Of a stretch of DNA of 64,000 nt, positions 1 to 64,000 are shown piece by piece (within the stretch, counting starts at the first letter, position 1; each line of letters begins with the position of its first letter). Position numbers and translations under genes: made by a program. Location: contig CAVVUN010000008.1 of NCBI GenBank assembly GCA_963751455.1, forward strand, positions 32,001-96,000. Reading direction: 5' to 3'. Source of the DNA: Nitrospirota bacterium. GTDB lineage: Bacteria > Nitrospirota > UBA9217. Below the pieces are notes generated by a model that was given only the letters and a program-made list of their open reading frames with translations, ran no database searches and was not told the origin of the DNA.

Positions 1-200
1 TTGATTCTCGGCACGAGACGGGCATGGACATCCTCGGCTATGGAGACGACACGGCCGGCGATTTCTTCCCCGCCTTGGTGGTAATGAATGAAGAAGTGCG
101 GTGTTTCGATTGTTGACCAGGTAAAGCGAGGGTCGAATTTTGCGAAGGAAGAAGAGGACGAGAACAGAAGGACAACACAAACGAACAGAATCTTTTTCAA
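1..200 (-). CDS. 5' part of an exported protein (signal peptide; N-terminus resembles peptidase-MA-like/beta-propeller/BamA-TamA fusion proteins); runs off the window edge
   Basis: Manual translation from TTG at 200 with GGAGG RBS: MKKILFVCVVLLFSSSSSFAKFDPRFTWSTIETPHFFIHYHQGGEEIA...; open to position 1. Confidence 0.65.
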   Translation of the reverse strand, partial: MKKILFVCVVLLFSSSSSFAKFDPRFTWSTIETPHFFIHYHQGGEEIAGRVVSIAEDVHARLVPRI

Positions 201-420
201 GTGCTACCTCCGGAAGCTCTGTGAGTCCATCCGCTTAACAAATAACGGGCATTCATTATAGCAGTGGTTTTGTCCCTGCAATAGGATCAGAGGGGCTTTG
301 AAATAAACTAAATCATAACAGAAGAGGTTTTGAAGTCAAGGGAATAAGTGGCCGGCCGCTTCATGGAGCGCTTGTTTTATCAATGTCGCCGGATATTCCC
401 GGCCAAGTCCCGGGGCGACG

Positions 421-2007
421 CTATTTGCGATAATGCAATTCGCATCGCACGGGCACGCTTCCGGCCAACTCCCTGGCAGCTTGCTCGATCTCCTTATGTT
501 CCTTCGGAGAATGAGTCACACCCCTGAGTACTATGTCAGATCCGTCATAATAGACGTCCAGAACCGGCATGAAAAAATGCTGGTTCGTCGAGATGCCCGC
601 TTTGACTTTTGCCGCAACCGCGCGCATGGTGACCAGCTTGCGCGATTCATCCGTGGCAAGGCGTTCTCGATCGCGGAGTGCACCATATACTGTGCTTATG
701 ATCTTATCAAGCGACTCTTTACCGGCATCGAAAACCGCGTCATATCCGGCAGGGTCATCCCAGTGTTTGCCATAAACAGTCTGGAGAAAGCATGCGCGCT
801 CGCTGTCTGTTTTTTCGCAGAGCCAGCGGGCCGTATCCCGGTCAACCCCGTCCCGCTTTACGACCCTGTCTATTCTCGCCTCCGGTGGAGCCTGAACCCG
901 GATTCTGAATGCATGAGGAACGCCCTGAAGCAGAAAATTACCGCCGCGGCCCATGATAACCATGCCTCCCTTTGCCGCATACTCCAGAATATGCGCCTGC
1001 AGAAGAGCCGCAAATCCGCGGTATGACCAGTCATACTTCTCCCAGACGGTCGGACAATGCTCGTCGAGGTTTTTGGCCCATTCCTCCCACTTCGACCCAT
1101 CCCTCCTTATGTCCGCAAGGATCACAGCCCGGTCAACGTAAACACAGCCGAGGTCTTTTGCAATTGCCTGGCCTATCTCTCGGCCCCCGCTTCCGAACTC
1201 TCGCGAGATGGTCAGGATTGCGCCCGGATTTCCTGCAGCACGTTCATGAAGATGCTCAATAGCAACTTCCGGCTTCTTTTCAGCTTTCACACTCCACCTC
1301 ATCCACAGTTTGCCTGCCACGATCACGCCTGCCGCGAACAAAATTTCAACGGAATATTGGATCGCCTTAACCGGCGCAGTCATGTCCGCGTTGACCAGCG
1401 ACGCGGGAAGAAAACGTATGGCAAAGGGATCGGTGATCATCATCTCGCCGCCCACTTTTCCCAGGATTGCCGCTCCGATGTAAATAATAATGGGGTACTT
1501 GTCCATGAGCATGGACAGAAGATTGCTGGTGAATACAATGAACGGGATGCTCAAGCCCAGACCGAAGAGAAGAAGGAACATGTTGCCGTGAGACGCGCCT
1601 CCGACCGCAAGCATGTTGTCAAGCGACATGGTGATGTCGGCAATCACGATGACTTTGATCGCCTGCCATATTGTGGTCGCGCGCCGCTCGTGCTCGTCCT
1701 CGGGCACACCTTCGATGAATAACTTCAGGGCGATCCAGAGGATCAACACGCCGCCAACCATCTTGACGTAGCTGATATTCAGAAGCTGGGCCACGAAAAA
1801 AGTCAGGGCCACACGAAGCAGCACCGCTGCGCCGGCTCCGAAGAGTATGCCTTTTCTACGCTGTTCCTGCGGCAGCGAACGTACGGCCATCGCGATGACA
1901 ACTGCGTTGTCGCCTGCAAGAATCAAGTCTATGATTACGATGCTGAAAAGACTTGACAGAAACGCCAGGTCGAAGCTGATGCTTCCGAAAAAACCGAGAT
2001 CGAGCAT
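421..2007 (-). CDS. YjbE/TerC-family membrane protein fused to a cytidylate-kinase-like domain and a possible C-terminal BON-like domain
   Basis: TerC motifs DLILAGDNAVVIA and ADITMSLDNMLAV; C-terminal half TISREFGSGGREIG...VIMGRGG typical of cytidylate kinase-like family. Confidence 0.85.
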   Translation of the reverse strand: MLDLGFFGSISFDLAFLSSLFSIVIIDLILAGDNAVVIAMAVRSLPQEQRRKGILFGAGAAVLLRVALTFFVAQLLNISYVKMVGGVLILWIALKLFIEGVPEDEHERRATTIWQAIKVIVIADITMSLDNMLAVGGASHGNMFLLLFGLGLSIPFIVFTSNLLSMLMDKYPIIIYIGAAILGKVGGEMMITDPFAIRFLPASLVNADMTAPVKAIQYSVEILFAAGVIVAGKLWMRWSVKAEKKPEVAIEHLHERAAGNPGAILTISREFGSGGREIGQAIAKDLGCVYVDRAVILADIRRDGSKWEEWAKNLDEHCPTVWEKYDWSYRGFAALLQAHILEYAAKGGMVIMGRGGNFLLQGVPHAFRIRVQAPPEARIDRVVKRDGVDRDTARWLCEKTDSERACFLQTVYGKHWDDPAGYDAVFDAGKESLDKIISTVYGALRDRERLATDESRKLVTMRAVAAKVKAGISTNQHFFMPVLDVYYDGSDIVLRGVTHSPKEHKEIEQAARELAGSVPVRCELHYRK

Positions 2008-2039
2008 TTTTTCTTCGTCTTCCTTTGGTCAATAAAAGA

Positions 2040-2065
2040 GGTGGGGAGCCGTGAGACTCCCCACC
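2040..2065 (-). terminator. Probable intrinsic terminator hairpin downstream of the YeiH-family gene
   Basis: GGTGGGGAG...CTCCCCACC stem followed by TCTTTT on the minus strand. Confidence 0.55.
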
Positions 2066-2093
2066 GTCGTTTTTTACTACCGTTACTCTTTGC

Positions 2094-3638
2094 TTAGATC
2101 TTCGGCACCGCGAACAGAATGCCTCCGAAGAAGAGCCACGCCAGAAGCAAAGTCCAGATTATGTTAAAGCCCTGGCCGATCAAAAATGCGAAAGCCGGCC
2201 TCCCCCCTTCCATTTTGGCAAGATCGCCGAAATTCGTTTCCAGCCCGATGCACGTAAACGCCAGGGCGAACCACCAGGTCCGGAGACCTCCGAGCGCGCC
2301 CTTCGTGGCCGAAACCGTTTCCGGACTCACGATAAAGGAGAATAGCACGGAAGCGATGATAAAGCCAAGCACGAACTTCGGGAACCGGTCCCAGATCTCC
2401 ATGACGCTCGGCGCCTTCTGGCTGCCGCTGGTCTTGATCGCCTTGAGCGTCCAGATCACGGACAGGGCGAATGCCGCGACGCCGATCAGTACGTTCTGGG
2501 ACATCTTCACGATCACGCCGGTCTTCATGGCGGTTTCGCTGATGAGCGCTCCGGCTGCAACCACGGAGCCGCTGGTATCAAGCGTGCCGCCGAGCCACGC
2601 GCCCGCAACGATATCGCTCATGCCGAACCACTTCGCGATAATGGGCTGCAGGATCATCATCGGGATCGCGCAGATCAGCACGATCGATGTGACATAGCTG
2701 ATCTTCTTTCCGTCTGCCTTGATCGCGCCGCCGGTGGCGATGGCCGCCGATACTCCGCAGATCGAGACCGCGCTCGAAAGCACCGCGGCAAAATCATCGT
2801 CGACCTTCATCTTCTTGGCGATCCAGTAGGTGAAATACCAGACCACGAGCACCACCAGCACGGCTTGGCCGAGGCCGTAAAAACCGACCTGCATGATCTC
2901 TCCGATCATGATGCCGGACCCGAGGATTACCAGGCCAGCCTTGATGTAAAACTCGGTTCGAACAGCCGGCTTGAGCCATTCAGGCAGGCCGATCACGTTG
3001 CTGATGAACAGGCCGATGAAGAGACACCAAAGAACGTATTCGATGCCGAGCGTGGAATTGATCGTATAATTTCCCGCAATCAGCTGACCGAGCCAGGCGA
3101 TGACAAAAACAGCAGGGAAGCCGATCGCAATCTTGACCGCCTTCTCCCCCATCAGTCCGAGAGCCCCGAGGCTCAAAAGTAAAAAAATAATCGCGATGAC
3201 AATGGCGGACCCGATATTATCGCCCGCGAAGACCTTCGGCAAAAGGGCTCCTGCCTGGCCCTTGATGTCCTTGCCGAACTTGCCGGCCTTCTTCTTGATG
3301 CCCTCGTCCTGGGCGCCTTTTGCAGTCTCCTCCAGCTTCTTTGCGGCATCTCCAACGGCCTTCCGGTCGCCGGTTGCTATTGCGGCAGAAAGCGCTGCGG
3401 CATCTGCCTGGACTGCTGCTTCCTTTTTCTCTCCCGCGGACGCGGCTAGTTTCTCAACTGCCGGCGCCTGCTCGGCGATGAAGGATGCAAACTCGCCGTC
3501 GGTCGTCCACTTGAACTTCGGCATGGAAATGGTGAGACCGGCAACAATAGCCACAATGATAATGAACCCGACCCATACGGCAAGCCAGTCTTCGGTTTTC
3601 CACAGCAGTGCAAGGCCTTTCGGTTTATTTTCAGACAT
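2094..3638 (-). CDS. YeiH / putative sulfate exporter family transporter
   Basis: Multi-TM protein with EDWLAVW, EFYIKAGLVILG, SICGVSAAIA, GAWLGGTLDT motifs. Confidence 0.85.
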   Translation of the reverse strand: MSENKPKGLALLWKTEDWLAVWVGFIIIVAIVAGLTISMPKFKWTTDGEFASFIAEQAPAVEKLAASAGEKKEAAVQADAAALSAAIATGDRKAVGDAAKKLEETAKGAQDEGIKKKAGKFGKDIKGQAGALLPKVFAGDNIGSAIVIAIIFLLLSLGALGLMGEKAVKIAIGFPAVFVIAWLGQLIAGNYTINSTLGIEYVLWCLFIGLFISNVIGLPEWLKPAVRTEFYIKAGLVILGSGIMIGEIMQVGFYGLGQAVLVVLVVWYFTYWIAKKMKVDDDFAAVLSSAVSICGVSAAIATGGAIKADGKKISYVTSIVLICAIPMMILQPIIAKWFGMSDIVAGAWLGGTLDTSGSVVAAGALISETAMKTGVIVKMSQNVLIGVAAFALSVIWTLKAIKTSGSQKAPSVMEIWDRFPKFVLGFIIASVLFSFIVSPETVSATKGALGGLRTWWFALAFTCIGLETNFGDLAKMEGGRPAFAFLIGQGFNIIWTLLLAWLFFGGILFAVPKI

Positions 3639-4171
3639 GCTAATATCCCCCTTTCGTTACTATCCGATACTAGAATACCCTTAAAACAAATTACTGAGGC
3701 TTTGATTTAGTGTTATGGAATATCGATCACCCCCTTTTAAGAAGTATTTCTTTATATTAGGATGACGAATGAGACGAAAACTGACGAGTACAAATTAGAG
3801 CTCGCACGAACGGCAAACTGGATTTAAAAATCTATTATTAAAGTATTACAGATTATTACGTAATTATTCCCCTCCCAAGCCTGTTTTGTCAAGGTGTTTT
3901 TGCGACTTTTTGTTTAAAAAAGTTTATTCGCTGTATCGTAATTTCATCACCACTAATTTTGTCACTGCCTTTAATTAATGTGAAGTCGCAGTTTTTAAGA
4001 ACGTCGAGGAAATGATGGTTTATTTATAAGAAAAGCAATTGCACCGGAGAATAATTTGTTCTTTACTCAAAGGACTCATTTTAGTAATATAGTGGCAATT
4101 TTCAAAAACGACTTTGGAGGCATGTCTTCTCTCCCCGATTCCGCTGCGGGGCATCCGACATTCGCAAAAAA

Positions 4172-5473
4172 ATGAGAAATAATATCGTTTCATTGGGCGC
4201 AGACGAACTGAAATACGAAATTCGGGAGATCGTAGCTGTTGCCAAGGAATTCGGCAAGCTTGGCCTCGAAATCATGTGGGAGAACATCGGGGACCCGGTC
4301 CAGAAGGGAGAAAAGATCCCGGACTGGATCAAGGAAATAGTCATCGCTGCCAACCGTGAGGACAGCTCCTACGCCTATTCACCGACCAAGGGACTTGAAG
4401 CAACACGCGAATTTCTGGCTCAGCTGGCGAACAGCAACGGCAAGGTAAGAATCACAAAAGAGGACATCATATTCTTCAATGGCCTCGGCGACGCAATCAG
4501 CAAGATCTACGGCCAGCTCAAAAAGGAATACCGCGTGATCGGACCCAGCCCTGCCTACAGTACGCATTCCTCGGCGGAAGCATCGCATGCGGGGGCCGAA
4601 TATATCTCGTATAACCTCGAGCCGCATCATCTCTGGTACCCCGATCTGAACGATCTGCGGATGAAAGTGAAGTACAATCCGGCGATCTCGGGCATCCTCG
4701 TCATAAACCCGGACAACCCGACGGGCGCCGTCTACCCGAAAGAAGTGCTCCAGGAAATCGTGGCTATAGCGCGCGAATACGACCTGTTCATCGTATGCGA
4801 TGAAATCTATATCAATATGGCATATAACGGAAAGCAAGCGGTTCCGCTCGCGGAAGTGATCGGCGACGTGTGCGGCATCTCGATGAAGGGCATTTCCAAG
4901 GAGCTGCCCTGGCCGGGGTCGCGCTGCGGCTGGATAGAAGTGTACAATCAGAGGAACGACCCGGTGTTCACGAAATACGTGAAGAGCATCCTCGACGACA
5001 AAATGCTCGAGGTCTGCTCCACAACCCTGCCGCAAAAGGTGATCCCCAAGATCTTCGCTGATAAGCGCTTCAAAGCGCATGTTGAACAGCGGAACAGAAA
5101 ATATGAGCGGCGCTCGAATGTCGCATACGATCTGTTGAAGGACATCAAAGGGATCGTGGTTAACAGGACGAACGGCGCGTTCTATATGACCGTGATGTTC
5201 GAGGAGGCCGTCCTCAACGGCAGCCAGTCTCTGCCGGTTAAGGATAAGGCGGTCAGAGAACAGGTCGAGAAAATCACTAATGGTGTGGCGCTCGACAAGC
5301 GGTTTGTCTATTATCTGCTTGCCACCACCGGGATCTGCGTCGTGCCGCTCACCGGGTTCAACTGCAGCTTGAAGGGCTTCAGAGTAACGCTTCTGGAAAA
5401 CGACGAAGCACGGTTTGAGCAGATATTCAAAACCATCCGCGAGAAAATCATCGAATATCTGAAAAGCGCGTAA
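4172..5473 (+). CDS. PLP-dependent class I/II aminotransferase (AlaA-like)
   Basis: NIGDP, INPDNPTG, DEIY, GISK(PLP lysine)..WPGSRCGW, GAFY motifs. Confidence 0.9.
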   Translation: MRNNIVSLGADELKYEIREIVAVAKEFGKLGLEIMWENIGDPVQKGEKIPDWIKEIVIAANREDSSYAYSPTKGLEATREFLAQLANSNGKVRITKEDIIFFNGLGDAISKIYGQLKKEYRVIGPSPAYSTHSSAEASHAGAEYISYNLEPHHLWYPDLNDLRMKVKYNPAISGILVINPDNPTGAVYPKEVLQEIVAIAREYDLFIVCDEIYINMAYNGKQAVPLAEVIGDVCGISMKGISKELPWPGSRCGWIEVYNQRNDPVFTKYVKSILDDKMLEVCSTTLPQKVIPKIFADKRFKAHVEQRNRKYERRSNVAYDLLKDIKGIVVNRTNGAFYMTVMFEEAVLNGSQSLPVKDKAVREQVEKITNGVALDKRFVYYLLATTGICVVPLTGFNCSLKGFRVTLLENDEARFEQIFKTIREKIIEYLKSA

Positions 5474-5496
5474 AGGAATGTGACATAGCAGAATGC

Positions 5497-5528
5497 AAAA
5501 AGCTGAGCCTATCAAGACTCAGCTTTTT
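5497..5528. terminator. Bidirectional intrinsic terminator between convergent genes; left edge of island 1
   Basis: AAAAAGCTGAG-N10-CTCAGCTTTTT. Confidence 0.75.
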
Positions 5529-5547
5529 TATTAGGATTAACGCTAAC

Positions 5548-6267
5548 CTAAGCGTGTACTAACTTTCGCTCTGGAACAACCGACACAAATAGCATAATGC
5601 TAGGCCGGTCAGGACGGCCGTTCATCTTTTCAATGACGGCCGTAATCTGGCTCCTGTTATTCAACCAACGATGAAAGGCGTCTAGTAAACCTCGCCCGAT
5701 ATAGCCGATCTTCTTTCCATTGACAATGACCATGATCGCCTGCGGATCATAGAGGTTCCCGGGCTCCGGCTGGAGAGTTGCACTCATTCCAACAGCCAGT
5801 TCCATCGTCATTCCTTCATAATAACGAAAGCCTGCCACTTCTGCGAGTAGTTCGCAAGGTTCGTCCACCTGATCAAAGGGGTGAACGATGGAAAAACCAT
5901 CACTGGGCAGTTTTGCGCCAGAATAACCGAGCAGAGCAAAATCTGATATTTGCACCGAAGGCGAGATTCTCAGAGATTCAAGGTATTTGTTATAATCTGA
6001 ACGTTCGCGCGGAGGAAGGCGCAGCATGATCGTCTCTATGACACCTTCCTTATAAACACGATCAGTCTTTGGAAAGGCAGGATACCCCTCGAAACCGTTT
6101 TCCCGTGCTCTCTTGAAATCCGCGCTCTGAGTTAAATAGTGCAATTCAATGGCGTGATTCGTCTTAATAAGTTCGGCAACAATTCGGCGGGCTCGGTCAC
6201 CACCCTCGGGACCTTGCCAGACCAGATAAAGCCGTTGAGGCTCAATTATGTGTGTAATAAGATTCAT
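5548..6267 (-). CDS. HIRAN domain protein with HipS-like N-terminal domain
   Basis: C-terminal HIRAN signature VAGFRYY...LQPEPGNLYDPQAIMV...KIGYI; N-terminal LYLVWQ...GYPAFP...RLPPRERSDY; ATGA overlap with the kinase gene. Confidence 0.85.
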   Translation of the reverse strand: MNLITHIIEPQRLYLVWQGPEGGDRARRIVAELIKTNHAIELHYLTQSADFKRARENGFEGYPAFPKTDRVYKEGVIETIMLRLPPRERSDYNKYLESLRISPSVQISDFALLGYSGAKLPSDGFSIVHPFDQVDEPCELLAEVAGFRYYEGMTMELAVGMSATLQPEPGNLYDPQAIMVIVNGKKIGYIGRGLLDAFHRWLNNRSQITAVIEKMNGRPDRPSIMLFVSVVPERKLVHA

Positions 6268-7232
6268 GACCGCTGCTCGATTGTATCTATCAAAAACTGA
6301 CGTCGAAAACTGATGAGCTTCATGATGAATGCAGCCCTGGATTCCGATAACCGCGAAGGGACCCCGAATGAAGTCAGTCTGTCTACGAAATACTTTAGCT
6401 CATCAACATTAAAAAGTAAAGATTTTAACATTGCCTCTTTCTTTTCAGGATATCTCGCGATCAGCCGCACTAGCATATCAGAGTGACTAAGGCGGGTAGA
6501 ATCTCGCATATCCCACTTTATGTGGTGCGTACCTTTGTTAATATAATGAACAAGATACGCGGAATCATTGAACTTCGCAAAATTCTTTTCAACGATCTCG
6601 CCACCCATGGCAGTGCCATTGTCAAACGCGGGAGAAAAGGAGGCGCATCCCTTCATTACTTCTTCACCCTTCCATAAAATGCCCCAGTTATCTTGATGCC
6701 GGTCGGTGTTTCCAATCAAGGCATCAAATGTAAACATTTTACACCAAGACTCAATTCCATCCACCACTAACAAACCTCGATCCGTCATAGCTTTTGTCAG
6801 CGCCAACACTGACCTGAAATTGTGTTGAGTTCCTTTTTCTCTGTCGTAATTCTGAATCATTCTGACCATGTAATCGCCACCATCGACGTAGCGGACCGGT
6901 TGTTCCCCCGGATAACCATAGAACCACTCGATCAGTGCTCCGCTCTGATTCGTTGTGCTGTTAAAGGCCACAAACGCGGGCGGAACGGGAACATCCATCA
7001 GACCACCGATAAAGTAAGCAATAATTTCTATCCAGAATTGTTCCGGATATCGATGACTGGAATGCTTGAATAAGTAGCGATGGTCAGGGATAATAAAACC
7101 TGGGGCCCCGGTTTGTGGAGAGAACAATGCGTTCTTTGCTCGCGCTCCCTTGGGATAGGGGTCGAATTCGCTATCCGGCTGCCAAGTGCTGACGTCAATG
7201 GCTTCAGATGGTTGTTGTTTCTTGATAATCAT
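6264..7232 (-). CDS. HipA-like Ser/Thr kinase
   Basis: GARAK loop, YLFK, catalytic FDALIGNTDRHQDNWG, SPAFDNG. Confidence 0.88.
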   Translation of the reverse strand: MIIKKQQPSEAIDVSTWQPDSEFDPYPKGARAKNALFSPQTGAPGFIIPDHRYLFKHSSHRYPEQFWIEIIAYFIGGLMDVPVPPAFVAFNSTTNQSGALIEWFYGYPGEQPVRYVDGGDYMVRMIQNYDREKGTQHNFRSVLALTKAMTDRGLLVVDGIESWCKMFTFDALIGNTDRHQDNWGILWKGEEVMKGCASFSPAFDNGTAMGGEIVEKNFAKFNDSAYLVHYINKGTHHIKWDMRDSTRLSHSDMLVRLIARYPEKKEAMLKSLLFNVDELKYFVDRLTSFGVPSRLSESRAAFIMKLISFRRQFLIDTIEQRS

Positions 7233-7244
7233 GTCTGAGAAAAG

Positions 7245-8012
7245 TCAGAATCCCTCGCCCACTGGATGTATTGGATGAGCCCAAGCAGGTATCATTTTCC
7301 ATGCATCGCGCATACGGGCATGAAGCATTGCTGTTTTCGGTTCATATTGCCGGACGATCGTCCAAAACCGTTGTGTGTGACGTGGTTCGACAATATGACA
7401 CAGCTCATGATGCATCACATATCGGACCAAATCCCTGGGAATGAATAACAACTTGCTGTTAAGACTGATAACGCGGTCTTTTGAGCAACTTCCCCAGCGT
7501 GTGCGTTGGTTTTTAATGAGCAATCCTCTGAATTTCAACTTAGCTTCCGCGGAATGTGTTTGCAAGCTCAGTCGTAACGTTTCCTTGGCTCTGCGTGCAA
7601 TCCAACGTCTCAAGGCCGCATTGCAGCGTTCAGCATCGGTAATAGCGCCAAACACCAGAACGCGGCCCGGCCGATCAGTGCGCGCGCCGACAGTCTTACC
7701 CCGAGTTTCTCGGTATTCCACTCGCCATGATTCAGCAAGGGCTGGAAGATCAAAAGCTTGTGGCGGCGTTGACTTTTTTTCTCCAAGCAGATGCCGCACT
7801 TCATCAAATTGCGCAAGACGTGCCGCAATCCAATCGCTTTTCCCAGCAACCAGTTCTGCAACACGCTTGCGATTCAGTCCCTTTGGCGCGATAACGGTCA
7901 AGCCTGTTCGCGCTGTCATCTTGAGCCGTAAAGTCCGAGACTTAGCGGAAGAGAGGATTTCATAATCGAGATGTCGTCCATTGGGCAGGGCGATCTGTGC
8001 TGTACGCCCCAT
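7245..8012 (-). CDS. M48/SprT-like (YgjP/DUF45) metal-dependent hydrolase
   Basis: RTRWGSCS and HELCH (HExxH)...HTQRFW motifs; typical position after hsdR. Confidence 0.88.
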   Translation of the reverse strand: MGRTAQIALPNGRHLDYEILSSAKSRTLRLKMTARTGLTVIAPKGLNRKRVAELVAGKSDWIAARLAQFDEVRHLLGEKKSTPPQAFDLPALAESWRVEYRETRGKTVGARTDRPGRVLVFGAITDAERCNAALRRWIARRAKETLRLSLQTHSAEAKLKFRGLLIKNQRTRWGSCSKDRVISLNSKLLFIPRDLVRYVMHHELCHIVEPRHTQRFWTIVRQYEPKTAMLHARMRDAWKMIPAWAHPIHPVGEGF

Positions 8013-8015
8013 GGT

Positions 8016-11000
8016 TTATTCCTTATCTCCTGGCTTATAATGCCTGCGCTTCAGCACCTGCAATAACGTGCTGATGAATGCCATGGCATCACCCGCAAGC
8101 AACCCGAGAATCGAAAATCGCGTAGCCAGGAGCAGCAATAAGGCCCTACTCAATTCGGGATCCACTGTACTGCTGTTCCACCAGCCAGGAAAACAGTGTT
8201 TATCCGCTTCCTCAAGAATGGCGGCTGCGACTTCGACAGCCTGCGTTTCAGTCAGCGCTATGTTCCGTCCCTTGATTTTGACTGCGAGCTGTTGAGCAAT
8301 CGGGCGCTTGACTTCCTCAACTGCCGCGCGCACGGCAACAGTCAGCGCCTCTAATTCCTGAAGCAGAGCAATGCCCGCCAGAGTGCCCGCCCGTTTCTCA
8401 TCTATAATACGCTGAAGCTTCTCTGAAAGCGTCCTGAAGTTTTCATCCTGATCCAGCCTGATACGAAGTTCAGCGGAAAGCATTGCCTCGATATCCAGCG
8501 CCTTTGCATCTGGCTTCTTATCTTTGAGCTTAGTCAGAAAATTCTCGTCTAATACATACGACGGAAACTCTTTATCCAACTCCTCCACGTCGATATGTTC
8601 ACGTATCAACTCCCGTGTGCGCGCCGCGTCTTCAGCCCTGGCTTCCATAGCCAACTCAGGGTAGAACTTCTTTCTGTAGAGTATGTACAGTTTGGTCAGC
8701 CACGCATAGTGACGCACATAGTCACGGAGAGCTTCATCCGGCTGCAAGGCCTCATACAGCACGCGCAGATTGCGATACCCGGTATCAAACTGCTTTTCGG
8801 CGCTTTCAACGTCCCGCAGGATTTTCATAGCGTTAATGTACGAATCATGCGACCCATCGCGAGGAACCGTTTCTTCCGGGAAAAGCGCCCACAGCGCATC
8901 AAACTGCTTTCGGAAGTGTTCACGGATACTCTCAAAGGGAAATGCAATATCGCCCAACTCCTCAGGCCTGTAGTTCAGCGCCTCATTCAGGTTGTCGAAG
9001 ATTCCGTAGTAGTCGAGGATCAGACCATGACCTTTCAATTCATTATATGGACGGTTCACGCGGGCGATAGTTTGCAACAGGCCATGATCACGAAGACTTT
9101 TGTCCAGATAAAGCGCTTGCAAGATAGGCGCGTCGAATCCGGTCAAAAGCATGTCACATACGACAAGCATTTCGACTTTTCGAAAGGGTTTGTCCTGGTG
9201 CTCTGGCTGGTCGGACTTCGCGGGGATCAGAAATTCGTTCAGCAGCTTCTTTCGTTGAGCCTCGCCAAGATAAAGCGTCTTTACCTCGGCCGAATCATCC
9301 TTGGGCGCTTCCGAGATCACCGCCATGACAGCCTCAGACCCGAGCCGATCTCGTAACGCCTTCGTGTAGAGTTCAACGGTATCCTTGTTTTTTGTAACCA
9401 ACATTGCTTTGAAGCCGTTGACGCGAACATGTTCATTAAAATGCTCTACCGCGTCATCGGCGATTTGATTTACACGCTTGGGCAATTTGAGCAGCACATC
9501 AAGGGTGGACGATTCGCTGATCAGTTTGTTCTGCTCTGCCACGGAAAGAGGACCGAATTCTTTCTTAAAAGCAATGTCCAGCTTAGCACCATTAAGTTGC
9601 CAATCAGTCTTACGCGGCTGCCAGTGAATGGGCTTGACCACGCCGTCGCGCAAGGCATCGGTGATCGTATAAGGCTTGCCCATATAACGCTCGATGGTAC
9701 CGTCGTCCTTTTTCTGCCCCCAGGCCAAAGGTGTATTGTGGTCGTCCTTTTCGATCGGCGTACCGGTGAAACCGAACAACGAAGCCCCTGTCACGGCTGC
9801 GCGCATATATGTGCCCAGATCGCGCTCCTGCGTCCGGTGCGCTTCGTCAGCCATGACGATAACGTTTCGGCGCTTGTTGGTGATGTTCTTCGGCATCCCC
9901 TCGAACAGGTGTACGGTGGTGAGGATCACGCCCCGGTAATCGCCCGCAAGTTTAGCCTCCAAATCGCGCTTGCTGTCCGCGACAAGCACATTTTTCGTGC
10001 CCGTTGCCATAAGCTCGCGGTCCATCTGATCGCCCAACTGCTCACGGTCTACCAACAGGATTACAGTGGGCGATTTGAGTTTCGGATCTTCCCAGAGGCT
10101 GCGGGCGGCGTAGATCATAGTCAGCGTTTTGCCGGAGCCCTGCGTGTGCCAGATCAGGCCGCGCCGCTTCTCCTGCGGCAGGGTAAGGTCAGTGGCTCGG
10201 AGCATGATGTCCTTCACTGCCTGATACTGCTGGTAACGCACCACCACCTTTTCGGTCTTGCCGTCCTTGGTGACAAAAACGATGAAGTGGCGGATGAAGT
10301 CCAGCATGTTGGCCCGGTCGAATAGTCCATAGAGCGACACCTTCATTTCATCGAACTCGTCGATTTCGTGCGGCCAGGGATCGCGCCATTGCAGCCAAAA
10401 CTGCAAGCGACGCCCCGGCACACCGTACATCATGCGGGTTTCGTTCACACCCACGCCGTAGGCGTTGGTGTAGAATAGCTGGTTGATCTCCTCGGAATAC
10501 ATACCGAGTTGTTGTGCACCTTCGCGCCAGTCCGGTTTGCTGCGGCTGGCGGTCTTTGCCTCGATCACCACTACCGGAATGCCGTTGATCAGTAGCACAA
10601 TATCCGGTCTCCGGGGCGAGTTGCCCTCCACCGGAAACTGATTCGTCACCCACCAAGCGTTGGCATCCAGATCGTCATAGTCGATCAGTCGCACGTCTTT
10701 CGTGGTTTCAGCCGGATCAAATTGATGATTGACACCTTCCTTCAGCCATTTGAGCCATTGCGCATTATCTCGGCAACCGCGTAGCTTGGTAATGATTGCG
10801 TCAACCCGCGCATCATCCGTGAGAATGTCCGGGTTAAGTGCTCTCAACTTTTCCCGCAACAACGGCAACAGCAGCACCTCGCGCTCATCCGGACGCAGCG
10901 CGGTCACCTGCTCGCGCGAACGATAGGTCCAGCCCAGCGACTTCAGTTGTAAGTGTTCGATAATTTCCCGTTCAACTGTCGTCTCTTCGTTGAACAGGCG

Positions 11001-11039
11001 CTGAACTTCCGGCACGGCTGGTGTGTTCTGCTCATTCAT
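8016..11039 (-). CDS. hsdR: Type I restriction enzyme R subunit
   Basis: RPDIVLLINGIPVVVIEAK nuclease motif, HTQGSGKT, DEAHR, GFTGTP, MLLTGFDAP, QTIARVNR; start moved to ATG 11039 (GAAGGAG RBS, overlaps hsdS stop). Confidence 0.95.
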   Translation of the reverse strand: MNEQNTPAVPEVQRLFNEETTVEREIIEHLQLKSLGWTYRSREQVTALRPDEREVLLLPLLREKLRALNPDILTDDARVDAIITKLRGCRDNAQWLKWLKEGVNHQFDPAETTKDVRLIDYDDLDANAWWVTNQFPVEGNSPRRPDIVLLINGIPVVVIEAKTASRSKPDWREGAQQLGMYSEEINQLFYTNAYGVGVNETRMMYGVPGRRLQFWLQWRDPWPHEIDEFDEMKVSLYGLFDRANMLDFIRHFIVFVTKDGKTEKVVVRYQQYQAVKDIMLRATDLTLPQEKRRGLIWHTQGSGKTLTMIYAARSLWEDPKLKSPTVILLVDREQLGDQMDRELMATGTKNVLVADSKRDLEAKLAGDYRGVILTTVHLFEGMPKNITNKRRNVIVMADEAHRTQERDLGTYMRAAVTGASLFGFTGTPIEKDDHNTPLAWGQKKDDGTIERYMGKPYTITDALRDGVVKPIHWQPRKTDWQLNGAKLDIAFKKEFGPLSVAEQNKLISESSTLDVLLKLPKRVNQIADDAVEHFNEHVRVNGFKAMLVTKNKDTVELYTKALRDRLGSEAVMAVISEAPKDDSAEVKTLYLGEAQRKKLLNEFLIPAKSDQPEHQDKPFRKVEMLVVCDMLLTGFDAPILQALYLDKSLRDHGLLQTIARVNRPYNELKGHGLILDYYGIFDNLNEALNYRPEELGDIAFPFESIREHFRKQFDALWALFPEETVPRDGSHDSYINAMKILRDVESAEKQFDTGYRNLRVLYEALQPDEALRDYVRHYAWLTKLYILYRKKFYPELAMEARAEDAARTRELIREHIDVEELDKEFPSYVLDENFLTKLKDKKPDAKALDIEAMLSAELRIRLDQDENFRTLSEKLQRIIDEKRAGTLAGIALLQELEALTVAVRAAVEEVKRPIAQQLAVKIKGRNIALTETQAVEVAAAILEEADKHCFPGWWNSSTVDPELSRALLLLLATRFSILGLLAGDAMAFISTLLQVLKRRHYKPGDKE

Positions 11040-12294
11040 TAAGCACTCCTTCGGGAATGCGTATCTTGCCGGTGAGCAGGTTTTGAAGGAGGCACTTATT
11101 GACCTCCTGCAACGAGGAAAGTCTTTTTTTGACAGAATCCAACGCCGCATATGCGGCAGCAACGGTAGATACTATTTCGGTTTGTCTTGTCGGTGATGGA
11201 AGAAGTATCGGCAAAGACAGAATGTCCCTGCGCTTTATCTTTACCATACTTCCACTTGTACCACTAGCGCGTGATTTTAGCCAGCGTCTCGCATTGGAGC
11301 TTCGAAGCAATAGCTCTGCGAAAGCTGGCGATACGATGTTGCTATTGACACGAATCCGCATCATTAAATCAGGATAGTAAGCAACTTCGGGCTGCCCAAC
11401 ATATCTTCCCGCTCTGCCAACGAGTTCGGGGGTGTTTGATCGACTAACCAGAATATCATCAATTTCGAGCTTGAATGGCAAAAGCCCATCATCGTCTATT
11501 GGTGCTGGTTTGATACCGTCAGAGTTGAATCTTTCATCGGTCAATGCATCCAGCGACAAGACCCATGCACCGGTTGGATCTTGGGGGCATGCAGGTGAAT
11601 AGCCATTTCGTATTTTTTCCCTGATAATGCTTGCGAACGTCGTGGGTTGCCATCTTTCATCCGTGGACGGAACAAGCAGTGCAGCGGTTAGAGATCGTGT
11701 AAACTCCCGCGTCGCATCCAACTCTGCTTTTGTTTTGGCAATGGCATCACTGGCCAGTTTCAGGGCACTAGCAATGCGACGTTGTTCGTTCTCCTCAGGA
11801 ATACGAATCAATATTTTCTTGATTTCGCGGCGGGAAACCTCGAGAAAAGTTGTTCCGGCTCCGAGTCTAACCAAGGTTGGCCTTATGATTTCGATTAGAT
11901 AAAAGAGATATTCCGCAGAGAAACCAGCTTTTGGAACAAGGGTAGCAAAACCTTGGTTAATGGCCATTGGCACGCGATTGATCTTTGCAGCGCCAATCGT
12001 CGCCCGGCTGGTCATTAGCACTGAATTCTCGGGTACCAGCGTTGACTGCCTCAAACCTGATCGAGAAATATAGCGTTCAGTCGAGACAATTTCATTACCC
12101 TCGGTTCCTGTAATGTCTGTTGGCGTCGCCCATGGTATTTCCTGCGGATGCCAATAGTCAGCGATGTCGGTGTCTGGTGTACCACCACCCAGAACATTCA
12201 CGGCTTTGGCCAAGGTATCAGTTGGCCATTCGCAGCTGTGGAAGAACTGCGACAGAGGCAGTTTGTATATAACGTCTTGCATAGGGTGGCTCAT
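11032..12294 (-). CDS. hsdS: Type I RM specificity subunit
   Basis: Two TRDs (GGGTP...SRATIG...NQGF; DILVSRSN...GRA) each followed by conserved helices (PEENEQRRIA, PSPTRQTEIV...LLQNLLTGK). Confidence 0.92.
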   Translation of the reverse strand: MSHPMQDVIYKLPLSQFFHSCEWPTDTLAKAVNVLGGGTPDTDIADYWHPQEIPWATPTDITGTEGNEIVSTERYISRSGLRQSTLVPENSVLMTSRATIGAAKINRVPMAINQGFATLVPKAGFSAEYLFYLIEIIRPTLVRLGAGTTFLEVSRREIKKILIRIPEENEQRRIASALKLASDAIAKTKAELDATREFTRSLTAALLVPSTDERWQPTTFASIIREKIRNGYSPACPQDPTGAWVLSLDALTDERFNSDGIKPAPIDDDGLLPFKLEIDDILVSRSNTPELVGRAGRYVGQPEVAYYPDLMMRIRVNSNIVSPAFAELLLRSSNARRWLKSRASGTSGSMVKIKRRDILSLPILLPSPTRQTEIVSTVAAAYAALDSVKKRLSSLQEVNKCLLQNLLTGKIRIPEGVLNE

Positions 12295-14474
12295 ACTGAT
12301 GCTCCGATGTTCAACGCTTTCAAAATCTGATCGAGTTTCTCCTTTGCCTCGGCATTGGCTTTTTCTACGATTCGGAGGTTTTTGATTGCCTCATCAAGCG
12401 GCACAACCTTCTCCGGCTCATACGTATCCACGTACCTTGGAAGGTTCAGGTTGAACTCGTTCTCCTCAATCTGGACTTTGTCCACCACGGCAAAGTAACG
12501 GCGCGCTTCGCCCGGGTTAGCAAGAATACGGTTTAGGTCAGTAGCGGCTTCCCTCAAGTGTGTGATTTCACGTTCGGCTGTGCGTTTGACCTCCTGCTCA
12601 CGGCTGTCACGCTCTTCCTGGAGCTTCCTCAACTCCTTCACTGCTCTTGCGACCTGCTTGGTTCGGTCTTTGAGCGCGTCGATAAGTTTTTTTCGGGCGT
12701 CATCGTACGTCTTCTTTGGCTTTGCCAGCTTGGACTTTTGAGCTGTTTTTTTGCTGCGCTCGGCAGCCTGAATTTTCGCCTGCATATTCTCAACGGCGGC
12801 CTTCAACGGGACCAGCGGATGGAAGAACGGATGTTCAGGAGTGATGGCTTCATCCACAGACTTGGCCTTGAAGTCCAGCGCATCGAGGACGGCATGTTCA
12901 GCTTCTAAATCTGTCAGCGGGGCCAGCACCGGGCCGAAGGCATCCTCGATGTCTTTTAGCCGTTCATCACGATGTTCTTCTACCTCGCGGATCAATTGCG
13001 CTTCATGTTCGACAATCAGTTGCTTAGCCAGTTCCAAATCACCGAATGCTCGCCAAGGCACCAGGATACGCATCAGGTCCGATGGTCGCAGCAGGTTTTG
13101 GGGATTACCTTTCTGATAGTGGCGGGACGCCCAGATCATGAGCGTCTTGCCCTTGCGGGCCTTGGGTTTGTTCTTGTTCAGCATTATCAAACAGGCAGGC
13201 ACGCCGTTGCCGTAAAAGAGTTTGGAGGGCAGCACCACGATGCATTCGATAAGATCAGCCTCGATGAAACCGCGCCGGATTATGTATTCCGCATCCGCCT
13301 TCTGGTTCTGTCCGTCTTCCTCTTCCGTCTGCTCGGGCTGGCCCCGGAACAGCACACCCTGGGACATGACCACCATCCCCTTCCCCGCTTCTCCGGTTTT
13401 CGGATTGAGGTCTTTCAGCGAATCCGCGATCTGCTGCAACCATGCCCAGTCACCATTCGAAGCAGGCGGCAGTCCGAAAGAAAATCGTCCAAACTTGTCT
13501 CCGGAGACTACAGTGTCATACCCCCAGTCTTCCAGCGAGAATGGTGGATTCATTATGATTCGGTCGAATTGTTTAATAACATTATTGCGTAAGAGATGGC
13601 GAGGGTCGCGCAGTGAGTCACCCTGCTTGTGGTCCCAAACGGGTACGCCATGCAGGATCATGTTGATGCGCGAGATGTTGTAAGTGGCGACGTTAGATTC
13701 CTGGCCGTGCAGGATCAACTGCCGTACATCTCCGCCATGCTTCTTCACGTAACGGAGGCACTGCAGGAGCAGACCGCCGGAACCATGGGACCAGTCGCAG
13801 ATGCTCATGCCGGGCTTGGGCTCCAGCATCTCGGACATAAGAAAACCCACTTCGGCCGGAGTATAGAACTCACCGCTGGATTTGCCGGCTTTGCTGGCGA
13901 AGTTGCGGATCAGGTATTCATAAGCATTGCCGAACAGGTCGTCCGAGACATGAGCGCGGTCGAACTTCTGGCTGCTGAAATGATTAATGAGGTTTACGAG
14001 TTTATCGCGCGGGAGTTCATCCTGCTTGTTGAAATCAATCTTGCCGGTCAGGATGCCGTCGAAATTATTCTGACGGTGGGCGTTGGCCCGCTCAATGGCA
14101 AGCATGGCATCGTTGAGCGCCTGGCCGAGATGGCCTTTTGCTGTCCGTGCAACAGTATCCCAGGCCGACTTTTCCGGGACAACGAAGTGGTGCAATTCTG
14201 GTTGTCGAGCAAGATACTTGGCTTGTTTTTCAGATATCCCGGCAACGTTCAGTACGGTGGTTTCACGACCCACATCTTCCAAAAAACAGTCGTTGATTCG
14301 TTTATAGAAGAGCAGTGCGAACACATAGCCACGGAATTCCGAGTGATCCGCATTGCCTCGTAGAATATTTGCAGCCGTATCGAGGTAACTCTCGAGTTCG
14401 CTTTGAGTCATGCGCCGTACAGGCCGAACTACAATAGGTTTATCGAGAGTGGATAGTAATTCGTCAAGTTTCAT
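12291..14474 (-). CDS. hsdM: Type I RM N6-adenine methyltransferase with long C-terminal coiled-coil insertion
   Basis: AANILRG, GNAYEYLI, GEFYTP, motif I DWSHGSGG, motif IV NPPF, C-terminal FNLNLPRYVD. Confidence 0.93.
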   Translation of the reverse strand: MKLDELLSTLDKPIVVRPVRRMTQSELESYLDTAANILRGNADHSEFRGYVFALLFYKRINDCFLEDVGRETTVLNVAGISEKQAKYLARQPELHHFVVPEKSAWDTVARTAKGHLGQALNDAMLAIERANAHRQNNFDGILTGKIDFNKQDELPRDKLVNLINHFSSQKFDRAHVSDDLFGNAYEYLIRNFASKAGKSSGEFYTPAEVGFLMSEMLEPKPGMSICDWSHGSGGLLLQCLRYVKKHGGDVRQLILHGQESNVATYNISRINMILHGVPVWDHKQGDSLRDPRHLLRNNVIKQFDRIIMNPPFSLEDWGYDTVVSGDKFGRFSFGLPPASNGDWAWLQQIADSLKDLNPKTGEAGKGMVVMSQGVLFRGQPEQTEEEDGQNQKADAEYIIRRGFIEADLIECIVVLPSKLFYGNGVPACLIMLNKNKPKARKGKTLMIWASRHYQKGNPQNLLRPSDLMRILVPWRAFGDLELAKQLIVEHEAQLIREVEEHRDERLKDIEDAFGPVLAPLTDLEAEHAVLDALDFKAKSVDEAITPEHPFFHPLVPLKAAVENMQAKIQAAERSKKTAQKSKLAKPKKTYDDARKKLIDALKDRTKQVARAVKELRKLQEERDSREQEVKRTAEREITHLREAATDLNRILANPGEARRYFAVVDKVQIEENEFNLNLPRYVDTYEPEKVVPLDEAIKNLRIVEKANAEAKEKLDQILKALNIGASV

Positions 14475-14733
14475 TTATGCTCCAAGGGGGAATTTCTCAG
14501 TGGCCACAGAGATTTTTCTGAGGATAAACAAAGCGGGCTTGAGGACTGAGCAGAACAGCACGACAATAACATAAAACTGCTCTTTAAGTCCAGCATTACA
14601 AATGATTATTCAGGCTTTTGCTCTGTGGAATTGAAGCAGAGGATCAAAGGGTAGGCAGAAAAACGTGGCTCTTCCAGATTTAAGCTTTTCACCAATAATG
14701 ATAATGTTAATTCTGGTTCAATGGAGAGAACTT

Positions 14734-14934
14734 TTATTTCGACACCGCATTGTCGGCTGCAATAAGTCTCTTAGTTTCATTTTCATAGGCGTCCAGCAGC
14801 GCACTTACTCCCAAAATAGCTGTCAACGTGGAAATTGGGCGTCGCTTATCACGAGAAAGCGCTAATGCAATGCGATTCCACTGATCAGTTTCTTCAGTAA
14901 TGTGGACCGTTATCTCACCCGATTTGCTTTCCAT
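14734..14934 (-). CDS. Small hypothetical protein (66 aa)
   Basis: Strong AGAGGAGG RBS upstream of ATG; starts 36 nt after the 295-aa gene on the same strand. Confidence 0.55.
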   Translation of the reverse strand: MESKSGEITVHITEETDQWNRIALALSRDKRRPISTLTAILGVSALLDAYENETKRLIAADNAVSK

Positions 14935-14970
14935 ACAGCGAACCTCCTCTAAAAAAGTATATCATTAAGA

Positions 14971-15858
14971 TCAAGCTTTCGCATTGCCCGACACTGATTT
15001 CCTTGCTATGCAGTAGTTACCCCTCATAAGTTGAATAAAGTTGAACATTTGATCAGCGAATGCACAAAGAATTTGTACTTGAAATCCTTTTTTAAGACGA
15101 TTCCGCGACAATGTGTCTACTGCTAAAAACCCTACGTCCTCCGTCGCTCCATCCTGACCTACCTTATTAGTATCTGCATACCGAACCGGGACTACGATTG
15201 TGCTCTTATAATAATTTATCCAATTAGGCCGCTGATTTCGATACTCTTTGTCTTTTGTTAAATCTGGCGAGTGATAAAATGAAGGCCGACCTGGAACGAA
15301 TTTTAATGAATCATCGAATGCTGAATTTGCTCCAGTTTTTACTTCAAACACTTTTGGATGGTCATCATCTCTGGTAGACTTCATTTCGCTGCGAACATAT
15401 GTTTCGCAGAAATATCTATTGCCATTCTTAGTAAGCAACTTAAATGTAACTACGCAAGGGCGGCGTGTGAGTGTGGAATATATTACTGCTATTCTTTGAC
15501 AAACAGCCTCGAGAACCGTTCTCTCGTTCTGCAATAGAACGGTAGTATCAGAAATTGGATCTCTTTCAGAAAACATCTGGCAGAGTGTATTACGATATAA
15601 ATGATTGATCTCGTGCATCTGATAAAAACATTTTTCTACCGCCTGTTTATCAGAGCGTACACGAAAAGAATAGAGTGCTGTTGCGAAGAAAATTAGAAGA
15701 AGCAAACAGTAGAGGATCTTCTGATAGAGTTCAATTTGGACTCCATGAAGCATTTCGTAAACAATGTATCCGAGTCCAATTATGGATGCAATAGAACCAG
15801 CAAAAGCCACCACGCGGCTATCGAGGATATCATAAATTGACGCAGTTGTTCTTATCAT
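14971..15858 (-). CDS. Hypothetical membrane protein: two N-terminal TM helices and a GAF-like C-terminal domain
   Basis: Two hydrophobic segments in the first ~65 aa; YKSTIVVPV...VGFLAVD...ILCAFAD resembles a GAF C-terminus; AT-rich. Confidence 0.65.
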   Translation of the reverse strand: MIRTTASIYDILDSRVVAFAGSIASIIGLGYIVYEMLHGVQIELYQKILYCLLLLIFFATALYSFRVRSDKQAVEKCFYQMHEINHLYRNTLCQMFSERDPISDTTVLLQNERTVLEAVCQRIAVIYSTLTRRPCVVTFKLLTKNGNRYFCETYVRSEMKSTRDDDHPKVFEVKTGANSAFDDSLKFVPGRPSFYHSPDLTKDKEYRNQRPNWINYYKSTIVVPVRYADTNKVGQDGATEDVGFLAVDTLSRNRLKKGFQVQILCAFADQMFNFIQLMRGNYCIARKSVSGNAKA

Positions 15859-16033
15859 TTTTTCAAGAGTGATGCTGTAACGACTGAAGCGATTGCACGC
15901 GGTTTACACTCGTAGATCGAGAACTTACTATCGTGAAGGGTTAATTGATTATATTGATGTTCAATTTATTGTCAAGGGAAAATACAACGATTCAGAGTTG
16001 AAGTACATCAGAGAAAAAATGGCGAGCGTGTGC

Positions 16034-16180
16034 TTACATCTTCACTTTTTTCACCTTCCTCGTTCCTTCGTACAATTCATACTCCAATAACCTGCACTCG
16101 ATGCCGTTGTTCCAGAACGGAATGCTGCGCTTCGGTTTTATGAGTGCCGGACTGCCGTTAAACATGCCGTGATGCCTTTG
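16034..16180 (-). pseudogene. Orphan 3' fragment of a THUMP RNA methyltransferase gene (second copy of the end of 19233..20399)
   Basis: Translates KPKRSIPFWNNGIECRLLEYELYEGTRKVKKVKM* versus KPKRSIPFWNSGIECRLLEYELYEGTRKVKKVKPDG* in the intact gene; upstream part similar but with deletions. Confidence 0.9.
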
Positions 16181-16252
16181 CTGGCGATCACATTTCGATC
16201 GTATTCTTCTTCTGGTGCTCCGGACAGTTCCGGTTTGCGGTCGGGCTACAAT

Positions 16253-19096
16253 TCAGCTACTGATTGCGCTGCCTCCTCTCCTCTCGCTCATCAACGGATC
16301 GACCAAGGCGCGGTATGCATCTTCCCCTCGCGGCCACAATTTTGCGATGAGGTCCATGCCTGCGTGCCGGTAAATGTCGACCCATTCATCCTTGTACAAA
16401 ACGGAAAGTTTCGGATTCAGAACATACCACCCCTGCCGCTCGCGCCGAAAAAGCTTCCGGCTGTACGGGTTCGTGCTGTCCTCTTCATTTTTCGACAGAA
16501 GCCCTGAGAGGTAGGTCCTCTTTTTACGGTACGCGGGCACGACGCTCTCCGGCAGCAATGCCGTCATCTCGGCAAGCTTGACTGCATTGATGGACGCCAT
16601 GATCGGGTCGCTGAAGCGTCTGTGCAAAAGAGCGAAGATAACGGCAAACAGGAGAAACTCTCCCTGACTGGCGTCAAGCTTTACCAGCCGTTCGTCGACT
16701 TTGAGGCTTACGTGCGACGGCGCGAGCATCTCGTGCACCGAAGCAAACTGTTTCGCGGCGTATTCCGGTTCATGGACAGCGCGTTCCAACGCCCCGAGCC
16801 AGGCCGTAACGCCGTAGCTGTCAACAAGCTCCCCGTCCGCGCCCGCGGCAAGCAGTTCTTTGACTAGAGCAGCGTTTCCGGGCAGCGCCGCCAGCATAAG
16901 CGGCGTCTTGTTGAAAGCCGTGCGAAGATCGATTCCGTATGTCTCGCACTGCCTCAATTTATCCTTATAGAACCTCCCCGTGTAATCCTGATAATTTCTC
17001 TGGATTTGACCTGCGCGCTGCTGGTTGTACAGCTCATAATTTAAAAATAGATGTCCGCTCACATTGTCGAAATACGGCTTCGCCTTATCGAAACCCGATT
17101 GATAGAGCTGTTCGAGAAGCTGGCGCTTGTCGTAGAAGAGAGCGTATTCCAGAAGCGTTTTTTTCGGCTTCTGCGACACTTCTTTCGGGTCTGTTGCGCG
17201 GGTCAGCAGATAGAGGACCCGATCAGCCGTGCATACTTCCCAGGGCACTGGCTGGGTTTTGAGGATGTCGCGCCTGATCTCTTCCGCCTGTTCAAGCCTG
17301 CCCTGAAGTTCGAGTTTTCGCGCTTCCGCCTGCCACTCTTCCCTGCTCGATTGCTTTGCGTCAACATCAACGTCTTCCCGCGCGTCCTTTATCCCGAGTA
17401 AGCCGATCAGCGGATGGTTCAGGTCGCTCTCTATCAGGTACAGCTTCTGAACGGCGCGAGTGATTGCCACGTAGAGAGAGTTCACGAAGAATTTGTAGAC
17501 CTCGAGCGACTTGTCCGTCTTGTCCCGGGGCCTGCGGTACTCAAGGTCGCCGGACAGGTCCTCCTCGCTTACCCCGTCCACGAGCTCCCCGAATAGGGAG
17601 CGCTCCTTCGAGATAAAGTTCACGAGAACCACGTTTTCGTATTCCAGCCCTTTCGCTTCATGGATGCTGAAGAGCAGCGGTGTGTCAAAAAACTCCCGCG
17701 CCGCGGGCTTGTCCTCGTCCCGCATGACCAGGACCGCGAATTTTGTCGAGCGTCTTGTCTTTTTGCCGAGTTCCCGTTTCGCCTTGTCCGTGTCCCGTAC
17801 GAGCACGAGTTCGCCTGCCGCGTCCGAAACGCTTTTCATAAGGTAATTGCTTTCCCGGTCTATGGACCCGAACCGCTTCTGCTTGATCCGGAGCAGCGTG
17901 TTCGCAAGTCCTGTCACTTCCGCCGAATTTCTGAAATTTGACTGGAGCATCCGAGTCACTTCGGCGGCCTGAAGTTCCTCCGCATTGTAAAGCATGGTCT
18001 TGAGGCCGCTCCAGGAAAAGTGATTGGGATGCACGATCTGATTGGAGTCCCCACACAGGATGAAATTCCTAAATTCCTTGAGGCTGTGAAGGATCAGCTG
18101 AAGCTGAACGTTCGTGATGTCCTGCACCTCGTCCACGACGACGAAATCATGAACTTGTTTTATCAGTTGCAGGTATTCGTGGGCCAGAATATTGGGATCG
18201 TAGAGCCCGTTTTCCTTGAGGAAGACGAGATACTTTTCAAAAAGCGTATAGACCAGTTCGCGCTCTTCGGAAAGAAAGATGGACTGCCGGACCCCGAGAG
18301 AGAGATACTCCTCGCGGGAAAGCCAGGGTTTGTCCACAACGGAGCCGGTCAGGACTCCCCTGAACTCCTCATACAGCCTGTGGGCATCCGATACCCGCTG
18401 GTGCTTCGGGATCCGCATGATCCAGCCTGCGAACGCGAGATAGGAGATTTCTTTTCCTTCCGGCACCCTCAGGGTCTCCAGAAATTCGCGAAAGGAAAAA
18501 AAGGAAATTTCCTGGTCTTCATTCTCATAATGATTCGCGTAGTAGAGGTTGCGGGAGTTGTCCGCAAGGTAGCGCGAGAGGGTCACGTACAGAATCCGCC
18601 CCTGTGCCTGCTTCATCTTTTCAAGGGTGAGCGCGGTCTTTCCGCTCCCTGCCGGGCCGATGATGAGCACCGGCGGCAGGCGCTGAAAAGTGTCCTGCTG
18701 GTCCGGATCGAAGGAAATAATTTTATCGAGAAAATGAAAACGGGTAAGGGCAGGGTTGACATACCGGAGAGCGGGCAGTTCTTCGGGTGATTCGGGCGCT
18801 TTATCCAGCGCGGGTATCTTTGCTTCGTCGACGGGGATGCCCCGGAGAAATTTGGATTTCTCGTAGGCGTGCTGATGAACGACCTCCAGGATCAGGGCAT
18901 ATTGTTCACCGCCGAAGGCCATAAGCTTGAACAGCAGCCGGTTCGTGTCGTCGAGCTTCGCCCGGTACAGGCCATGGTCCGCCAGCTTCTTGACGTCGGC
19001 GGAATAGAAATCGCCGTTCTCAAGAAAGGTTCGGACCTTGCCGTACTGCCGCTTTACCTTTGACGTATCGAGGTCGATGTATTCGATTACTTTCAA
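16253..19096 (-). CDS. SF1 (UvrD-like) helicase with N-terminal RelE/ParE-like domain and C-terminal ankyrin repeats
   Basis: GPAGSGKT, VVDEVQD, GDSNQ, NFRNS, SIHEAKGLEY, LYVAITRA; ankyrin TPLMLAALPGNAALVKELLAAGAD; N-terminal DVKKL..HGLYRAKLDDTNRLLF. Confidence 0.85.
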   Translation of the reverse strand: MKVIEYIDLDTSKVKRQYGKVRTFLENGDFYSADVKKLADHGLYRAKLDDTNRLLFKLMAFGGEQYALILEVVHQHAYEKSKFLRGIPVDEAKIPALDKAPESPEELPALRYVNPALTRFHFLDKIISFDPDQQDTFQRLPPVLIIGPAGSGKTALTLEKMKQAQGRILYVTLSRYLADNSRNLYYANHYENEDQEISFFSFREFLETLRVPEGKEISYLAFAGWIMRIPKHQRVSDAHRLYEEFRGVLTGSVVDKPWLSREEYLSLGVRQSIFLSEERELVYTLFEKYLVFLKENGLYDPNILAHEYLQLIKQVHDFVVVDEVQDITNVQLQLILHSLKEFRNFILCGDSNQIVHPNHFSWSGLKTMLYNAEELQAAEVTRMLQSNFRNSAEVTGLANTLLRIKQKRFGSIDRESNYLMKSVSDAAGELVLVRDTDKAKRELGKKTRRSTKFAVLVMRDEDKPAAREFFDTPLLFSIHEAKGLEYENVVLVNFISKERSLFGELVDGVSEEDLSGDLEYRRPRDKTDKSLEVYKFFVNSLYVAITRAVQKLYLIESDLNHPLIGLLGIKDAREDVDVDAKQSSREEWQAEARKLELQGRLEQAEEIRRDILKTQPVPWEVCTADRVLYLLTRATDPKEVSQKPKKTLLEYALFYDKRQLLEQLYQSGFDKAKPYFDNVSGHLFLNYELYNQQRAGQIQRNYQDYTGRFYKDKLRQCETYGIDLRTAFNKTPLMLAALPGNAALVKELLAAGADGELVDSYGVTAWLGALERAVHEPEYAAKQFASVHEMLAPSHVSLKVDERLVKLDASQGEFLLFAVIFALLHRRFSDPIMASINAVKLAEMTALLPESVVPAYRKKRTYLSGLLSKNEEDSTNPYSRKLFRRERQGWYVLNPKLSVLYKDEWVDIYRHAGMDLIAKLWPRGEDAYRALVDPLMSERRGGSAISS

Positions 19097-19232
19097 GACG
19101 CGAGGCCTCGGACAGCGGATTGATGGAAGGCTTTTTTCATCTCAGGTCATAAATCTACTATAGACGGGGAGAAAGAGCAAGGGTTGAGACTCTGGCCGCT
19201 TGTGGGGGGGGGCAGGGCGGGTCGGGATTGGT

Positions 19233-20399
19233 TTACCCGTCAGGTTTCACTTTTTTAACCTTCCTCGTCCCCTCGTACAGCTCATACTCCAGGAGCCTGC
19301 ACTCTATGCCGCTGTTCCAGAACGGGATGCTCCTTTTCGGCTTGAGGCTCACCTTTTTTGCAAGCGCGGGGTTCCCAGTGAACACATAGCCTGTATATCC
19401 TTTACACTTGTTCTTGAAGAAATCGCCGATGCCTTTGTAGAGGCCTTCAAGACTGGCAATCTCTCCCATGCGTTCGCCATACGGAGGGTTCATCACGATA
19501 ATGCCTGACCCGGACAAAGGCGTATCGGCATAGTCGCACACACTGAATTCGATCAAATGTTCGACTCCGGCCGTCGTCGCATTCTTCTTTGCGGCTTCTA
19601 CGGCCTCGGTACTTATATCGGTTGCGATGATCCTGCCGGAAATTGATTTTTTCGCTTGCTGTTTTCCGGCCTCCCTCGTTTTATTCCACGCTGACTCGTT
19701 GAATTCTTTTATATGCATAAACCCGAAGTTGCTTCTGAGCAGGGCCGGAGGCCGATTGAGGCCTATCAGAGCGGCCTCAATAGCGAGCGCTCCGCTGCCG
19801 CACATGGGATTGATAAAGTGGCCCTCTCCATGCCAGTTCGTGGCCAGCACCACCGCTGCTGCAAGCGTCTCCTGCATCGGGGCTTCCAGCGGGATCTTCC
19901 GATATCCCCGGCGGGACAGCGGCTCTCCTGAGGTATCGAGATAGACAACTGCCCGCTCTTCCTTCCAGTACAGATGCACAACTGACCTGTCCCGGTCAGG
20001 CCCGGAGTCCGGCCGCCTGCCGGTTTTCTGTTTAATACGATCAACAATCGCATCCTTCGCCTTCAGGGTCGCGTAGCGGGTATCCCGTATTGTTTCGTTT
20101 TCAACACCGGAGGTTACACAGACGTATCCCTCTCCGGGGATCAGCGCTTCCCATTCGATTTTCGAAAGCGCGCGATACAGATCTTCGGCATTCTTTGCTT
20201 TGAATTCTGCAAGGGTGAGCAAAACGCGGTGTGCGGTACGGAGAGAGACATTCAGCAGAAACGTGTCCTCGAGAACGCCTTCGGTCTCCACGCCGGCAAC
20301 CTGTTCGGACAATACCGGAAAGTTTAGCGACAGCAGTTCCTGTTTTAAAAAAGGAGGGATGCCCTTGGCGCAGGTTATTAGGATTTTTGATTTGACCAT
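19233..20399 (-). CDS. THUMP-domain class I SAM-dependent RNA methyltransferase (RlmL/YpsC-like)
   Basis: LRTAHRVL, LDTSGEPLSRRGYR, APMQETLAAA, PMCGSG, NPPYGER. Confidence 0.92.
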   Translation of the reverse strand: MVKSKILITCAKGIPPFLKQELLSLNFPVLSEQVAGVETEGVLEDTFLLNVSLRTAHRVLLTLAEFKAKNAEDLYRALSKIEWEALIPGEGYVCVTSGVENETIRDTRYATLKAKDAIVDRIKQKTGRRPDSGPDRDRSVVHLYWKEERAVVYLDTSGEPLSRRGYRKIPLEAPMQETLAAAVVLATNWHGEGHFINPMCGSGALAIEAALIGLNRPPALLRSNFGFMHIKEFNESAWNKTREAGKQQAKKSISGRIIATDISTEAVEAAKKNATTAGVEHLIEFSVCDYADTPLSGSGIIVMNPPYGERMGEIASLEGLYKGIGDFFKNKCKGYTGYVFTGNPALAKKVSLKPKRSIPFWNSGIECRLLEYELYEGTRKVKKVKPDG

Positions 20400-20527
20400 G
20401 GAAGGAGTTGAAACCGAAGGGGGAAGAGAGTGCCAGCCCCGATTCCAATTGACTGCGGACAGGGATGCGTCATGGGGCCGAGTTAAGATCCTTTAGCCCC
20501 CGCTTCCGTTTGTTCAGTTTAACAGAA

Positions 20528-20929
20528 TCAGTTTGCCGACGCCATCAGCCGCTCTTTGTCCCTGAAGAGCACATCGACTTTTTGCACATAAATTTTCCGT
20601 ACGACTCCCTTGCCGAAGGTCCTGTGGTCTATGATATCGCCCACCCGGTACTTGCCGGCAATGTCATACATTCGCTCCTTGCCTTTGGCCTCTGCGATAC
20701 AGCTTTCCCACATCATTTCGGCGCTTTTTATAGGGTCTTCTTTTTTCCTGGCCGACCGCGCCAGCTTCACGGCCGCCGAGCTCCGGTATTTATGCGCGCT
20801 GCCGCATGTTTTGCATTTTACCTTGGCGATCGCTTCTCCATCCATGGCAATGATCGCGTGATCAAGAACCAGTTTGCATTTCGTGCAGAACGATGCAATG
20901 TTTTCTCCCGCCGACAGTTTCTCCGACAT
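20528..20929 (-). CDS. Conserved hypothetical protein: zinc ribbon plus Tudor-like C-terminal domain
   Basis: CTKC...CKTC; YRVGDIIDHRTFGKGVV; start set to ATG 20929 with GGAGGG RBS. Confidence 0.7.
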   Translation of the reverse strand: MSEKLSAGENIASFCTKCKLVLDHAIIAMDGEAIAKVKCKTCGSAHKYRSSAAVKLARSARKKEDPIKSAEMMWESCIAEAKGKERMYDIAGKYRVGDIIDHRTFGKGVVRKIYVQKVDVLFRDKERLMASAN

Positions 20930-21183
20930 AAGCCCTCCCAATGAAAAGTCATTATACACCATATCATCGAAAAAAGCTCGCCCGATTTTTCCGAAATATG
21001 CCCGCCTTGCGTGCCATTCGCTTGCCCGCAGTCCGGCTATTAATTTACGAAGGGCATCATGAGTGCGACATTCGCTGAGGCAATGTAACCCGTTACCGGC
21101 CGCAATCATCTATAATACCGCCCGAATACCGCCCGATTCTTTACTTTTACTATTGAAATACGTTTTTCATTCTGATATCATGT

Positions 21184-21657
21184 GTGAGTTTAGGAGGCGA
21201 ACGCTTGCAAAAAGCTGATCTCACGTCGCGGGCTGTCGCAGGCTTTGTTGATCTCCTGCTTATCATCGGGCTTGCAAGGCTGCCCGACGTTCTGGGTTTT
21301 CTGTCCGCAATCGGCTATATCTTGATCAGAGACGGCCTGTTTCACGGGCAAAGCGTCGGCAAAAAGGTGATCGGCATCAGTGTTACGAAGGAACATGGCG
21401 GCTTGGCAAGCTACCGGGAATCCATCCTGAGAAATGTGCCGTTGGCCGCAGCCTATGTTCTTTTTCTCATACCCTATGCAGGTTGGGTGCTCTGCCCTCT
21501 GGCTCTCGGCGTGGAATCTCTCGTCGCGGTCGGCGACGATAGAGGCATGAGGGTCGGAGATATGCTTGCGCGCACATGGGTCGTCCAGCCGAACGAAGTT
21601 GTGGAGGAAGCGCGACAGGAAGAGATACGGCAACCGGACCTGCCTTCAAAAAATTGA
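21184..21657 (+). CDS. RDD family membrane protein
   Basis: RAVAGFVD, GQSVGKKVIGI, SILRN, RVGDMLARTWVV. Confidence 0.85.
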   Translation: MSLGGERLQKADLTSRAVAGFVDLLLIIGLARLPDVLGFLSAIGYILIRDGLFHGQSVGKKVIGISVTKEHGGLASYRESILRNVPLAAAYVLFLIPYAGWVLCPLALGVESLVAVGDDRGMRVGDMLARTWVVQPNEVVEEARQEEIRQPDLPSKN

Positions 21658-21833
21658 GCAACACGATACAGTAAAGCACAATGCTTAACGCATCTCCGCA
21701 GTACAAGAATGAATAACAGAATAACAGAGTGCACTAAAAAGCCTTGGAGGCAGCGGCTTTGCAGCGGGAAAAGCGTGTTCCGTACAGCAGCCGGCACTGA
21801 TCCTGCACTATCGAAAGGAGTTCTGACAAGACA

Positions 21834-22859
21834 ATGTTGATTAATACAATCATGGGCTGGTTCTCGAACGACATGGCGATCGACCTCGGGACTGCAAACA
21901 CGCTGGTTTACGTAAAGGGAAAAGGGATCGTATGCAACGAACCGTCTGTAGTGGCCATTTCCGCCAAGACAGGAAAAGTGCTCGCCGTCGGTGCCGAAGC
22001 CAAAAAGATGCTGGGCCGTACGCCCGGCGGCGTAAAAACGATCCGGCCGATCAAGGACGGCGTGATTTCAGACTTCGATATAACGGGTGAAATGCTCAGG
22101 TACTTCATCCAGCGGGTTCATAACCGGAAGTCCTTTATGCGGCCGCGCATCGTGATAGGCGTTCCTTCCGGCATAACGCAGGTGGAGCAGCGCGCTGTCA
22201 AGGACGCGGCCATAACGTCGGGGGGCCGCGACGTTTACCTGATCGAGGAGCCGGTGGCGGCCGCCATCGGGACCGGCCTTCCCATCTCGGAACCTTCGGG
22301 AAATATGATCGTCGACATCGGGGGCGGCACGACGGACATCGCCGTCATATCCATGGACGGCGTGGTCTACAGCAAGGCGATCCGCGTGGGCGGCGACAAA
22401 ATGGACGAGGCCATCATAAATTACATCAAGCGGAAATACAATCTGCTGATCGGAGAGATGATGGCCGAGCAGATCAAGCTCGAGATCGGCTCGGCCTATA
22501 AAACGGACAATTCGCGGATGACCATGGAGATCAAGGGCCGCGACCTGGTGTCCGGCATCCCCAAGACGCTCGTTTTGGATGATGATGAAGTTCGAGAAGC
22601 GCTAGCTGATCCGGTAAGCCAGATCCTGAACGGCATAAAGCAGGCGCTCGAAAATACCCCCCCCGAGCTGTCGGCTGACATCGTAGACAAGGGTATCGTG
22701 CTCGCGGGCGGCGGAGCCCTGCTGAAAGGCATGGATGTGTTCCTGCGGGAGGAGACTTCCCTTCCGATCATTATCGCCGAGGACCCGCTTACGTGCGTTG
22801 TTTTGGGTGCGGGCAAAATGCTCGATGATGAAGATATCCTCGAAAAAGTCAGAATGTAG
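21834..22859 (+). CDS. mreB: Rod shape-determining actin-like protein MreB
   Basis: [27 protein letters not shown]. Confidence 0.97.
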
Positions 22860-22888
22860 GCTTCCGGGAGCCCGCGCCTCCGACGGGG

Positions 22889-22998
22889 TTTACCCCGTTA
22901 GAGGTCGAAATAATGCTGATTACCAATCATTAAAATATTTGGATAACTTGCCTTGGTGCCTGCAAGAGAGCACTCAGGACGACCTCTAACGGGGTAAA
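22889..22998. repeat. 110-bp MITE-like element with perfect 19-bp terminal inverted repeats
   Basis: TTTACCCCGTTAGAGGTCG (22889-22907) and CGACCTCTAACGGGGTAAA (22980-22998) around an AT-richer core, between mreB and mreC. Confidence 0.8.
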
Positions 22999-23014
22999 GG
23001 AAAACTGCCCAGGG

Positions 23015-23821
23015 ATGCGCGGGCTTATTGCAAAAAACAGAAAATTCTTCGCAACACTGCTCCTCTTCATGCTGATGTTCTGGCTGATCACCTTTCAGGT
23101 GAAAGCCGGTCGCCTGCTCTTTCTGGAGGAACCGGTCCTTGCGGTTTCAGGTTTTCTCGAGCGGATCATCATTGCGCCGTTTCGCTTTGTGGAGTCGGCT
23201 GCAAACGGGTATGTTTTCCTGGTTCGGACGGAACGGGAAAACGTGCGTTTAAAAGATGAGCTGGAGCGGGTGAAGCTCGAAAATTCCATCACGAACGAGC
23301 TGCTCCTGGAAAATGAACTTCTTCGCGAAATGGTCGGCTTCAAAAAGCTCCAACCCTTTTCGTCCCTGACGGTTCAGGTCATCGGCAAAGAAACATCGCC
23401 GCTCTCTCGTACGGTAACAGTCAATAAGGGCTCTGACGACGGTATCGCCAAGGATATGGCAGTCATTACGTCGGCGGGGGTCGTTGGAAAAGTCGAGACG
23501 GTTCTTCCCGGCATTTCCAAGGTCATGCTCCTTACCGATCCTGGGAGCACGCTTGCCGTTCGCGTGCAGCGAAATCGGGAGGAGGGGCTGCTTGAGGGCA
23601 AGCTTCGGAGCTGCGCTCTGAAGTATGTCTCCTACTATGCGGACATACAGGAAGGCGACCTGCTCGTTACTTCCGGCCTGGACGGGATTTATCCGAAAGG
23701 GCTGCCTGTCGCAAGAGTCGTTAAAGTAACCAAGCACGAGGCGGTTGCGTTCCAAACCGTTGTCGCCGAGCCGGCTGTCGGCTTCTCCCGGCTGGAAGAG
23801 GCGCTGGTGCTTAGAAAATGA
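23015..23821 (+). CDS. mreC: Rod shape-determining protein MreC
   Basis: N-terminal TM, coiled coil, NKGSDDGI, GVVGKV, TSGLDGIYPKGLPV; operon position. Confidence 0.95.
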   Translation: MRGLIAKNRKFFATLLLFMLMFWLITFQVKAGRLLFLEEPVLAVSGFLERIIIAPFRFVESAANGYVFLVRTERENVRLKDELERVKLENSITNELLLENELLREMVGFKKLQPFSSLTVQVIGKETSPLSRTVTVNKGSDDGIAKDMAVITSAGVVGKVETVLPGISKVMLLTDPGSTLAVRVQRNREEGLLEGKLRSCALKYVSYYADIQEGDLLVTSGLDGIYPKGLPVARVVKVTKHEAVAFQTVVAEPAVGFSRLEEALVLRK

Positions 23822-24327
23822 AGCCCCTCGCATACTGCGTCATACTCCTGCTCATTGTTCCCGTTCAGGCAAGTCTGTTCAACCCGCTGTCGCTCGCCGG
23901 CATCAAACCCGACATTTCCCTGGCGGTTTTGTATATCATCGGCTTGCTGACGGGACCTCTGGAAGCGACAATCGCCGGTATGGCCATCGGACTTGTGCAG
24001 GACATAAGCTCCGCGAACCTGATCGGGTTGGCCGCTTTTTCGCGGGGACTATTCGGCCTCAGCGCGGGACTGCTCGGCAGAAGGGTACTCGACATTGCAA
24101 GCCCTTCAAATGTTGTTTTCCTGACGGCTTTTTCCCTTGGCGAAAGCATAGTTATTGCCCTGCTGATGCAAGTGTTGTACGGATCGTTCCCGTTTTTCAG
24201 TCTATTATTTACCCAGATGCTGCCCCAGGCTCTCTACACCGGCTTCCTGGGCACTTTTATGATCAAATTCATGAACAGCAAAAAAATCATTAATATTTTG
24301 AGACGGCGTTCGCTCCAGAAGGAGTAG
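23818..24327 (+). CDS. mreD: Rod shape-determining protein MreD
   Basis: Hydrophobic protein with PD and GLVQD motifs between mreC and mrdA. Confidence 0.9.
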   Translation: MKPLAYCVILLLIVPVQASLFNPLSLAGIKPDISLAVLYIIGLLTGPLEATIAGMAIGLVQDISSANLIGLAAFSRGLFGLSAGLLGRRVLDIASPSNVVFLTAFSLGESIVIALLMQVLYGSFPFFSLLFTQMLPQALYTGFLGTFMIKFMNSKKIINILRRRSLQKE

Positions 24328-24330
24328 GAG

Positions 24331-26142
24331 ATGTTGCATCAGGACAACCCCGTCGATATTCAAAAAAGGCTTCCGCTCCTGGTAGTGTTCATAGTGTTTT
24401 GTGCCGTCGTTCTCCTCACCCGCCTCTGGTATCTTCAGGCAGTTAAAGGCGACTTTTACCAGGAGCAGGCCGAAAGCAACCGGATCAGGCCGGTCAAAAT
24501 CAGGCCGCCGAGAGGGATCATCTTCGACCGCCAGGGCCGGCCGATCGTTGAAAGCGTCCTGACTTTCGACATTTCGCTCATCCCGGAAGACGCGCCGGAC
24601 ATCGAATATACCATAAACAGGCTCGCGTCGATCCTCAAGCTCAGCCCCGACGTGATCCGCGAGGCTTTGGACGAGGCGGCGCCGGTCCGCACGAAGTACG
24701 AACCCGTAAAAATACGGGAAGAGGCGCCGTGGGAGGAAGTTGCGCTGGTCGAGGCGCATCAGGATGAACTCCCCGGTGCCCTGATCGAACCGGAGCATCG
24801 CAGGCATTATCCTTACCAGGGGCTGGCCTCTCATCAGCTGGGCTACATCGGCAAGGTTTCCCGCGCTCAACGGAAACAGGAGCAGCAGGATATCGGCTTG
24901 CTAACCGGCCAGGGTGGGCTTGAAAAAGTTTACGATAAATACCTGCGCGGATTTGCCGGCAGGCGTATGATCCAGGTGAATGCGGCCGGAAGAAAGGTCA
25001 AAGACCTGGGCATCGAAGAACCGAGACCGGGGACCGACCTTTATCTCACGATCGATCTCGATGCGCAGAAGGCGGCCGAAGAAGGGTTGGGCGAGCGCGC
25101 CGGGGCAGTCGTGGCAATGGACCCGAGTTCGGGGGAGATCCTGGCGCTCGCGAGCCATCCCAATTACGATCCGAACATGTTTCCGCGCGGGATAACGCCG
25201 AAAGACTGGGTTCGGCTGATGAACGACGACTCGCATCCGCTTTATAATCGCGCGATCCAGAGCGTATATCCTCCCGGCTCCACGTTCAAGATCATCGTTT
25301 CGCTTGCCGGACTCGAATTGGGCGTTATCAAGCCCGGCGACAGCGTCACCTGCCGGGGCGGACTGAAGCTCGGCAATCATACCTTCCGGTGCTGGAAAAA
25401 GGAAGGGCATGGCGTGGTCTCGTTCCACCGGGCCCTTGTTGAGTCATGTGACGTTTACTACTATACGATGGGAGATCGGATCGGGTGGGACCGTGTCGCC
25501 GAATACGCAAGGAAACTGGGTTACGGCAGTCTGACCGGGATCTTTCTTCCTGATGAAAAGCCGGGGCTGATTCCGACGACCGACTGGAAAAAGAAACGGA
25601 CTGGCGACATATGGCGCACAGCCGACTCCTACATCAATTCCATCGGCCAGGGGTTCGTGCTCGTAAGCCCGATTCAGGCATGTCAGATGATGAGCGTCGT
25701 CGCAAACGGCGGGTATTTCTACCGCCCGTCGCTTCTCAAACTGACGAGAAACCGGGAGACGGGCGCGGTAAAGTCTTTTTCACCGGAACAAAATAAGCAG
25801 CTTGTGTTTGATCGTGCCGCTCTTGAAGAAGTAAGAAAAGCGCTTATCGGCGTCGTAAATGAGCCGGGCGGTACGGCGCACGGTGCTAAGACTCCGCTTG
25901 CAACCGTGGCGGGCAAGACCGGCACCGCCCAGGTGATTGCGCAGAAGGTCGCCGGGAGGAAGCTTTCAGCAAAGACCGGGGACCATGCATGGTTTGTTGC
26001 GTACGCCCCGGCCGATAATCCCAGGATTGCGATTGCCGTGCTGGTCGAGCACGGCGGACATGGCGGCAGCGTCGCAGCGCCCATCGCGAAACGCGTCATA
26101 GAGGAGTACTTGAAAAATGCTGGATCAGCGACGGCTCGCTAA
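24331..26142 (+). CDS. mrdA: Penicillin-binding protein 2
   Basis: RGIIFDR, PGSTFK (SxxK), SCD, KTGT. Confidence 0.96.
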   Translation: MLHQDNPVDIQKRLPLLVVFIVFCAVVLLTRLWYLQAVKGDFYQEQAESNRIRPVKIRPPRGIIFDRQGRPIVESVLTFDISLIPEDAPDIEYTINRLASILKLSPDVIREALDEAAPVRTKYEPVKIREEAPWEEVALVEAHQDELPGALIEPEHRRHYPYQGLASHQLGYIGKVSRAQRKQEQQDIGLLTGQGGLEKVYDKYLRGFAGRRMIQVNAAGRKVKDLGIEEPRPGTDLYLTIDLDAQKAAEEGLGERAGAVVAMDPSSGEILALASHPNYDPNMFPRGITPKDWVRLMNDDSHPLYNRAIQSVYPPGSTFKIIVSLAGLELGVIKPGDSVTCRGGLKLGNHTFRCWKKEGHGVVSFHRALVESCDVYYYTMGDRIGWDRVAEYARKLGYGSLTGIFLPDEKPGLIPTTDWKKKRTGDIWRTADSYINSIGQGFVLVSPIQACQMMSVVANGGYFYRPSLLKLTRNRETGAVKSFSPEQNKQLVFDRAALEEVRKALIGVVNEPGGTAHGAKTPLATVAGKTGTAQVIAQKVAGRKLSAKTGDHAWFVAYAPADNPRIAIAVLVEHGGHGGSVAAPIAKRVIEEYLKNAGSATAR

Positions 26143-27247
26143 TTTGCCGTGGGGCATAATCGCACTCGTGGCCACCATCGTGCTCGTCGGCATCACTGCG
26201 GTTTACAGCGCAACGTATACGTCCAAAGGCCCGTCGCCGCTGTATTACAAGCAGCTGATCTGGATCGGGACAGGCCTGATCGTTATGTTTTGTGCGGTTA
26301 TTGTTGATTATCACACAGTGGGCCGCTATGCGTATGTCCTTTACGCCGCATCACTTCTCCTCCTGGTGCTCGTCATGGTTGCGGGCAAGACCGGGATGGG
26401 CGCGCAGCGCTGGCTTGCTATCGGACCCTTTGTGTTCCAGCCCTCCGAGTTTGCCAAACTGTCGCTTACGCTTGCGCTTGCGCGGTATTTTGCGGAAGAT
26501 CCGAAACGCGGCAATTACGATCTGCGGGACCTGGCCATCCCGGCCGTGATGGTGGCGATCCCGCTTGTGCTCGTTTTGAAGCAACCCGATCTCGGCACGG
26601 CGCTTATGCTGCTTTTCACCTCATCCCTGGTCGTAATGATAGCGGGCATCCGGCTGCGCGCAGTTCTCGTGCTTCTGCTGATAGGCGCAACCGTCGCATC
26701 GGTGGTATTTCTGGTTTCACCGGTACGGGATAAGCTGTGGGGGTCGCTGAAACCATACCAGCAGAACAGGATCAGAGCCTTCATAGATCCGGGCGCGGAC
26801 CCGCGCGGGAGCGGCTACCACGCAAACCAGTCGAAGATTGCGGTGGGGTCCGGCCAGATCACGGGCAAGGGTTTCCGGAAAGGCACCCAGAGCCAGATGG
26901 CGTTTCTGCCCGAACGGCATACGGACTTCATCTTCGCGGTCATCGCCGAGGAGCGCGGACTACTGGGCGCCGGGCTGGTGGTCGTTCTGTACGTGCTGCT
27001 GCTGCTGGTAGGCGTTGATACAGCCAAGAACGCCAAGGACCGTCTCGGTGTGCTCATGGCGGCCGGCATCGTATCCATGATCTCGCTGTACGTTTTTATT
27101 AACGTGGGAATGGCGGTCGGCATGGTGCCGGTGGTGGGCGTGCCGCTTCCGCTTGTCAGCTACGGCGGGACATCCGTCATTACAACCTTCCTCGCTCTCG
27201 GCTTGCTCCTGAATATCCAGATACGACGGTTTCAGCTGTTCTACTAA
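26117..27247 (+). CDS. rodA: SEDS peptidoglycan glycosyltransferase RodA
   Basis: GAQRW, QPSEFAK, QPDLGT, PERHTDFIF, SYGG. Confidence 0.96.
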   Translation: MLDQRRLANLPWGIIALVATIVLVGITAVYSATYTSKGPSPLYYKQLIWIGTGLIVMFCAVIVDYHTVGRYAYVLYAASLLLLVLVMVAGKTGMGAQRWLAIGPFVFQPSEFAKLSLTLALARYFAEDPKRGNYDLRDLAIPAVMVAIPLVLVLKQPDLGTALMLLFTSSLVVMIAGIRLRAVLVLLLIGATVASVVFLVSPVRDKLWGSLKPYQQNRIRAFIDPGADPRGSGYHANQSKIAVGSGQITGKGFRKGTQSQMAFLPERHTDFIFAVIAEERGLLGAGLVVVLYVLLLLVGVDTAKNAKDRLGVLMAAGIVSMISLYVFINVGMAVGMVPVVGVPLPLVSYGGTSVITTFLALGLLLNIQIRRFQLFY

Positions 27248-27260
27248 TACACCGCAGAGT

Positions 27261-27325
27261 GCATAGAGCATAGCGCAAAGGGTGAGAAGTTTTTTACGCC
27301 ATGCGCCATGCGCTATGCTCTATGC
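27261..27325. repeat. Intergenic palindrome built from ~7-nt sub-repeats
   Basis: GCATAGAGCATAGCGCA (27261-27277) ... TGCGCTATGCTCTATGC (27309-27325), perfect 17-bp inverted repeat. Confidence 0.8.
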
Positions 27326-27342
27326 GCATTAAAGGAGTTCCC

Positions 27343-29835
27343 TTGCTCGAAGACTTTCTCCCACTGGTATCCAAGCCCGCTCGTTACATAAACACGGAGA
27401 TCAACAGTATTCACAAGGATCTCTCGAAGGTCAGGACCAGGATCTGCCTTTTTTTTCCGGACACCTACGAGATCGGCATGTCTCATCTCGGCCTCCGCAT
27501 CCTGTATGATATTCTGAACACCAGGCCGGACACTGCCTGCGAACGCGTTTTTTCTCCCTGGATAGATTACGAGAAGAGGCTGCGCGCAAGCGGCAGGCCG
27601 CTCAAAAGTCTTGAGTCCGGCATCCCGCTCATAGAATTCGACATCATCGGGATTACGCTTCAGTATGAGCTGTCGTATACGAACATCGTGATAGGGCTTG
27701 ATCTGGCCCACATCCCGCTCCACGCATGCGATCGGACGGACGATCATCCGCTTATAATTGCAGGCGGGCCGTGCGCGGTAAATCCCGAACCGCTTTCCGA
27801 TTTTATCGACGTTTTTTTCATCGGAGAGGCTGAAGAAGCAGTCCATGAGTTGATCGAGCTGAAACAAAAATATTCTGAGCGGCCGCGATTTCTGAGTGAA
27901 GCGGCGAAACTCGACGGGTTCTACGTTCCGGCCTTCGGAAAAACGATCGTCCGCCGGCGCTATATCAAAAGCATCGATTCCGCCCCATATCCCGAGCGGC
28001 CCATGCTCCCCCTTTTGAAACCAGTTCATGACCGGGTGACCGCCGAAGTGGCCCGCGGATGCATCCGCGGCTGCCGTTTTTGTCAGGCGGGTGTCATTTA
28101 CCGGCCGTATCGGGAGAGGAGCCCCGAGCGGGTCACAAGCATTCTGGAGAACTCGCTCGCATGTACCGGGTACGATGAACTCTCCCTTGCGTCGCTCAGC
28201 TCTGGCGACTATTCCGAAATTCAGCCGCTGATTACCGGTCTTATGAGCCGGTATCGGGACAGCCGTGTTTCGATATCGCTTCCATCACTCCGCGTCGGCA
28301 CTCTGTCACCCGAGATGGTCAAAGCGATAGCGGGAACACGCAAGACGGGATTTACGCTCGCACCCGAAGCAGGAACCGAACGGCTCCGCCGCGTCATCAA
28401 TAAGCCGGTCACCGATCAGGACCTTCTTGACGCCGCAGAAACCATCTTTAAGAACGGCTGGAATGTCCTGAAGCTTTACTTCATGATCGGTTTGCCAACC
28501 GAGACGGACGAGGACCTGGACGGCATAATCAGACTTGGAACGGAAATCCTGGCCCGGGCGCGCCGCAGTTCAAAGCGTCGCATTCAGATTAATATCAGCG
28601 TTTCTACCTTCGTGCCAAAGCCGCATACGCCGTTTCAATGGATAGGACAGGCGCCGCTCGGGGAGATCCGGAGAAAGCAGGCGCACCTCGAGAAAGGGCT
28701 CACGAAGCGCGGCATCGCTCTCAAGCCGCACCATGGCGAGACCAGTCTTCTGGAAGGGGCATTTGCGCGGGGCGACCGTTCCCTCGGCCGGGTAATCGAG
28801 GAAGCCGTACGGCTCGGATGTTGTTTCGACGGCTGGAGCGAATGTTTCGACTTCCGAAAATGGGCAGCCGCTTTTGAAAAATTCGGAATGAATGCGGCGG
28901 ACTGCGCCTCTCGCTCCTACGCCCTGGAGGAGGCCCTGCCGTGGGACCATGTGAAGAGCGGCGTAACGAAGGAATTTCTTCAGCGGGAATACCGTCGGGC
29001 GGCCGACGCTCAGATCACGGAGAACTGCAGGACAGAGTGCTCCCATTGCGGAATCGGCTGCCAAGACGGGGGGACGATGTCACTGGGCCTGCCCGGAACG
29101 CCGTCGGTGCGGAAAGCGTACGAAGCGCCGGCCGTCAGCAAACTCGAAGGCGTTGCGGAATTGACGAAGCACATCAGGATAAAATATACCAAGACAGGGA
29201 GACTCCGCTTCCTTTCGCACCTGGATTTCATGAGCCTTTTCCATAGGACCCTTATGCGGGCCACGGTAAAGATAGCTTTTTCACGAGGGTTTAATCCGCA
29301 TCCCAAGACTGCGTTCGGGCCGGCTCTGCCAGTGGGCATCGAGAGCGAGGCGGAGTACGTAGACCTCGAGTGCGATGCTTTTGTTGATGCAGCCGGTACT
29401 GCGATGGCCCTTAACAACATGCTTCCCGAAGGGGTGCGTATTCTTGAGTCTCGCGTTATCCCCGGTAAGGCCCCTTCTCTTTCGGGAAGCATCTGCAGGT
29501 ACGACTATCGCGTTCATATTCCCGAATCGAACGCCGCTTCGCTCAACGGGATCGCGGAGCGTTTTCTGTCTCGCAGCTCCGTTATCGTAACAAAGGAAGG
29601 CCGCTCGAACGATATAAGGACCGGTATCGAATCGGTTGCAGCAGCGGAGAATTGCGCTGCACTGCTGATAACGCTTCAGGACAAAGACGGTGTCCGGCCC
29701 CGTATCCAGGATGTGATCGCGCAAATCTTCGAAAGTAGCCCGGATGCAGCCATGCTGCTCAGGATCCGGCGGACGGAAATGTATTATCGCTCTCACGATG
29801 CATGGGCAACCCCGATGGACATTCAGAACGGATGA
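27343..29835 (+). CDS. TIGR03960-type radical SAM protein fused to TIGR03936/DUF2344 domain
   Basis: KPARY, FPDTYEIGMSHLG, CIRGCRFC; C-terminal RFLSHLD...FNPHPK; start set to TTG 27343 after AAGGAG; usual position between rodA and rng. Confidence 0.9.
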   Translation: MLEDFLPLVSKPARYINTEINSIHKDLSKVRTRICLFFPDTYEIGMSHLGLRILYDILNTRPDTACERVFSPWIDYEKRLRASGRPLKSLESGIPLIEFDIIGITLQYELSYTNIVIGLDLAHIPLHACDRTDDHPLIIAGGPCAVNPEPLSDFIDVFFIGEAEEAVHELIELKQKYSERPRFLSEAAKLDGFYVPAFGKTIVRRRYIKSIDSAPYPERPMLPLLKPVHDRVTAEVARGCIRGCRFCQAGVIYRPYRERSPERVTSILENSLACTGYDELSLASLSSGDYSEIQPLITGLMSRYRDSRVSISLPSLRVGTLSPEMVKAIAGTRKTGFTLAPEAGTERLRRVINKPVTDQDLLDAAETIFKNGWNVLKLYFMIGLPTETDEDLDGIIRLGTEILARARRSSKRRIQINISVSTFVPKPHTPFQWIGQAPLGEIRRKQAHLEKGLTKRGIALKPHHGETSLLEGAFARGDRSLGRVIEEAVRLGCCFDGWSECFDFRKWAAAFEKFGMNAADCASRSYALEEALPWDHVKSGVTKEFLQREYRRAADAQITENCRTECSHCGIGCQDGGTMSLGLPGTPSVRKAYEAPAVSKLEGVAELTKHIRIKYTKTGRLRFLSHLDFMSLFHRTLMRATVKIAFSRGFNPHPKTAFGPALPVGIESEAEYVDLECDAFVDAAGTAMALNNMLPEGVRILESRVIPGKAPSLSGSICRYDYRVHIPESNAASLNGIAERFLSRSSVIVTKEGRSNDIRTGIESVAAAENCAALLITLQDKDGVRPRIQDVIAQIFESSPDAAMLLRIRRTEMYYRSHDAWATPMDIQNG

Positions 29836-30007
29836 CATGCCCTTTTTCGTTTTCCTGTGCGCGCTATCCTGATACTTTGGCCCTCCCACCATGTACCCTA
29901 AAAACTGAAGTTCTTTTCCCGAACCTTCATAAATTTTTATTCTTGTATTAAATTTCGCCCTATTATATATTTAATTTATTGCATATAAACATTGTTAAGG
30001 AGAAATC

Positions 30008-31513
30008 ATGTCATCTGAGATCATCGTCAATGCCGGCCGGGAAGAAACGCGCGTTGCGCTTCTCGAAAACAGCCTCGTAACCGAAATATACATCGACCGG
30101 AAAAAAGACCGGGGCATAGCGGGCAATGTGTACAAAGGGCGAGTCATGAAGGTGCTGCCCGGCATGCAGGCCGCCTTCGTGGACATCGGGCTGGAAAAGT
30201 CGGCCTTTCTGTACGTCGGAGACGTCTTCGACAGCACCTCCGAATATACGCCCATGATGGAAGACGAAGGTTTGGAGCTCGAGGTGGAACCCAAGCGTAA
30301 ACGCTCCTATTCGAGCCAAATCGAGGACCTGCTGCAGGAAGGCCAGGAGATTCTGGTCCAGGTTTCCAAGGAGCCGATAAGCACAAAGGGCGCGAGGGTT
30401 ACGACGTATATCAGCATCCCCGGCCGTTATCTTGTCATGATGCCCGGCGTGAACCATATCGGGGTATCGCGCCGCATCGAGAACGGAGAAGAACGGAAGC
30501 GGCTTCGCGAAATCGTCAGCAGGCTGAGAAAGCCCAATACCGGCTATATCATAAGGACTGCGAGCCAGGAGAAGAGCGAAGATGAATTCACGGCTGACAT
30601 AGAATTTCTATCGCGGCTCTGGGAAAATATCCAGAAAAAACGGGAAAAGACTTCTGCGCCGGCCCTCATGCACAACGAGCTCGACCTGGTCTTCCGGGTA
30701 ATAAGGGATGTTTTTACCAGGGATGTGGACCGGATGGTAGTCGATTCGGATGACGAATACCAGCGGGTGAAGGACTTCATCGATTCCTCCATCCCGCAGC
30801 TCAGCCGGCGCGTCAAGCTCTATGACGGAGATGAGCCCATTTTCGACCATTACGGGGTCGAGATCGAGATATCCCGTGCACTCGGCAGAAAGGTATGGCT
30901 CAAGTCCGGCGGATACATCATCATCGACCAGACAGAGGCGCTTACAACGATCGACGTGAATACCGGCCGGTACGTAGGCAAACGGACGCTCGAGGACACG
31001 ATCCTGAAGACCAACCTGGAAGCATTGCGCGAGATAGCATACCAGCTTCGGCTCAGAAACATCGGAGGGATCATCATTCTCGACTTCATCGATATGGAGC
31101 GGGAGGACAACCGGCGGAAGGTGTATTCCGCGCTCCAGGAGGCGCTCGCGAGCGACAAGGCGAAGACCACGATATCGCACATCTCTCCCATCGGGCTTAT
31201 AGAAATGACCCGTAAGCGCATCCGCGAGAGTCTCGGCCGGACGCTCTGCGATCTCTGCCCGTACTGCGATGGCCGCGGCTACGTCAAGTCGGCCCGAACA
31301 ATCTGCTATGAGGTCTTTCGGGAGATCCGCCGGGCGTTTACCGGCGCAGATGAGAAAAAAGCGCTTGTTACGGTCAACTCGGTAGTTGCCGATATGATGT
31401 ACGAAGAAGAGCGCACCGGCGTGGAAGAGTTAGAGAGGGAATTTCAGAAGAAGATCGTCATCAAGGCCGACCCGAACCTGCACCAGGAGCAGTATGAGGT
31501 CGTAATGGTATAG
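30008..31513 (+). CDS. rng: Ribonuclease G (Rne/Rng family)
   Basis: GNVYKGRV, PGMQAAFVDIG, DVNTG, LRNIGGIIILDFIDM, CPYCDGRG. Confidence 0.95.
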   Translation: MSSEIIVNAGREETRVALLENSLVTEIYIDRKKDRGIAGNVYKGRVMKVLPGMQAAFVDIGLEKSAFLYVGDVFDSTSEYTPMMEDEGLELEVEPKRKRSYSSQIEDLLQEGQEILVQVSKEPISTKGARVTTYISIPGRYLVMMPGVNHIGVSRRIENGEERKRLREIVSRLRKPNTGYIIRTASQEKSEDEFTADIEFLSRLWENIQKKREKTSAPALMHNELDLVFRVIRDVFTRDVDRMVVDSDDEYQRVKDFIDSSIPQLSRRVKLYDGDEPIFDHYGVEIEISRALGRKVWLKSGGYIIIDQTEALTTIDVNTGRYVGKRTLEDTILKTNLEALREIAYQLRLRNIGGIIILDFIDMEREDNRRKVYSALQEALASDKAKTTISHISPIGLIEMTRKRIRESLGRTLCDLCPYCDGRGYVKSARTICYEVFREIRRAFTGADEKKALVTVNSVVADMMYEEERTGVEELEREFQKKIVIKADPNLHQEQYEVVMV

Positions 31514-32552
31514 AGAGAAGGGCGCCGGGAACCATGCGGGCACAGCCGATCCTGCGGCTGTGCTTTTCTTTTTTTGCTCCGAGCAGCGCACGGTCGGCTG
31601 ACAGAATGAGGTTCATTGCGTTTTCGCCGTCCTGAGGATACGATGCAATTCCTATAGTAACGGTCAGGGCATGTCTGCCCTTCGACAGCCTCGTAAAACC
31701 CTCCTCTATCTGACGCTTGATCCGGCCTGCGAAAAGAGTATACGCTTTGGAAAGCTTGGTTTCCGGCAGGATGATGGCTATCTCATCTCCTCCGTAGCGG
31801 GCCGCAACGTCAGTGCTTCTGACTGCGCCCCGGATGGCCTGGCCTAGCCGCGCAAGAGCTTCATCCCCCGCCTGGTGACCGAACGCATCGTTGAATTTTT
31901 TGAAATCGTCCACGTCTACAAGAGCCAGTGAAAACTCGCGGCGATGGCGCGCGGCTCGCTGGAACTCCCTGCCCAGGATATTCTCGAAGGACCTGCGGTT
32001 GAACAGGCCGGTCAGGCTGTCCGTCATGGCCTGGTGCTTTACGTGATGGTGAGTCCGCGCATGGTGGATTGCTATGGAAGCGAAGGAGGCAAGGATATCC
32101 AGGGCGTGCAGCGCCGACTTCGGAAATCTTCGTGCTGTGAAGTCATCGACGTAGAGGATCCCGACAACATCACCGGAATAGATGAGCGGCACACAGACCA
32201 GGGATTTTATACCTTCGTTCACGGCGGCGGAATTCGTGAAGAATGAGGTATTGGTCTTTTTGTTAAATACCGTAACTGTACGTGATTTTAAAATTTGTTC
32301 AGTAAGCCCGCCCTTCCTGGCCTTCCACTCCCGGTTCGATATGAACCCTTTGGAAAAGCCCTTATGAGCATACAGCCGCATGGTCCCGGTCCTTGCATTG
32401 TACAAGGCAATGCTTCCCGCCCGGGTTTTCGTTATCGCCATTGCTTTCCTCAAAACGACGGCAAGCGCCTTATCGAGGTCGAGCTCGGAAACAACTGTTC
32501 GCGCCGTAACCAGTATGTTGAGCGCATGATCGCTGAGCTTCAGCATCGGCAT
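31461..32552 (-). CDS. GAF-GGDEF diguanylate cyclase
   Basis: N-terminal GAF; DSLTGLFNRR, DVDDFKKFND, RSTD I-site, GGDEI active-site motif. Confidence 0.9.
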   Translation of the reverse strand: MPMLKLSDHALNILVTARTVVSELDLDKALAVVLRKAMAITKTRAGSIALYNARTGTMRLYAHKGFSKGFISNREWKARKGGLTEQILKSRTVTVFNKKTNTSFFTNSAAVNEGIKSLVCVPLIYSGDVVGILYVDDFTARRFPKSALHALDILASFASIAIHHARTHHHVKHQAMTDSLTGLFNRRSFENILGREFQRAARHRREFSLALVDVDDFKKFNDAFGHQAGDEALARLGQAIRGAVRSTDVAARYGGDEIAIILPETKLSKAYTLFAGRIKRQIEEGFTRLSKGRHALTVTIGIASYPQDGENAMNLILSADRALLGAKKEKHSRRIGCARMVPGALLSIPLRPHTAPGAGSGRP

Positions 32553-32603
32553 TTAATCTACGCCTTTCGTAATGGAAAAAACATAAGATTATGAATATAC
32601 ATA

Positions 32604-33446
32604 TCATACTAATACTATGTTGTCAATCAGGCGGGTCTTGCCGATTCGTGCGGCAATTAATAGTACTATTTTTTTAGCAGGTTGGGAAAGCGGCTCCAGG
32701 TTTTCAGGGTCGGCCGCTTCGACATAATCGATGCTGAACCCTGTCTCGCTCTCGAAGATTGTGCGAATTTTGTTTTTCAGTTTTTCAGGATCAGTTGCCC
32801 CTGCCAGAAACAGGTCACGAGCCGCGGACAGGGCCTTGAACAACACTGCTGAAGCCCGGCGCTCCTCGGTGCTTAAGTAGGTATTCCGCGAGCTCATTGC
32901 CAATCCGTCTGCCTCCCGAACTGTAGGAAGCACTTCGACGCGGACATCGAAGTCAAGTCCTTTTACCATCCGTTTGATCACGACGCACTGCTGAAAATCC
33001 TTCTGGCCAAAGTAAGCAATGTGCGGTTTTATGATGTTGAAAAGCTTCGCGACGACCGTGGCAACGCCCCTGAAATGTCCCGGCCGCACGGCTCCTTCGA
33101 GCAGATCTGCTATTCCCTCGACCGTAACGAAGACGGCCGGTGTTTCAGGATACATCTCTGAGGTGCCGGGCATGAAGAGAACGTCCACTCCGGCAGACAC
33201 GCATTTTTTCCGGTCTCCTTCCTCGTCGTGCGGATAGCGGTTAAGGTCCTCCCGGGGTCCGAACTGCGTAGGGTTCACAAAGATGCTTGCAACAACAACA
33301 TCGCATTCCTCCCGCGCCGCTCGCATGAGAGACAGATGCCCTTCGTGCAGGAAGCCCATGGTGGGAACGAATCCAATCGTCTTTCCCCCATGTCTGAATG
33401 ATTCTGAAACAGACTGCATTTCGGAAATAGTGGTTATGATTCTCAT
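32604..33446 (-). CDS. panC: Pantoate-beta-alanine ligase
   Basis: PTMGFLHEGH, FVNPTQF, RPGHFRGV, FGQKD, SSRN, RLIDN. Confidence 0.97.
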   Translation of the reverse strand: MRIITTISEMQSVSESFRHGGKTIGFVPTMGFLHEGHLSLMRAAREECDVVVASIFVNPTQFGPREDLNRYPHDEEGDRKKCVSAGVDVLFMPGTSEMYPETPAVFVTVEGIADLLEGAVRPGHFRGVATVVAKLFNIIKPHIAYFGQKDFQQCVVIKRMVKGLDFDVRVEVLPTVREADGLAMSSRNTYLSTEERRASAVLFKALSAARDLFLAGATDPEKLKNKIRTIFESETGFSIDYVEAADPENLEPLSQPAKKIVLLIAARIGKTRLIDNIVLV

Positions 33447-33591
33447 GGCATTATTCGCATGCGCTCGATATTTTCTGAAACACTTTCGCCTGATGATATA
33501 TCATGCACTACAGTGCATGGGTTGTCAAGGTACTGCCGTTAGTCCGGGATGTGACCTGTTCCTTTTGCGGAGCCTTTTTATAAAGAAAACA

Positions 33592-34782
33592 CTAGGCAAA
33601 CTGCCCGGCTGCGTGGCCGGATGCCCAGGCCCAGTGAAGGTTGTACCCGCCAAGCTGCCCGGTAACGTCCAGCACCTCGCCGATGAAGAACAGACCTGCC
33701 ACTTTTTTTGCCTGCATCGTCTTTGACGAAATTTCTTCCGTATCGATCCCGCCTGTGGTGACTTCCGCATTAGTGTATCCTTCGGTTGCCAGCGGCTTGA
33801 TTTCCCAGGCGTGCAGTTGTTCAGCAATGGCCCGCAGGTCTTTGTCGGAATACTGGACCATCGGCTTCGACAGCGCAAAAAGGTCGCACCAGGTTTCCGC
33901 GAAACGCTTTGAAAAAAAACGCCCGAGGAGTGTCTTCAATTCCATCTTACTGCTGCGCTCACCAATCAATAGGGCCTTGACGTCCCTGTCCGGGAAAAGA
34001 TCGATAATAATCGACGTCCCCTTTTTCCAGTACGATGAGGCCTGAAGCACTGCAGGGCCGCTCAGGCCGCGATGCGTGAAGAGAACATTGCCGCGAAATT
34101 GCCTGCCTTCAACTTTTACCGTTGTATCAAGAGATATGCCCGCCAAATCTCGAAAAGAGTTCCGATCATTCGGTGAAAAGGTGAACGGCACAAGTCCCGG
34201 CTTCAGCTCCCTCACCTTCAGGCCGAACTGCCGCGCTACGGCGTGCCCAAAGCCGGACGCGCCCAAGTTCTCGTATGAGAGGCCGCCTGTGGCAATAACG
34301 AGGCTGTCGGTCGAAACGTCGCCACGACCGGTCACGACCTTGAAAGTCTGCTCCTTGCTGATGCCTGTGATCGCGGTTTTGAGCAGGATTTGGACTCCCG
34401 CGCTGCTGCATTCATTCATGAGCATATTCACGATGTCACGTGAACTTTTTGCGCAGAAGAGCTGGCCGGCCTCTTTCTCATAATACGAAATCCGGTGTTT
34501 TTTAAGCAGGCCGACCATGTCATGCGGAGTGAACCGTGCCAGAGCCGAACGGCAGAAATGGGGGTTTGCAGAGAGATAATGATCCGCGGTCACATTCAGG
34601 TTCGTGAAGTTGCATCGCCCGCCTCCGGAGACCAGGACCTTCGAACAGACCCGGTCTGCATGGTCAAGAAGGAGGACCGAACGGCCCCTCTTCCCGCACT
34701 CGCTCGCGCAGAAAAGTCCTGAAGCGCCTGCGCCGACGATGATGACGTCGAATTTCTTAATAAGTTTATCATGTGCGGACAT
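33592..34782 (-). CDS. HI0933/YhiN (BaiN-like) flavoprotein
   Basis: GAGASG, SGGGRCNFTN, ATGG, FTHRGLSGP, GQLGGYN. Confidence 0.93.
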   Translation of the reverse strand: MSAHDKLIKKFDVIIVGAGASGLFCASECGKRGRSVLLLDHADRVCSKVLVSGGGRCNFTNLNVTADHYLSANPHFCRSALARFTPHDMVGLLKKHRISYYEKEAGQLFCAKSSRDIVNMLMNECSSAGVQILLKTAITGISKEQTFKVVTGRGDVSTDSLVIATGGLSYENLGASGFGHAVARQFGLKVRELKPGLVPFTFSPNDRNSFRDLAGISLDTTVKVEGRQFRGNVLFTHRGLSGPAVLQASSYWKKGTSIIIDLFPDRDVKALLIGERSSKMELKTLLGRFFSKRFAETWCDLFALSKPMVQYSDKDLRAIAEQLHAWEIKPLATEGYTNAEVTTGGIDTEEISSKTMQAKKVAGLFFIGEVLDVTGQLGGYNLHWAWASGHAAGQFA

Positions 34783-34997
34783 GGAAGCACTATACCGAAG
34801 GAGGGGAAAAAAACAAGCAGTTTGTCAGCGGGATTGCTGAGCAGCCAATATGACCAGTATTACGTTGTTAAGTTCGCCTTTTGTAAAAATAGTTTTCATT
34901 GAGAGGGGTAAATAAAGCTTGCTATTTAAGCTCTTTTTCCCTAAAGTCCCATTAAAACGTTGAGTTAGCGAGTGATAAACAAATATGTTATTTCGAC

Positions 34998-35026
34998 TTG
35001 ACAGTTAACCTAAAAGTTAATATTAT
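34998..35026 (+). promoter_or_regulatory. Sigma70 promoter of the TAC operon with a palindromic operator in the spacer
   Basis: TTGACA (34998-35003), 17 nt, TATTAT (35021-35026); spacer contains TTAAC-N6-GTTAA. Confidence 0.75.
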
Positions 35027-35438
35027 GTATATAAAGAAAATAAGAACGATAGATGGTTGCGCCTGGCGGGTATACGCGGCATGCTCGGACCGCGGAGATT
35101 GTCAAGTTTCGGAGTTCCTTTCAAATCAACCTTCAAATCTGGAAGCAAATAGAGATAGATTGATCGCCCTGCTGGATCATGTAGTAAAAAATGGTCCTCG
35201 CCGACTGCCGGCGGATATTTGTCACCAAATAGCGGAAGATATCTGGGAATTCATTGCCGGAAGACTTCGTGTCGCATGGTTCTATGATGAAGGGAAACTT
35301 ATCGTTTGTACTCATGGCTTCATGAAACAATCGCAAAAAACGAAAAAATCGGATATAGAACGAGCATTAAAGGCAAAAACATTTTACCTCAAAGAGAAAG
35401 CGAGCAACAATTTAATATTTTTAAATGATGAGGAGTAA
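35025..35438 (+). CDS. RelE/HigB-like (Gp49 family) toxin; exact start uncertain
   Basis: IWEFIAGRLRVAWFY...IVCTHGFMKQSQKT pattern; toxin-first arrangement. Confidence 0.85.
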   Translation: MYIKKIRTIDGCAWRVYAACSDRGDCQVSEFLSNQPSNLEANRDRLIALLDHVVKNGPRRLPADICHQIAEDIWEFIAGRLRVAWFYDEGKLIVCTHGFMKQSQKTKKSDIERALKAKTFYLKEKASNNLIFLNDEE

Positions 35439-35441
35439 GCG

Positions 35442-35840
35442 ATGAAGAAGCAATCTCTCGCGTCACTGTTTGAAAAAGTTAAAACTAAGGACACTTACTG
35501 GACAAGCAAAGCGATATTGGAGTTCACCTCAGACCTCTATCAGCTTATGAAGCAAAAAGGCTTGACCAAGGCGGATATGGCGCGTTCTCTCAAAACCAGT
35601 CAGGCCTATATGACCAAAGTCTTTAAAGGTGACGTAAATTTTACTATCGATTCAATGGTTCGACTCACCAGGACGCTCGGGGGAAAAGTTCATATACATG
35701 TGGTGGCCGATAATGTAGATGTTCGCTGGTTTGACGTAATCAAAGGGGAAAAGAAACCCGAGGTTTCATGGAAGTCACCTGAAATTGAAGAGATCGAGAG
35801 CGAGGTTTCGAAAGATGTCAAAGGCCCCATTGCGGCTTAA
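35442..35840 (+). CDS. HigA-like XRE-HTH antitoxin with C-terminal chaperone-addiction-like tail
   Basis: LTKADMARSLKTSQAYMTKVFKGDVNFTIDSM HTH; ~40 aa tail with VRWFDVI and VSWKS; GAGGAG RBS. Confidence 0.85.
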   Translation: MKKQSLASLFEKVKTKDTYWTSKAILEFTSDLYQLMKQKGLTKADMARSLKTSQAYMTKVFKGDVNFTIDSMVRLTRTLGGKVHIHVVADNVDVRWFDVIKGEKKPEVSWKSPEIEEIESEVSKDVKGPIAA

Positions 35841-36264
35841 AAATTATTTCTGTACCGAAGTCTCTTTAAAGGCGAACCCGAATTTTAAATATGAGGACTT
35901 TAAAGAGGAAAATATAGACTTTTCTGTTAAATCAAACGTGCGCGTTGGCACACTTAAACAGAACCCGCTTGATTTTCAGGTCATGCTCGATGTTAAAATT
36001 GAACCTATTGATGAGCGGCCCTTGCCTTATGATGTATCGCTTGCCCTAGTGGGGTTCTTTGAGGTCGATCCCGATTACTCTGCAACTCCCCCTGCCGACC
36101 TCGTCAGAGTGACAGGGTCATCGATCCTGTACAGTGCGGCACGAGAGTTCCTGTTGTCACTCATGGGACGTGGCCCTTGGGAGCCGCTCATGCTGCCCGC
36201 AACATCATTTCTTCACTTCGCCGACAAGAAAAAAGATAAACAGGACGCAGTTGGAAAACCATAA
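35815..36264 (+). CDS. SecB-like chaperone
   Basis: PLRLKNYF...YDVSLALVGFFEV...GSSILYSAAREFLLSLMGRGPW..LMLP, typical of SecB-fold TAC chaperones. Confidence 0.85.
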   Translation: MSKAPLRLKNYFCTEVSLKANPNFKYEDFKEENIDFSVKSNVRVGTLKQNPLDFQVMLDVKIEPIDERPLPYDVSLALVGFFEVDPDYSATPPADLVRVTGSSILYSAAREFLLSLMGRGPWEPLMLPATSFLHFADKKKDKQDAVGKP

Positions 36265-36341
36265 AGAGCGCCTAGTGCTGATAAGTTCTGTTATTGAATG
36301 ATCTATGGATTAACGTTCAAAGGAAGCAGCAAATATCTTTC

Positions 36342-36746
36342 TTATTTGAAATAACCAACGTCTCTCAGTTTTTGTTCTGCCCTGTCAAGAACTTCTGGCG
36401 CAAAGAGAGTACGGTACGGCTCTCGACGAATGATCGCTTCAACAGACAAATCTAACCGTCCTAATCGCCACAACCTTTCAAAGCCCTCGTAACTCCCCAT
36501 GTATAACCGTTCAATCGTACCGCGGTCACTAAGGAGTCGCATAAATCCAGTGGGGTTATAGCCAAGCGTTTGACATTCACGAGTAGCGCGCAAAAATTCA
36601 TCTCGCAACAGTATTTCCAGATCACGCTTTGACAAAAGGATTTCTCCGCTGCGGTACCTGAACGGCCTTATACATTTGAATTTGCTGGGAGTCATGAGGT
36701 CAAACAGCTCGGAAGCGCCCCCTGCCATCCGATCCCGACGGATCAT
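36342..36746 (-). CDS. Small conserved hypothetical protein at the end of the Druantia-like operon
   Basis: GYNPTGF...GFERLW..GRLDLSVEA...LF...A..KL..GY pattern; ATGA overlap with vsr; start uncertain. Confidence 0.65.
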   Translation of the reverse strand: MIRRDRMAGGASELFDLMTPSKFKCIRPFRYRSGEILLSKRDLEILLRDEFLRATRECQTLGYNPTGFMRLLSDRGTIERLYMGSYEGFERLWRLGRLDLSVEAIIRREPYRTLFAPEVLDRAEQKLRDVGYFK

Positions 36747-37153
36747 TTGGAGATCACGCTCCCAAGTCTATTCTTTACCGCGCCCGGCTTCTTTTCTGCC
36801 TCGCATTCCCATACCACAACGACGCGCCATCCCATTTTGCGTAGTGCAAGAACATGTTCTTTATCACGGAGCACATTACGCCTCAGTTTCGATCCCCAGT
36901 ATCGCCGTTTTGTCTTGGGTATTATTCCTTCGCGACATCCCTTGTGTTGATGCCAAAAGCAACCATGAACAAATATCACGGTTTTATACTTAGGCATCAC
37001 AATATCGGGCCGACCGGGCAGATCAGCCCTGTGGAGCCTGAAGCGGTATCCCATACGATGCAGCAAAGACCGCACTATGTGCTCCGGCTTCGTATTTTCT
37101 GAGCGAATGCGAGACATTACATCGCTCCGCTTTTTGGGAGACCAGATATCTAT
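36743..37153 (-). CDS. vsr: Very short patch repair endonuclease
   Basis: MSRIRSENTKPE, LPGRPD, FVHGCFWH, VWEC; conserved N-terminus DIWSPKKRSDV extends to an ATA at 37153 (alternative ATG 37117). Confidence 0.93.
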   Translation of the reverse strand: MDIWSPKKRSDVMSRIRSENTKPEHIVRSLLHRMGYRFRLHRADLPGRPDIVMPKYKTVIFVHGCFWHQHKGCREGIIPKTKRRYWGSKLRRNVLRDKEHVLALRKMGWRVVVVWECEAEKKPGAVKNRLGSVISK

Positions 37154-38319
37154 TTTGTCCTCCGTTTTCCTTTCGATTTCCTGTTTATAGACTCTATCTT
37201 CACTATCAGGGTTTTCATTGAATTTGCCACGACCTTGGCCAATGGCACAGGCACACCATTGCTGACCATTTTAAATGCAGTCGTCAAAAACACATTCTTG
37301 GGCAGAATATAGGATTCTGGAATGCCCTGAATTCGCATCACTTCACGCAGCGAAAGACGCCTCGGTTCCCATGGATGCAAGTGCACTTCATTATTTCCAT
37401 AGCATGCTGTCGGGCTGTAACGGTACCGATGAAGCCTCTTGAACGATTTCCCTGTGCTATCACCTTCTTTAACCCGAAAGAATTTATTCGAGTATGAATT
37501 AAATATGTTATTCGCGTTGGGGATTCTGTTCCGGTCACTTTTCCGCACCAAGCAGCTGGAGACGCAGAGCTTATCTGGTACGTCTTTTGGCCTTTGCGGC
37601 CGCTCGCCCAAACGGACTTGGCTTGGCCATTTATATGCTTTTTTTGCGTTCGAAAACTTACTTGCTGGCCATGGAAACCAAGACGCGTTAGGGTCAAACG
37701 CATGCTCCCGGAAGTAGCGATTAGCGAAACTCTTTTTGATCCCAACAACAAATAACCTCTCGCGGTGCTGCGGTACCCCGTACTCAAGCGCGTTCAAAAT
37801 CCTCTCGTCAATAGCATATCCCGCGCGTTCCAGCTTCCGCTTCACGCGGTTGAGAAACTTGCGGTGCCTCGTGAATCTCGCCAAACCGCTGACGTTTTCC
37901 AAAACAAAGAATGTCGGTTTAATCTGGCATAACAGCTCAACATATGTTTTCGTGAGTCTTCCATTCACTCCGTTATGGCCTTTATGCTGGCCTGCTTGGC
38001 TAAAATCTGGGCATGGAGGAGCACCTACCACTCCGAATAAGTGTGGCCTTTTGCGGGGGAAGGCATCTGCCAGGATTTTTGCATGCGTCAACTCCTCGAT
38101 TGAGGATTCTTCAATAACTATACTGCAGTGCGATTGTTTCCTCCGTCGGCGCCATGATGGGTATGCCTTCTTGTACAGATCCAAAAAAGCGGTGCTATGC
38201 TCATTGACCCATATGACCCGGAAACCCTCCTGTTCAAACCCCATATCCAGGAAGCCTCCGCCAGTGAAGAACGACAATAGAGGAATTGCCTTTGACGCGT
38301 TGTTGTTAGACGAGTGCAT
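37150..38319 (-). CDS. DNA (cytosine-5) methyltransferase (DruM-like)
   Basis: FTGGG, PPCPDFS, ENV, PQHRERLF, RRLSLRE, NGVP motifs; start set to ATG 38319. Confidence 0.93.
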   Translation of the reverse strand: MHSSNNNASKAIPLLSFFTGGGFLDMGFEQEGFRVIWVNEHSTAFLDLYKKAYPSWRRRRKQSHCSIVIEESSIEELTHAKILADAFPRKRPHLFGVVGAPPCPDFSQAGQHKGHNGVNGRLTKTYVELLCQIKPTFFVLENVSGLARFTRHRKFLNRVKRKLERAGYAIDERILNALEYGVPQHRERLFVVGIKKSFANRYFREHAFDPNASWFPWPASKFSNAKKAYKWPSQVRLGERPQRPKDVPDKLCVSSCLVRKSDRNRIPNANNIFNSYSNKFFRVKEGDSTGKSFKRLHRYRYSPTACYGNNEVHLHPWEPRRLSLREVMRIQGIPESYILPKNVFLTTAFKMVSNGVPVPLAKVVANSMKTLIVKIESINRKSKGKRRTK

Positions 38320-38345
38320 GTTCGTAGTTCTCACCTGTTTCTTCC

Positions 38346-41300
38346 TTAATAAGGCCTGCGCAGCACATCGAAGAGGGACTTCAACACGACTCGACGACCC
38401 GTGGCTGTGGCTTGTGCGTGGGCCACTGCCAGCTGCGGGTGAATGTTGTGCAGATCGCTGATATCCCACAAGGGGTGAGTAACTATTTCGATGATATTGC
38501 CGCGCTGGCCGGCTTGCAGCCCGGCAAGCGTTACACGCTGCATGCCTGATCCCGTGAAGTAGTTCGGAACTACGGTCGAGTACAGTGCAGCCCAGTACGG
38601 TTCCGTGAAGTCAATAGCCGCCGTTGCATCGAGAGCCAGCCGCGCCAAATCAAGACCAAGTCGCCAGTCGAGAATGTTATGGTAGGCAAGATTGCTGAAG
38701 TCACGCACACAGTCCGGACATGAAGTCTGGCAATTCACGGTGTGAGTCGATGCGACAAGGGGCGCGTGAAATCTCGTGTCGCCGATCCCAACTACATATT
38801 GCAGGAGCTGTCCGGCTTGGGCCGGCTGCCCGAGGCGGGAGCTGTAACCGGCCCCATTGTCCAGGCTGTCCGACATGAAGACTTGGCCAGAGATGCTTCC
38901 CGATGGCTCCCGCACCACTCGAAGCCCGACCTTCAACTCGCGCTCGTCAATATCCAGTAGATCAGCTGCGGCGCGGCGTAGCAGGAAACCAAACGAGTAG
39001 AGCGCGGCCCGCCCGTACACATTCTGAGGCGACGCAAAAACTCCCGTTGGCCATTGTGTAATACCGAGCAACATCAAATCTGTTATCTTGATAGAGGCAA
39101 GAGCACGGCGATCCGTGCCCGCAATGACATCAAAACGAACATTTACACGGTTTATTTGCGCAAGAGCCTCTTGCGTAACCCATGTCTCGCTGCGCTCGAG
39201 TTTTCTGAACTCGAAGCTGCGACCATCGTTGTCATTGATCACGTAGACCGTCTCTTGATCCGACCAAACCCCGAAGTTGGATTGTCGGGTTAACGGACGC
39301 ATGGTGGCACCTGCTTTCGGTCTCGAGGCCCTCGGCGACCATTCGAACTGCCCGTCGAAGTCGCGACTCGCGCCGTCCCAGGTACGAAACCCAAGCGGTT
39401 GTGCCAGCTGAATCACCTCGAATTCGGATGAATTGCAAACAGAGCAGTGTGTTGCACCCGGTGACGGTGAAGCATCAACCGCCTGGCACGCACGGCAAAG
39501 CCCGATGGGCACAGGCGGGCCGAGCGGACCCGGCTGCTCATCCACCCCCCTTGGGCCAGGCATGTAATGAACAACACCAATTGAGGTATGAATGAGGCCG
39601 TCCTTTACCGTTTCCGAACCGGGTGCGAATTGGCTGATTGCCAGGTCCAGTTCCCGGTCTACAACCCCCTCTTCCGGGGGCCAATCGGCGCGTGACGGCC
39701 TCTCATGAAAGAGCAGCCGCACGCGCGTCGGGAATCCGAACATCGGAAGAAGCCCTGCTTCAGCAAGACGCTGGCTCAAGTGTTCATGGGCAAAAGCTGA
39801 GCTGGCTGCTATCGTGTCAATCTCGCCAATAAGGTCGTGGTTAACAAAATCGAGCAGGAATTGCCGACGAGCATGCAAGTTGCTGTGAACCAACAGTATA
39901 TCGCATACTCTTTCGACTTCACGCGAGTGATTGTGGATCCAGCCAGCAATCAAGTCTCGGACGGTGGGACCGGCGTTTAGAGGCTGACCCCATCCCGCTG
40001 CGGTACCGAATTCTCCATGCACGCTATCCGCCGAGGGTGCCAAGTTTAACTGATCAAATGCCTGCCGCAGGACCTCCTTGACCAGCACACGTTTCAAGAT
40101 GGGTTCACTGCCCAAATCTACATAGGGAACGGGTGGCGGGTCGGATGTTATCCGGTCTGGCCGCTGAAAATAATAGTCGTCATGACTCCGCCCTCGGCAA
40201 AGGGTAAGCGCAACAGACAGCCCTGCACCGCGACGCCCCGCGCGACCGACGCGTTGCTGGTAGTTAAATCTCATGGGCGGCATATTTGCCATCATCACCG
40301 CGAGCAGCCCGCCAATATCCACGCCAGCTTCCATGGTCGTAGTAACACTAAGCAGATCTACGGGATCCGTCAGCCCGTTCTCCAACTGAGGCAATACAAT
40401 GTTCTGGAATAATCGCTGCCGGCGGCGCGCATCGTTCTTGTTCGTCTGCCCCGTGAGTTCCTCGCAATTCAGGCGGTATGGTTCGCCTGCCCGTGTTGCA
40501 AGATAGGCGTAGTAATCGTCACCCAGCGGACGGGCCGCCATCATCAGAGGAGCGCCAAGCGGCTCCAGACACTCAGTACAGATTCCACCAGCTCGGTGCA
40601 GATGAAGGCGCCTGCATTGCCGGCACTCAAAAAAAACATCGCCGGGCGGCTGCAAGCAAAGCGCGCGGTCTTGAAGCACGAACTGGTTCAGGCAACCGGC
40701 CTGCTCAAGGTAGTTAACAACGTCTCGCAGCAGGTCATCCCGCACGAGGCCTTGCAGATTGGCAACCGCCTCAACGTAGTTGCGCACATAGCCAGGCGCC
40801 GCCGCCAAACTATTCGCATCTTTGGAGGATAGCTTTCGCCGGGAGCCGAGGATTCTGATAACGCCGTCCGCGGTTTCTTGTATAACCGAATTCGGTTGCG
40901 GGTATTCGATGCGGTCTGCCGTTACATAAGCAAGCCGCAAAGACTCCAGACTCCTCCGGCCCGATGCAAAAATGATATCCATCAGCTCTTGCTCGGTATG
41001 TTGATGGATTTGCCGGAGATGGATCTGCTGGGCGGGATTCAGTGCGCTTGGTGGCTTCTCAGACGGAACGCCACCTGCTGGCCAGTTATACAAATCCTGC
41101 CAGTGGCCCCTTTTGTTTAACGGGTCTGACCAAAGAACGTCTTGCGACCATCCTCCAGGATTCATACCCCGATCGAGGAGTTGCCCGGCTGCATCCAGAG
41201 CCAGCGGTGTGATAGCGAACGGACCTGTGACTGCACGGTTCCGGATGCGCTGAGCCGCCTGCTGCCAAGTTAGCGCAGGATTTGTAATGGATGGCTGATT

Positions 41301-43844
41301 TGCCATCGCCGTATTCGCTGCCATGCCGAGTGCCAGCGCATCGTTGGGGCGCTGCGCAGCGAATTCAGTAGCATGCACACGTTCATCAACAGACAGGGGT
41401 TGACCGGTTACCTGCTTCCAGAACGCTTCGACGCCGCTGCCTTGATTGCCCAGAGCGGCAGCAAGCGCTTGACGCATCACATCGCGGTAATGAGCAAAGC
41501 GCATTCCGGCAGATAGCTTCGCGGCATCCTGGCGGCTGTCGGAGAACACAACAAGCTTTCGCGCGTGCGGATCTGTGCGCCCCGCCTCCCGCACGAGCAC
41601 TTCGGAAAGCACTTGGGCAAGTTTCTGGAAGCCGGTACGCTGTGTCCGGATGGGTGAACCGATGTCGCTCCACGACCAGCTAGTATCACACCGGGGGCAG
41701 TAGGCAGGATAGGCACGTATCGTGCGCTTCCTATCCTGGGGCAGTAGATTAAGTGATGCCGGATCAATAAACCCGCCGCCAGGCACATGAAAGGCAGGAA
41801 CATAGTACAGATAGCCGCGCACCGCATGCGGATTCCCGCCGTGTGCAACCTTTGCTTCTGAAGCAACCAGGTGCGCCTCAATCCAGCGGCGTTGAATGTT
41901 CTTCTCGACCCAGCTGATCCGCCCTGGCCTTAACCCGTTCGATGCAGGCCAGAAAACAGCATACCGCATGTAATCCCGGTCCAGAGAAACCAGATCAGGC
42001 GATTTTTCCAGATCCGGGTGATCAGGGCTTAGAAACCACTCATTGGAGTTATTACCTGGCCTCCGGTAGCCGCCAACGAATACCTCGCCACAGGCCTCAC
42101 AGTATAGAAGTTCCAGGATCCGCGATCCGCAGTTGCAAGTTAGGGCCGGTGCGTAGTAAAGGCTGCCCACAGGGCCAGGCGGCATGCGCGGCGGCGCAGC
42201 GTTGCAGGCGGGGTCGGTGCAAGCCCACAAGCCTTGCAGGTTGCGGAAGAACATATGCGCACGGATGGGCAGCACTGCTCCGCCCCCTGCATTGCGGCCC
42301 GCGCAGAGTCCGGCAAGCAAACCTTCCACTGCATCTGCGCGCTCGCTGTCCGGAAGGTTGGGAAACAAAGCGCTCCCGATTTCTGCTGGCATGCGGGGAC
42401 GAGTTATCTGTGCGTTTTGGGAGATACATATCTCGCGGAGGGCTGAAGGCGCATCAATGTGCTCTAGCGCCGCACCTAGCACGCGGCCTGGATCGTTCCC
42501 AGGCGTAAGCGGTGCTCCAACTGATTGTTGAAAAGCGGACGCCAAAGCCTGAATGCTGCCGGAGCCCCTGCGCAACTGCCCACCCAAGTCACGTAGCGGA
42601 GTGGCGTAATTCTGGATACGTGCAGCCGCGCCTGGCGTCGGTGGAATCATGTTTCCGGAGACAATAGCGAACCGGTTCCGGTCCCGTGCGAGGAACGCTT
42701 CCAGATAATCGAGGCCGGAAGCATCGCCAGCGACGGATGCGCTGGATGCAATGATTCGCAACTGCGGGGAATCCGGTTGCAGTCCAAGCCGCTCTAACAG
42801 AACACGGATCAAGTAAGCCACCTCCGTGCCCGGCGTGCCGCGATATGTATGCAATTCATCCACGATGAGATGAAAAATGTTCGAGGGATCGGCTGCAAGC
42901 CATTGCCTGGTCAGATCGAAGATCGGCGCCTCCAAACTGCGCATCAACATGATGTTCAGCATAGAGTAGTTAGTGATAAGGATATCCGGCGGCGCCTCCT
43001 GCATATCCCAGCGCGACCACATTTCTCCGCCATCGAGACGCGGGAAGAAACGCGCCGCCTGAGAACCAGCTACCTGCAGGACCGCTTGTTCCAGGTCAAT
43101 CAGAGTTTCACGCAAGCGTTTCAACTTCCCGGGATCTTGCAGCCCGGGCACAGGCGTACGGCCTGTATAACGGCCAAAATAGAACAGGTTGCCGGCCCGG
43201 CGGGCGCGAAGCCACTGCCTGGCGTGGTCCCCATCCAGCGCTGCGCGCAAGCGGGCAAGCTGGTCCTCTACAAGCGCATTCAGCGGATAGAGTATCAACG
43301 CGCGGATTGCAGCCGGACGCGCTGCGGGGTTTTCATGGCCTCGCTGGGAAATTCTTTGCCCGCTGCGATTCCACCAATCCATTTGAACTGGTGAAGGCGG
43401 CATTGTTCCCCATCTGGCAGACTCCCTCACCAGGGCAGCGAGCACAGGCAGCAAGAAGCATTCCGTCTTGCCTGAACCAGTGCCGGTTGTAACTACTACG
43501 TCATGACTGTTCAGGACTGTCTCAACAAACACATCGCGCTGGTGCGTGTAGGGCTTGCGGCTGGCGGGAAAGAGTTCCAGCGAAACAAAGTTGGCAAGAT
43601 CATTGATCTCCTGTGCGCTCCATCTCCCGCTTAGAATTGAACGGGTCATATCCGCAAATGTTTGGCCGCAGTCTGCGTAAAGCGGTACCGGCTCGATCAG
43701 GGGGGCACGGTGAATCCGCCCGTCTACATCCAGCAGCCGGTCACGCTCTCTGACCAGATCCGGATACCGCAAGTCAAACGGACTGTCCAGGTAACGGAGG
43801 TACATCTCGCGAAGGGAGTTAAAGACATGTATTGGATTTTTCAT
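38346..43844 (-). CDS. Large SF2 helicase with DUF1998 domain (Druantia DruE-like)
   Basis: 1832 aa; TGTGSGKTE, YPLNALVEDQ, TNYSML, DELH, FSDSRQDAA, TTTMEAGVDIG, QRVGRAGR, several CxxC, C-terminal CQTSCPDC. Confidence 0.9.
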   Translation of the reverse strand: MKNPIHVFNSLREMYLRYLDSPFDLRYPDLVRERDRLLDVDGRIHRAPLIEPVPLYADCGQTFADMTRSILSGRWSAQEINDLANFVSLELFPASRKPYTHQRDVFVETVLNSHDVVVTTGTGSGKTECFLLPVLAALVRESARWGTMPPSPVQMDWWNRSGQRISQRGHENPAARPAAIRALILYPLNALVEDQLARLRAALDGDHARQWLRARRAGNLFYFGRYTGRTPVPGLQDPGKLKRLRETLIDLEQAVLQVAGSQAARFFPRLDGGEMWSRWDMQEAPPDILITNYSMLNIMLMRSLEAPIFDLTRQWLAADPSNIFHLIVDELHTYRGTPGTEVAYLIRVLLERLGLQPDSPQLRIIASSASVAGDASGLDYLEAFLARDRNRFAIVSGNMIPPTPGAAARIQNYATPLRDLGGQLRRGSGSIQALASAFQQSVGAPLTPGNDPGRVLGAALEHIDAPSALREICISQNAQITRPRMPAEIGSALFPNLPDSERADAVEGLLAGLCAGRNAGGGAVLPIRAHMFFRNLQGLWACTDPACNAAPPRMPPGPVGSLYYAPALTCNCGSRILELLYCEACGEVFVGGYRRPGNNSNEWFLSPDHPDLEKSPDLVSLDRDYMRYAVFWPASNGLRPGRISWVEKNIQRRWIEAHLVASEAKVAHGGNPHAVRGYLYYVPAFHVPGGGFIDPASLNLLPQDRKRTIRAYPAYCPRCDTSWSWSDIGSPIRTQRTGFQKLAQVLSEVLVREAGRTDPHARKLVVFSDSRQDAAKLSAGMRFAHYRDVMRQALAAALGNQGSGVEAFWKQVTGQPLSVDERVHATEFAAQRPNDALALGMAANTAMANQPSITNPALTWQQAAQRIRNRAVTGPFAITPLALDAAGQLLDRGMNPGGWSQDVLWSDPLNKRGHWQDLYNWPAGGVPSEKPPSALNPAQQIHLRQIHQHTEQELMDIIFASGRRSLESLRLAYVTADRIEYPQPNSVIQETADGVIRILGSRRKLSSKDANSLAAAPGYVRNYVEAVANLQGLVRDDLLRDVVNYLEQAGCLNQFVLQDRALCLQPPGDVFFECRQCRRLHLHRAGGICTECLEPLGAPLMMAARPLGDDYYAYLATRAGEPYRLNCEELTGQTNKNDARRRQRLFQNIVLPQLENGLTDPVDLLSVTTTMEAGVDIGGLLAVMMANMPPMRFNYQQRVGRAGRRGAGLSVALTLCRGRSHDDYYFQRPDRITSDPPPVPYVDLGSEPILKRVLVKEVLRQAFDQLNLAPSADSVHGEFGTAAGWGQPLNAGPTVRDLIAGWIHNHSREVERVCDILLVHSNLHARRQFLLDFVNHDLIGEIDTIAASSAFAHEHLSQRLAEAGLLPMFGFPTRVRLLFHERPSRADWPPEEGVVDRELDLAISQFAPGSETVKDGLIHTSIGVVHYMPGPRGVDEQPGPLGPPVPIGLCRACQAVDASPSPGATHCSVCNSSEFEVIQLAQPLGFRTWDGASRDFDGQFEWSPRASRPKAGATMRPLTRQSNFGVWSDQETVYVINDNDGRSFEFRKLERSETWVTQEALAQINRVNVRFDVIAGTDRRALASIKITDLMLLGITQWPTGVFASPQNVYGRAALYSFGFLLRRAAADLLDIDERELKVGLRVVREPSGSISGQVFMSDSLDNGAGYSSRLGQPAQAGQLLQYVVGIGDTRFHAPLVASTHTVNCQTSCPDCVRDFSNLAYHNILDWRLGLDLARLALDATAAIDFTEPYWAALYSTVVPNYFTGSGMQRVTLAGLQAGQRGNIIEIVTHPLWDISDLHNIHPQLAVAHAQATATGRRVVLKSLFDVLRRPY

Positions 43845-44770
43845 AGGCTAGGCTGCCTCAAAATGTGCGCCGCGAAACCGGCAATGCCTTCCGGGATCTC
43901 CCGGTAAACTAACATCCTGCTTGTTGCGTCATAATCCGGCAGAAATCCGGAACACAACACCAGCGCCCGTTCCAAAAGATACGGCGGGCGCAAAATGGCT
44001 GGAACAGCCAAACATTGTGCGTTGCGATTATAATGCACGACTTGCCGGCCGTGCTTGGCAAGCAAGAAGAACTTGCCAGCCTGTCCTCCAACCATGAAGG
44101 TGCGCCCTTTTACCCGAAGAAAATACTTGTACGTTTGGAATTGCATGAACTGGAACAATCCATCTGTGATCCTGTTTGCCTCAGCAACGGAAGACCCGGT
44201 CCAGCGGTACGACCGCCGTTTGATTTCAAAATACTTGACCTCCCAGTCCTTGCCGAATGGAAGCGGTGTTTCCCGCCACACAGCCAAGCTGTCCAAAGGC
44301 GGCAAGCAACTAAGAATTGCCACAGACGCATCCGGTTGAACCTTTATGCCCGCGGTTTCAGCCAGCGCGACGAGTGGTTCGAGACAGGGAGCCGATACCC
44401 GGACTACGTCTGGTTGCTCAGAGACCTTATAGCGCTCACAGGTAGCACCAGCAAGCCCTTCAAAACGGCGGATCGTCTCCGGCAGGCGCGCACCACAGAG
44501 AACACCTGCAGTGCCGCGGACGGCCAGCCTGGTGAGCGTAAGTACCGGCGGCGTCACTCGCCAGCCATTTTCACAGTCTGCTGCATCGAACTCTACATGA
44601 GCCAGGCTTTGGAGGTTGAAGCGTAGACGTTGATGAAGCCGATAGCTTTCCGGGGCTCTGTTGTTCAGTTCATCGCCTTCAGAAAAAATTTCCTCCACAG
44701 CGGACTTGAATTGCGGCCACGATCCCGCACTGCGCGCGGAAAGCCAGAACAGAAGCTCATTTGGTCCCAT
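43841..44770 (-). CDS. Druantia-associated hypothetical protein
   Basis: ATGA-coupled to the helicase; LAHVEF...WRVTPPVL...LCGAR and LERALVLCSG motifs; assigned by context. Confidence 0.65.
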   Translation of the reverse strand: MGPNELLFWLSARSAGSWPQFKSAVEEIFSEGDELNNRAPESYRLHQRLRFNLQSLAHVEFDAADCENGWRVTPPVLTLTRLAVRGTAGVLCGARLPETIRRFEGLAGATCERYKVSEQPDVVRVSAPCLEPLVALAETAGIKVQPDASVAILSCLPPLDSLAVWRETPLPFGKDWEVKYFEIKRRSYRWTGSSVAEANRITDGLFQFMQFQTYKYFLRVKGRTFMVGGQAGKFFLLAKHGRQVVHYNRNAQCLAVPAILRPPYLLERALVLCSGFLPDYDATSRMLVYREIPEGIAGFAAHILRQPSL

Positions 44771-46706
44771 GCTGCCTCAGAGTCCTCCATATCGCCCTAG
44801 CGAGCAATGAGTAGTTTTGCCACAGCCGTTCGGTCTCGCTATCAATAGGCCAAATTAACAAGCCTTTTCGTTTACAGTCGAGGATTGCCTGACACCAGCG
44901 CCAGATAGTAAGCCGTTCCTTTCGACGAGATGTCCGGGTCTCTACCTGTTGACCCGGCGAGATCGGCGCAATAAGCCTTACCCGGTGGAGATTCTTGTCG
45001 CTGTGCAGCGCATTGTCCGGCACCGCCCATACAACCTCGAAAGGAACGAACCCTGTCCATTCCGTACCGGCCCGCGCTTCGCACCGGAAGACTTCGCCGG
45101 GCTTTGCGCCAAGCAACACGCGGTTGGTAGTCGGCACAGTTACGAGCTGTGCAGCGTGCCGCGGTGTGGCAATTGCCCCGCATAGCGTACCGTCGGCATA
45201 GTCGTACGGTTGCCATAGATCCCAGCCGGGCGATGGAGAAGCAATGGAGTACTTGGCCTGTGTGCCGCCGCACCAGACAATATGGTTTCCGTCCCCGTCC
45301 CATCCCGAGGCAATGAAACCCCCGTTTGCTTGGAGCACAGCTGGATGGTTGTCGATCCTTACCTCCGTATGTGGCGGGATATCGCCGCTGACACTGATCT
45401 TCGGCGGAAATCCTGTGAGCCACACCGAGTCGTACAGCCACAGTCCGCCATCCAGTTCAATCTCGACTTCCGGCAGCGGCCTTAGGATATTAAGGATGTC
45501 ATTACCGGACGAGTGCGGCAGGGTTCGTAAAGGCTTCACCCCGCGGAAGAAGACCCAACCCGCTGGTGCACCGTAATCCTCACGATGAGCCTCTAGCTGT
45601 CCGCACCCAGCCTGATCAAGAACCGCCCTTACTTCCTCGGCACGGCCGGCTTTGCACAGCACAACTTGGTCTTCGCGACCTATTCTCAGCCATGTCGTTG
45701 ATACAGAACCGGCAAGACCATGATACCCTGCAAGCACATAGACATCGCGGCCACTCAACCGCCAAGAGGATTGAGTGCCACTGTCGCGTGCAGAAAATTG
45801 AAAGCCTTCGCTGAGGAGTTCAGACAGCCTCTCACCAGCATTAATTTCATACCATGCATCGCCATACGCACTCAATACGAAATCTTTCCTGCCGCTGCTT
45901 ACTTCTATTTCTTGCTCGCTGTCCGGGAACCGTTGCCCAAGCAAGCGGATCTGGCAGAAACCATGCCGGTCGAAAATCGCCTGGATACTCACCTCCAATG
46001 GTTGCCCACGGCGTTCCTCACGTTGCTTTGGGCTTGGTTGCGCCGCGGTCCGAGGCTGGCTCTTGGGTGGTTTGATAACGGGAGGCTGGTAAATGAATCG
46101 TCCAGGTACCCCGCCTTCGTTTTTTGATTCGACGCGTACACCTGGTGTGACATCGGCACCTGAGGCCGATTGCGTTGCCGATACTTTCGGCTCTTGCGGG
46201 CCGGCAGCGAGTACACTCTTTGACGGCCCGTAAGCATCCGGCGAAGCTGGGGTGTCCCGCTTTTCGGATTGTGCAGTTTGTTGAGGAATGTTTCCTTCCG
46301 CTTGTTCCTTCGCTGAACCACCAGGCTGCAATGATTGTTCGCCGACTTCCTCTGCTTGCTTGGAGACAGCAAGCTCTCCCGGAGACGGCGCGGGTGCAGG
46401 ACCGATCGAGACCATGACATCTGGACCCTCAGTAGGTTTTTCGATTGATTCGCCCGCCTTCTCCTTGAACGTGCCCGTCTCGGGCAAAGGGGGCTTCGAA
46501 CTATCTGACCCTGGTTCAAGTCGCGAACGTTGCTCGTCTTTGATGCTTATGGACGTATCAATACCGCTAGGCTGTTCTGCAGAAGGGAGGACAACGCTTT
46601 CTGAACGGAATTTCCTCAACCTGCGTGCCCGTATTACTGCTTTGATAACGGACGCTAGTGCAATTGCAAGAAAAATTAATATTAATATTAATATTAATAT
46701 TAGCAT
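44757..46706 (-). CDS. Druantia-associated hypothetical protein with N-terminal TM anchor and Pro/Ser/Glu-rich linker
   Basis: Overlaps the next gene by 14 nt; hydrophobic N-terminus, ~200 aa low-complexity linker, Trp/Gly-rich C-terminal region; start uncertain (46706 or up to 46742). Confidence 0.65.
   Translation of the reverse strand: MLILILILILIFLAIALASVIKAVIRARRLRKFRSESVVLPSAEQPSGIDTSISIKDEQRSRLEPGSDSSKPPLPETGTFKEKAGESIEKPTEGPDVMVSIGPAPAPSPGELAVSKQAEEVGEQSLQPGGSAKEQAEGNIPQQTAQSEKRDTPASPDAYGPSKSVLAAGPQEPKVSATQSASGADVTPGVRVESKNEGGVPGRFIYQPPVIKPPKSQPRTAAQPSPKQREERRGQPLEVSIQAIFDRHGFCQIRLLGQRFPDSEQEIEVSSGRKDFVLSAYGDAWYEINAGERLSELLSEGFQFSARDSGTQSSWRLSGRDVYVLAGYHGLAGSVSTTWLRIGREDQVVLCKAGRAEEVRAVLDQAGCGQLEAHREDYGAPAGWVFFRGVKPLRTLPHSSGNDILNILRPLPEVEIELDGGLWLYDSVWLTGFPPKISVSGDIPPHTEVRIDNHPAVLQANGGFIASGWDGDGNHIVWCGGTQAKYSIASPSPGWDLWQPYDYADGTLCGAIATPRHAAQLVTVPTTNRVLLGAKPGEVFRCEARAGTEWTGFVPFEVVWAVPDNALHSDKNLHRVRLIAPISPGQQVETRTSRRKERLTIWRWCQAILDCKRKGLLIWPIDSETERLWQNYSLLARAIWRTLRQHGTK
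46675..46702. repeat. (ATTAAT) x ~4.7 tandem repeat encoding LILILILILI
   Basis: Read directly in the sequence. Confidence 0.9.
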
Positions 46707-46953
46707 CTGTTTCACGCCAGCACCCATTAGGATTAAGGTCATCTGTGAAGAAACTGCCCGCGAGGACGATTCCTATTTCACAATATTTCAAACATATCGA
46801 AAAAGCAAGGTAAAAACCCAGCTATTCGTCAGCGAGTTTTGGAATCAAAAAGAGCATAGTAAAAATAAGTCTAAAATTCAATATTAAAATGCAAAGCTCG
46901 ATGAGAAGTGTTTCAGGAAGGGACGCGCTGGGTAGACGATTCTCTGCCGCTCT

Positions 46954-47631
46954 TTACTTCTTACCACCAGAAACCGGCACGTAATACTGGGTGCCGTGCT
47001 TCATGGTCAGGATCTGCTTGAGGAGATCGTTCAGGTCCTCGCGGCGGTGCACAAAGTCTATGTCGGAGGTATTGATGACGAGGAGCGGTGTCTCGGAATA
47101 GCGGAAGAAGAAATGATTGTACGCCTCGTTCACATCGGCAATGTATTCGGCGTTGATGTCCTTTTCGAAGGACCTGCCGCGCTGTTTGATCCTTCGCAGG
47201 AGGGTCTCGGTGTCGGCCTGAAGGAAAATGACAAGGTCGGGCCGCACGATTTTCGGCTCGAGCATTTTGTAGATTTGCTCGTACAGCGCCAACTCATGGT
47301 CATTGAGCGTCAGGTAGGCGAAAATGCGGTCCTTTGCAAACAGATAGTCGCTGATGGTAATGCGGGTGAAAAGGTCCGGCTGGACCATCTGCTCCTGCTG
47401 TGCAAAACGGTTCATAAGAAAAAACATCTGCGTCTGGAACCGGTAGCGCGCCGAGTCTCTGTAAAAGTCGGACAGGAAGGGGTTGTCCTCTGCGCATTCA
47501 AGGATCAGCCGGGCGCCGAGTTCCTCTGCGAGAAGGGACGTGAGGCTCGTTTTTCCGACCCCGATCGGGCCTTCCGTAACGATGTAGCGGGTATACGTAT
47601 CGGGTTTCCTGTTCATAAAAACTTGATTCAT
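46954..47631 (-). CDS. Deoxynucleoside kinase family protein
   Basis: EGPIGVGKTS, NPFLSDFY, RIKQRGRSFE; adjacent to folK; alternative start 47616. Confidence 0.92.
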   Translation of the reverse strand: MNQVFMNRKPDTYTRYIVTEGPIGVGKTSLTSLLAEELGARLILECAEDNPFLSDFYRDSARYRFQTQMFFLMNRFAQQEQMVQPDLFTRITISDYLFAKDRIFAYLTLNDHELALYEQIYKMLEPKIVRPDLVIFLQADTETLLRRIKQRGRSFEKDINAEYIADVNEAYNHFFFRYSETPLLVINTSDIDFVHRREDLNDLLKQILTMKHGTQYYVPVSGGKK

Positions 47632-47638
47632 TATATAG

Positions 47639-47717
47639 CCGCAGATTACGCTGATTTTAATGATTAAAGCAGGTCTTGGTTTATTTTTTTCATCTGCGTA
47701 TTCTGTGAAATCTGCGG
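47639..47717. repeat. Intergenic imperfect palindrome of 9-nt sub-repeats
   Basis: CCGCAGATT ACGCTGATT TTAATGATT ... CATCTGCGT ATTCTGTGA AATCTGCGG. Confidence 0.75.
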
Positions 47718-47742
47718 ATAAAGCGTTTCACGATTCTGTTGT

Positions 47743-48231
47743 TCATGCGGCGCCGCATTTTACAACACGATGGGGGTCCTTCAGCTCATGGAGCAGCTGA
47801 GAGATCGTCTTGTTGAGAACGGGATGCACGGCAAGAGGCGCGATCTCGCTCAGGGGTACGAGCACAAACTTTCGCAATGCCAATTGAGCATGTGGTATCA
47901 CAAGATCCGGCCTGCTAATGACCTGATCACCGAACAGCAGGATGTCGAGATCGATCGTACGCGGTCCCCAGCGGACAGCTCGTATACGGCCAAGTTCGTT
48001 TTCAATCGATCGGCACGCCGCCAGCAGGTTCAGCGGTGAGAATTCGGTCTCTATCTCGACCGCCGCATTGACAAATTCTTCCTGCTTTTCATATCCGACC
48101 GGCTCAGTGCAGTAAAAGGATGACTGATTGAGGACGCGTCCTGCGCGGTTCAAAACCTCGATCGCGCGCCTGCAGAAGGCTATCCTGTCGCCCATATTCG
48201 AGCCCAGACCGATGTATGCGGTAGCAGACAT
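47743..48231 (-). CDS. folK: 2-amino-4-hydroxy-6-hydroxymethyldihydropteridine diphosphokinase
   Basis: IGLGSNMG, WGPRTIDLDIL, PH, FVLVPL. Confidence 0.96.
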   Translation of the reverse strand: MSATAYIGLGSNMGDRIAFCRRAIEVLNRAGRVLNQSSFYCTEPVGYEKQEEFVNAAVEIETEFSPLNLLAACRSIENELGRIRAVRWGPRTIDLDILLFGDQVISRPDLVIPHAQLALRKFVLVPLSEIAPLAVHPVLNKTISQLLHELKDPHRVVKCGAA

Positions 48232-48242
48232 GTTTGTTATTG

Positions 48243-48305
48243 GGACACGGATTAACACGGAAACACCGGATTAAAGCACCGACTTTTCCAATTTTATCCG
48301 TGTCC
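48243..48305. repeat. Intergenic imperfect palindrome of 9-10-nt sub-repeats
   Basis: GGACACGGATTAACACGGAAACACCGGATT ... ATCCGTGTCC. Confidence 0.7.
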
Positions 48306-48315
48306 AAAAGGTTTT

Positions 48316-49575
48316 TCAGAATTCAAACTGCATCCCAGCCATCCGCTTTTTGAATTCAGCCAGCACCCGCTGCTCGTCGGCTGCGCCCCTGCACTCGAAG
48401 GTTGCCGAAAAGCGGATATACGCGCCGGCATCATCCCACGGAACGGTGCTGATAAGCTTTTGGGTGATCAGAAACTCCGAAAATTCCTCTGCATTCGCAA
48501 AGGACCTTCCGCCCTTCACTCCAGTTGGCATCTTTACATACAGGTAAAACGATCCCGCGGGGAGCTTCGCATTAAATCCCATTTCGGACAAAACGGCACA
48601 CATCGCCCTGAGCCTTCTCTCATACTTCGCTGAGATAACATCCGTCATCTCGGGATTGTCAAGGGCGTAGACGCCGGCCTTCTGGAGCGCCTTGAACTGA
48701 CCGGAATCGTAATTGTCCTTCACGTTCGCGTATCCGGCGATGACCCGTTCATTGCCGGCAACGAATGCGAGCCGCCAGCCGGTCATATTATACGCCTTGG
48801 AGAGGGAGTGAATCTCGACACCTACATCCTTTGCCCCATCCACGGAAAGGAACGAGAGCGGTTTCGCGCCGTATACGAGGCCGGCATACGCGGCATCGTG
48901 CACGACGATAACGCTGTTCGCTTTCGCAAACGCCACCACCTTTTCAAAAAAGGCAGTAGTCGCGCCTGCCCCTGTCGGGTTATTAGGGTAGTTGATATAG
49001 AGAAGCTTGGCCCTTTTTTTCACGTCCGGCGTAACTGAGTCAAGGTCCGGCAGAAATCCGTTCTGCTCCAGGAGCGGCAGGTTCACGACCTCGCCCCTGT
49101 ACCACCGGGTGTGAGTGCCCATTACAGGATAACCCGGTACGGTCATGAGTGTAACATCGCCGGGGTTGATGAAAATCGCCGGAAACATTGCCAGCACGGG
49201 TTTGCTCCCGATGCCGTGCACCACCTCTGTCTCAGGATTGATATTGCGTACCCCATAGACGCTGCTCAGGTATCGGGCGGCTGCGTCTTTAAATTCCTGG
49301 ATGCCGTTGTCCGCATATCCGCGGTTTTCCGGTTTTTCCGCTTCGGTCTGGAGCGCCTTCACTACGCCGGGGAAGGCCATCTCGTCGGGTTCGCCTACGC
49401 CGAAATCGATAAGCTCAACGCCGGGATGGGCCGCGAGCGCTGCCCGTTTTGCGCGCTTGATCTTTTCGAATTTGTAGATCTTCTGTTCCTTGCCGAACAG
49501 CGCGCCGCCGATTCGCTCGGCAAAAAGGGATTGAATGTAGGTGTCGCTCGGTGTCGCCAACTGCGCATCCTCCAT
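48316..49575 (-). CDS. dapL: LL-diaminopimelate aminotransferase
   Basis: YKFEKIK, GVGEPD, NYPNNPTG, DAAY, SLSKAYNMTGWR; located in the dap cluster. Confidence 0.88.
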   Translation of the reverse strand: MEDAQLATPSDTYIQSLFAERIGGALFGKEQKIYKFEKIKRAKRAALAAHPGVELIDFGVGEPDEMAFPGVVKALQTEAEKPENRGYADNGIQEFKDAAARYLSSVYGVRNINPETEVVHGIGSKPVLAMFPAIFINPGDVTLMTVPGYPVMGTHTRWYRGEVVNLPLLEQNGFLPDLDSVTPDVKKRAKLLYINYPNNPTGAGATTAFFEKVVAFAKANSVIVVHDAAYAGLVYGAKPLSFLSVDGAKDVGVEIHSLSKAYNMTGWRLAFVAGNERVIAGYANVKDNYDSGQFKALQKAGVYALDNPEMTDVISAKYERRLRAMCAVLSEMGFNAKLPAGSFYLYVKMPTGVKGGRSFANAEEFSEFLITQKLISTVPWDDAGAYIRFSATFECRGAADEQRVLAEFKKRMAGMQFEF

Positions 49576-49621
49576 TGAAAAAAATTATTGGAGCTTTTCA
49601 ACCTGACGTAATAAATGCTTT

Positions 49622-49779
49622 ATCCGCAGATTTCGCAGATAACGCAGATTGTAAAACATAAAACTCCAGCTCATTTTACTATGATACTGATGGCACAGAA
49701 AGAATTATAAACGGTTTTTCCGCGCCTCTTGGTTTAGCCTCGACTTTATTAATCTGTGAAATCTTCGTAATCTGCGGAT
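49622..49779. repeat. Intergenic imperfect palindrome of 9-nt sub-repeats
   Basis: ATCCGCAGATTTCGCAGATAACGCAGATT (49622-49650) ... AATCTGTGAAATCTTCGTAATCTGCGGAT (49751-49779). Confidence 0.8.
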
Positions 49780-49783
49780 CATC

Positions 49784-50536
49784 TTACTTCACGGTGTTCT
49801 TCAGGCTTCCTATTCCTTCGATCCGAACCTCGATCTCGTCCCCCGGTTTCATCGGTCCGATTCCCGGCGGCGTGCCGGATATGATGAGGTCGCCCGGCTC
49901 GAGCGTCATGATCTGCGAGATGAAGCTTACAAGATAGGGAATCCTGAAAATAAACTGAGAGGTGCGCGAAGACTGCTTTCGCTCACTGTTCAGATAAGCC
50001 TCGATGAGAAGATCGCCCGGGTCGAGATCGGTCTCTATCCAGGGCCCCACAGGGCAGAAGGTATCGAAAGATTTGGCGCGCGTCCACTGCCCGTCCTTTT
50101 GCTGCAGATCCCGTGCGGTAACATCATTCACGCACGTATAGCCCAGTATGTGGACAGCAGCCTCTTCGGGAGTGATGTTCCTCGTCCGGTCCCTGATTAC
50201 AATTCCGAGTTCTGCTTCATAATCAACCCGCGCACTGCTCGCGGGATAGACGATCGTTTCTGCCGGACCGATGACGCTCGTAGGCGGCTTCAAAAAGATG
50301 ATCGGTTCCTCCGCGACCGGGAAGCCGAGTTCCTCCGCATGGTCACGGTAATTCAGCCCGACCGCTACGATCTTAGACGGATGCGAGGGTGCAAGAAGTT
50401 TCACCCGGGACAGGAAGTGACGGGTCGTGGCTGTTGTGAAAGAGGAAAAGGTGTTTCTTTCAAGTTCCGAAATCTCGTCCCCGTCCAGTATTCCGCATGC
50501 CTGCCTGGCCCCTGCCAAAAACCGAACCAGTTTCAT
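49784..50536 (-). CDS. Fumarylacetoacetate hydrolase family protein
   Basis: VGLNYRDH, DYEAEL, NDVTARD, AKSFDTFCP, GTPPG. Confidence 0.93.
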   Translation of the reverse strand: MKLVRFLAGARQACGILDGDEISELERNTFSSFTTATTRHFLSRVKLLAPSHPSKIVAVGLNYRDHAEELGFPVAEEPIIFLKPPTSVIGPAETIVYPASSARVDYEAELGIVIRDRTRNITPEEAAVHILGYTCVNDVTARDLQQKDGQWTRAKSFDTFCPVGPWIETDLDPGDLLIEAYLNSERKQSSRTSQFIFRIPYLVSFISQIMTLEPGDLIISGTPPGIGPMKPGDEIEVRIEGIGSLKNTVK

Positions 50537-50761
50537 AGACGACCGCCGTTCTGCCCGAGACGGTTAAGTTCTACCCCTGGAAAACGTAGAAAAGCGTTTG
50601 TTAGTGTTGCTTCGTCTCAGACCAGTGAAACATGAATCAAGAATCTGTCTCACACGGAGTAAACAGAATACAGTATTAGACTCTTTTCTTTGTGGCTTTG
50701 TGGCTTCGTGTGAAAATTGCTTTTCGGTTCTGGGTTAGAACAGACGCCATCACCGCCAATA

Positions 50762-51529
50762 TTACTTGCCGTCGATCCAGGCGGAAAGCTGGTCGGCTGG
50801 CCGAAACCCGTTCAGAACCGTTCCATCGTCCCGTATAAGGGTCGGTGTGCTGTTGAATCCCAGTTTTTGTACCAGCGCCTTGTTCTTCTCTACCTGCTCG
50901 TTCGAGCACTTGGGCTCAGGCACGGGTTTCCCTTCGAAAGCTTCGTTGGTGAGGTGAACCGATTTTTCACACAGGATCGCCTGGACCTTTTTGTAGGCGT
51001 CTTTGTGCATGGGGAGGGGATACAGCATCAGGTAAAATGCCACATCCTTCCTCGCGGTCAGCACTTTCTTCATCTCTGCGTGGAGGTTTCTGCAATACGG
51101 GCAATCAGGGTCGGTAATGACCACCACTTTCCGTGCGGCGTTTTTCGGACCAAAAACAACAGCATTCTTGAGCGGAATACTGGAAAAATTAACCTTTGCG
51201 GGAGCCGGTGGAGGCATTTTCCCGATCGTATCGACCGGTACCATTTGACCGGCAATCAGATATTTCTTGGAAAAATCGAGAAACAGCGCGCCGTGTTTTC
51301 CGTCCGCGTCAACGTCGATCTGCCAAATGCTTTTGACCGGTGAAAGTTTTATATCGACTATTTTTCCGTTCGGCACCAATTTTTTGACGATGACGTCGGC
51401 TTCCTTCTTTTCCAGTTTATGGCAGTCGGTACAGTTGCCCGCGCACCCGTCTGCGTTTGAAAATGCGCTCGTGGAAAACGGGAAAAGAAATAGAACACCC
51501 AATAGCAGGTTAAGCAGGATCTTTTTCAT
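50762..51529 (-). CDS. DsbC family thiol:disulfide interchange protein
   Basis: Signal peptide, dimerisation domain, TDPDCPYC, PLPMH, STP cis-Pro loop. Confidence 0.9.
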   Translation of the reverse strand: MKKILLNLLLGVLFLFPFSTSAFSNADGCAGNCTDCHKLEKKEADVIVKKLVPNGKIVDIKLSPVKSIWQIDVDADGKHGALFLDFSKKYLIAGQMVPVDTIGKMPPPAPAKVNFSSIPLKNAVVFGPKNAARKVVVITDPDCPYCRNLHAEMKKVLTARKDVAFYLMLYPLPMHKDAYKKVQAILCEKSVHLTNEAFEGKPVPEPKCSNEQVEKNKALVQKLGFNSTPTLIRDDGTVLNGFRPADQLSAWIDGK

Positions 51530-51591
51530 TCAGTAAACTCCTTTAGTTCAAAGTGACAACAAGCCATACAGTGACTGATCTTTACTCAACA

Positions 51592-52401
51592 TTATTTCAA
51601 TCCCAGCACGTCCCGCATATCGTACAATCCGGGCTTCTGTCCGACTACCCATTTTGCGGCCCGCAGCGCTCCGGCGGCAAACGTGTCCCGGCTGTGCGCG
51701 CGATGCGTTATCTCGATGCGCTCGCCTTTGCCCGCGAACATGACCGTATGTTCTCCGACGATGTCTCCTGCCCGGACGGTTTGGATCCCTATTTCTTTTT
51801 TTGACCTTTCGCCGATCATGCCCTTGCGCGTGTACACACCTACTTCGTCAAGATTCCTGTGGACGGCATCCGCCAATACCTGGGCCATCTTGACCGCAGT
51901 ACCGGACGGGGCGTCTTTTTTCATGCGGTGATGCGCTTCGACGATCTCCATATCATAGTCCTCGCCAACGGTCCTGGCCACTTCTTCCAGGATTTTAAAG
52001 CAGAGGTTTACGCCGATGCTCATGTTCGGGGAGAGCACGCAGGGAATCTTCTGGACGAACTTTCTGATTTCATCGAGCTGCGGCCCTGAAAAACCGGTGG
52101 AGCCGATGACAGCCGGTTTGCCGAGCTCCGCGCACGTACGGATGTGATCCAGGCTCGACTCGGGGAAGGTAAAATCAATCAGGACATCGCCGGCTTTCAG
52201 CGCCGCGGCCAGATCGTCCGTTATCATGATAAGGACTCCGCCGCTCGGAAGACCCGCCGGACCGTAGGAATCCTTGCCGACAAGGGCATGGCCTTTTCGT
52301 TCTATCGCTCCTGAAAGACGGATACCGTCCGCCGATGAAAGCAGATTGATGATACGGGACCCCATTCTGCCGGCTGCGCCGGTAACGACCGCTTTGATCA
52401 T
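51592..52401 (-). CDS. dapB: 4-hydroxy-tetrahydrodipicolinate reductase
   Basis: GAAGRMG, EAHHRMKKDAPSGTA, RAGDIVGEH. Confidence 0.97.
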   Translation of the reverse strand: MIKAVVTGAAGRMGSRIINLLSSADGIRLSGAIERKGHALVGKDSYGPAGLPSGGVLIMITDDLAAALKAGDVLIDFTFPESSLDHIRTCAELGKPAVIGSTGFSGPQLDEIRKFVQKIPCVLSPNMSIGVNLCFKILEEVARTVGEDYDMEIVEAHHRMKKDAPSGTAVKMAQVLADAVHRNLDEVGVYTRKGMIGERSKKEIGIQTVRAGDIVGEHTVMFAGKGERIEITHRAHSRDTFAAGALRAAKWVVGQKPGLYDMRDVLGLK

Positions 52402-52422
52402 AATAACACTCCTATAATCTTT

Positions 52423-52493
52423 GGCCGCAGATTTCGCAGAGTCGCGCAGATTTTTTTCTGCTTGATCCGCTTTTTCCGCGTTAATCCGCGTCC
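52423..52493. repeat. Intergenic imperfect palindrome of 9-10-nt sub-repeats
   Basis: GGCCGCAGATTTCGCAGAGTCGCGCAGATTT ... ATCCGCTTTTTCCGCGTTAATCCGCGTCC. Confidence 0.7.
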
Positions 52494-52508
52494 ACTGGTT
52501 TCTCTTTT

Positions 52509-53381
52509 TTACAGCAATCCGTAATCCTTCAGCGACTTCTTAAGCTTCTCCTTGTTCGCGTCGGCCATCGGGCAGAGCGGCAGTCTGAACTCCTCGGCTA
52601 TCCTGCCCATAAAGGCGAGAGAAGTCTTGACCGGGATCGGGTTCGTTTCGATGAACATGGCGCTGTGCAGCGGCTCCATCTTATAATGGAGCCTCAGCGC
52701 CTCTTCCATCTTGCCTGCAAAGAAGGCGTCAAACATGCCTGCGGCATCAGCAGGAACGATATTCGTGGTTACCGAAATGGCGCCGACTCCCCCCAGGCAA
52801 AGAAGCGGCAGCGTGGTAAAATCGTCGCCGGAAATGACGTCGAAATCTTTGCCGCAGAGCCGGATCAGTTCACTGACCTGCTTCATATCGCCTGTTGCTT
52901 CCTTGATGCCGACGATGTTCTTGATAGACCGGAGCCGGGCCACGGTTGAAGGCAGCATGTTAACGCTCGTTCTTCCCGGAACGTTATACAACACAATCGG
53001 GATATCCGTGGATTCGGCCACCTTCTTGAAGTGCTGGTAGAGTCCTTCCTGGGTCGGTTTGTTGTAATAGGGCGTGATCAGCAGAACGCCGTCGGCGCCG
53101 GCCGTCTTCGAGAACTTAGTCAGCTCCAGAGTTTCCGCGGTGCTGTTCGACCCGGCGCCGGCGATCACGGGCGTCCTTTTGTTCACTGTCTTTACTGTAA
53201 ACTCCACAACGCGGCGATGCTCCTCGTGTGATAGCGTGGCGGACTCTCCGGTCGTTCCGCACGGCACAATAACGTCGGTGCCGCTTTTTATATGAAACTC
53301 GATCAGGTCGCCAAGAGCCTTTTCGTCCAGCTTGCCGTTTTTGAACGGTGTAACGATCGCAACCATTGAACCTTTGAACAT
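52509..53381 (-). CDS. dapA: 4-hydroxy-tetrahydrodipicolinate synthase
   Basis: GTTGES, PYYNKP, YNVPGRT, GIKEA, TNPIPVK. Confidence 0.97.
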   Translation of the reverse strand: MFKGSMVAIVTPFKNGKLDEKALGDLIEFHIKSGTDVIVPCGTTGESATLSHEEHRRVVEFTVKTVNKRTPVIAGAGSNSTAETLELTKFSKTAGADGVLLITPYYNKPTQEGLYQHFKKVAESTDIPIVLYNVPGRTSVNMLPSTVARLRSIKNIVGIKEATGDMKQVSELIRLCGKDFDVISGDDFTTLPLLCLGGVGAISVTTNIVPADAAGMFDAFFAGKMEEALRLHYKMEPLHSAMFIETNPIPVKTSLAFMGRIAEEFRLPLCPMADANKEKLKKSLKDYGLL

Positions 53382-53540
53382 AAAGCCTCCTCGCGGTAAA
53401 CTCCGCAGTTATAAACGTTACTCGTAAATCGGCAACGAAACCCGTATCGGCATTGGTTGCGTTGTTCGGTTTATACCGTTACCACTTGACGCTGAACGAA
53501 ACCGGCATCGTTACCATAACCTCTCGACACGCGATCCGCG

Positions 53541-54353
53541 CTAAATATAAAGCATTCCCTCGCAGATCACCTCTGCGGCGCCTTCAAGACGAAGATTGAC
53601 GAACCCGTCCCCGGTTCTTTCGAACGAAACGACCAGTTTTTCTCCGCTTCTCGTCATTACCGTGACCGGAGAGGAAACGAGGTCAAGCTTGCCCGCGATC
53701 AACGCGGCAGCCACGGAACCGGTGCCGCAAGCCATCGTCTCGCCCTCAACGCCGCGCTCGTAGGTCCTGACTTTCAAGATTCGGGGACCGACGACTTGAA
53801 CAAAATTAACGTTGGCGCCGCGCGGCTTGAAAAGGTCGCTGTAACGCGTCTTCCTGCCTGTTTCCTTCACGTCCTCTGCTTCAACGCTGTCCGAGAAATA
53901 GACGAGATGAGGAACGCCGGTATTGATGAAATGGCCGACTCTCGCCTCGTTCTCGAGCGGTACGGTCACATTCATGCGTATATCACCTGCTCCAGTCAGC
54001 TGCACCCTGACCCCGCTTTTCCTGATCTCCGCATGAATAAGCCCGGCCAGCGTTTCGAACGACATCGCCTTTTTCGCGATTTTTTTTATGTATGCGAAAC
54101 GGGCTGCACAGCGGGATCCGTTTCCGCACATCTCGGCCTCGCTCCCGTCCGCATTGAAGAACCGCCATTTGAAATCAGCCGTCCTGGATCGCACAATAAC
54201 GATCAGGCCGTCCGCGCCGACCGAGTAATGGCGGTCGCATACAGCGCCCGCCACACCCTTCAGATCCCTTCCCTTCAGGATCTGCCTGCGGTTGTCAATC
54301 AGGATGAAATCGTTGCCGCTTCCCTGCATTTTGTAAAATGGTATCTTTTTCAT
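53541..54353 (-). CDS. dapF: Diaminopimelate epimerase
   Basis: GSGNDF, EMCGNG, GVPH, ERGVEGETMACGTG; start set to ATG 54353. Confidence 0.96.
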   Translation of the reverse strand: MKKIPFYKMQGSGNDFILIDNRRQILKGRDLKGVAGAVCDRHYSVGADGLIVIVRSRTADFKWRFFNADGSEAEMCGNGSRCAARFAYIKKIAKKAMSFETLAGLIHAEIRKSGVRVQLTGAGDIRMNVTVPLENEARVGHFINTGVPHLVYFSDSVEAEDVKETGRKTRYSDLFKPRGANVNFVQVVGPRILKVRTYERGVEGETMACGTGSVAAALIAGKLDLVSSPVTVMTRSGEKLVVSFERTGDGFVNLRLEGAAEVICEGMLYI

Positions 54354-54431
54354 GGCTTCTTTACGAAATATTTCTGTCTTTCTTTTTGGTTTAATTCCGC
54401 AATCCGCATTCGCCAAACCGAGATCTGTAAC

Positions 54432-55691
54432 CTAGTCCAGCCACCGGGGTATTTTCTCGCCCCTGATCAGATCGCTGTATGTCTCGCGGTCTCTGACGAT
54501 AAAATACTCACTGCCTCTCACCATTACTTCAGCCGGACGCATTCGGGAGTTATAGGTCGACGCCATGGAGAACCCGTACGCGCCGGCGCTCATTACGGCC
54601 AGAAGGTCCCCGTCTTGTACTTCCGGCATTTCACGGTCCTTCGCGAGGAAATCTCCTGATTCGCAAATCGGACCGACCACGTCGAAAACTGCCTTTTCTC
54701 TGGAAACGGGCTCGACCACCGCTTTTATTTCGTGAAATGCGTGATACAGACTGGGGCGGATCAGGTCGTTCATACCCGCATCGACGATCAGAAACCTCTT
54801 CTCTCCGCTGTCTTTATGATAAAGAACGCTCGTCACGAGGATACCTGCGTTGCCCACTATCGCCCGTCCGGGCTCCAGAACCAGCGTGCATTTGCAGTCC
54901 TTTATGAACGGCTGGATCGCTTCAGAGAGATCGCGCGGAAGCGGCGGTGTTTCATCGCGGTAGGTGATACCCAAACCTCCGCCGATGTTGATATACCGGA
55001 TGTTGACGCCGGCTGATCGGAGCTCCCGCACGAAACCCGTCAGCTTCTCGAGCGCGTCTACAAACGGTTTGATCTCGGTAATCTGGGAACCGATATGCTG
55101 GTGAATGCCGACCACTTCCACGTGGCCCAGGCTTTTGGCAGTCTGGTAATACTCCAGCGCATGCTCGATCGGTATGCCGAATTTATTTTCTTTGAGCCCG
55201 GTTGAGATATAAGCATGTGTTTTCGGGTCGATGTCCGGGTTCACCCTGAGCGCAATAGGCGCTTTCGCGTGCATTTCACAGGCGGCCCGGTCAATCGCCA
55301 GAAGTTCCTCCCCGGATTCCACATTGAACATCAGAATCCCGACTTTGAGAGCGTACTCGATTTCGTCCCTTCGTTTACCCACCCCGGCATAGACGATTTT
55401 CTTCGGCGGTATGCCGGCGCGGAGGGCGCGAAACAGTTCGCCTCCGGATACGATGTCCGCTCCCGCCCCTTCCTTCCCCAGCAGTCTCAATACCGCGCTG
55501 TTCGAATTCGATTTGAGCGCAAAGCAGATAACGTGCTGAACGCCCGCAAAGGCGCTCTCAAACGCACGGACATGGTTCGCAAGAGTATTGCTGCTGTACA
55601 GGTAAAAGGGCGTGCCTACACGCTGGGCAATGGTCCTTACCGGAACACCCTCGCAACACAGTTCACCGTTTTTATATATGAAATCATGCAT
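54432..55691 (-). CDS. lysA: Diaminopimelate decarboxylase
   Basis: FALKSN, VSGGE, HIGSQ, EPGR, CESGD, GAYG. Confidence 0.97.
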   Translation of the reverse strand: MHDFIYKNGELCCEGVPVRTIAQRVGTPFYLYSSNTLANHVRAFESAFAGVQHVICFALKSNSNSAVLRLLGKEGAGADIVSGGELFRALRAGIPPKKIVYAGVGKRRDEIEYALKVGILMFNVESGEELLAIDRAACEMHAKAPIALRVNPDIDPKTHAYISTGLKENKFGIPIEHALEYYQTAKSLGHVEVVGIHQHIGSQITEIKPFVDALEKLTGFVRELRSAGVNIRYINIGGGLGITYRDETPPLPRDLSEAIQPFIKDCKCTLVLEPGRAIVGNAGILVTSVLYHKDSGEKRFLIVDAGMNDLIRPSLYHAFHEIKAVVEPVSREKAVFDVVGPICESGDFLAKDREMPEVQDGDLLAVMSAGAYGFSMASTYNSRMRPAEVMVRGSEYFIVRDRETYSDLIRGEKIPRWLD

Positions 55692-55772
55692 GGGAACGTG
55701 GTCCTGAATATAATTTACAGCACGGCCTAGGGCCGCAACAGATCACAACGTCAAAGGACGCAACACAATTCT

Positions 55773-56843
55773 TTATCTAAGCTTCTCCGCGTACGCTTTT
55801 TGCTCCTGGGACCTGGGGCTTTCGTTACCCGAGGTGTCTACCGCGGAAACAGCGTAATAGTATAACACACCGGGCCTCACATTCTCATCAGAATAGGTGC
55901 TCCGGTTTATCGGCTTTTCCGTCAGCCGCTCGAAATCTCTGCCGCTCCGTGTCGACCGGTAGACATAATACCCGGCGAGGTCGCGTTCGCTGTTTTCGTT
56001 CCAGGTCATGAAGACCCTGCCCACACCCGGAACCACCGTCAGACCTGCCGGCCTTTCGGGCGGAGCCAGGTCCCGCGAAGCGGCTGACGCTTCCGGCGAA
56101 TTGAGACTCTCCTTCCAGGGAAGCATGGGACTGTCGACGGAACGGACCACGTAATAATACGTTTTGTCGTTCACAACGGCGGTATCTTTAAAGCTGTTGG
56201 TCCGGACCGGCTCCTTGTTCAAGGTAGTCTCGTCGTACCGGCCTGAAACTGTTCCCCGATACACGTTGTATCCGACGAAGCCTTCGTATCTGCTGCCGTC
56301 CGCCCGCGTGGTTACCTGATCCCAGGCAAGAACAATGTGGCTGTCACCGCCTATGGCGCTCAGCATTTTCGGCGCTGCAAGGGAGATAAGCGGGGCCACT
56401 CTCACTTCTTCCGATGGCTGGCTCATTCCGCCCCTGGCCGTTACCACCCTGATGCGGTAACTGTAGACGATTCCGTACCGCAGGCGGTCGTCGCTCCAGT
56501 AGACCCTGCCGTTCCTCACTTCTGCCGGAGCGGGATTTGAGAGGTTGATCTCGCCAATTTGCTTGTACCGGTGTTTCTTTTTATCCCGTTCAACTTGGGC
56601 CCTGAAAATCCGGAAGCCGACGATTTCACCCTGGTTCAGGTCCTTGCCTTCGATATTCTTCGTTGGCAGAGGCCACGACAAAAACGCGACGGCATCCCGG
56701 GCGACAATCGTAACATCCTTGACCGGTTCGGAACGAGGGCTCGCTGGCGTAATCGGGTCGGTCTTTCTGCCGCAGCCGGCGGCGACCAGTGTCATGAGAA
56801 CAAGCCCTGTAAAGACAAAGGCACGTCGTCGCTGCGCGTTCAT
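55773..56843 (-). CDS. Lipoprotein with fibronectin type III repeats
   Basis: Lipobox AAGC followed by GRK; three FN3-like units (GFRIFR, GYNVYR, GYYVYR; YYYxV; GNES). Confidence 0.85.
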   Translation of the reverse strand: MNAQRRRAFVFTGLVLMTLVAAGCGRKTDPITPASPRSEPVKDVTIVARDAVAFLSWPLPTKNIEGKDLNQGEIVGFRIFRAQVERDKKKHRYKQIGEINLSNPAPAEVRNGRVYWSDDRLRYGIVYSYRIRVVTARGGMSQPSEEVRVAPLISLAAPKMLSAIGGDSHIVLAWDQVTTRADGSRYEGFVGYNVYRGTVSGRYDETTLNKEPVRTNSFKDTAVVNDKTYYYVVRSVDSPMLPWKESLNSPEASAASRDLAPPERPAGLTVVPGVGRVFMTWNENSERDLAGYYVYRSTRSGRDFERLTEKPINRSTYSDENVRPGVLYYYAVSAVDTSGNESPRSQEQKAYAEKLR

Positions 56844-58276
56844 CGTCTCTTCTTGAGCATATCGAGGCGCTTCTTCAGGTTTCCGGGGGCGGTGCCGCCA
56901 TAGGACGTCCTTCTGCTCACGGAGGACTCGAGCGACAGCGCGTCGTAAACGTCCTCGCGGATGAGCGGCGACAGCTGCTTATATTCCACGAGAGGCATAT
57001 CCACAAGGCCGCACTGCAGCCCCGAAGCCCGCAACACCGCTCTGCCCACGACTTCGTGCGCCTCGCGAAAAGGCATGCCCTTCCTGACCAGATAATCGGC
57101 CAGGTCCGTTGCGGTAATGAACCCGTCCTCGGCCGCGCGGCGCATCACGTCCTTATGAATCGTGATGCTCCTGAGCATCTCGGAGAAAACCCGGAGGGCG
57201 CCCGAAACGGTATCGCAGGTGTCAAAGAGAGGCTCCTTGTCCTCCTGCATGTCGCGGTTGTACGCGAGGGGAAGACCTTTCATCAGCGTAAGAAGCGCAA
57301 CCAGACTGCCGTATACCCGCCCGCATTTGCCGCGGGTAAGCTCTGCCACGTCCGGGTTTTTTTTCTGCGGCATGATCGAGGAGCCGGTAGTAAATGCATC
57401 TGAGATCGTTATGAACCCGAACTCCGCGCTTGACCATATGACAAGCTCCTCGGACAAGCGCGACAGGTGCATCATAATCTGTGCGCACGCCGCCACAAAC
57501 TCAATCGCAAAATCCCTGTCAGATACGGCGTCCATGCTGTTTTCGCATAAACCGCTGAATCCCAGTTTTTTGGCTACGAATTTCCGATCGATAGGCAGAA
57601 CGGTACCCGCAAGCGCTCCCGCGCCGAGCGGCAGGAAATTGACCCGGCCAAAGCAGTCTTCCAGCCTCTCCCGGTCCCGTTCGAACATTTCGTAGTAGGC
57701 CAGCAGATGGTGCCCGAGAAGCACAGGCTGTGCCCGCTGAAGATGGGTATAACCCGGCAGGACGGCGTCCCGGTTCCGATCTGCCAGCTTCAGCAGTACC
57801 TTCTGGAGTTCCTTCAACAAATTGTGGATTTCGGCAATCTCGTCCCGGAGATACATCCGGACGTCGAGGGCCACCTGGTCGTTCCTGCTTCGCGCGGTAT
57901 GCAGTTTACCGCCGACCGGTCCGATCTTCTCGATCAGCCGGCTCTCGATATTCATGTGGATGTCCTCAAGTTCCACGCGGAATTGAAAAGTGCCCGCCGC
58001 GATCTCCTTCAGGATTTCTTCGAGGCCGCGCGCGATTTTCCGGGACTCTGTCTTTGTAATGATTCCCCGGTTGCCGAGCATGGTTGCGTGCACGATGCTG
58101 CCCGCGATGTCGTAGGGGTAAAGGCGCCAGTCGTAGCTTATCGACGCGGTGTATGCATCCGCCAGTTTACTGGTGGCTTCGGTGAAGCGGCCGGACCACG
58201 GCTTGACTGTCTTCGTCGGCTTCTTTACCGCAGGTGACTTTTTCGTTGTCGGTCTCTTTTTTGCCATTTTTTTCAT
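56840..58276 (-). CDS. argH: Argininosuccinate lyase
   Basis: WSGRF, RSRNDQ, GYTHLQRAQP, GSSIMPQKKNPD. Confidence 0.97.
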   Translation of the reverse strand: MKKMAKKRPTTKKSPAVKKPTKTVKPWSGRFTEATSKLADAYTASISYDWRLYPYDIAGSIVHATMLGNRGIITKTESRKIARGLEEILKEIAAGTFQFRVELEDIHMNIESRLIEKIGPVGGKLHTARSRNDQVALDVRMYLRDEIAEIHNLLKELQKVLLKLADRNRDAVLPGYTHLQRAQPVLLGHHLLAYYEMFERDRERLEDCFGRVNFLPLGAGALAGTVLPIDRKFVAKKLGFSGLCENSMDAVSDRDFAIEFVAACAQIMMHLSRLSEELVIWSSAEFGFITISDAFTTGSSIMPQKKNPDVAELTRGKCGRVYGSLVALLTLMKGLPLAYNRDMQEDKEPLFDTCDTVSGALRVFSEMLRSITIHKDVMRRAAEDGFITATDLADYLVRKGMPFREAHEVVGRAVLRASGLQCGLVDMPLVEYKQLSPLIREDVYDALSLESSVSRRTSYGGTAPGNLKKRLDMLKKRR

Positions 58277-58349
58277 TAAATCCCAATCTCAAGCGATAAG
58301 CTCTTCAATATCATTAACGAGTTGTTGGAAATTATTTGAAATGTGATTG

Positions 58350-59561
<1,212 letters not shown>

Positions 59562-59582
59562 TAAATTAAATCTCCGATATCC

Positions 59583-59645
59583 GGACGCGGATTTCACAGA
59601 AGAAAAAACAAATATCTATCTGCTTTTTCAGATTTTATCGTGTCC
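59583..59645. repeat. Degenerate intergenic palindrome of the same family
   Basis: GGACGCGGATTTCACAGA ... ATCTGCTTTTTCAGATTTTATCGTGTCC. Confidence 0.55.
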
Positions 59646-59656
59646 AAAAAGGAACT

Positions 59657-60250
59657 TTATTTCCCTTCGACGATCTTTACCTTCATCTCGATCCGTTCGT
59701 TCGGATTGTCGTTCGGGTCTCTCGGCTGGGACACTATTTTGTCAGCTACTTCCATGCCGCTCTCCACTTCTCCAAATGCCGTGTATTGGCGGTTGAGAAA
59801 CGGCGCGTCTTTCACACAGATAAAGAACTGGGAACCGGCGCTGTCCGGGTTCTGGGACCGCGCCATGGAAAGCGTGCCGCGCTTGTGGGGCCGGTCGTTG
59901 AACTCGGCCTTGATAGTGTATCCCGGCCCTCCCATGCCATGCGTCCGTTTGTCCGCATTTTTTGAATTCGGGTCCCCGCCCTGGATCATAAATCCGGGAA
60001 TCACGCGGTGAAAGGTTGTTCCGTCGTAAAAACCCTTTTTTGCGAGGTCGACAAAATTCTTTACATGACCCGGCGCAACATCGGGGAAAAATTTAAGCGT
60101 GATAGAACCAAATTTGGTTTCGATGATTGCCTTCGTAGTCGACATTTTCTTGATCTCCTGTGGTTTCGATTTTTTTTTCGCAGCCTGCGCATGTCCCTGC
60201 AGCGCGCTCACCATGATAACGATAAAGAACAAAAAAAGAGCTTTTTTCAT
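59657..60250 (-). CDS. Exported cyclophilin-type peptidyl-prolyl isomerase
   Basis: FHRVIPGFMIQGGDP, SMAR, SAGSQFFI; signal peptide; GGAGG RBS at start 60250. Confidence 0.95.
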   Translation of the reverse strand: MKKALFLFFIVIMVSALQGHAQAAKKKSKPQEIKKMSTTKAIIETKFGSITLKFFPDVAPGHVKNFVDLAKKGFYDGTTFHRVIPGFMIQGGDPNSKNADKRTHGMGGPGYTIKAEFNDRPHKRGTLSMARSQNPDSAGSQFFICVKDAPFLNRQYTAFGEVESGMEVADKIVSQPRDPNDNPNERIEMKVKIVEGK

Positions 60251-60540
60251 AAAAACCTCCTTGCTGTGCTTGAAAGTTTCGGCAGAAAAAACAGAATTGT
60301 ACATTTTTACCAGAAAGACAGGGGGATGTCAAACAAAACATAGGTTTGCACATCAAAAACAGGTTGTCCGATTCATTTCGGTCGGTGGTCGGTCCTCTTC
60401 ACGGGGTATGTGTACCTCCATGGGCGCGTGGTCCTAAATCCGTATGCTATACTGTTATCAGAATCGAGAAGGGCCGGCTGACGTCCAGGCCGGTACTAAC
60501 CTGCTTTTATAAATCAAACCAGCGAGTGAAAGGAGAGTGT

Positions 60541-60966
60541 ATGGTACAGAAGGCCAGCACGGCATTGACGGACATGATGAACAAGGCTATTGCGAGGGAA
60601 ATCCAGGTAAGCGTGCAGTACATGTGGCAACACGTAATGGCAAAGGGGCTGGAATCCGCAGAGATCGCGGATGTGTTCAAGGACACAGCCATCACAGAAA
60701 TGAAACACGCGGAAAAGATCGCCGAGCGGCTCTTCTATTTCGACGTTGTACCGACAACCAAGCCCGACCCGATCTCCACAGGGGGATCCGTAAAGGAAAT
60801 GCTCCAGATAGACGCAAAGGCCGAGGAAGAGGCTATCGATCTGTATAAAACGATCGTCAAACAGGCGCAATCCGAGGGAGACTCGACCACCCGGTTGCTT
60901 TTCGAACAGATCCTGTCGCAGGAGGAAGACCACCACGACACGTTCACGACTCTTCTCGGGAAATAA
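60541..60966 (+). CDS. Ferritin-like / bacterioferritin-related protein
   Basis: E..VQY, EMKHAE, EEEAIDLY, EEDHH di-iron ligands; AAGGAG RBS before ATG 60541. Confidence 0.9.
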   Translation: MVQKASTALTDMMNKAIAREIQVSVQYMWQHVMAKGLESAEIADVFKDTAITEMKHAEKIAERLFYFDVVPTTKPDPISTGGSVKEMLQIDAKAEEEAIDLYKTIVKQAQSEGDSTTRLLFEQILSQEEDHHDTFTTLLGK

Positions 60967-60986
60967 GCTTACCGTATTTTAAATGC

Positions 60987-61018
60987 AAAAGCCGAGGCAT
61001 TACGCCTCGGCTTTTTTT
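60987..61018 (+). terminator. Intrinsic terminator after the ferritin-like gene
   Basis: AAAAGCCGAGGC-ATTAC-GCCTCGGCTTTTTTT. Confidence 0.85.
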
Positions 61019-61097
61019 GCCTCTTTTTTACGTCTTTTCTATAGTGTTTGTATTTTTCCGGCTGTGCCATCTCACAAACCTTCCAATCAGCAAAATC

Positions 61098-61127
61098 AAA
61101 AAGCCGGGCATTGAGCCCGGCTTTTTT
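61098..61127 (-). terminator. Intrinsic terminator after the tRNA pair
   Basis: AAAAAGCCGGGC-ATTGA-GCCCGGCTTTTT. Confidence 0.8.
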
Positions 61128-61174
61128 AACAACATGTCTCGTTATTTTTTGCTTTCCCGATTTTTCGAAATTAA

Positions 61175-61251
61175 TGGCGGGGCGGACGGGGCTCGAACCC
61201 GCGACCTCTAGCGTGACAGGCTAGCGTTCTAACCAGCTGAACTACCACCCC
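61175..61251 (-). tRNA. tRNA-Asp(GTC)
   Basis: GGGGTGGTAGTTCAGCTGGTTAGAACG...CTGTCAC...GGTTCGAGCCCC...CCA, 77 nt cloverleaf. Confidence 0.96.
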
Positions 61252-61283
61252 ATTATGATTAACAAGCAGCTTGTTTTGTTTTA

Positions 61284-61359
61284 TGGTAGGCGGAACAGGG
61301 ATCGAACCTGTGACCCCAGCCTTGTAAGGGCTGTGCTCTCCCAGCTGAGCTATCCGCCC
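61284..61359 (-). tRNA. tRNA-Val(TAC)
   Basis: GGGCGGATAGCTCAGCTGGGAGAGC...CTTACAA...GGTTCGATCCC...CCA, 76 nt cloverleaf. Confidence 0.96.
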
Positions 61360-61481
61360 GATTCCTTGTTGAAAACGAAGTTTAAATATCTATTATTCAC
61401 TCTAAAAAGTCAAGCAAAATTATTTTTTTACCGGTTCATTGGCCCATGATGAGCGCTGTACGGCCATTTCAGTCTGCCGAA

Positions 61482-63377
61482 TCACTCCCTGAACGACATA
61501 GTTAGTTCATACATCCCGCCTTCCGCATGCTTCTCAATGATGAACCCGGCGTTTTCAAAGAGCTGGAGCATCTGCCTGTTATCCATCAAAACCTGCGCGG
61601 TGAAGCCGAGAAGGCCTCTTTTCTTTGCAAGATAGGTGATGTACTTCAAAAGCTCCCTGCCGATGCCCTTGCCCTGATGGTCGTCCCTCACAACAAACGC
61701 CACTTCGGCGGTATGGGCGGTTTTATCGATTATATACTGCGCCATTCCGACGATCGATTCCTTTTCTTCCTGCTGCAGTACAGCAAGGATCACCATCTCT
61801 TTGGTATAGTTGATGACTACGAACGGCTGGAGACGGTCGTGGTGCATGTCGGCGCGCATGGAGATAAAACGCCTGTACCGGGAAGCATTCGAGAGAGAAT
61901 AGAAAAAATCCTTGAGCATCGGTTCATCGGACAACTTCACCGGCCGCAGCAGAAGACCAAGGCCTGTCCGCGTCGTCCTGAACGCTTCCAGCTCTTCGGG
62001 ATACTGTCCCTGGACCCCAGGAATAAAAGCCTGGTCCCGGTAAATGAGGCCCTGCTTCCTTGCCTCGTCGATAAGCATCCCCCGAAAACGAGGGTCTGCG
62101 ATCGCGATAAGGTCCATGGCCCGCTCGCGGATATTTTTACCATGCAGATACGCAATGCCGTGCTCGGTCACGACATAGTGAATGTCTCCCCGGGACAGGG
62201 TCACCCCGGCGCCCTGCGTGAGATACGGCATGATGCGGGAAACTTTTCCGTTCTCGGCTGTGGACTGGAGAGCAAGAATGCTCTTACCCCCCTGAGAAAA
62301 AATGGCTCCCCGCATGAAATCGGCCTGCCCGCCGATGCCGCTGTAGAATTTTGTGCCTATGTTTTCGGCTGTCGCCTGCCCGGAAAGGTCGATCTCAAGG
62401 GCGCTGTTGATCGCGGTCATGTTTTTCTGCCGTGCAAGTACGGTGGGATTGTTGGTGTAGTTTACCGGCCGGAACTCGATTGCCGGATTGTCGTGGAGAA
62501 ATTCGTATGTCTCCCGCCTGCCCATGCAGAACGCGGCGACTGTCTTACCGCGGTTCAGTTCTTTTCTGCTATTGTCGATTACATGCTGTCTCATGAGGTC
62601 CACGATCCCGTCCGTAAGCAGTTCGGTATGGACACCGAGATGTTCCTTTCGGTTCAATTGGGCCAGGATCGCATTGGGGATGCTGCCGTACCCGACCTGG
62701 ATTGTGTCACCGTCCTGAACGATCCGTGCCACATACGTCCCGATCTTCCCGGCAATGTCGTCTGATACGGTATCATCATACTCGAGGAGCGGCTCGTCAT
62801 ACGGCAGGATGAAATCGACGTCTTTGATGTTGATGAAGGTGTCTCCGAGCACGCGCGGCATCTGGGCATTCACCTGTGCGATCACCAGCGACGCGTTCTC
62901 TGCCGCCGCTTTCACGATATCGACACTGATGCCGAGGCTCATGAAGCCGTAGTCGTCGGGTGGAGAAGTCTGGATGAAGGCAACGTCTACCGGCACAAGC
63001 TTCTTCTGAAAAAGGCCGGGGACCTGTGAGAGAAATACCGGGGTATAGTCGGCCAGACCCCGATTCACGGCCTCGCGCATGTTGTTCCCCACGAAGAAGG
63101 AGTTGTGCCTGAATACATCCCTGAATTTTGCATCCGCATACGGAGCAACCCCGAGGGTCCATACCTGGAGCAATTCAGTATCGAAAAAGGCCTTCGGATG
63201 CGACTGAACATAATTAATGAGGGCCTTCACGAGGCGCTGCGGCTCTCCGCACCCCGTGCCGATGAAGATCCTGTTTCCCGGATGAATATTGCTGAAAATC
63301 CTGTCTTCCGTAGGGAATTTCTCGGGATAGATTGACTTCATCGTCAACAGCTTTTTGTCAAGTTCCTGAATGGCCAC
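61482..63377 (-). CDS. Acetyl-CoA hydrolase/transferase family protein fused to a C-terminal GNAT domain
   Basis: QVGYGSIP, LGVHTE, SGIGGQADF, VVTEHG; GNAT AEVAFVVRDDHQGKGIG; start set to GTG 63377. Confidence 0.9.
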   Translation of the reverse strand: MAIQELDKKLLTMKSIYPEKFPTEDRIFSNIHPGNRIFIGTGCGEPQRLVKALINYVQSHPKAFFDTELLQVWTLGVAPYADAKFRDVFRHNSFFVGNNMREAVNRGLADYTPVFLSQVPGLFQKKLVPVDVAFIQTSPPDDYGFMSLGISVDIVKAAAENASLVIAQVNAQMPRVLGDTFINIKDVDFILPYDEPLLEYDDTVSDDIAGKIGTYVARIVQDGDTIQVGYGSIPNAILAQLNRKEHLGVHTELLTDGIVDLMRQHVIDNSRKELNRGKTVAAFCMGRRETYEFLHDNPAIEFRPVNYTNNPTVLARQKNMTAINSALEIDLSGQATAENIGTKFYSGIGGQADFMRGAIFSQGGKSILALQSTAENGKVSRIMPYLTQGAGVTLSRGDIHYVVTEHGIAYLHGKNIRERAMDLIAIADPRFRGMLIDEARKQGLIYRDQAFIPGVQGQYPEELEAFRTTRTGLGLLLRPVKLSDEPMLKDFFYSLSNASRYRRFISMRADMHHDRLQPFVVINYTKEMVILAVLQQEEKESIVGMAQYIIDKTAHTAEVAFVVRDDHQGKGIGRELLKYITYLAKKRGLLGFTAQVLMDNRQMLQLFENAGFIIEKHAEGGMYELTMSFRE

Positions 63378-63591
63378 AGACCCCCCCTGGGCATATAGCA
63401 TGATTATACCAGAAAGGTCCGCACCGCTCCCAAGGGAAGCCAACCTGTGCAACTCGTAACAATGCAGAGTACGCCGCATCCCCCAAAAATACCCCGGCCG
63501 GGTCATTGACGACCATGCCCCGCTGCTTATATGATTAGGCGAACAACATTGCTGCCTGTTATTCGTGTACAATTGAAAGGAGACGTAAACA

Positions 63592-63957
63592 ATGGAAACC
63601 GAACGGGTCAAATTCATAAAACATCAGGACAGAGACATTCTGTACCTGGACTTTTCGAATAGTAAAACCGACCAGGTTTTAAAAATCATAGAAGACGCCA
63701 AAGAAGTGATCCGGACGAAGCCGGAAAAGTCCATCCTCACCCTGACCGACGTAACGAATGCCCGGTTTAACGACGCAGTTGGTGAGAGCATGAAGCAGTT
63801 TGCCGCGCATAACAAACCGTACGTAAAGGCCGGCGCCGTCATTGGAATTACCGGCCTTAAGAAAATCATCTTCGGAGCCGTCATGGCCTTTTCGAAAAGA
63901 AATCTGGAATCGTTCGACGATATCGAAGAGGCGAAGCGCTGGCTGGTCGGCAATTAA
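63592..63957 (+). CDS. Small STAS/SpoIIAA-like hypothetical protein
   Basis: AAAGGAG RBS; ILYLDFS, LTDVT, FDDIEEAKRWL C-terminal motif. Confidence 0.7.
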   Translation: METERVKFIKHQDRDILYLDFSNSKTDQVLKIIEDAKEVIRTKPEKSILTLTDVTNARFNDAVGESMKQFAAHNKPYVKAGAVIGITGLKKIIFGAVMAFSKRNLESFDDIEEAKRWLVGN

Positions 63958-64000
63958 TCGGCAACCGCTGGTTCTATCATGCTCACATATCTGTATACTA

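Follow-up and report, generated by a model that had tools for sequence, protein, structure and literature searches.

What is the use of a helicase that begins with what looks like a toxin? The question is raised by a 947-amino-acid protein, encoded from a TTG start in a Nitrospirota genome (Table 1), within a stretch of 64,000 nucleotides that was analysed as a whole and is called here the window. The first-pass annotation of this DNA took the gene to be a stand-alone anti-phage protein, and its open frame is just as that annotation gave it. No PADLOC, NCBIfam or Pfam model spans the whole length of the protein. Pfam yields only partial UvrD-type matches and ankyrin matches below threshold, and all that PADLOC and NCBIfam yield is matches to helicase motifs, far under their cut-offs. 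AlphaFold2, given an alignment of 85 sequences, returns a confident full-length model (mean pLDDT 89.9, pTM 0.89).

Table 1. Features of the helicase gene, its protein and the surrounding island (positions are those of the window).
Feature	Residues	Positions	Strand	Remarks
RelE-like / SF1 helicase / TPR-hairpin / ankyrin / C-domain protein		16253..19096	-	947 aa, TTG start
Predicted RelE/YoeB-fold domain, predicted RNase site K37, R45, R53, H76, Y78	1-90	18827..19096	-	Foldseek/VIA and conservation
SF1 helicase, predicted UvrD/Rep fold, TRANK1-type sequence	120-575	17372..18739	-	
TPR-like helical hairpin, aligns to plant TRANK1-like proteins	585-612	17261..17344	-	
One canonical ankyrin repeat and degenerate flank	721-773	16778..16936	-	
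Family-specific basic C-terminal domain, candidate winged-helix-like topology	785-912	16361..16744	-	DSSP on model
rlmL-like THUMP methyltransferase		19233..20399	-	right border of insertion
Live 3' end of rlmL-like gene		19246..19343	-	repeat copy 1
Orphan rlmL 3' end		16041..16138	-	repeat copy 2; own stop just past it
Perfect sigma-70 consensus TTGACA-16-TATAAT		15948..15975	-	after orphan end, pointing into rest of island
295-aa low-GC (39%) ORF		14971..15858	-	no Pfam, PADLOC or NCBIfam match
Type I restriction-modification hsdM, hsdS, hsdR		8016..14474	-	
YgjP-like metallopeptidase		7245..8012	-	Pfam
HipA-like kinase and HIRAN protein		5548..7232	-	PADLOC PDC-M03A/B
Aminotransferase		4172..5473	+	left border; directly after rlmL in empty-site relatives

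A toxin-like domain joined to an intact helicase

There is little doubt about the motor. Q133, GPAGSGKT (147-154), YVTLS (170-174) and DEVQD (322-326) are invariant or almost so in 85 relatives, and GDSNQ (349-353), NFRN (387-390), EAKGLEY (480-486) and YVAITR (542-547) are likewise conserved. With motifs Q, I, Ia, II, III, IV, V and VI and two RecA folds, the full SF1 set that had been noticed at first reading is all there. The fold is predicted to be that of UvrD/Rep: a structure search with the whole model finds Rep, UvrD and PcrA closest, the DNA helicases Rep and UvrD ranking first, with the RNA-acting SF1 helicases Upf1, IGHMBP2, SETX and HelD also among the matches. These matches are all taken up by the helicase and inform on the motor, not on the tail. 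The protein scores 30.9 bits for PcrA against an NCBIfam cut-off of 911, 24.4 against 951 for Rep and 19.8 against 1144 for UvrD, which by these cut-offs places the helicase outside the UvrD/Rep/PcrA equivalogs.

The N-terminal domain, where the first-pass annotation had seen a RelE/ParE-like pattern, is recognised by its predicted fold. The first 90 or so residues of the model have YoeB, RelE, YafQ and HigB as top matches in both Foldseek and VIA, and on the model the domain belongs to the RelE/ParE superfamily. Sequence alone gives a weak signal: the RelE profile reaches E 0.37, and a ParE_like match appears in 10 of 81 members. Profile comparison prefers RelE/YoeB over ParE. Five residues are conserved across 81 sequences, K37, R45 and R53 as basic residues on beta strands and H76 and Y78 as a C-terminal His/Tyr pair. 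Their register against RelE/YoeB is taken from profile alignments, and the residues they match there have catalytic roles. From this conservation the domain is predicted to be a RelE-type mRNA interferase.

Nothing in the neighbourhood accompanies the gene consistently. Clustering of the neighbouring ORFs of at least 90 aa at 83 loci gave a largest cluster present at 9 of them, one that includes two-component proteins, and no partner gene is conserved across the 83, as expected of a protein said to stand alone. Nor is there an adjacent conserved antitoxin gene among these ORFs, so the arrangement is not that of a type II toxin-antitoxin module. In the window, only 137 nt separate the rlmL-like gene from the start of the helicase gene.

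A variable tail

Among 87 representatives of at least 780 aa, the N-domain is kept in 82 and the C-domain in 75. By this count RelE and helicase form the constant unit of the family and the tail its variable part. The TPR-like segment of the first reading corresponds to a helix pair, a hairpin in the AlphaFold2 model, that is conserved at W588, E591, A592, L595, G599 and A604 and lies directly after the helicase, where TRANK1-like proteins show weak Pfam TPR matches. A helical region leads from there to the ankyrin segment. The ankyrin repeats, in the plural, do not survive inspection. One canonical repeat exists (730-757; Pfam Ank 19.6 bits against a cut-off of 21.1), its flanks are helical and degenerate, and there is no array. 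With about one repeat, this member gives poor support to the idea of phage-protein recognition by ankyrins. Multi-repeat arrays are a minority form, found in 5 of 12 members that lack the C-domain, and two other members (P0130, P0138) have an added DUF1186 and SEC-C motif; the survey for these three features covered 25 selected representatives.

The further C-terminal domain that had been suspected is a conserved domain of about 130 aa, marked by R857, R860, E871, R885, G889 and Y891. DSSP on the model gives helices at 812-827, 838-845 and 860-869 and strands at 883-887 and 890-893, compatible with a winged helix of the order H1-S1-H2-H3-wing; the hhalign match to HARE-HTH is weak (E 0.07). 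Nothing informative on its identity came from scanning members with Pfam, from two profile searches of the PDB, from comparison with HARE-HTH or from looking for short homologues. With R857, R860 and R885, this basic domain would make a better sensor candidate than the ankyrin repeat.

The relation to TRANK1

A resemblance to eukaryotic TRANK1-like proteins had been mentioned in passing, and it proves specific and stronger than claimed. A search with aa 120-625 among proteins longer than 1,658 aa gave 26 matches, mostly plant, protist and fungal, with one shark TRANK1-like protein. TRANK1-like proteins score 68-152 bits against the family core profile, versus 36 for the host's UvrD/PcrA-like protein; those of plants align to it through the hairpin, and the family-specific inserts of the helicase align too. 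In the reciprocal direction, a TRANK1-like profile run on the genome's ORFs puts two family members first (171 and 167 bits), with UvrD at 50 and an AddA-like protein at 35, the TRANK1-like set having been chosen with the same query (aa 120-625) and the outgroup helicases numbering three. In a quick tree of 46 rows three groups stand apart, namely family (99), eukaryotic set (92) and outgroup, the eukaryotes being sister to the family and not nested in it; the three outgroups are long branches, and the tree speaks to relative distance, not to the direction of transfer. Judged by these profiles, the link holds as a specific sequence relationship, comprising a TRANK1-type helicase core and the start of the downstream TPR region.

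Does the relation extend to the toxin-like domain? In the shark protein (2,958 aa) the best match to the family N-profile lies 223 aa before Walker A and scores 10.9 bits, a value reached by none of 300 shuffles (maximum 5.5). One fungal protein matches weakly (2.9 bits) at this offset, about 200-220 aa before Walker A, and the other 24 long proteins have no comparable match, save one bacterial-looking protein. A profile of the eukaryotic upstream region finds RelE/YoeB at E 0.0008 (with a probability of only 24%), the family N-profile at 0.07, ParE at 0.17 and HARE-HTH at 0.93. Pfam recognises no RelE-type domain in the shark protein, and no long protein matches the family N-domain at E<1e-4. 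The position of R45 is Glu in the shark protein, and plant versions of the region look degenerate. On balance the RelE-like domain is probably shared by the family and the TRANK1-like proteins.

The two groups differ in much else. TRANK1-like proteins (TPR and ankyrin repeat-containing protein 1) run to 1,660-3,940 aa as against 947; their ankyrins are N-terminal (479-559 in the shark), whereas the single bacterial repeat is C-terminal to the helicase; they have no match to the bacterial C-domain; and the bacterial protein lacks their extended C-terminal repeats. TRANK1 appears in a table of interferon-stimulated genes within PMC6880163, and the pertinent part of PMC8517014 has it induced by influenza in chicken, which is induction and not antiviral function. 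A search of the literature, supplements aside, found no description of a RelE domain in TRANK1.

Distribution across genomes and plasmids

Of 7,997 candidates scored, 4,431 match the family. They form 433 clusters (50% identity, E<1e-30), a large family that is now named and has no end-to-end model in PADLOC, NCBIfam or Pfam. Among 601 candidate stretches from species-representative genomes at least 194 were confirmed, and the 80 kept span Nitrospirota, Proteobacteria, Bacteroidota, Chlorobiaceae, Verrucomicrobiota, Deinococcus and others. Full-length identity between phyla is about 37-73%. Closer to home, the distribution is patchy: the gene is in 7 of 61 genomes (its own and relatives) and was not found in the other 54, one genome has three copies, and the source genome has two. 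The second copy there (L001 10473-13316, on G000:C15) is a 69%-identical paralogue that lies among MNT-HepT, AbiEii, BrnT and DUF2283 genes.

The gene also travels. Plasmid records yield 134 matches (101 from Shigella, 13 from Escherichia, 10 from Piscirickettsia), and the 50,697 records of a phage collection yield none. The Shigella/EIEC virulence plasmids carry an intact full-length homologue (L230 8938-11850; NC_002698.1, WP_010921718.1), 43% identical over 909 aa, in which the helicase motifs and all five N-domain residues are retained. This 2.9-kb gene, which RefSeq labels 'UvrD-helicase domain-containing protein', is divergent from a deacetylase-capU-virK-lpxM operon, and the pWR501 copy is near vapBC, ccdAB and yacA and also near ospG and ipaH9.8. 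A literature search found no paper on WP_010921718.1. The Shigella 'orf186' was considered as the same gene; by its published description it belongs to the neighbouring operon instead. More distantly, a plasmid protein of Paraclostridium, annotated as a TPR protein, combines this helicase type with a weak N-terminal match (E 0.017). Distant bacterial-type proteins of this kind (L232 4521-7670 and P0283), which join the helicase class to an N-terminus like that of RelE/YoeB (E 0.017; Pfam YoeB E 0.026) and to TPR- or MIT-like tails, suggest a wider RelE-helicase-repeat superfamily.

The island and its repeat

As first described, the gene stands at the head of a defence island, one that includes a type I restriction-modification system and the PDC-M03 pair. 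It had also been placed in a repeat-bounded cassette. The repeat is real (98 nt, 85% identical), but it is no transposon end: it consists of the final 33 or so codons of the upstream rlmL-like gene, present a second time. A transposon or IS end, or a classical att site, was considered and set aside, the repeat being coding rlmL sequence with just two copies in the genome and no recognised integrase; Pfam, PADLOC and NCBIfam find no integrase or transposase among the island ORFs. The two copies differ at 14 synonymous sites and 1 non-synonymous site, which argues that the orphan end is best read as a displaced allele that came from a related lineage, not as a decayed duplicate.

Twelve rlmL loci without the helicase offer a comparison. 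Four run straight into the aminotransferase, one has a different 3.3-kb insert, and in the remaining seven the aminotransferase is not within the fetched stretch. The ORFs of that other insert (L138 2200-5490, G011) have no Pfam matches. In another genus (G025) the same site holds rlmL, the helicase, a HIRAN remnant (its last 33 codons) and the aminotransferase, so the rlmL-helicase junction is not a one-off recent insertion; an apparent split gene in that genome is an assembly gap of N and not a frameshift. Such variable contents make the rlmL-aminotransferase site a variable insertion hotspot, about 13.7 kb in extent here and probably built by recombination through rlmL ends.

Other features of the window may be recorded. 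The 295-aa ORF behind the sigma-70 consensus has, by eye, two hydrophobic N-terminal segments and is a candidate membrane defence protein. A second defence cluster (36342-46742, (-) strand) contains Druantia DruE (38346-43844; PADLOC DruE4, 1744 bits), a DruM-like cytosine methylase, DruL4-like and DruF-like proteins and Vsr. A perfect 19-nt inverted repeat, its arms 72 nt apart, lies just 3' of mreB (22889-22998), and tRNA-Asp and tRNA-Val genes are at 61175-61359 on the (-) strand.

Is the gene a companion of defence genes?

Of the 8 copies in the host family, 7 adjoin R-M, HIRAN, MNT-HepT/AbiEii/BrnT, HicAB, NOV_C/SNF2, DUF4258 or IS genes, NOV_C and DUF4258 being conflict domains; the count is uncontrolled. 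The eighth sits with metabolic genes, and no defence neighbour is recognised beside the single copy scanned from another family. Across phyla, homologues are often single among housekeeping genes. Specific PADLOC matches occur within about 2.9 kb at 10 of 79 loci, against 1 of 16 control windows (p=0.68), or in 13 of 315 ORFs against 4 of 150 (p=0.60), the control being small and not phylum-matched in either case. The 315 comprise 265 ORFs scanned with PADLOC at 1e-25 and 50 more nearest ORFs, named by Pfam, entered as negatives without that scan; one ORF of 2,448 aa, those containing N and locus L072 were excluded, and generic matches (SNF2, kinase, chaperone-like, DEDDh, RecD2) at 7 further loci were not counted. 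The control comprised 150 of 176 ORFs in arbitrary 10-kb windows of the host phylum, 16 complete and part of a 17th, and held one R-M/PrrC locus and one generic match. The claim of an anti-phage role thus has the island and the copies of the host family on its side and finds no significant enrichment across phyla; such a role is plausible.

A proposed function and its rivals

We propose, with somewhat better than even confidence, that the protein, a stand-alone fusion of a predicted RelE/YoeB fold to an intact TRANK1-type SF1 helicase, defends by abortive infection as a single gene, its helicase switching on an mRNA-cutting domain that is otherwise restrained. Since no antitoxin gene is conserved, the rest of the protein would hold the RelE domain back in cis. 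The trigger may be nucleic acid, foreign or single-stranded, to which the helicase and the basic C-domain bind, or, in the minority form, a phage protein bound by ankyrin/TPR arrays. ATP turnover would free the RelE domain, which would then cut ribosome-bound mRNA and arrest the infected cell. Several observations go against a defence reading: the enrichment that is not significant across phyla, the housekeeping neighbours, the empty phage records and the weak RelE signal by sequence. The identity between phyla is also high for an arms-race gene and counts against it.

That same conservation, with the many copies amid housekeeping genes, the non-significant enrichment and the RNA-acting helicases among the structural matches, would suit an accessory factor of translation or RNA quality control, whose helicase works at stalled ribosomes or R-loops under general stress while RelE cuts the message, with no phage-specific trigger. 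Against such a factor, the gene is patchy in distribution, multi-copy, carried on plasmids and placed beside TA and IS genes in the host family, and DNA helicases top the structural ranking; we think it unlikely, if the least so of the rivals. Those TA neighbours, the lack of an antitoxin partner and the retention of the gene on Shigella and Escherichia plasmids, in pWR501 near toxin-antitoxin genes, could instead point to a toxin that serves addiction or plasmid maintenance by itself, toxin and antitoxin being fused and the inhibitory part decaying, or losing its ligand, once the element is gone. But most sampled copies are on genome contigs and not on known plasmids, and addiction would hardly need a 947-aa ATP-dependent motor, so this seems improbable. 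Equally improbable is a DNA repair or recombination helicase whose RelE-fold domain merely binds nucleic acid or, ParE-like, topoisomerase. Rep, UvrD and PcrA are indeed the best structural matches and the fold is common to ParE toxins, but the RNase-type basic, His and Tyr residues are conserved, the profile leans away from ParE, the host already has UvrD/PcrA and AddA-like proteins that score far lower, and most of the genomes searched lack a detected copy. Least credible of all is an effector directed at eukaryotes, an idea prompted by the ankyrin repeat and the copies on plasmids of pathogens (Shigella/EIEC, Piscirickettsia), in pWR501 near ospG and ipaH9.8: the family is found mostly in free-living bacteria of many phyla, the N-terminus of the Shigella copy is the same and, in the aligned frame, unextended, and there is only about one ankyrin repeat.

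If one-gene abortive infection is the right reading, it offers a function for an intact gene of the Shigella/EIEC virulence plasmids, and the conserved residues open the family to tests by point mutation. Through the sequence link to TRANK1, a eukaryotic helicase that is poorly understood gains a small bacterial model. A bolder extension, which we regard as tentative and doubtful, is that the family is the bacterial prototype of TRANK1: a unit of RelE RNase, SF1 helicase and TPR that runs from bacteria to fungi, plants and vertebrates, acts in bacteria as a one-gene immune effector by translation shutoff, has gone unrecognised on Shigella virulence plasmids, and survives in virus- and interferon-induced vertebrate TRANK1 as a ribosome-directed RNase-helicase or the descendant of one.

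Comparison with known systems

Anantharaman and Aravind, in Genome Biology in 2003, reportedly mention RelE/ParE domains fused to SF1 helicases. Against the ribosome-dependent mRNA interferases RelE, YoeB, YafQ and HigB, the protein differs by having no antitoxin gene and by its fused helicase and 370-aa tail; against Cami1 (CARF-RelE), by having no CARF domain. With UvrD, Rep and PcrA it shares the motor fold at only 12-19% identity, and it has extra toxin and tail domains and a patchy distribution. The single-gene nuclease-helicases Nhi and AbiO and the GajB of Gabija have an SF1 helicase in common with it, but PADLOC scores of 45 (GajB), 34 (AbiO) and 30 bits (Nhi) are confined to helicase motifs, with no full-length match and no GajA partner, and its effector domain is of RelE type. 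The first-pass annotation did not recognise a named system; for Gabija, Nhi and AbiO the PADLOC matches are partial, at most 45 bits, and the required partner genes are absent.

A literature search, supplements aside, turned up no description of the family as a stand-alone protein, of its TRANK1-type motor or of the member on Shigella plasmids. By term search the word 'helicase' is absent from Gerdes 2025 (PMC11980606), the BECR preprint (10.64898/2026.08.28.747851) and PMC2701414, and the fusions treated in the relevant passages of PMC3710099 are HEPN-helicase. Fusions of RelE to a helicase have been reported before, in CoCoNuT and Tiamat loci: in the pertinent descriptions (PMC11090510; bioRxiv 10.64898/2026.09.30.754977), CnuH of CoCoNuT and the helicase neighbouring type I-K Tiamat likewise have a RelE-like domain before a helicase in a defence locus. 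Compared by description, those helicases are parts of multi-gene McrBC or Tiamat loci, whereas the 947-aa family stands alone.
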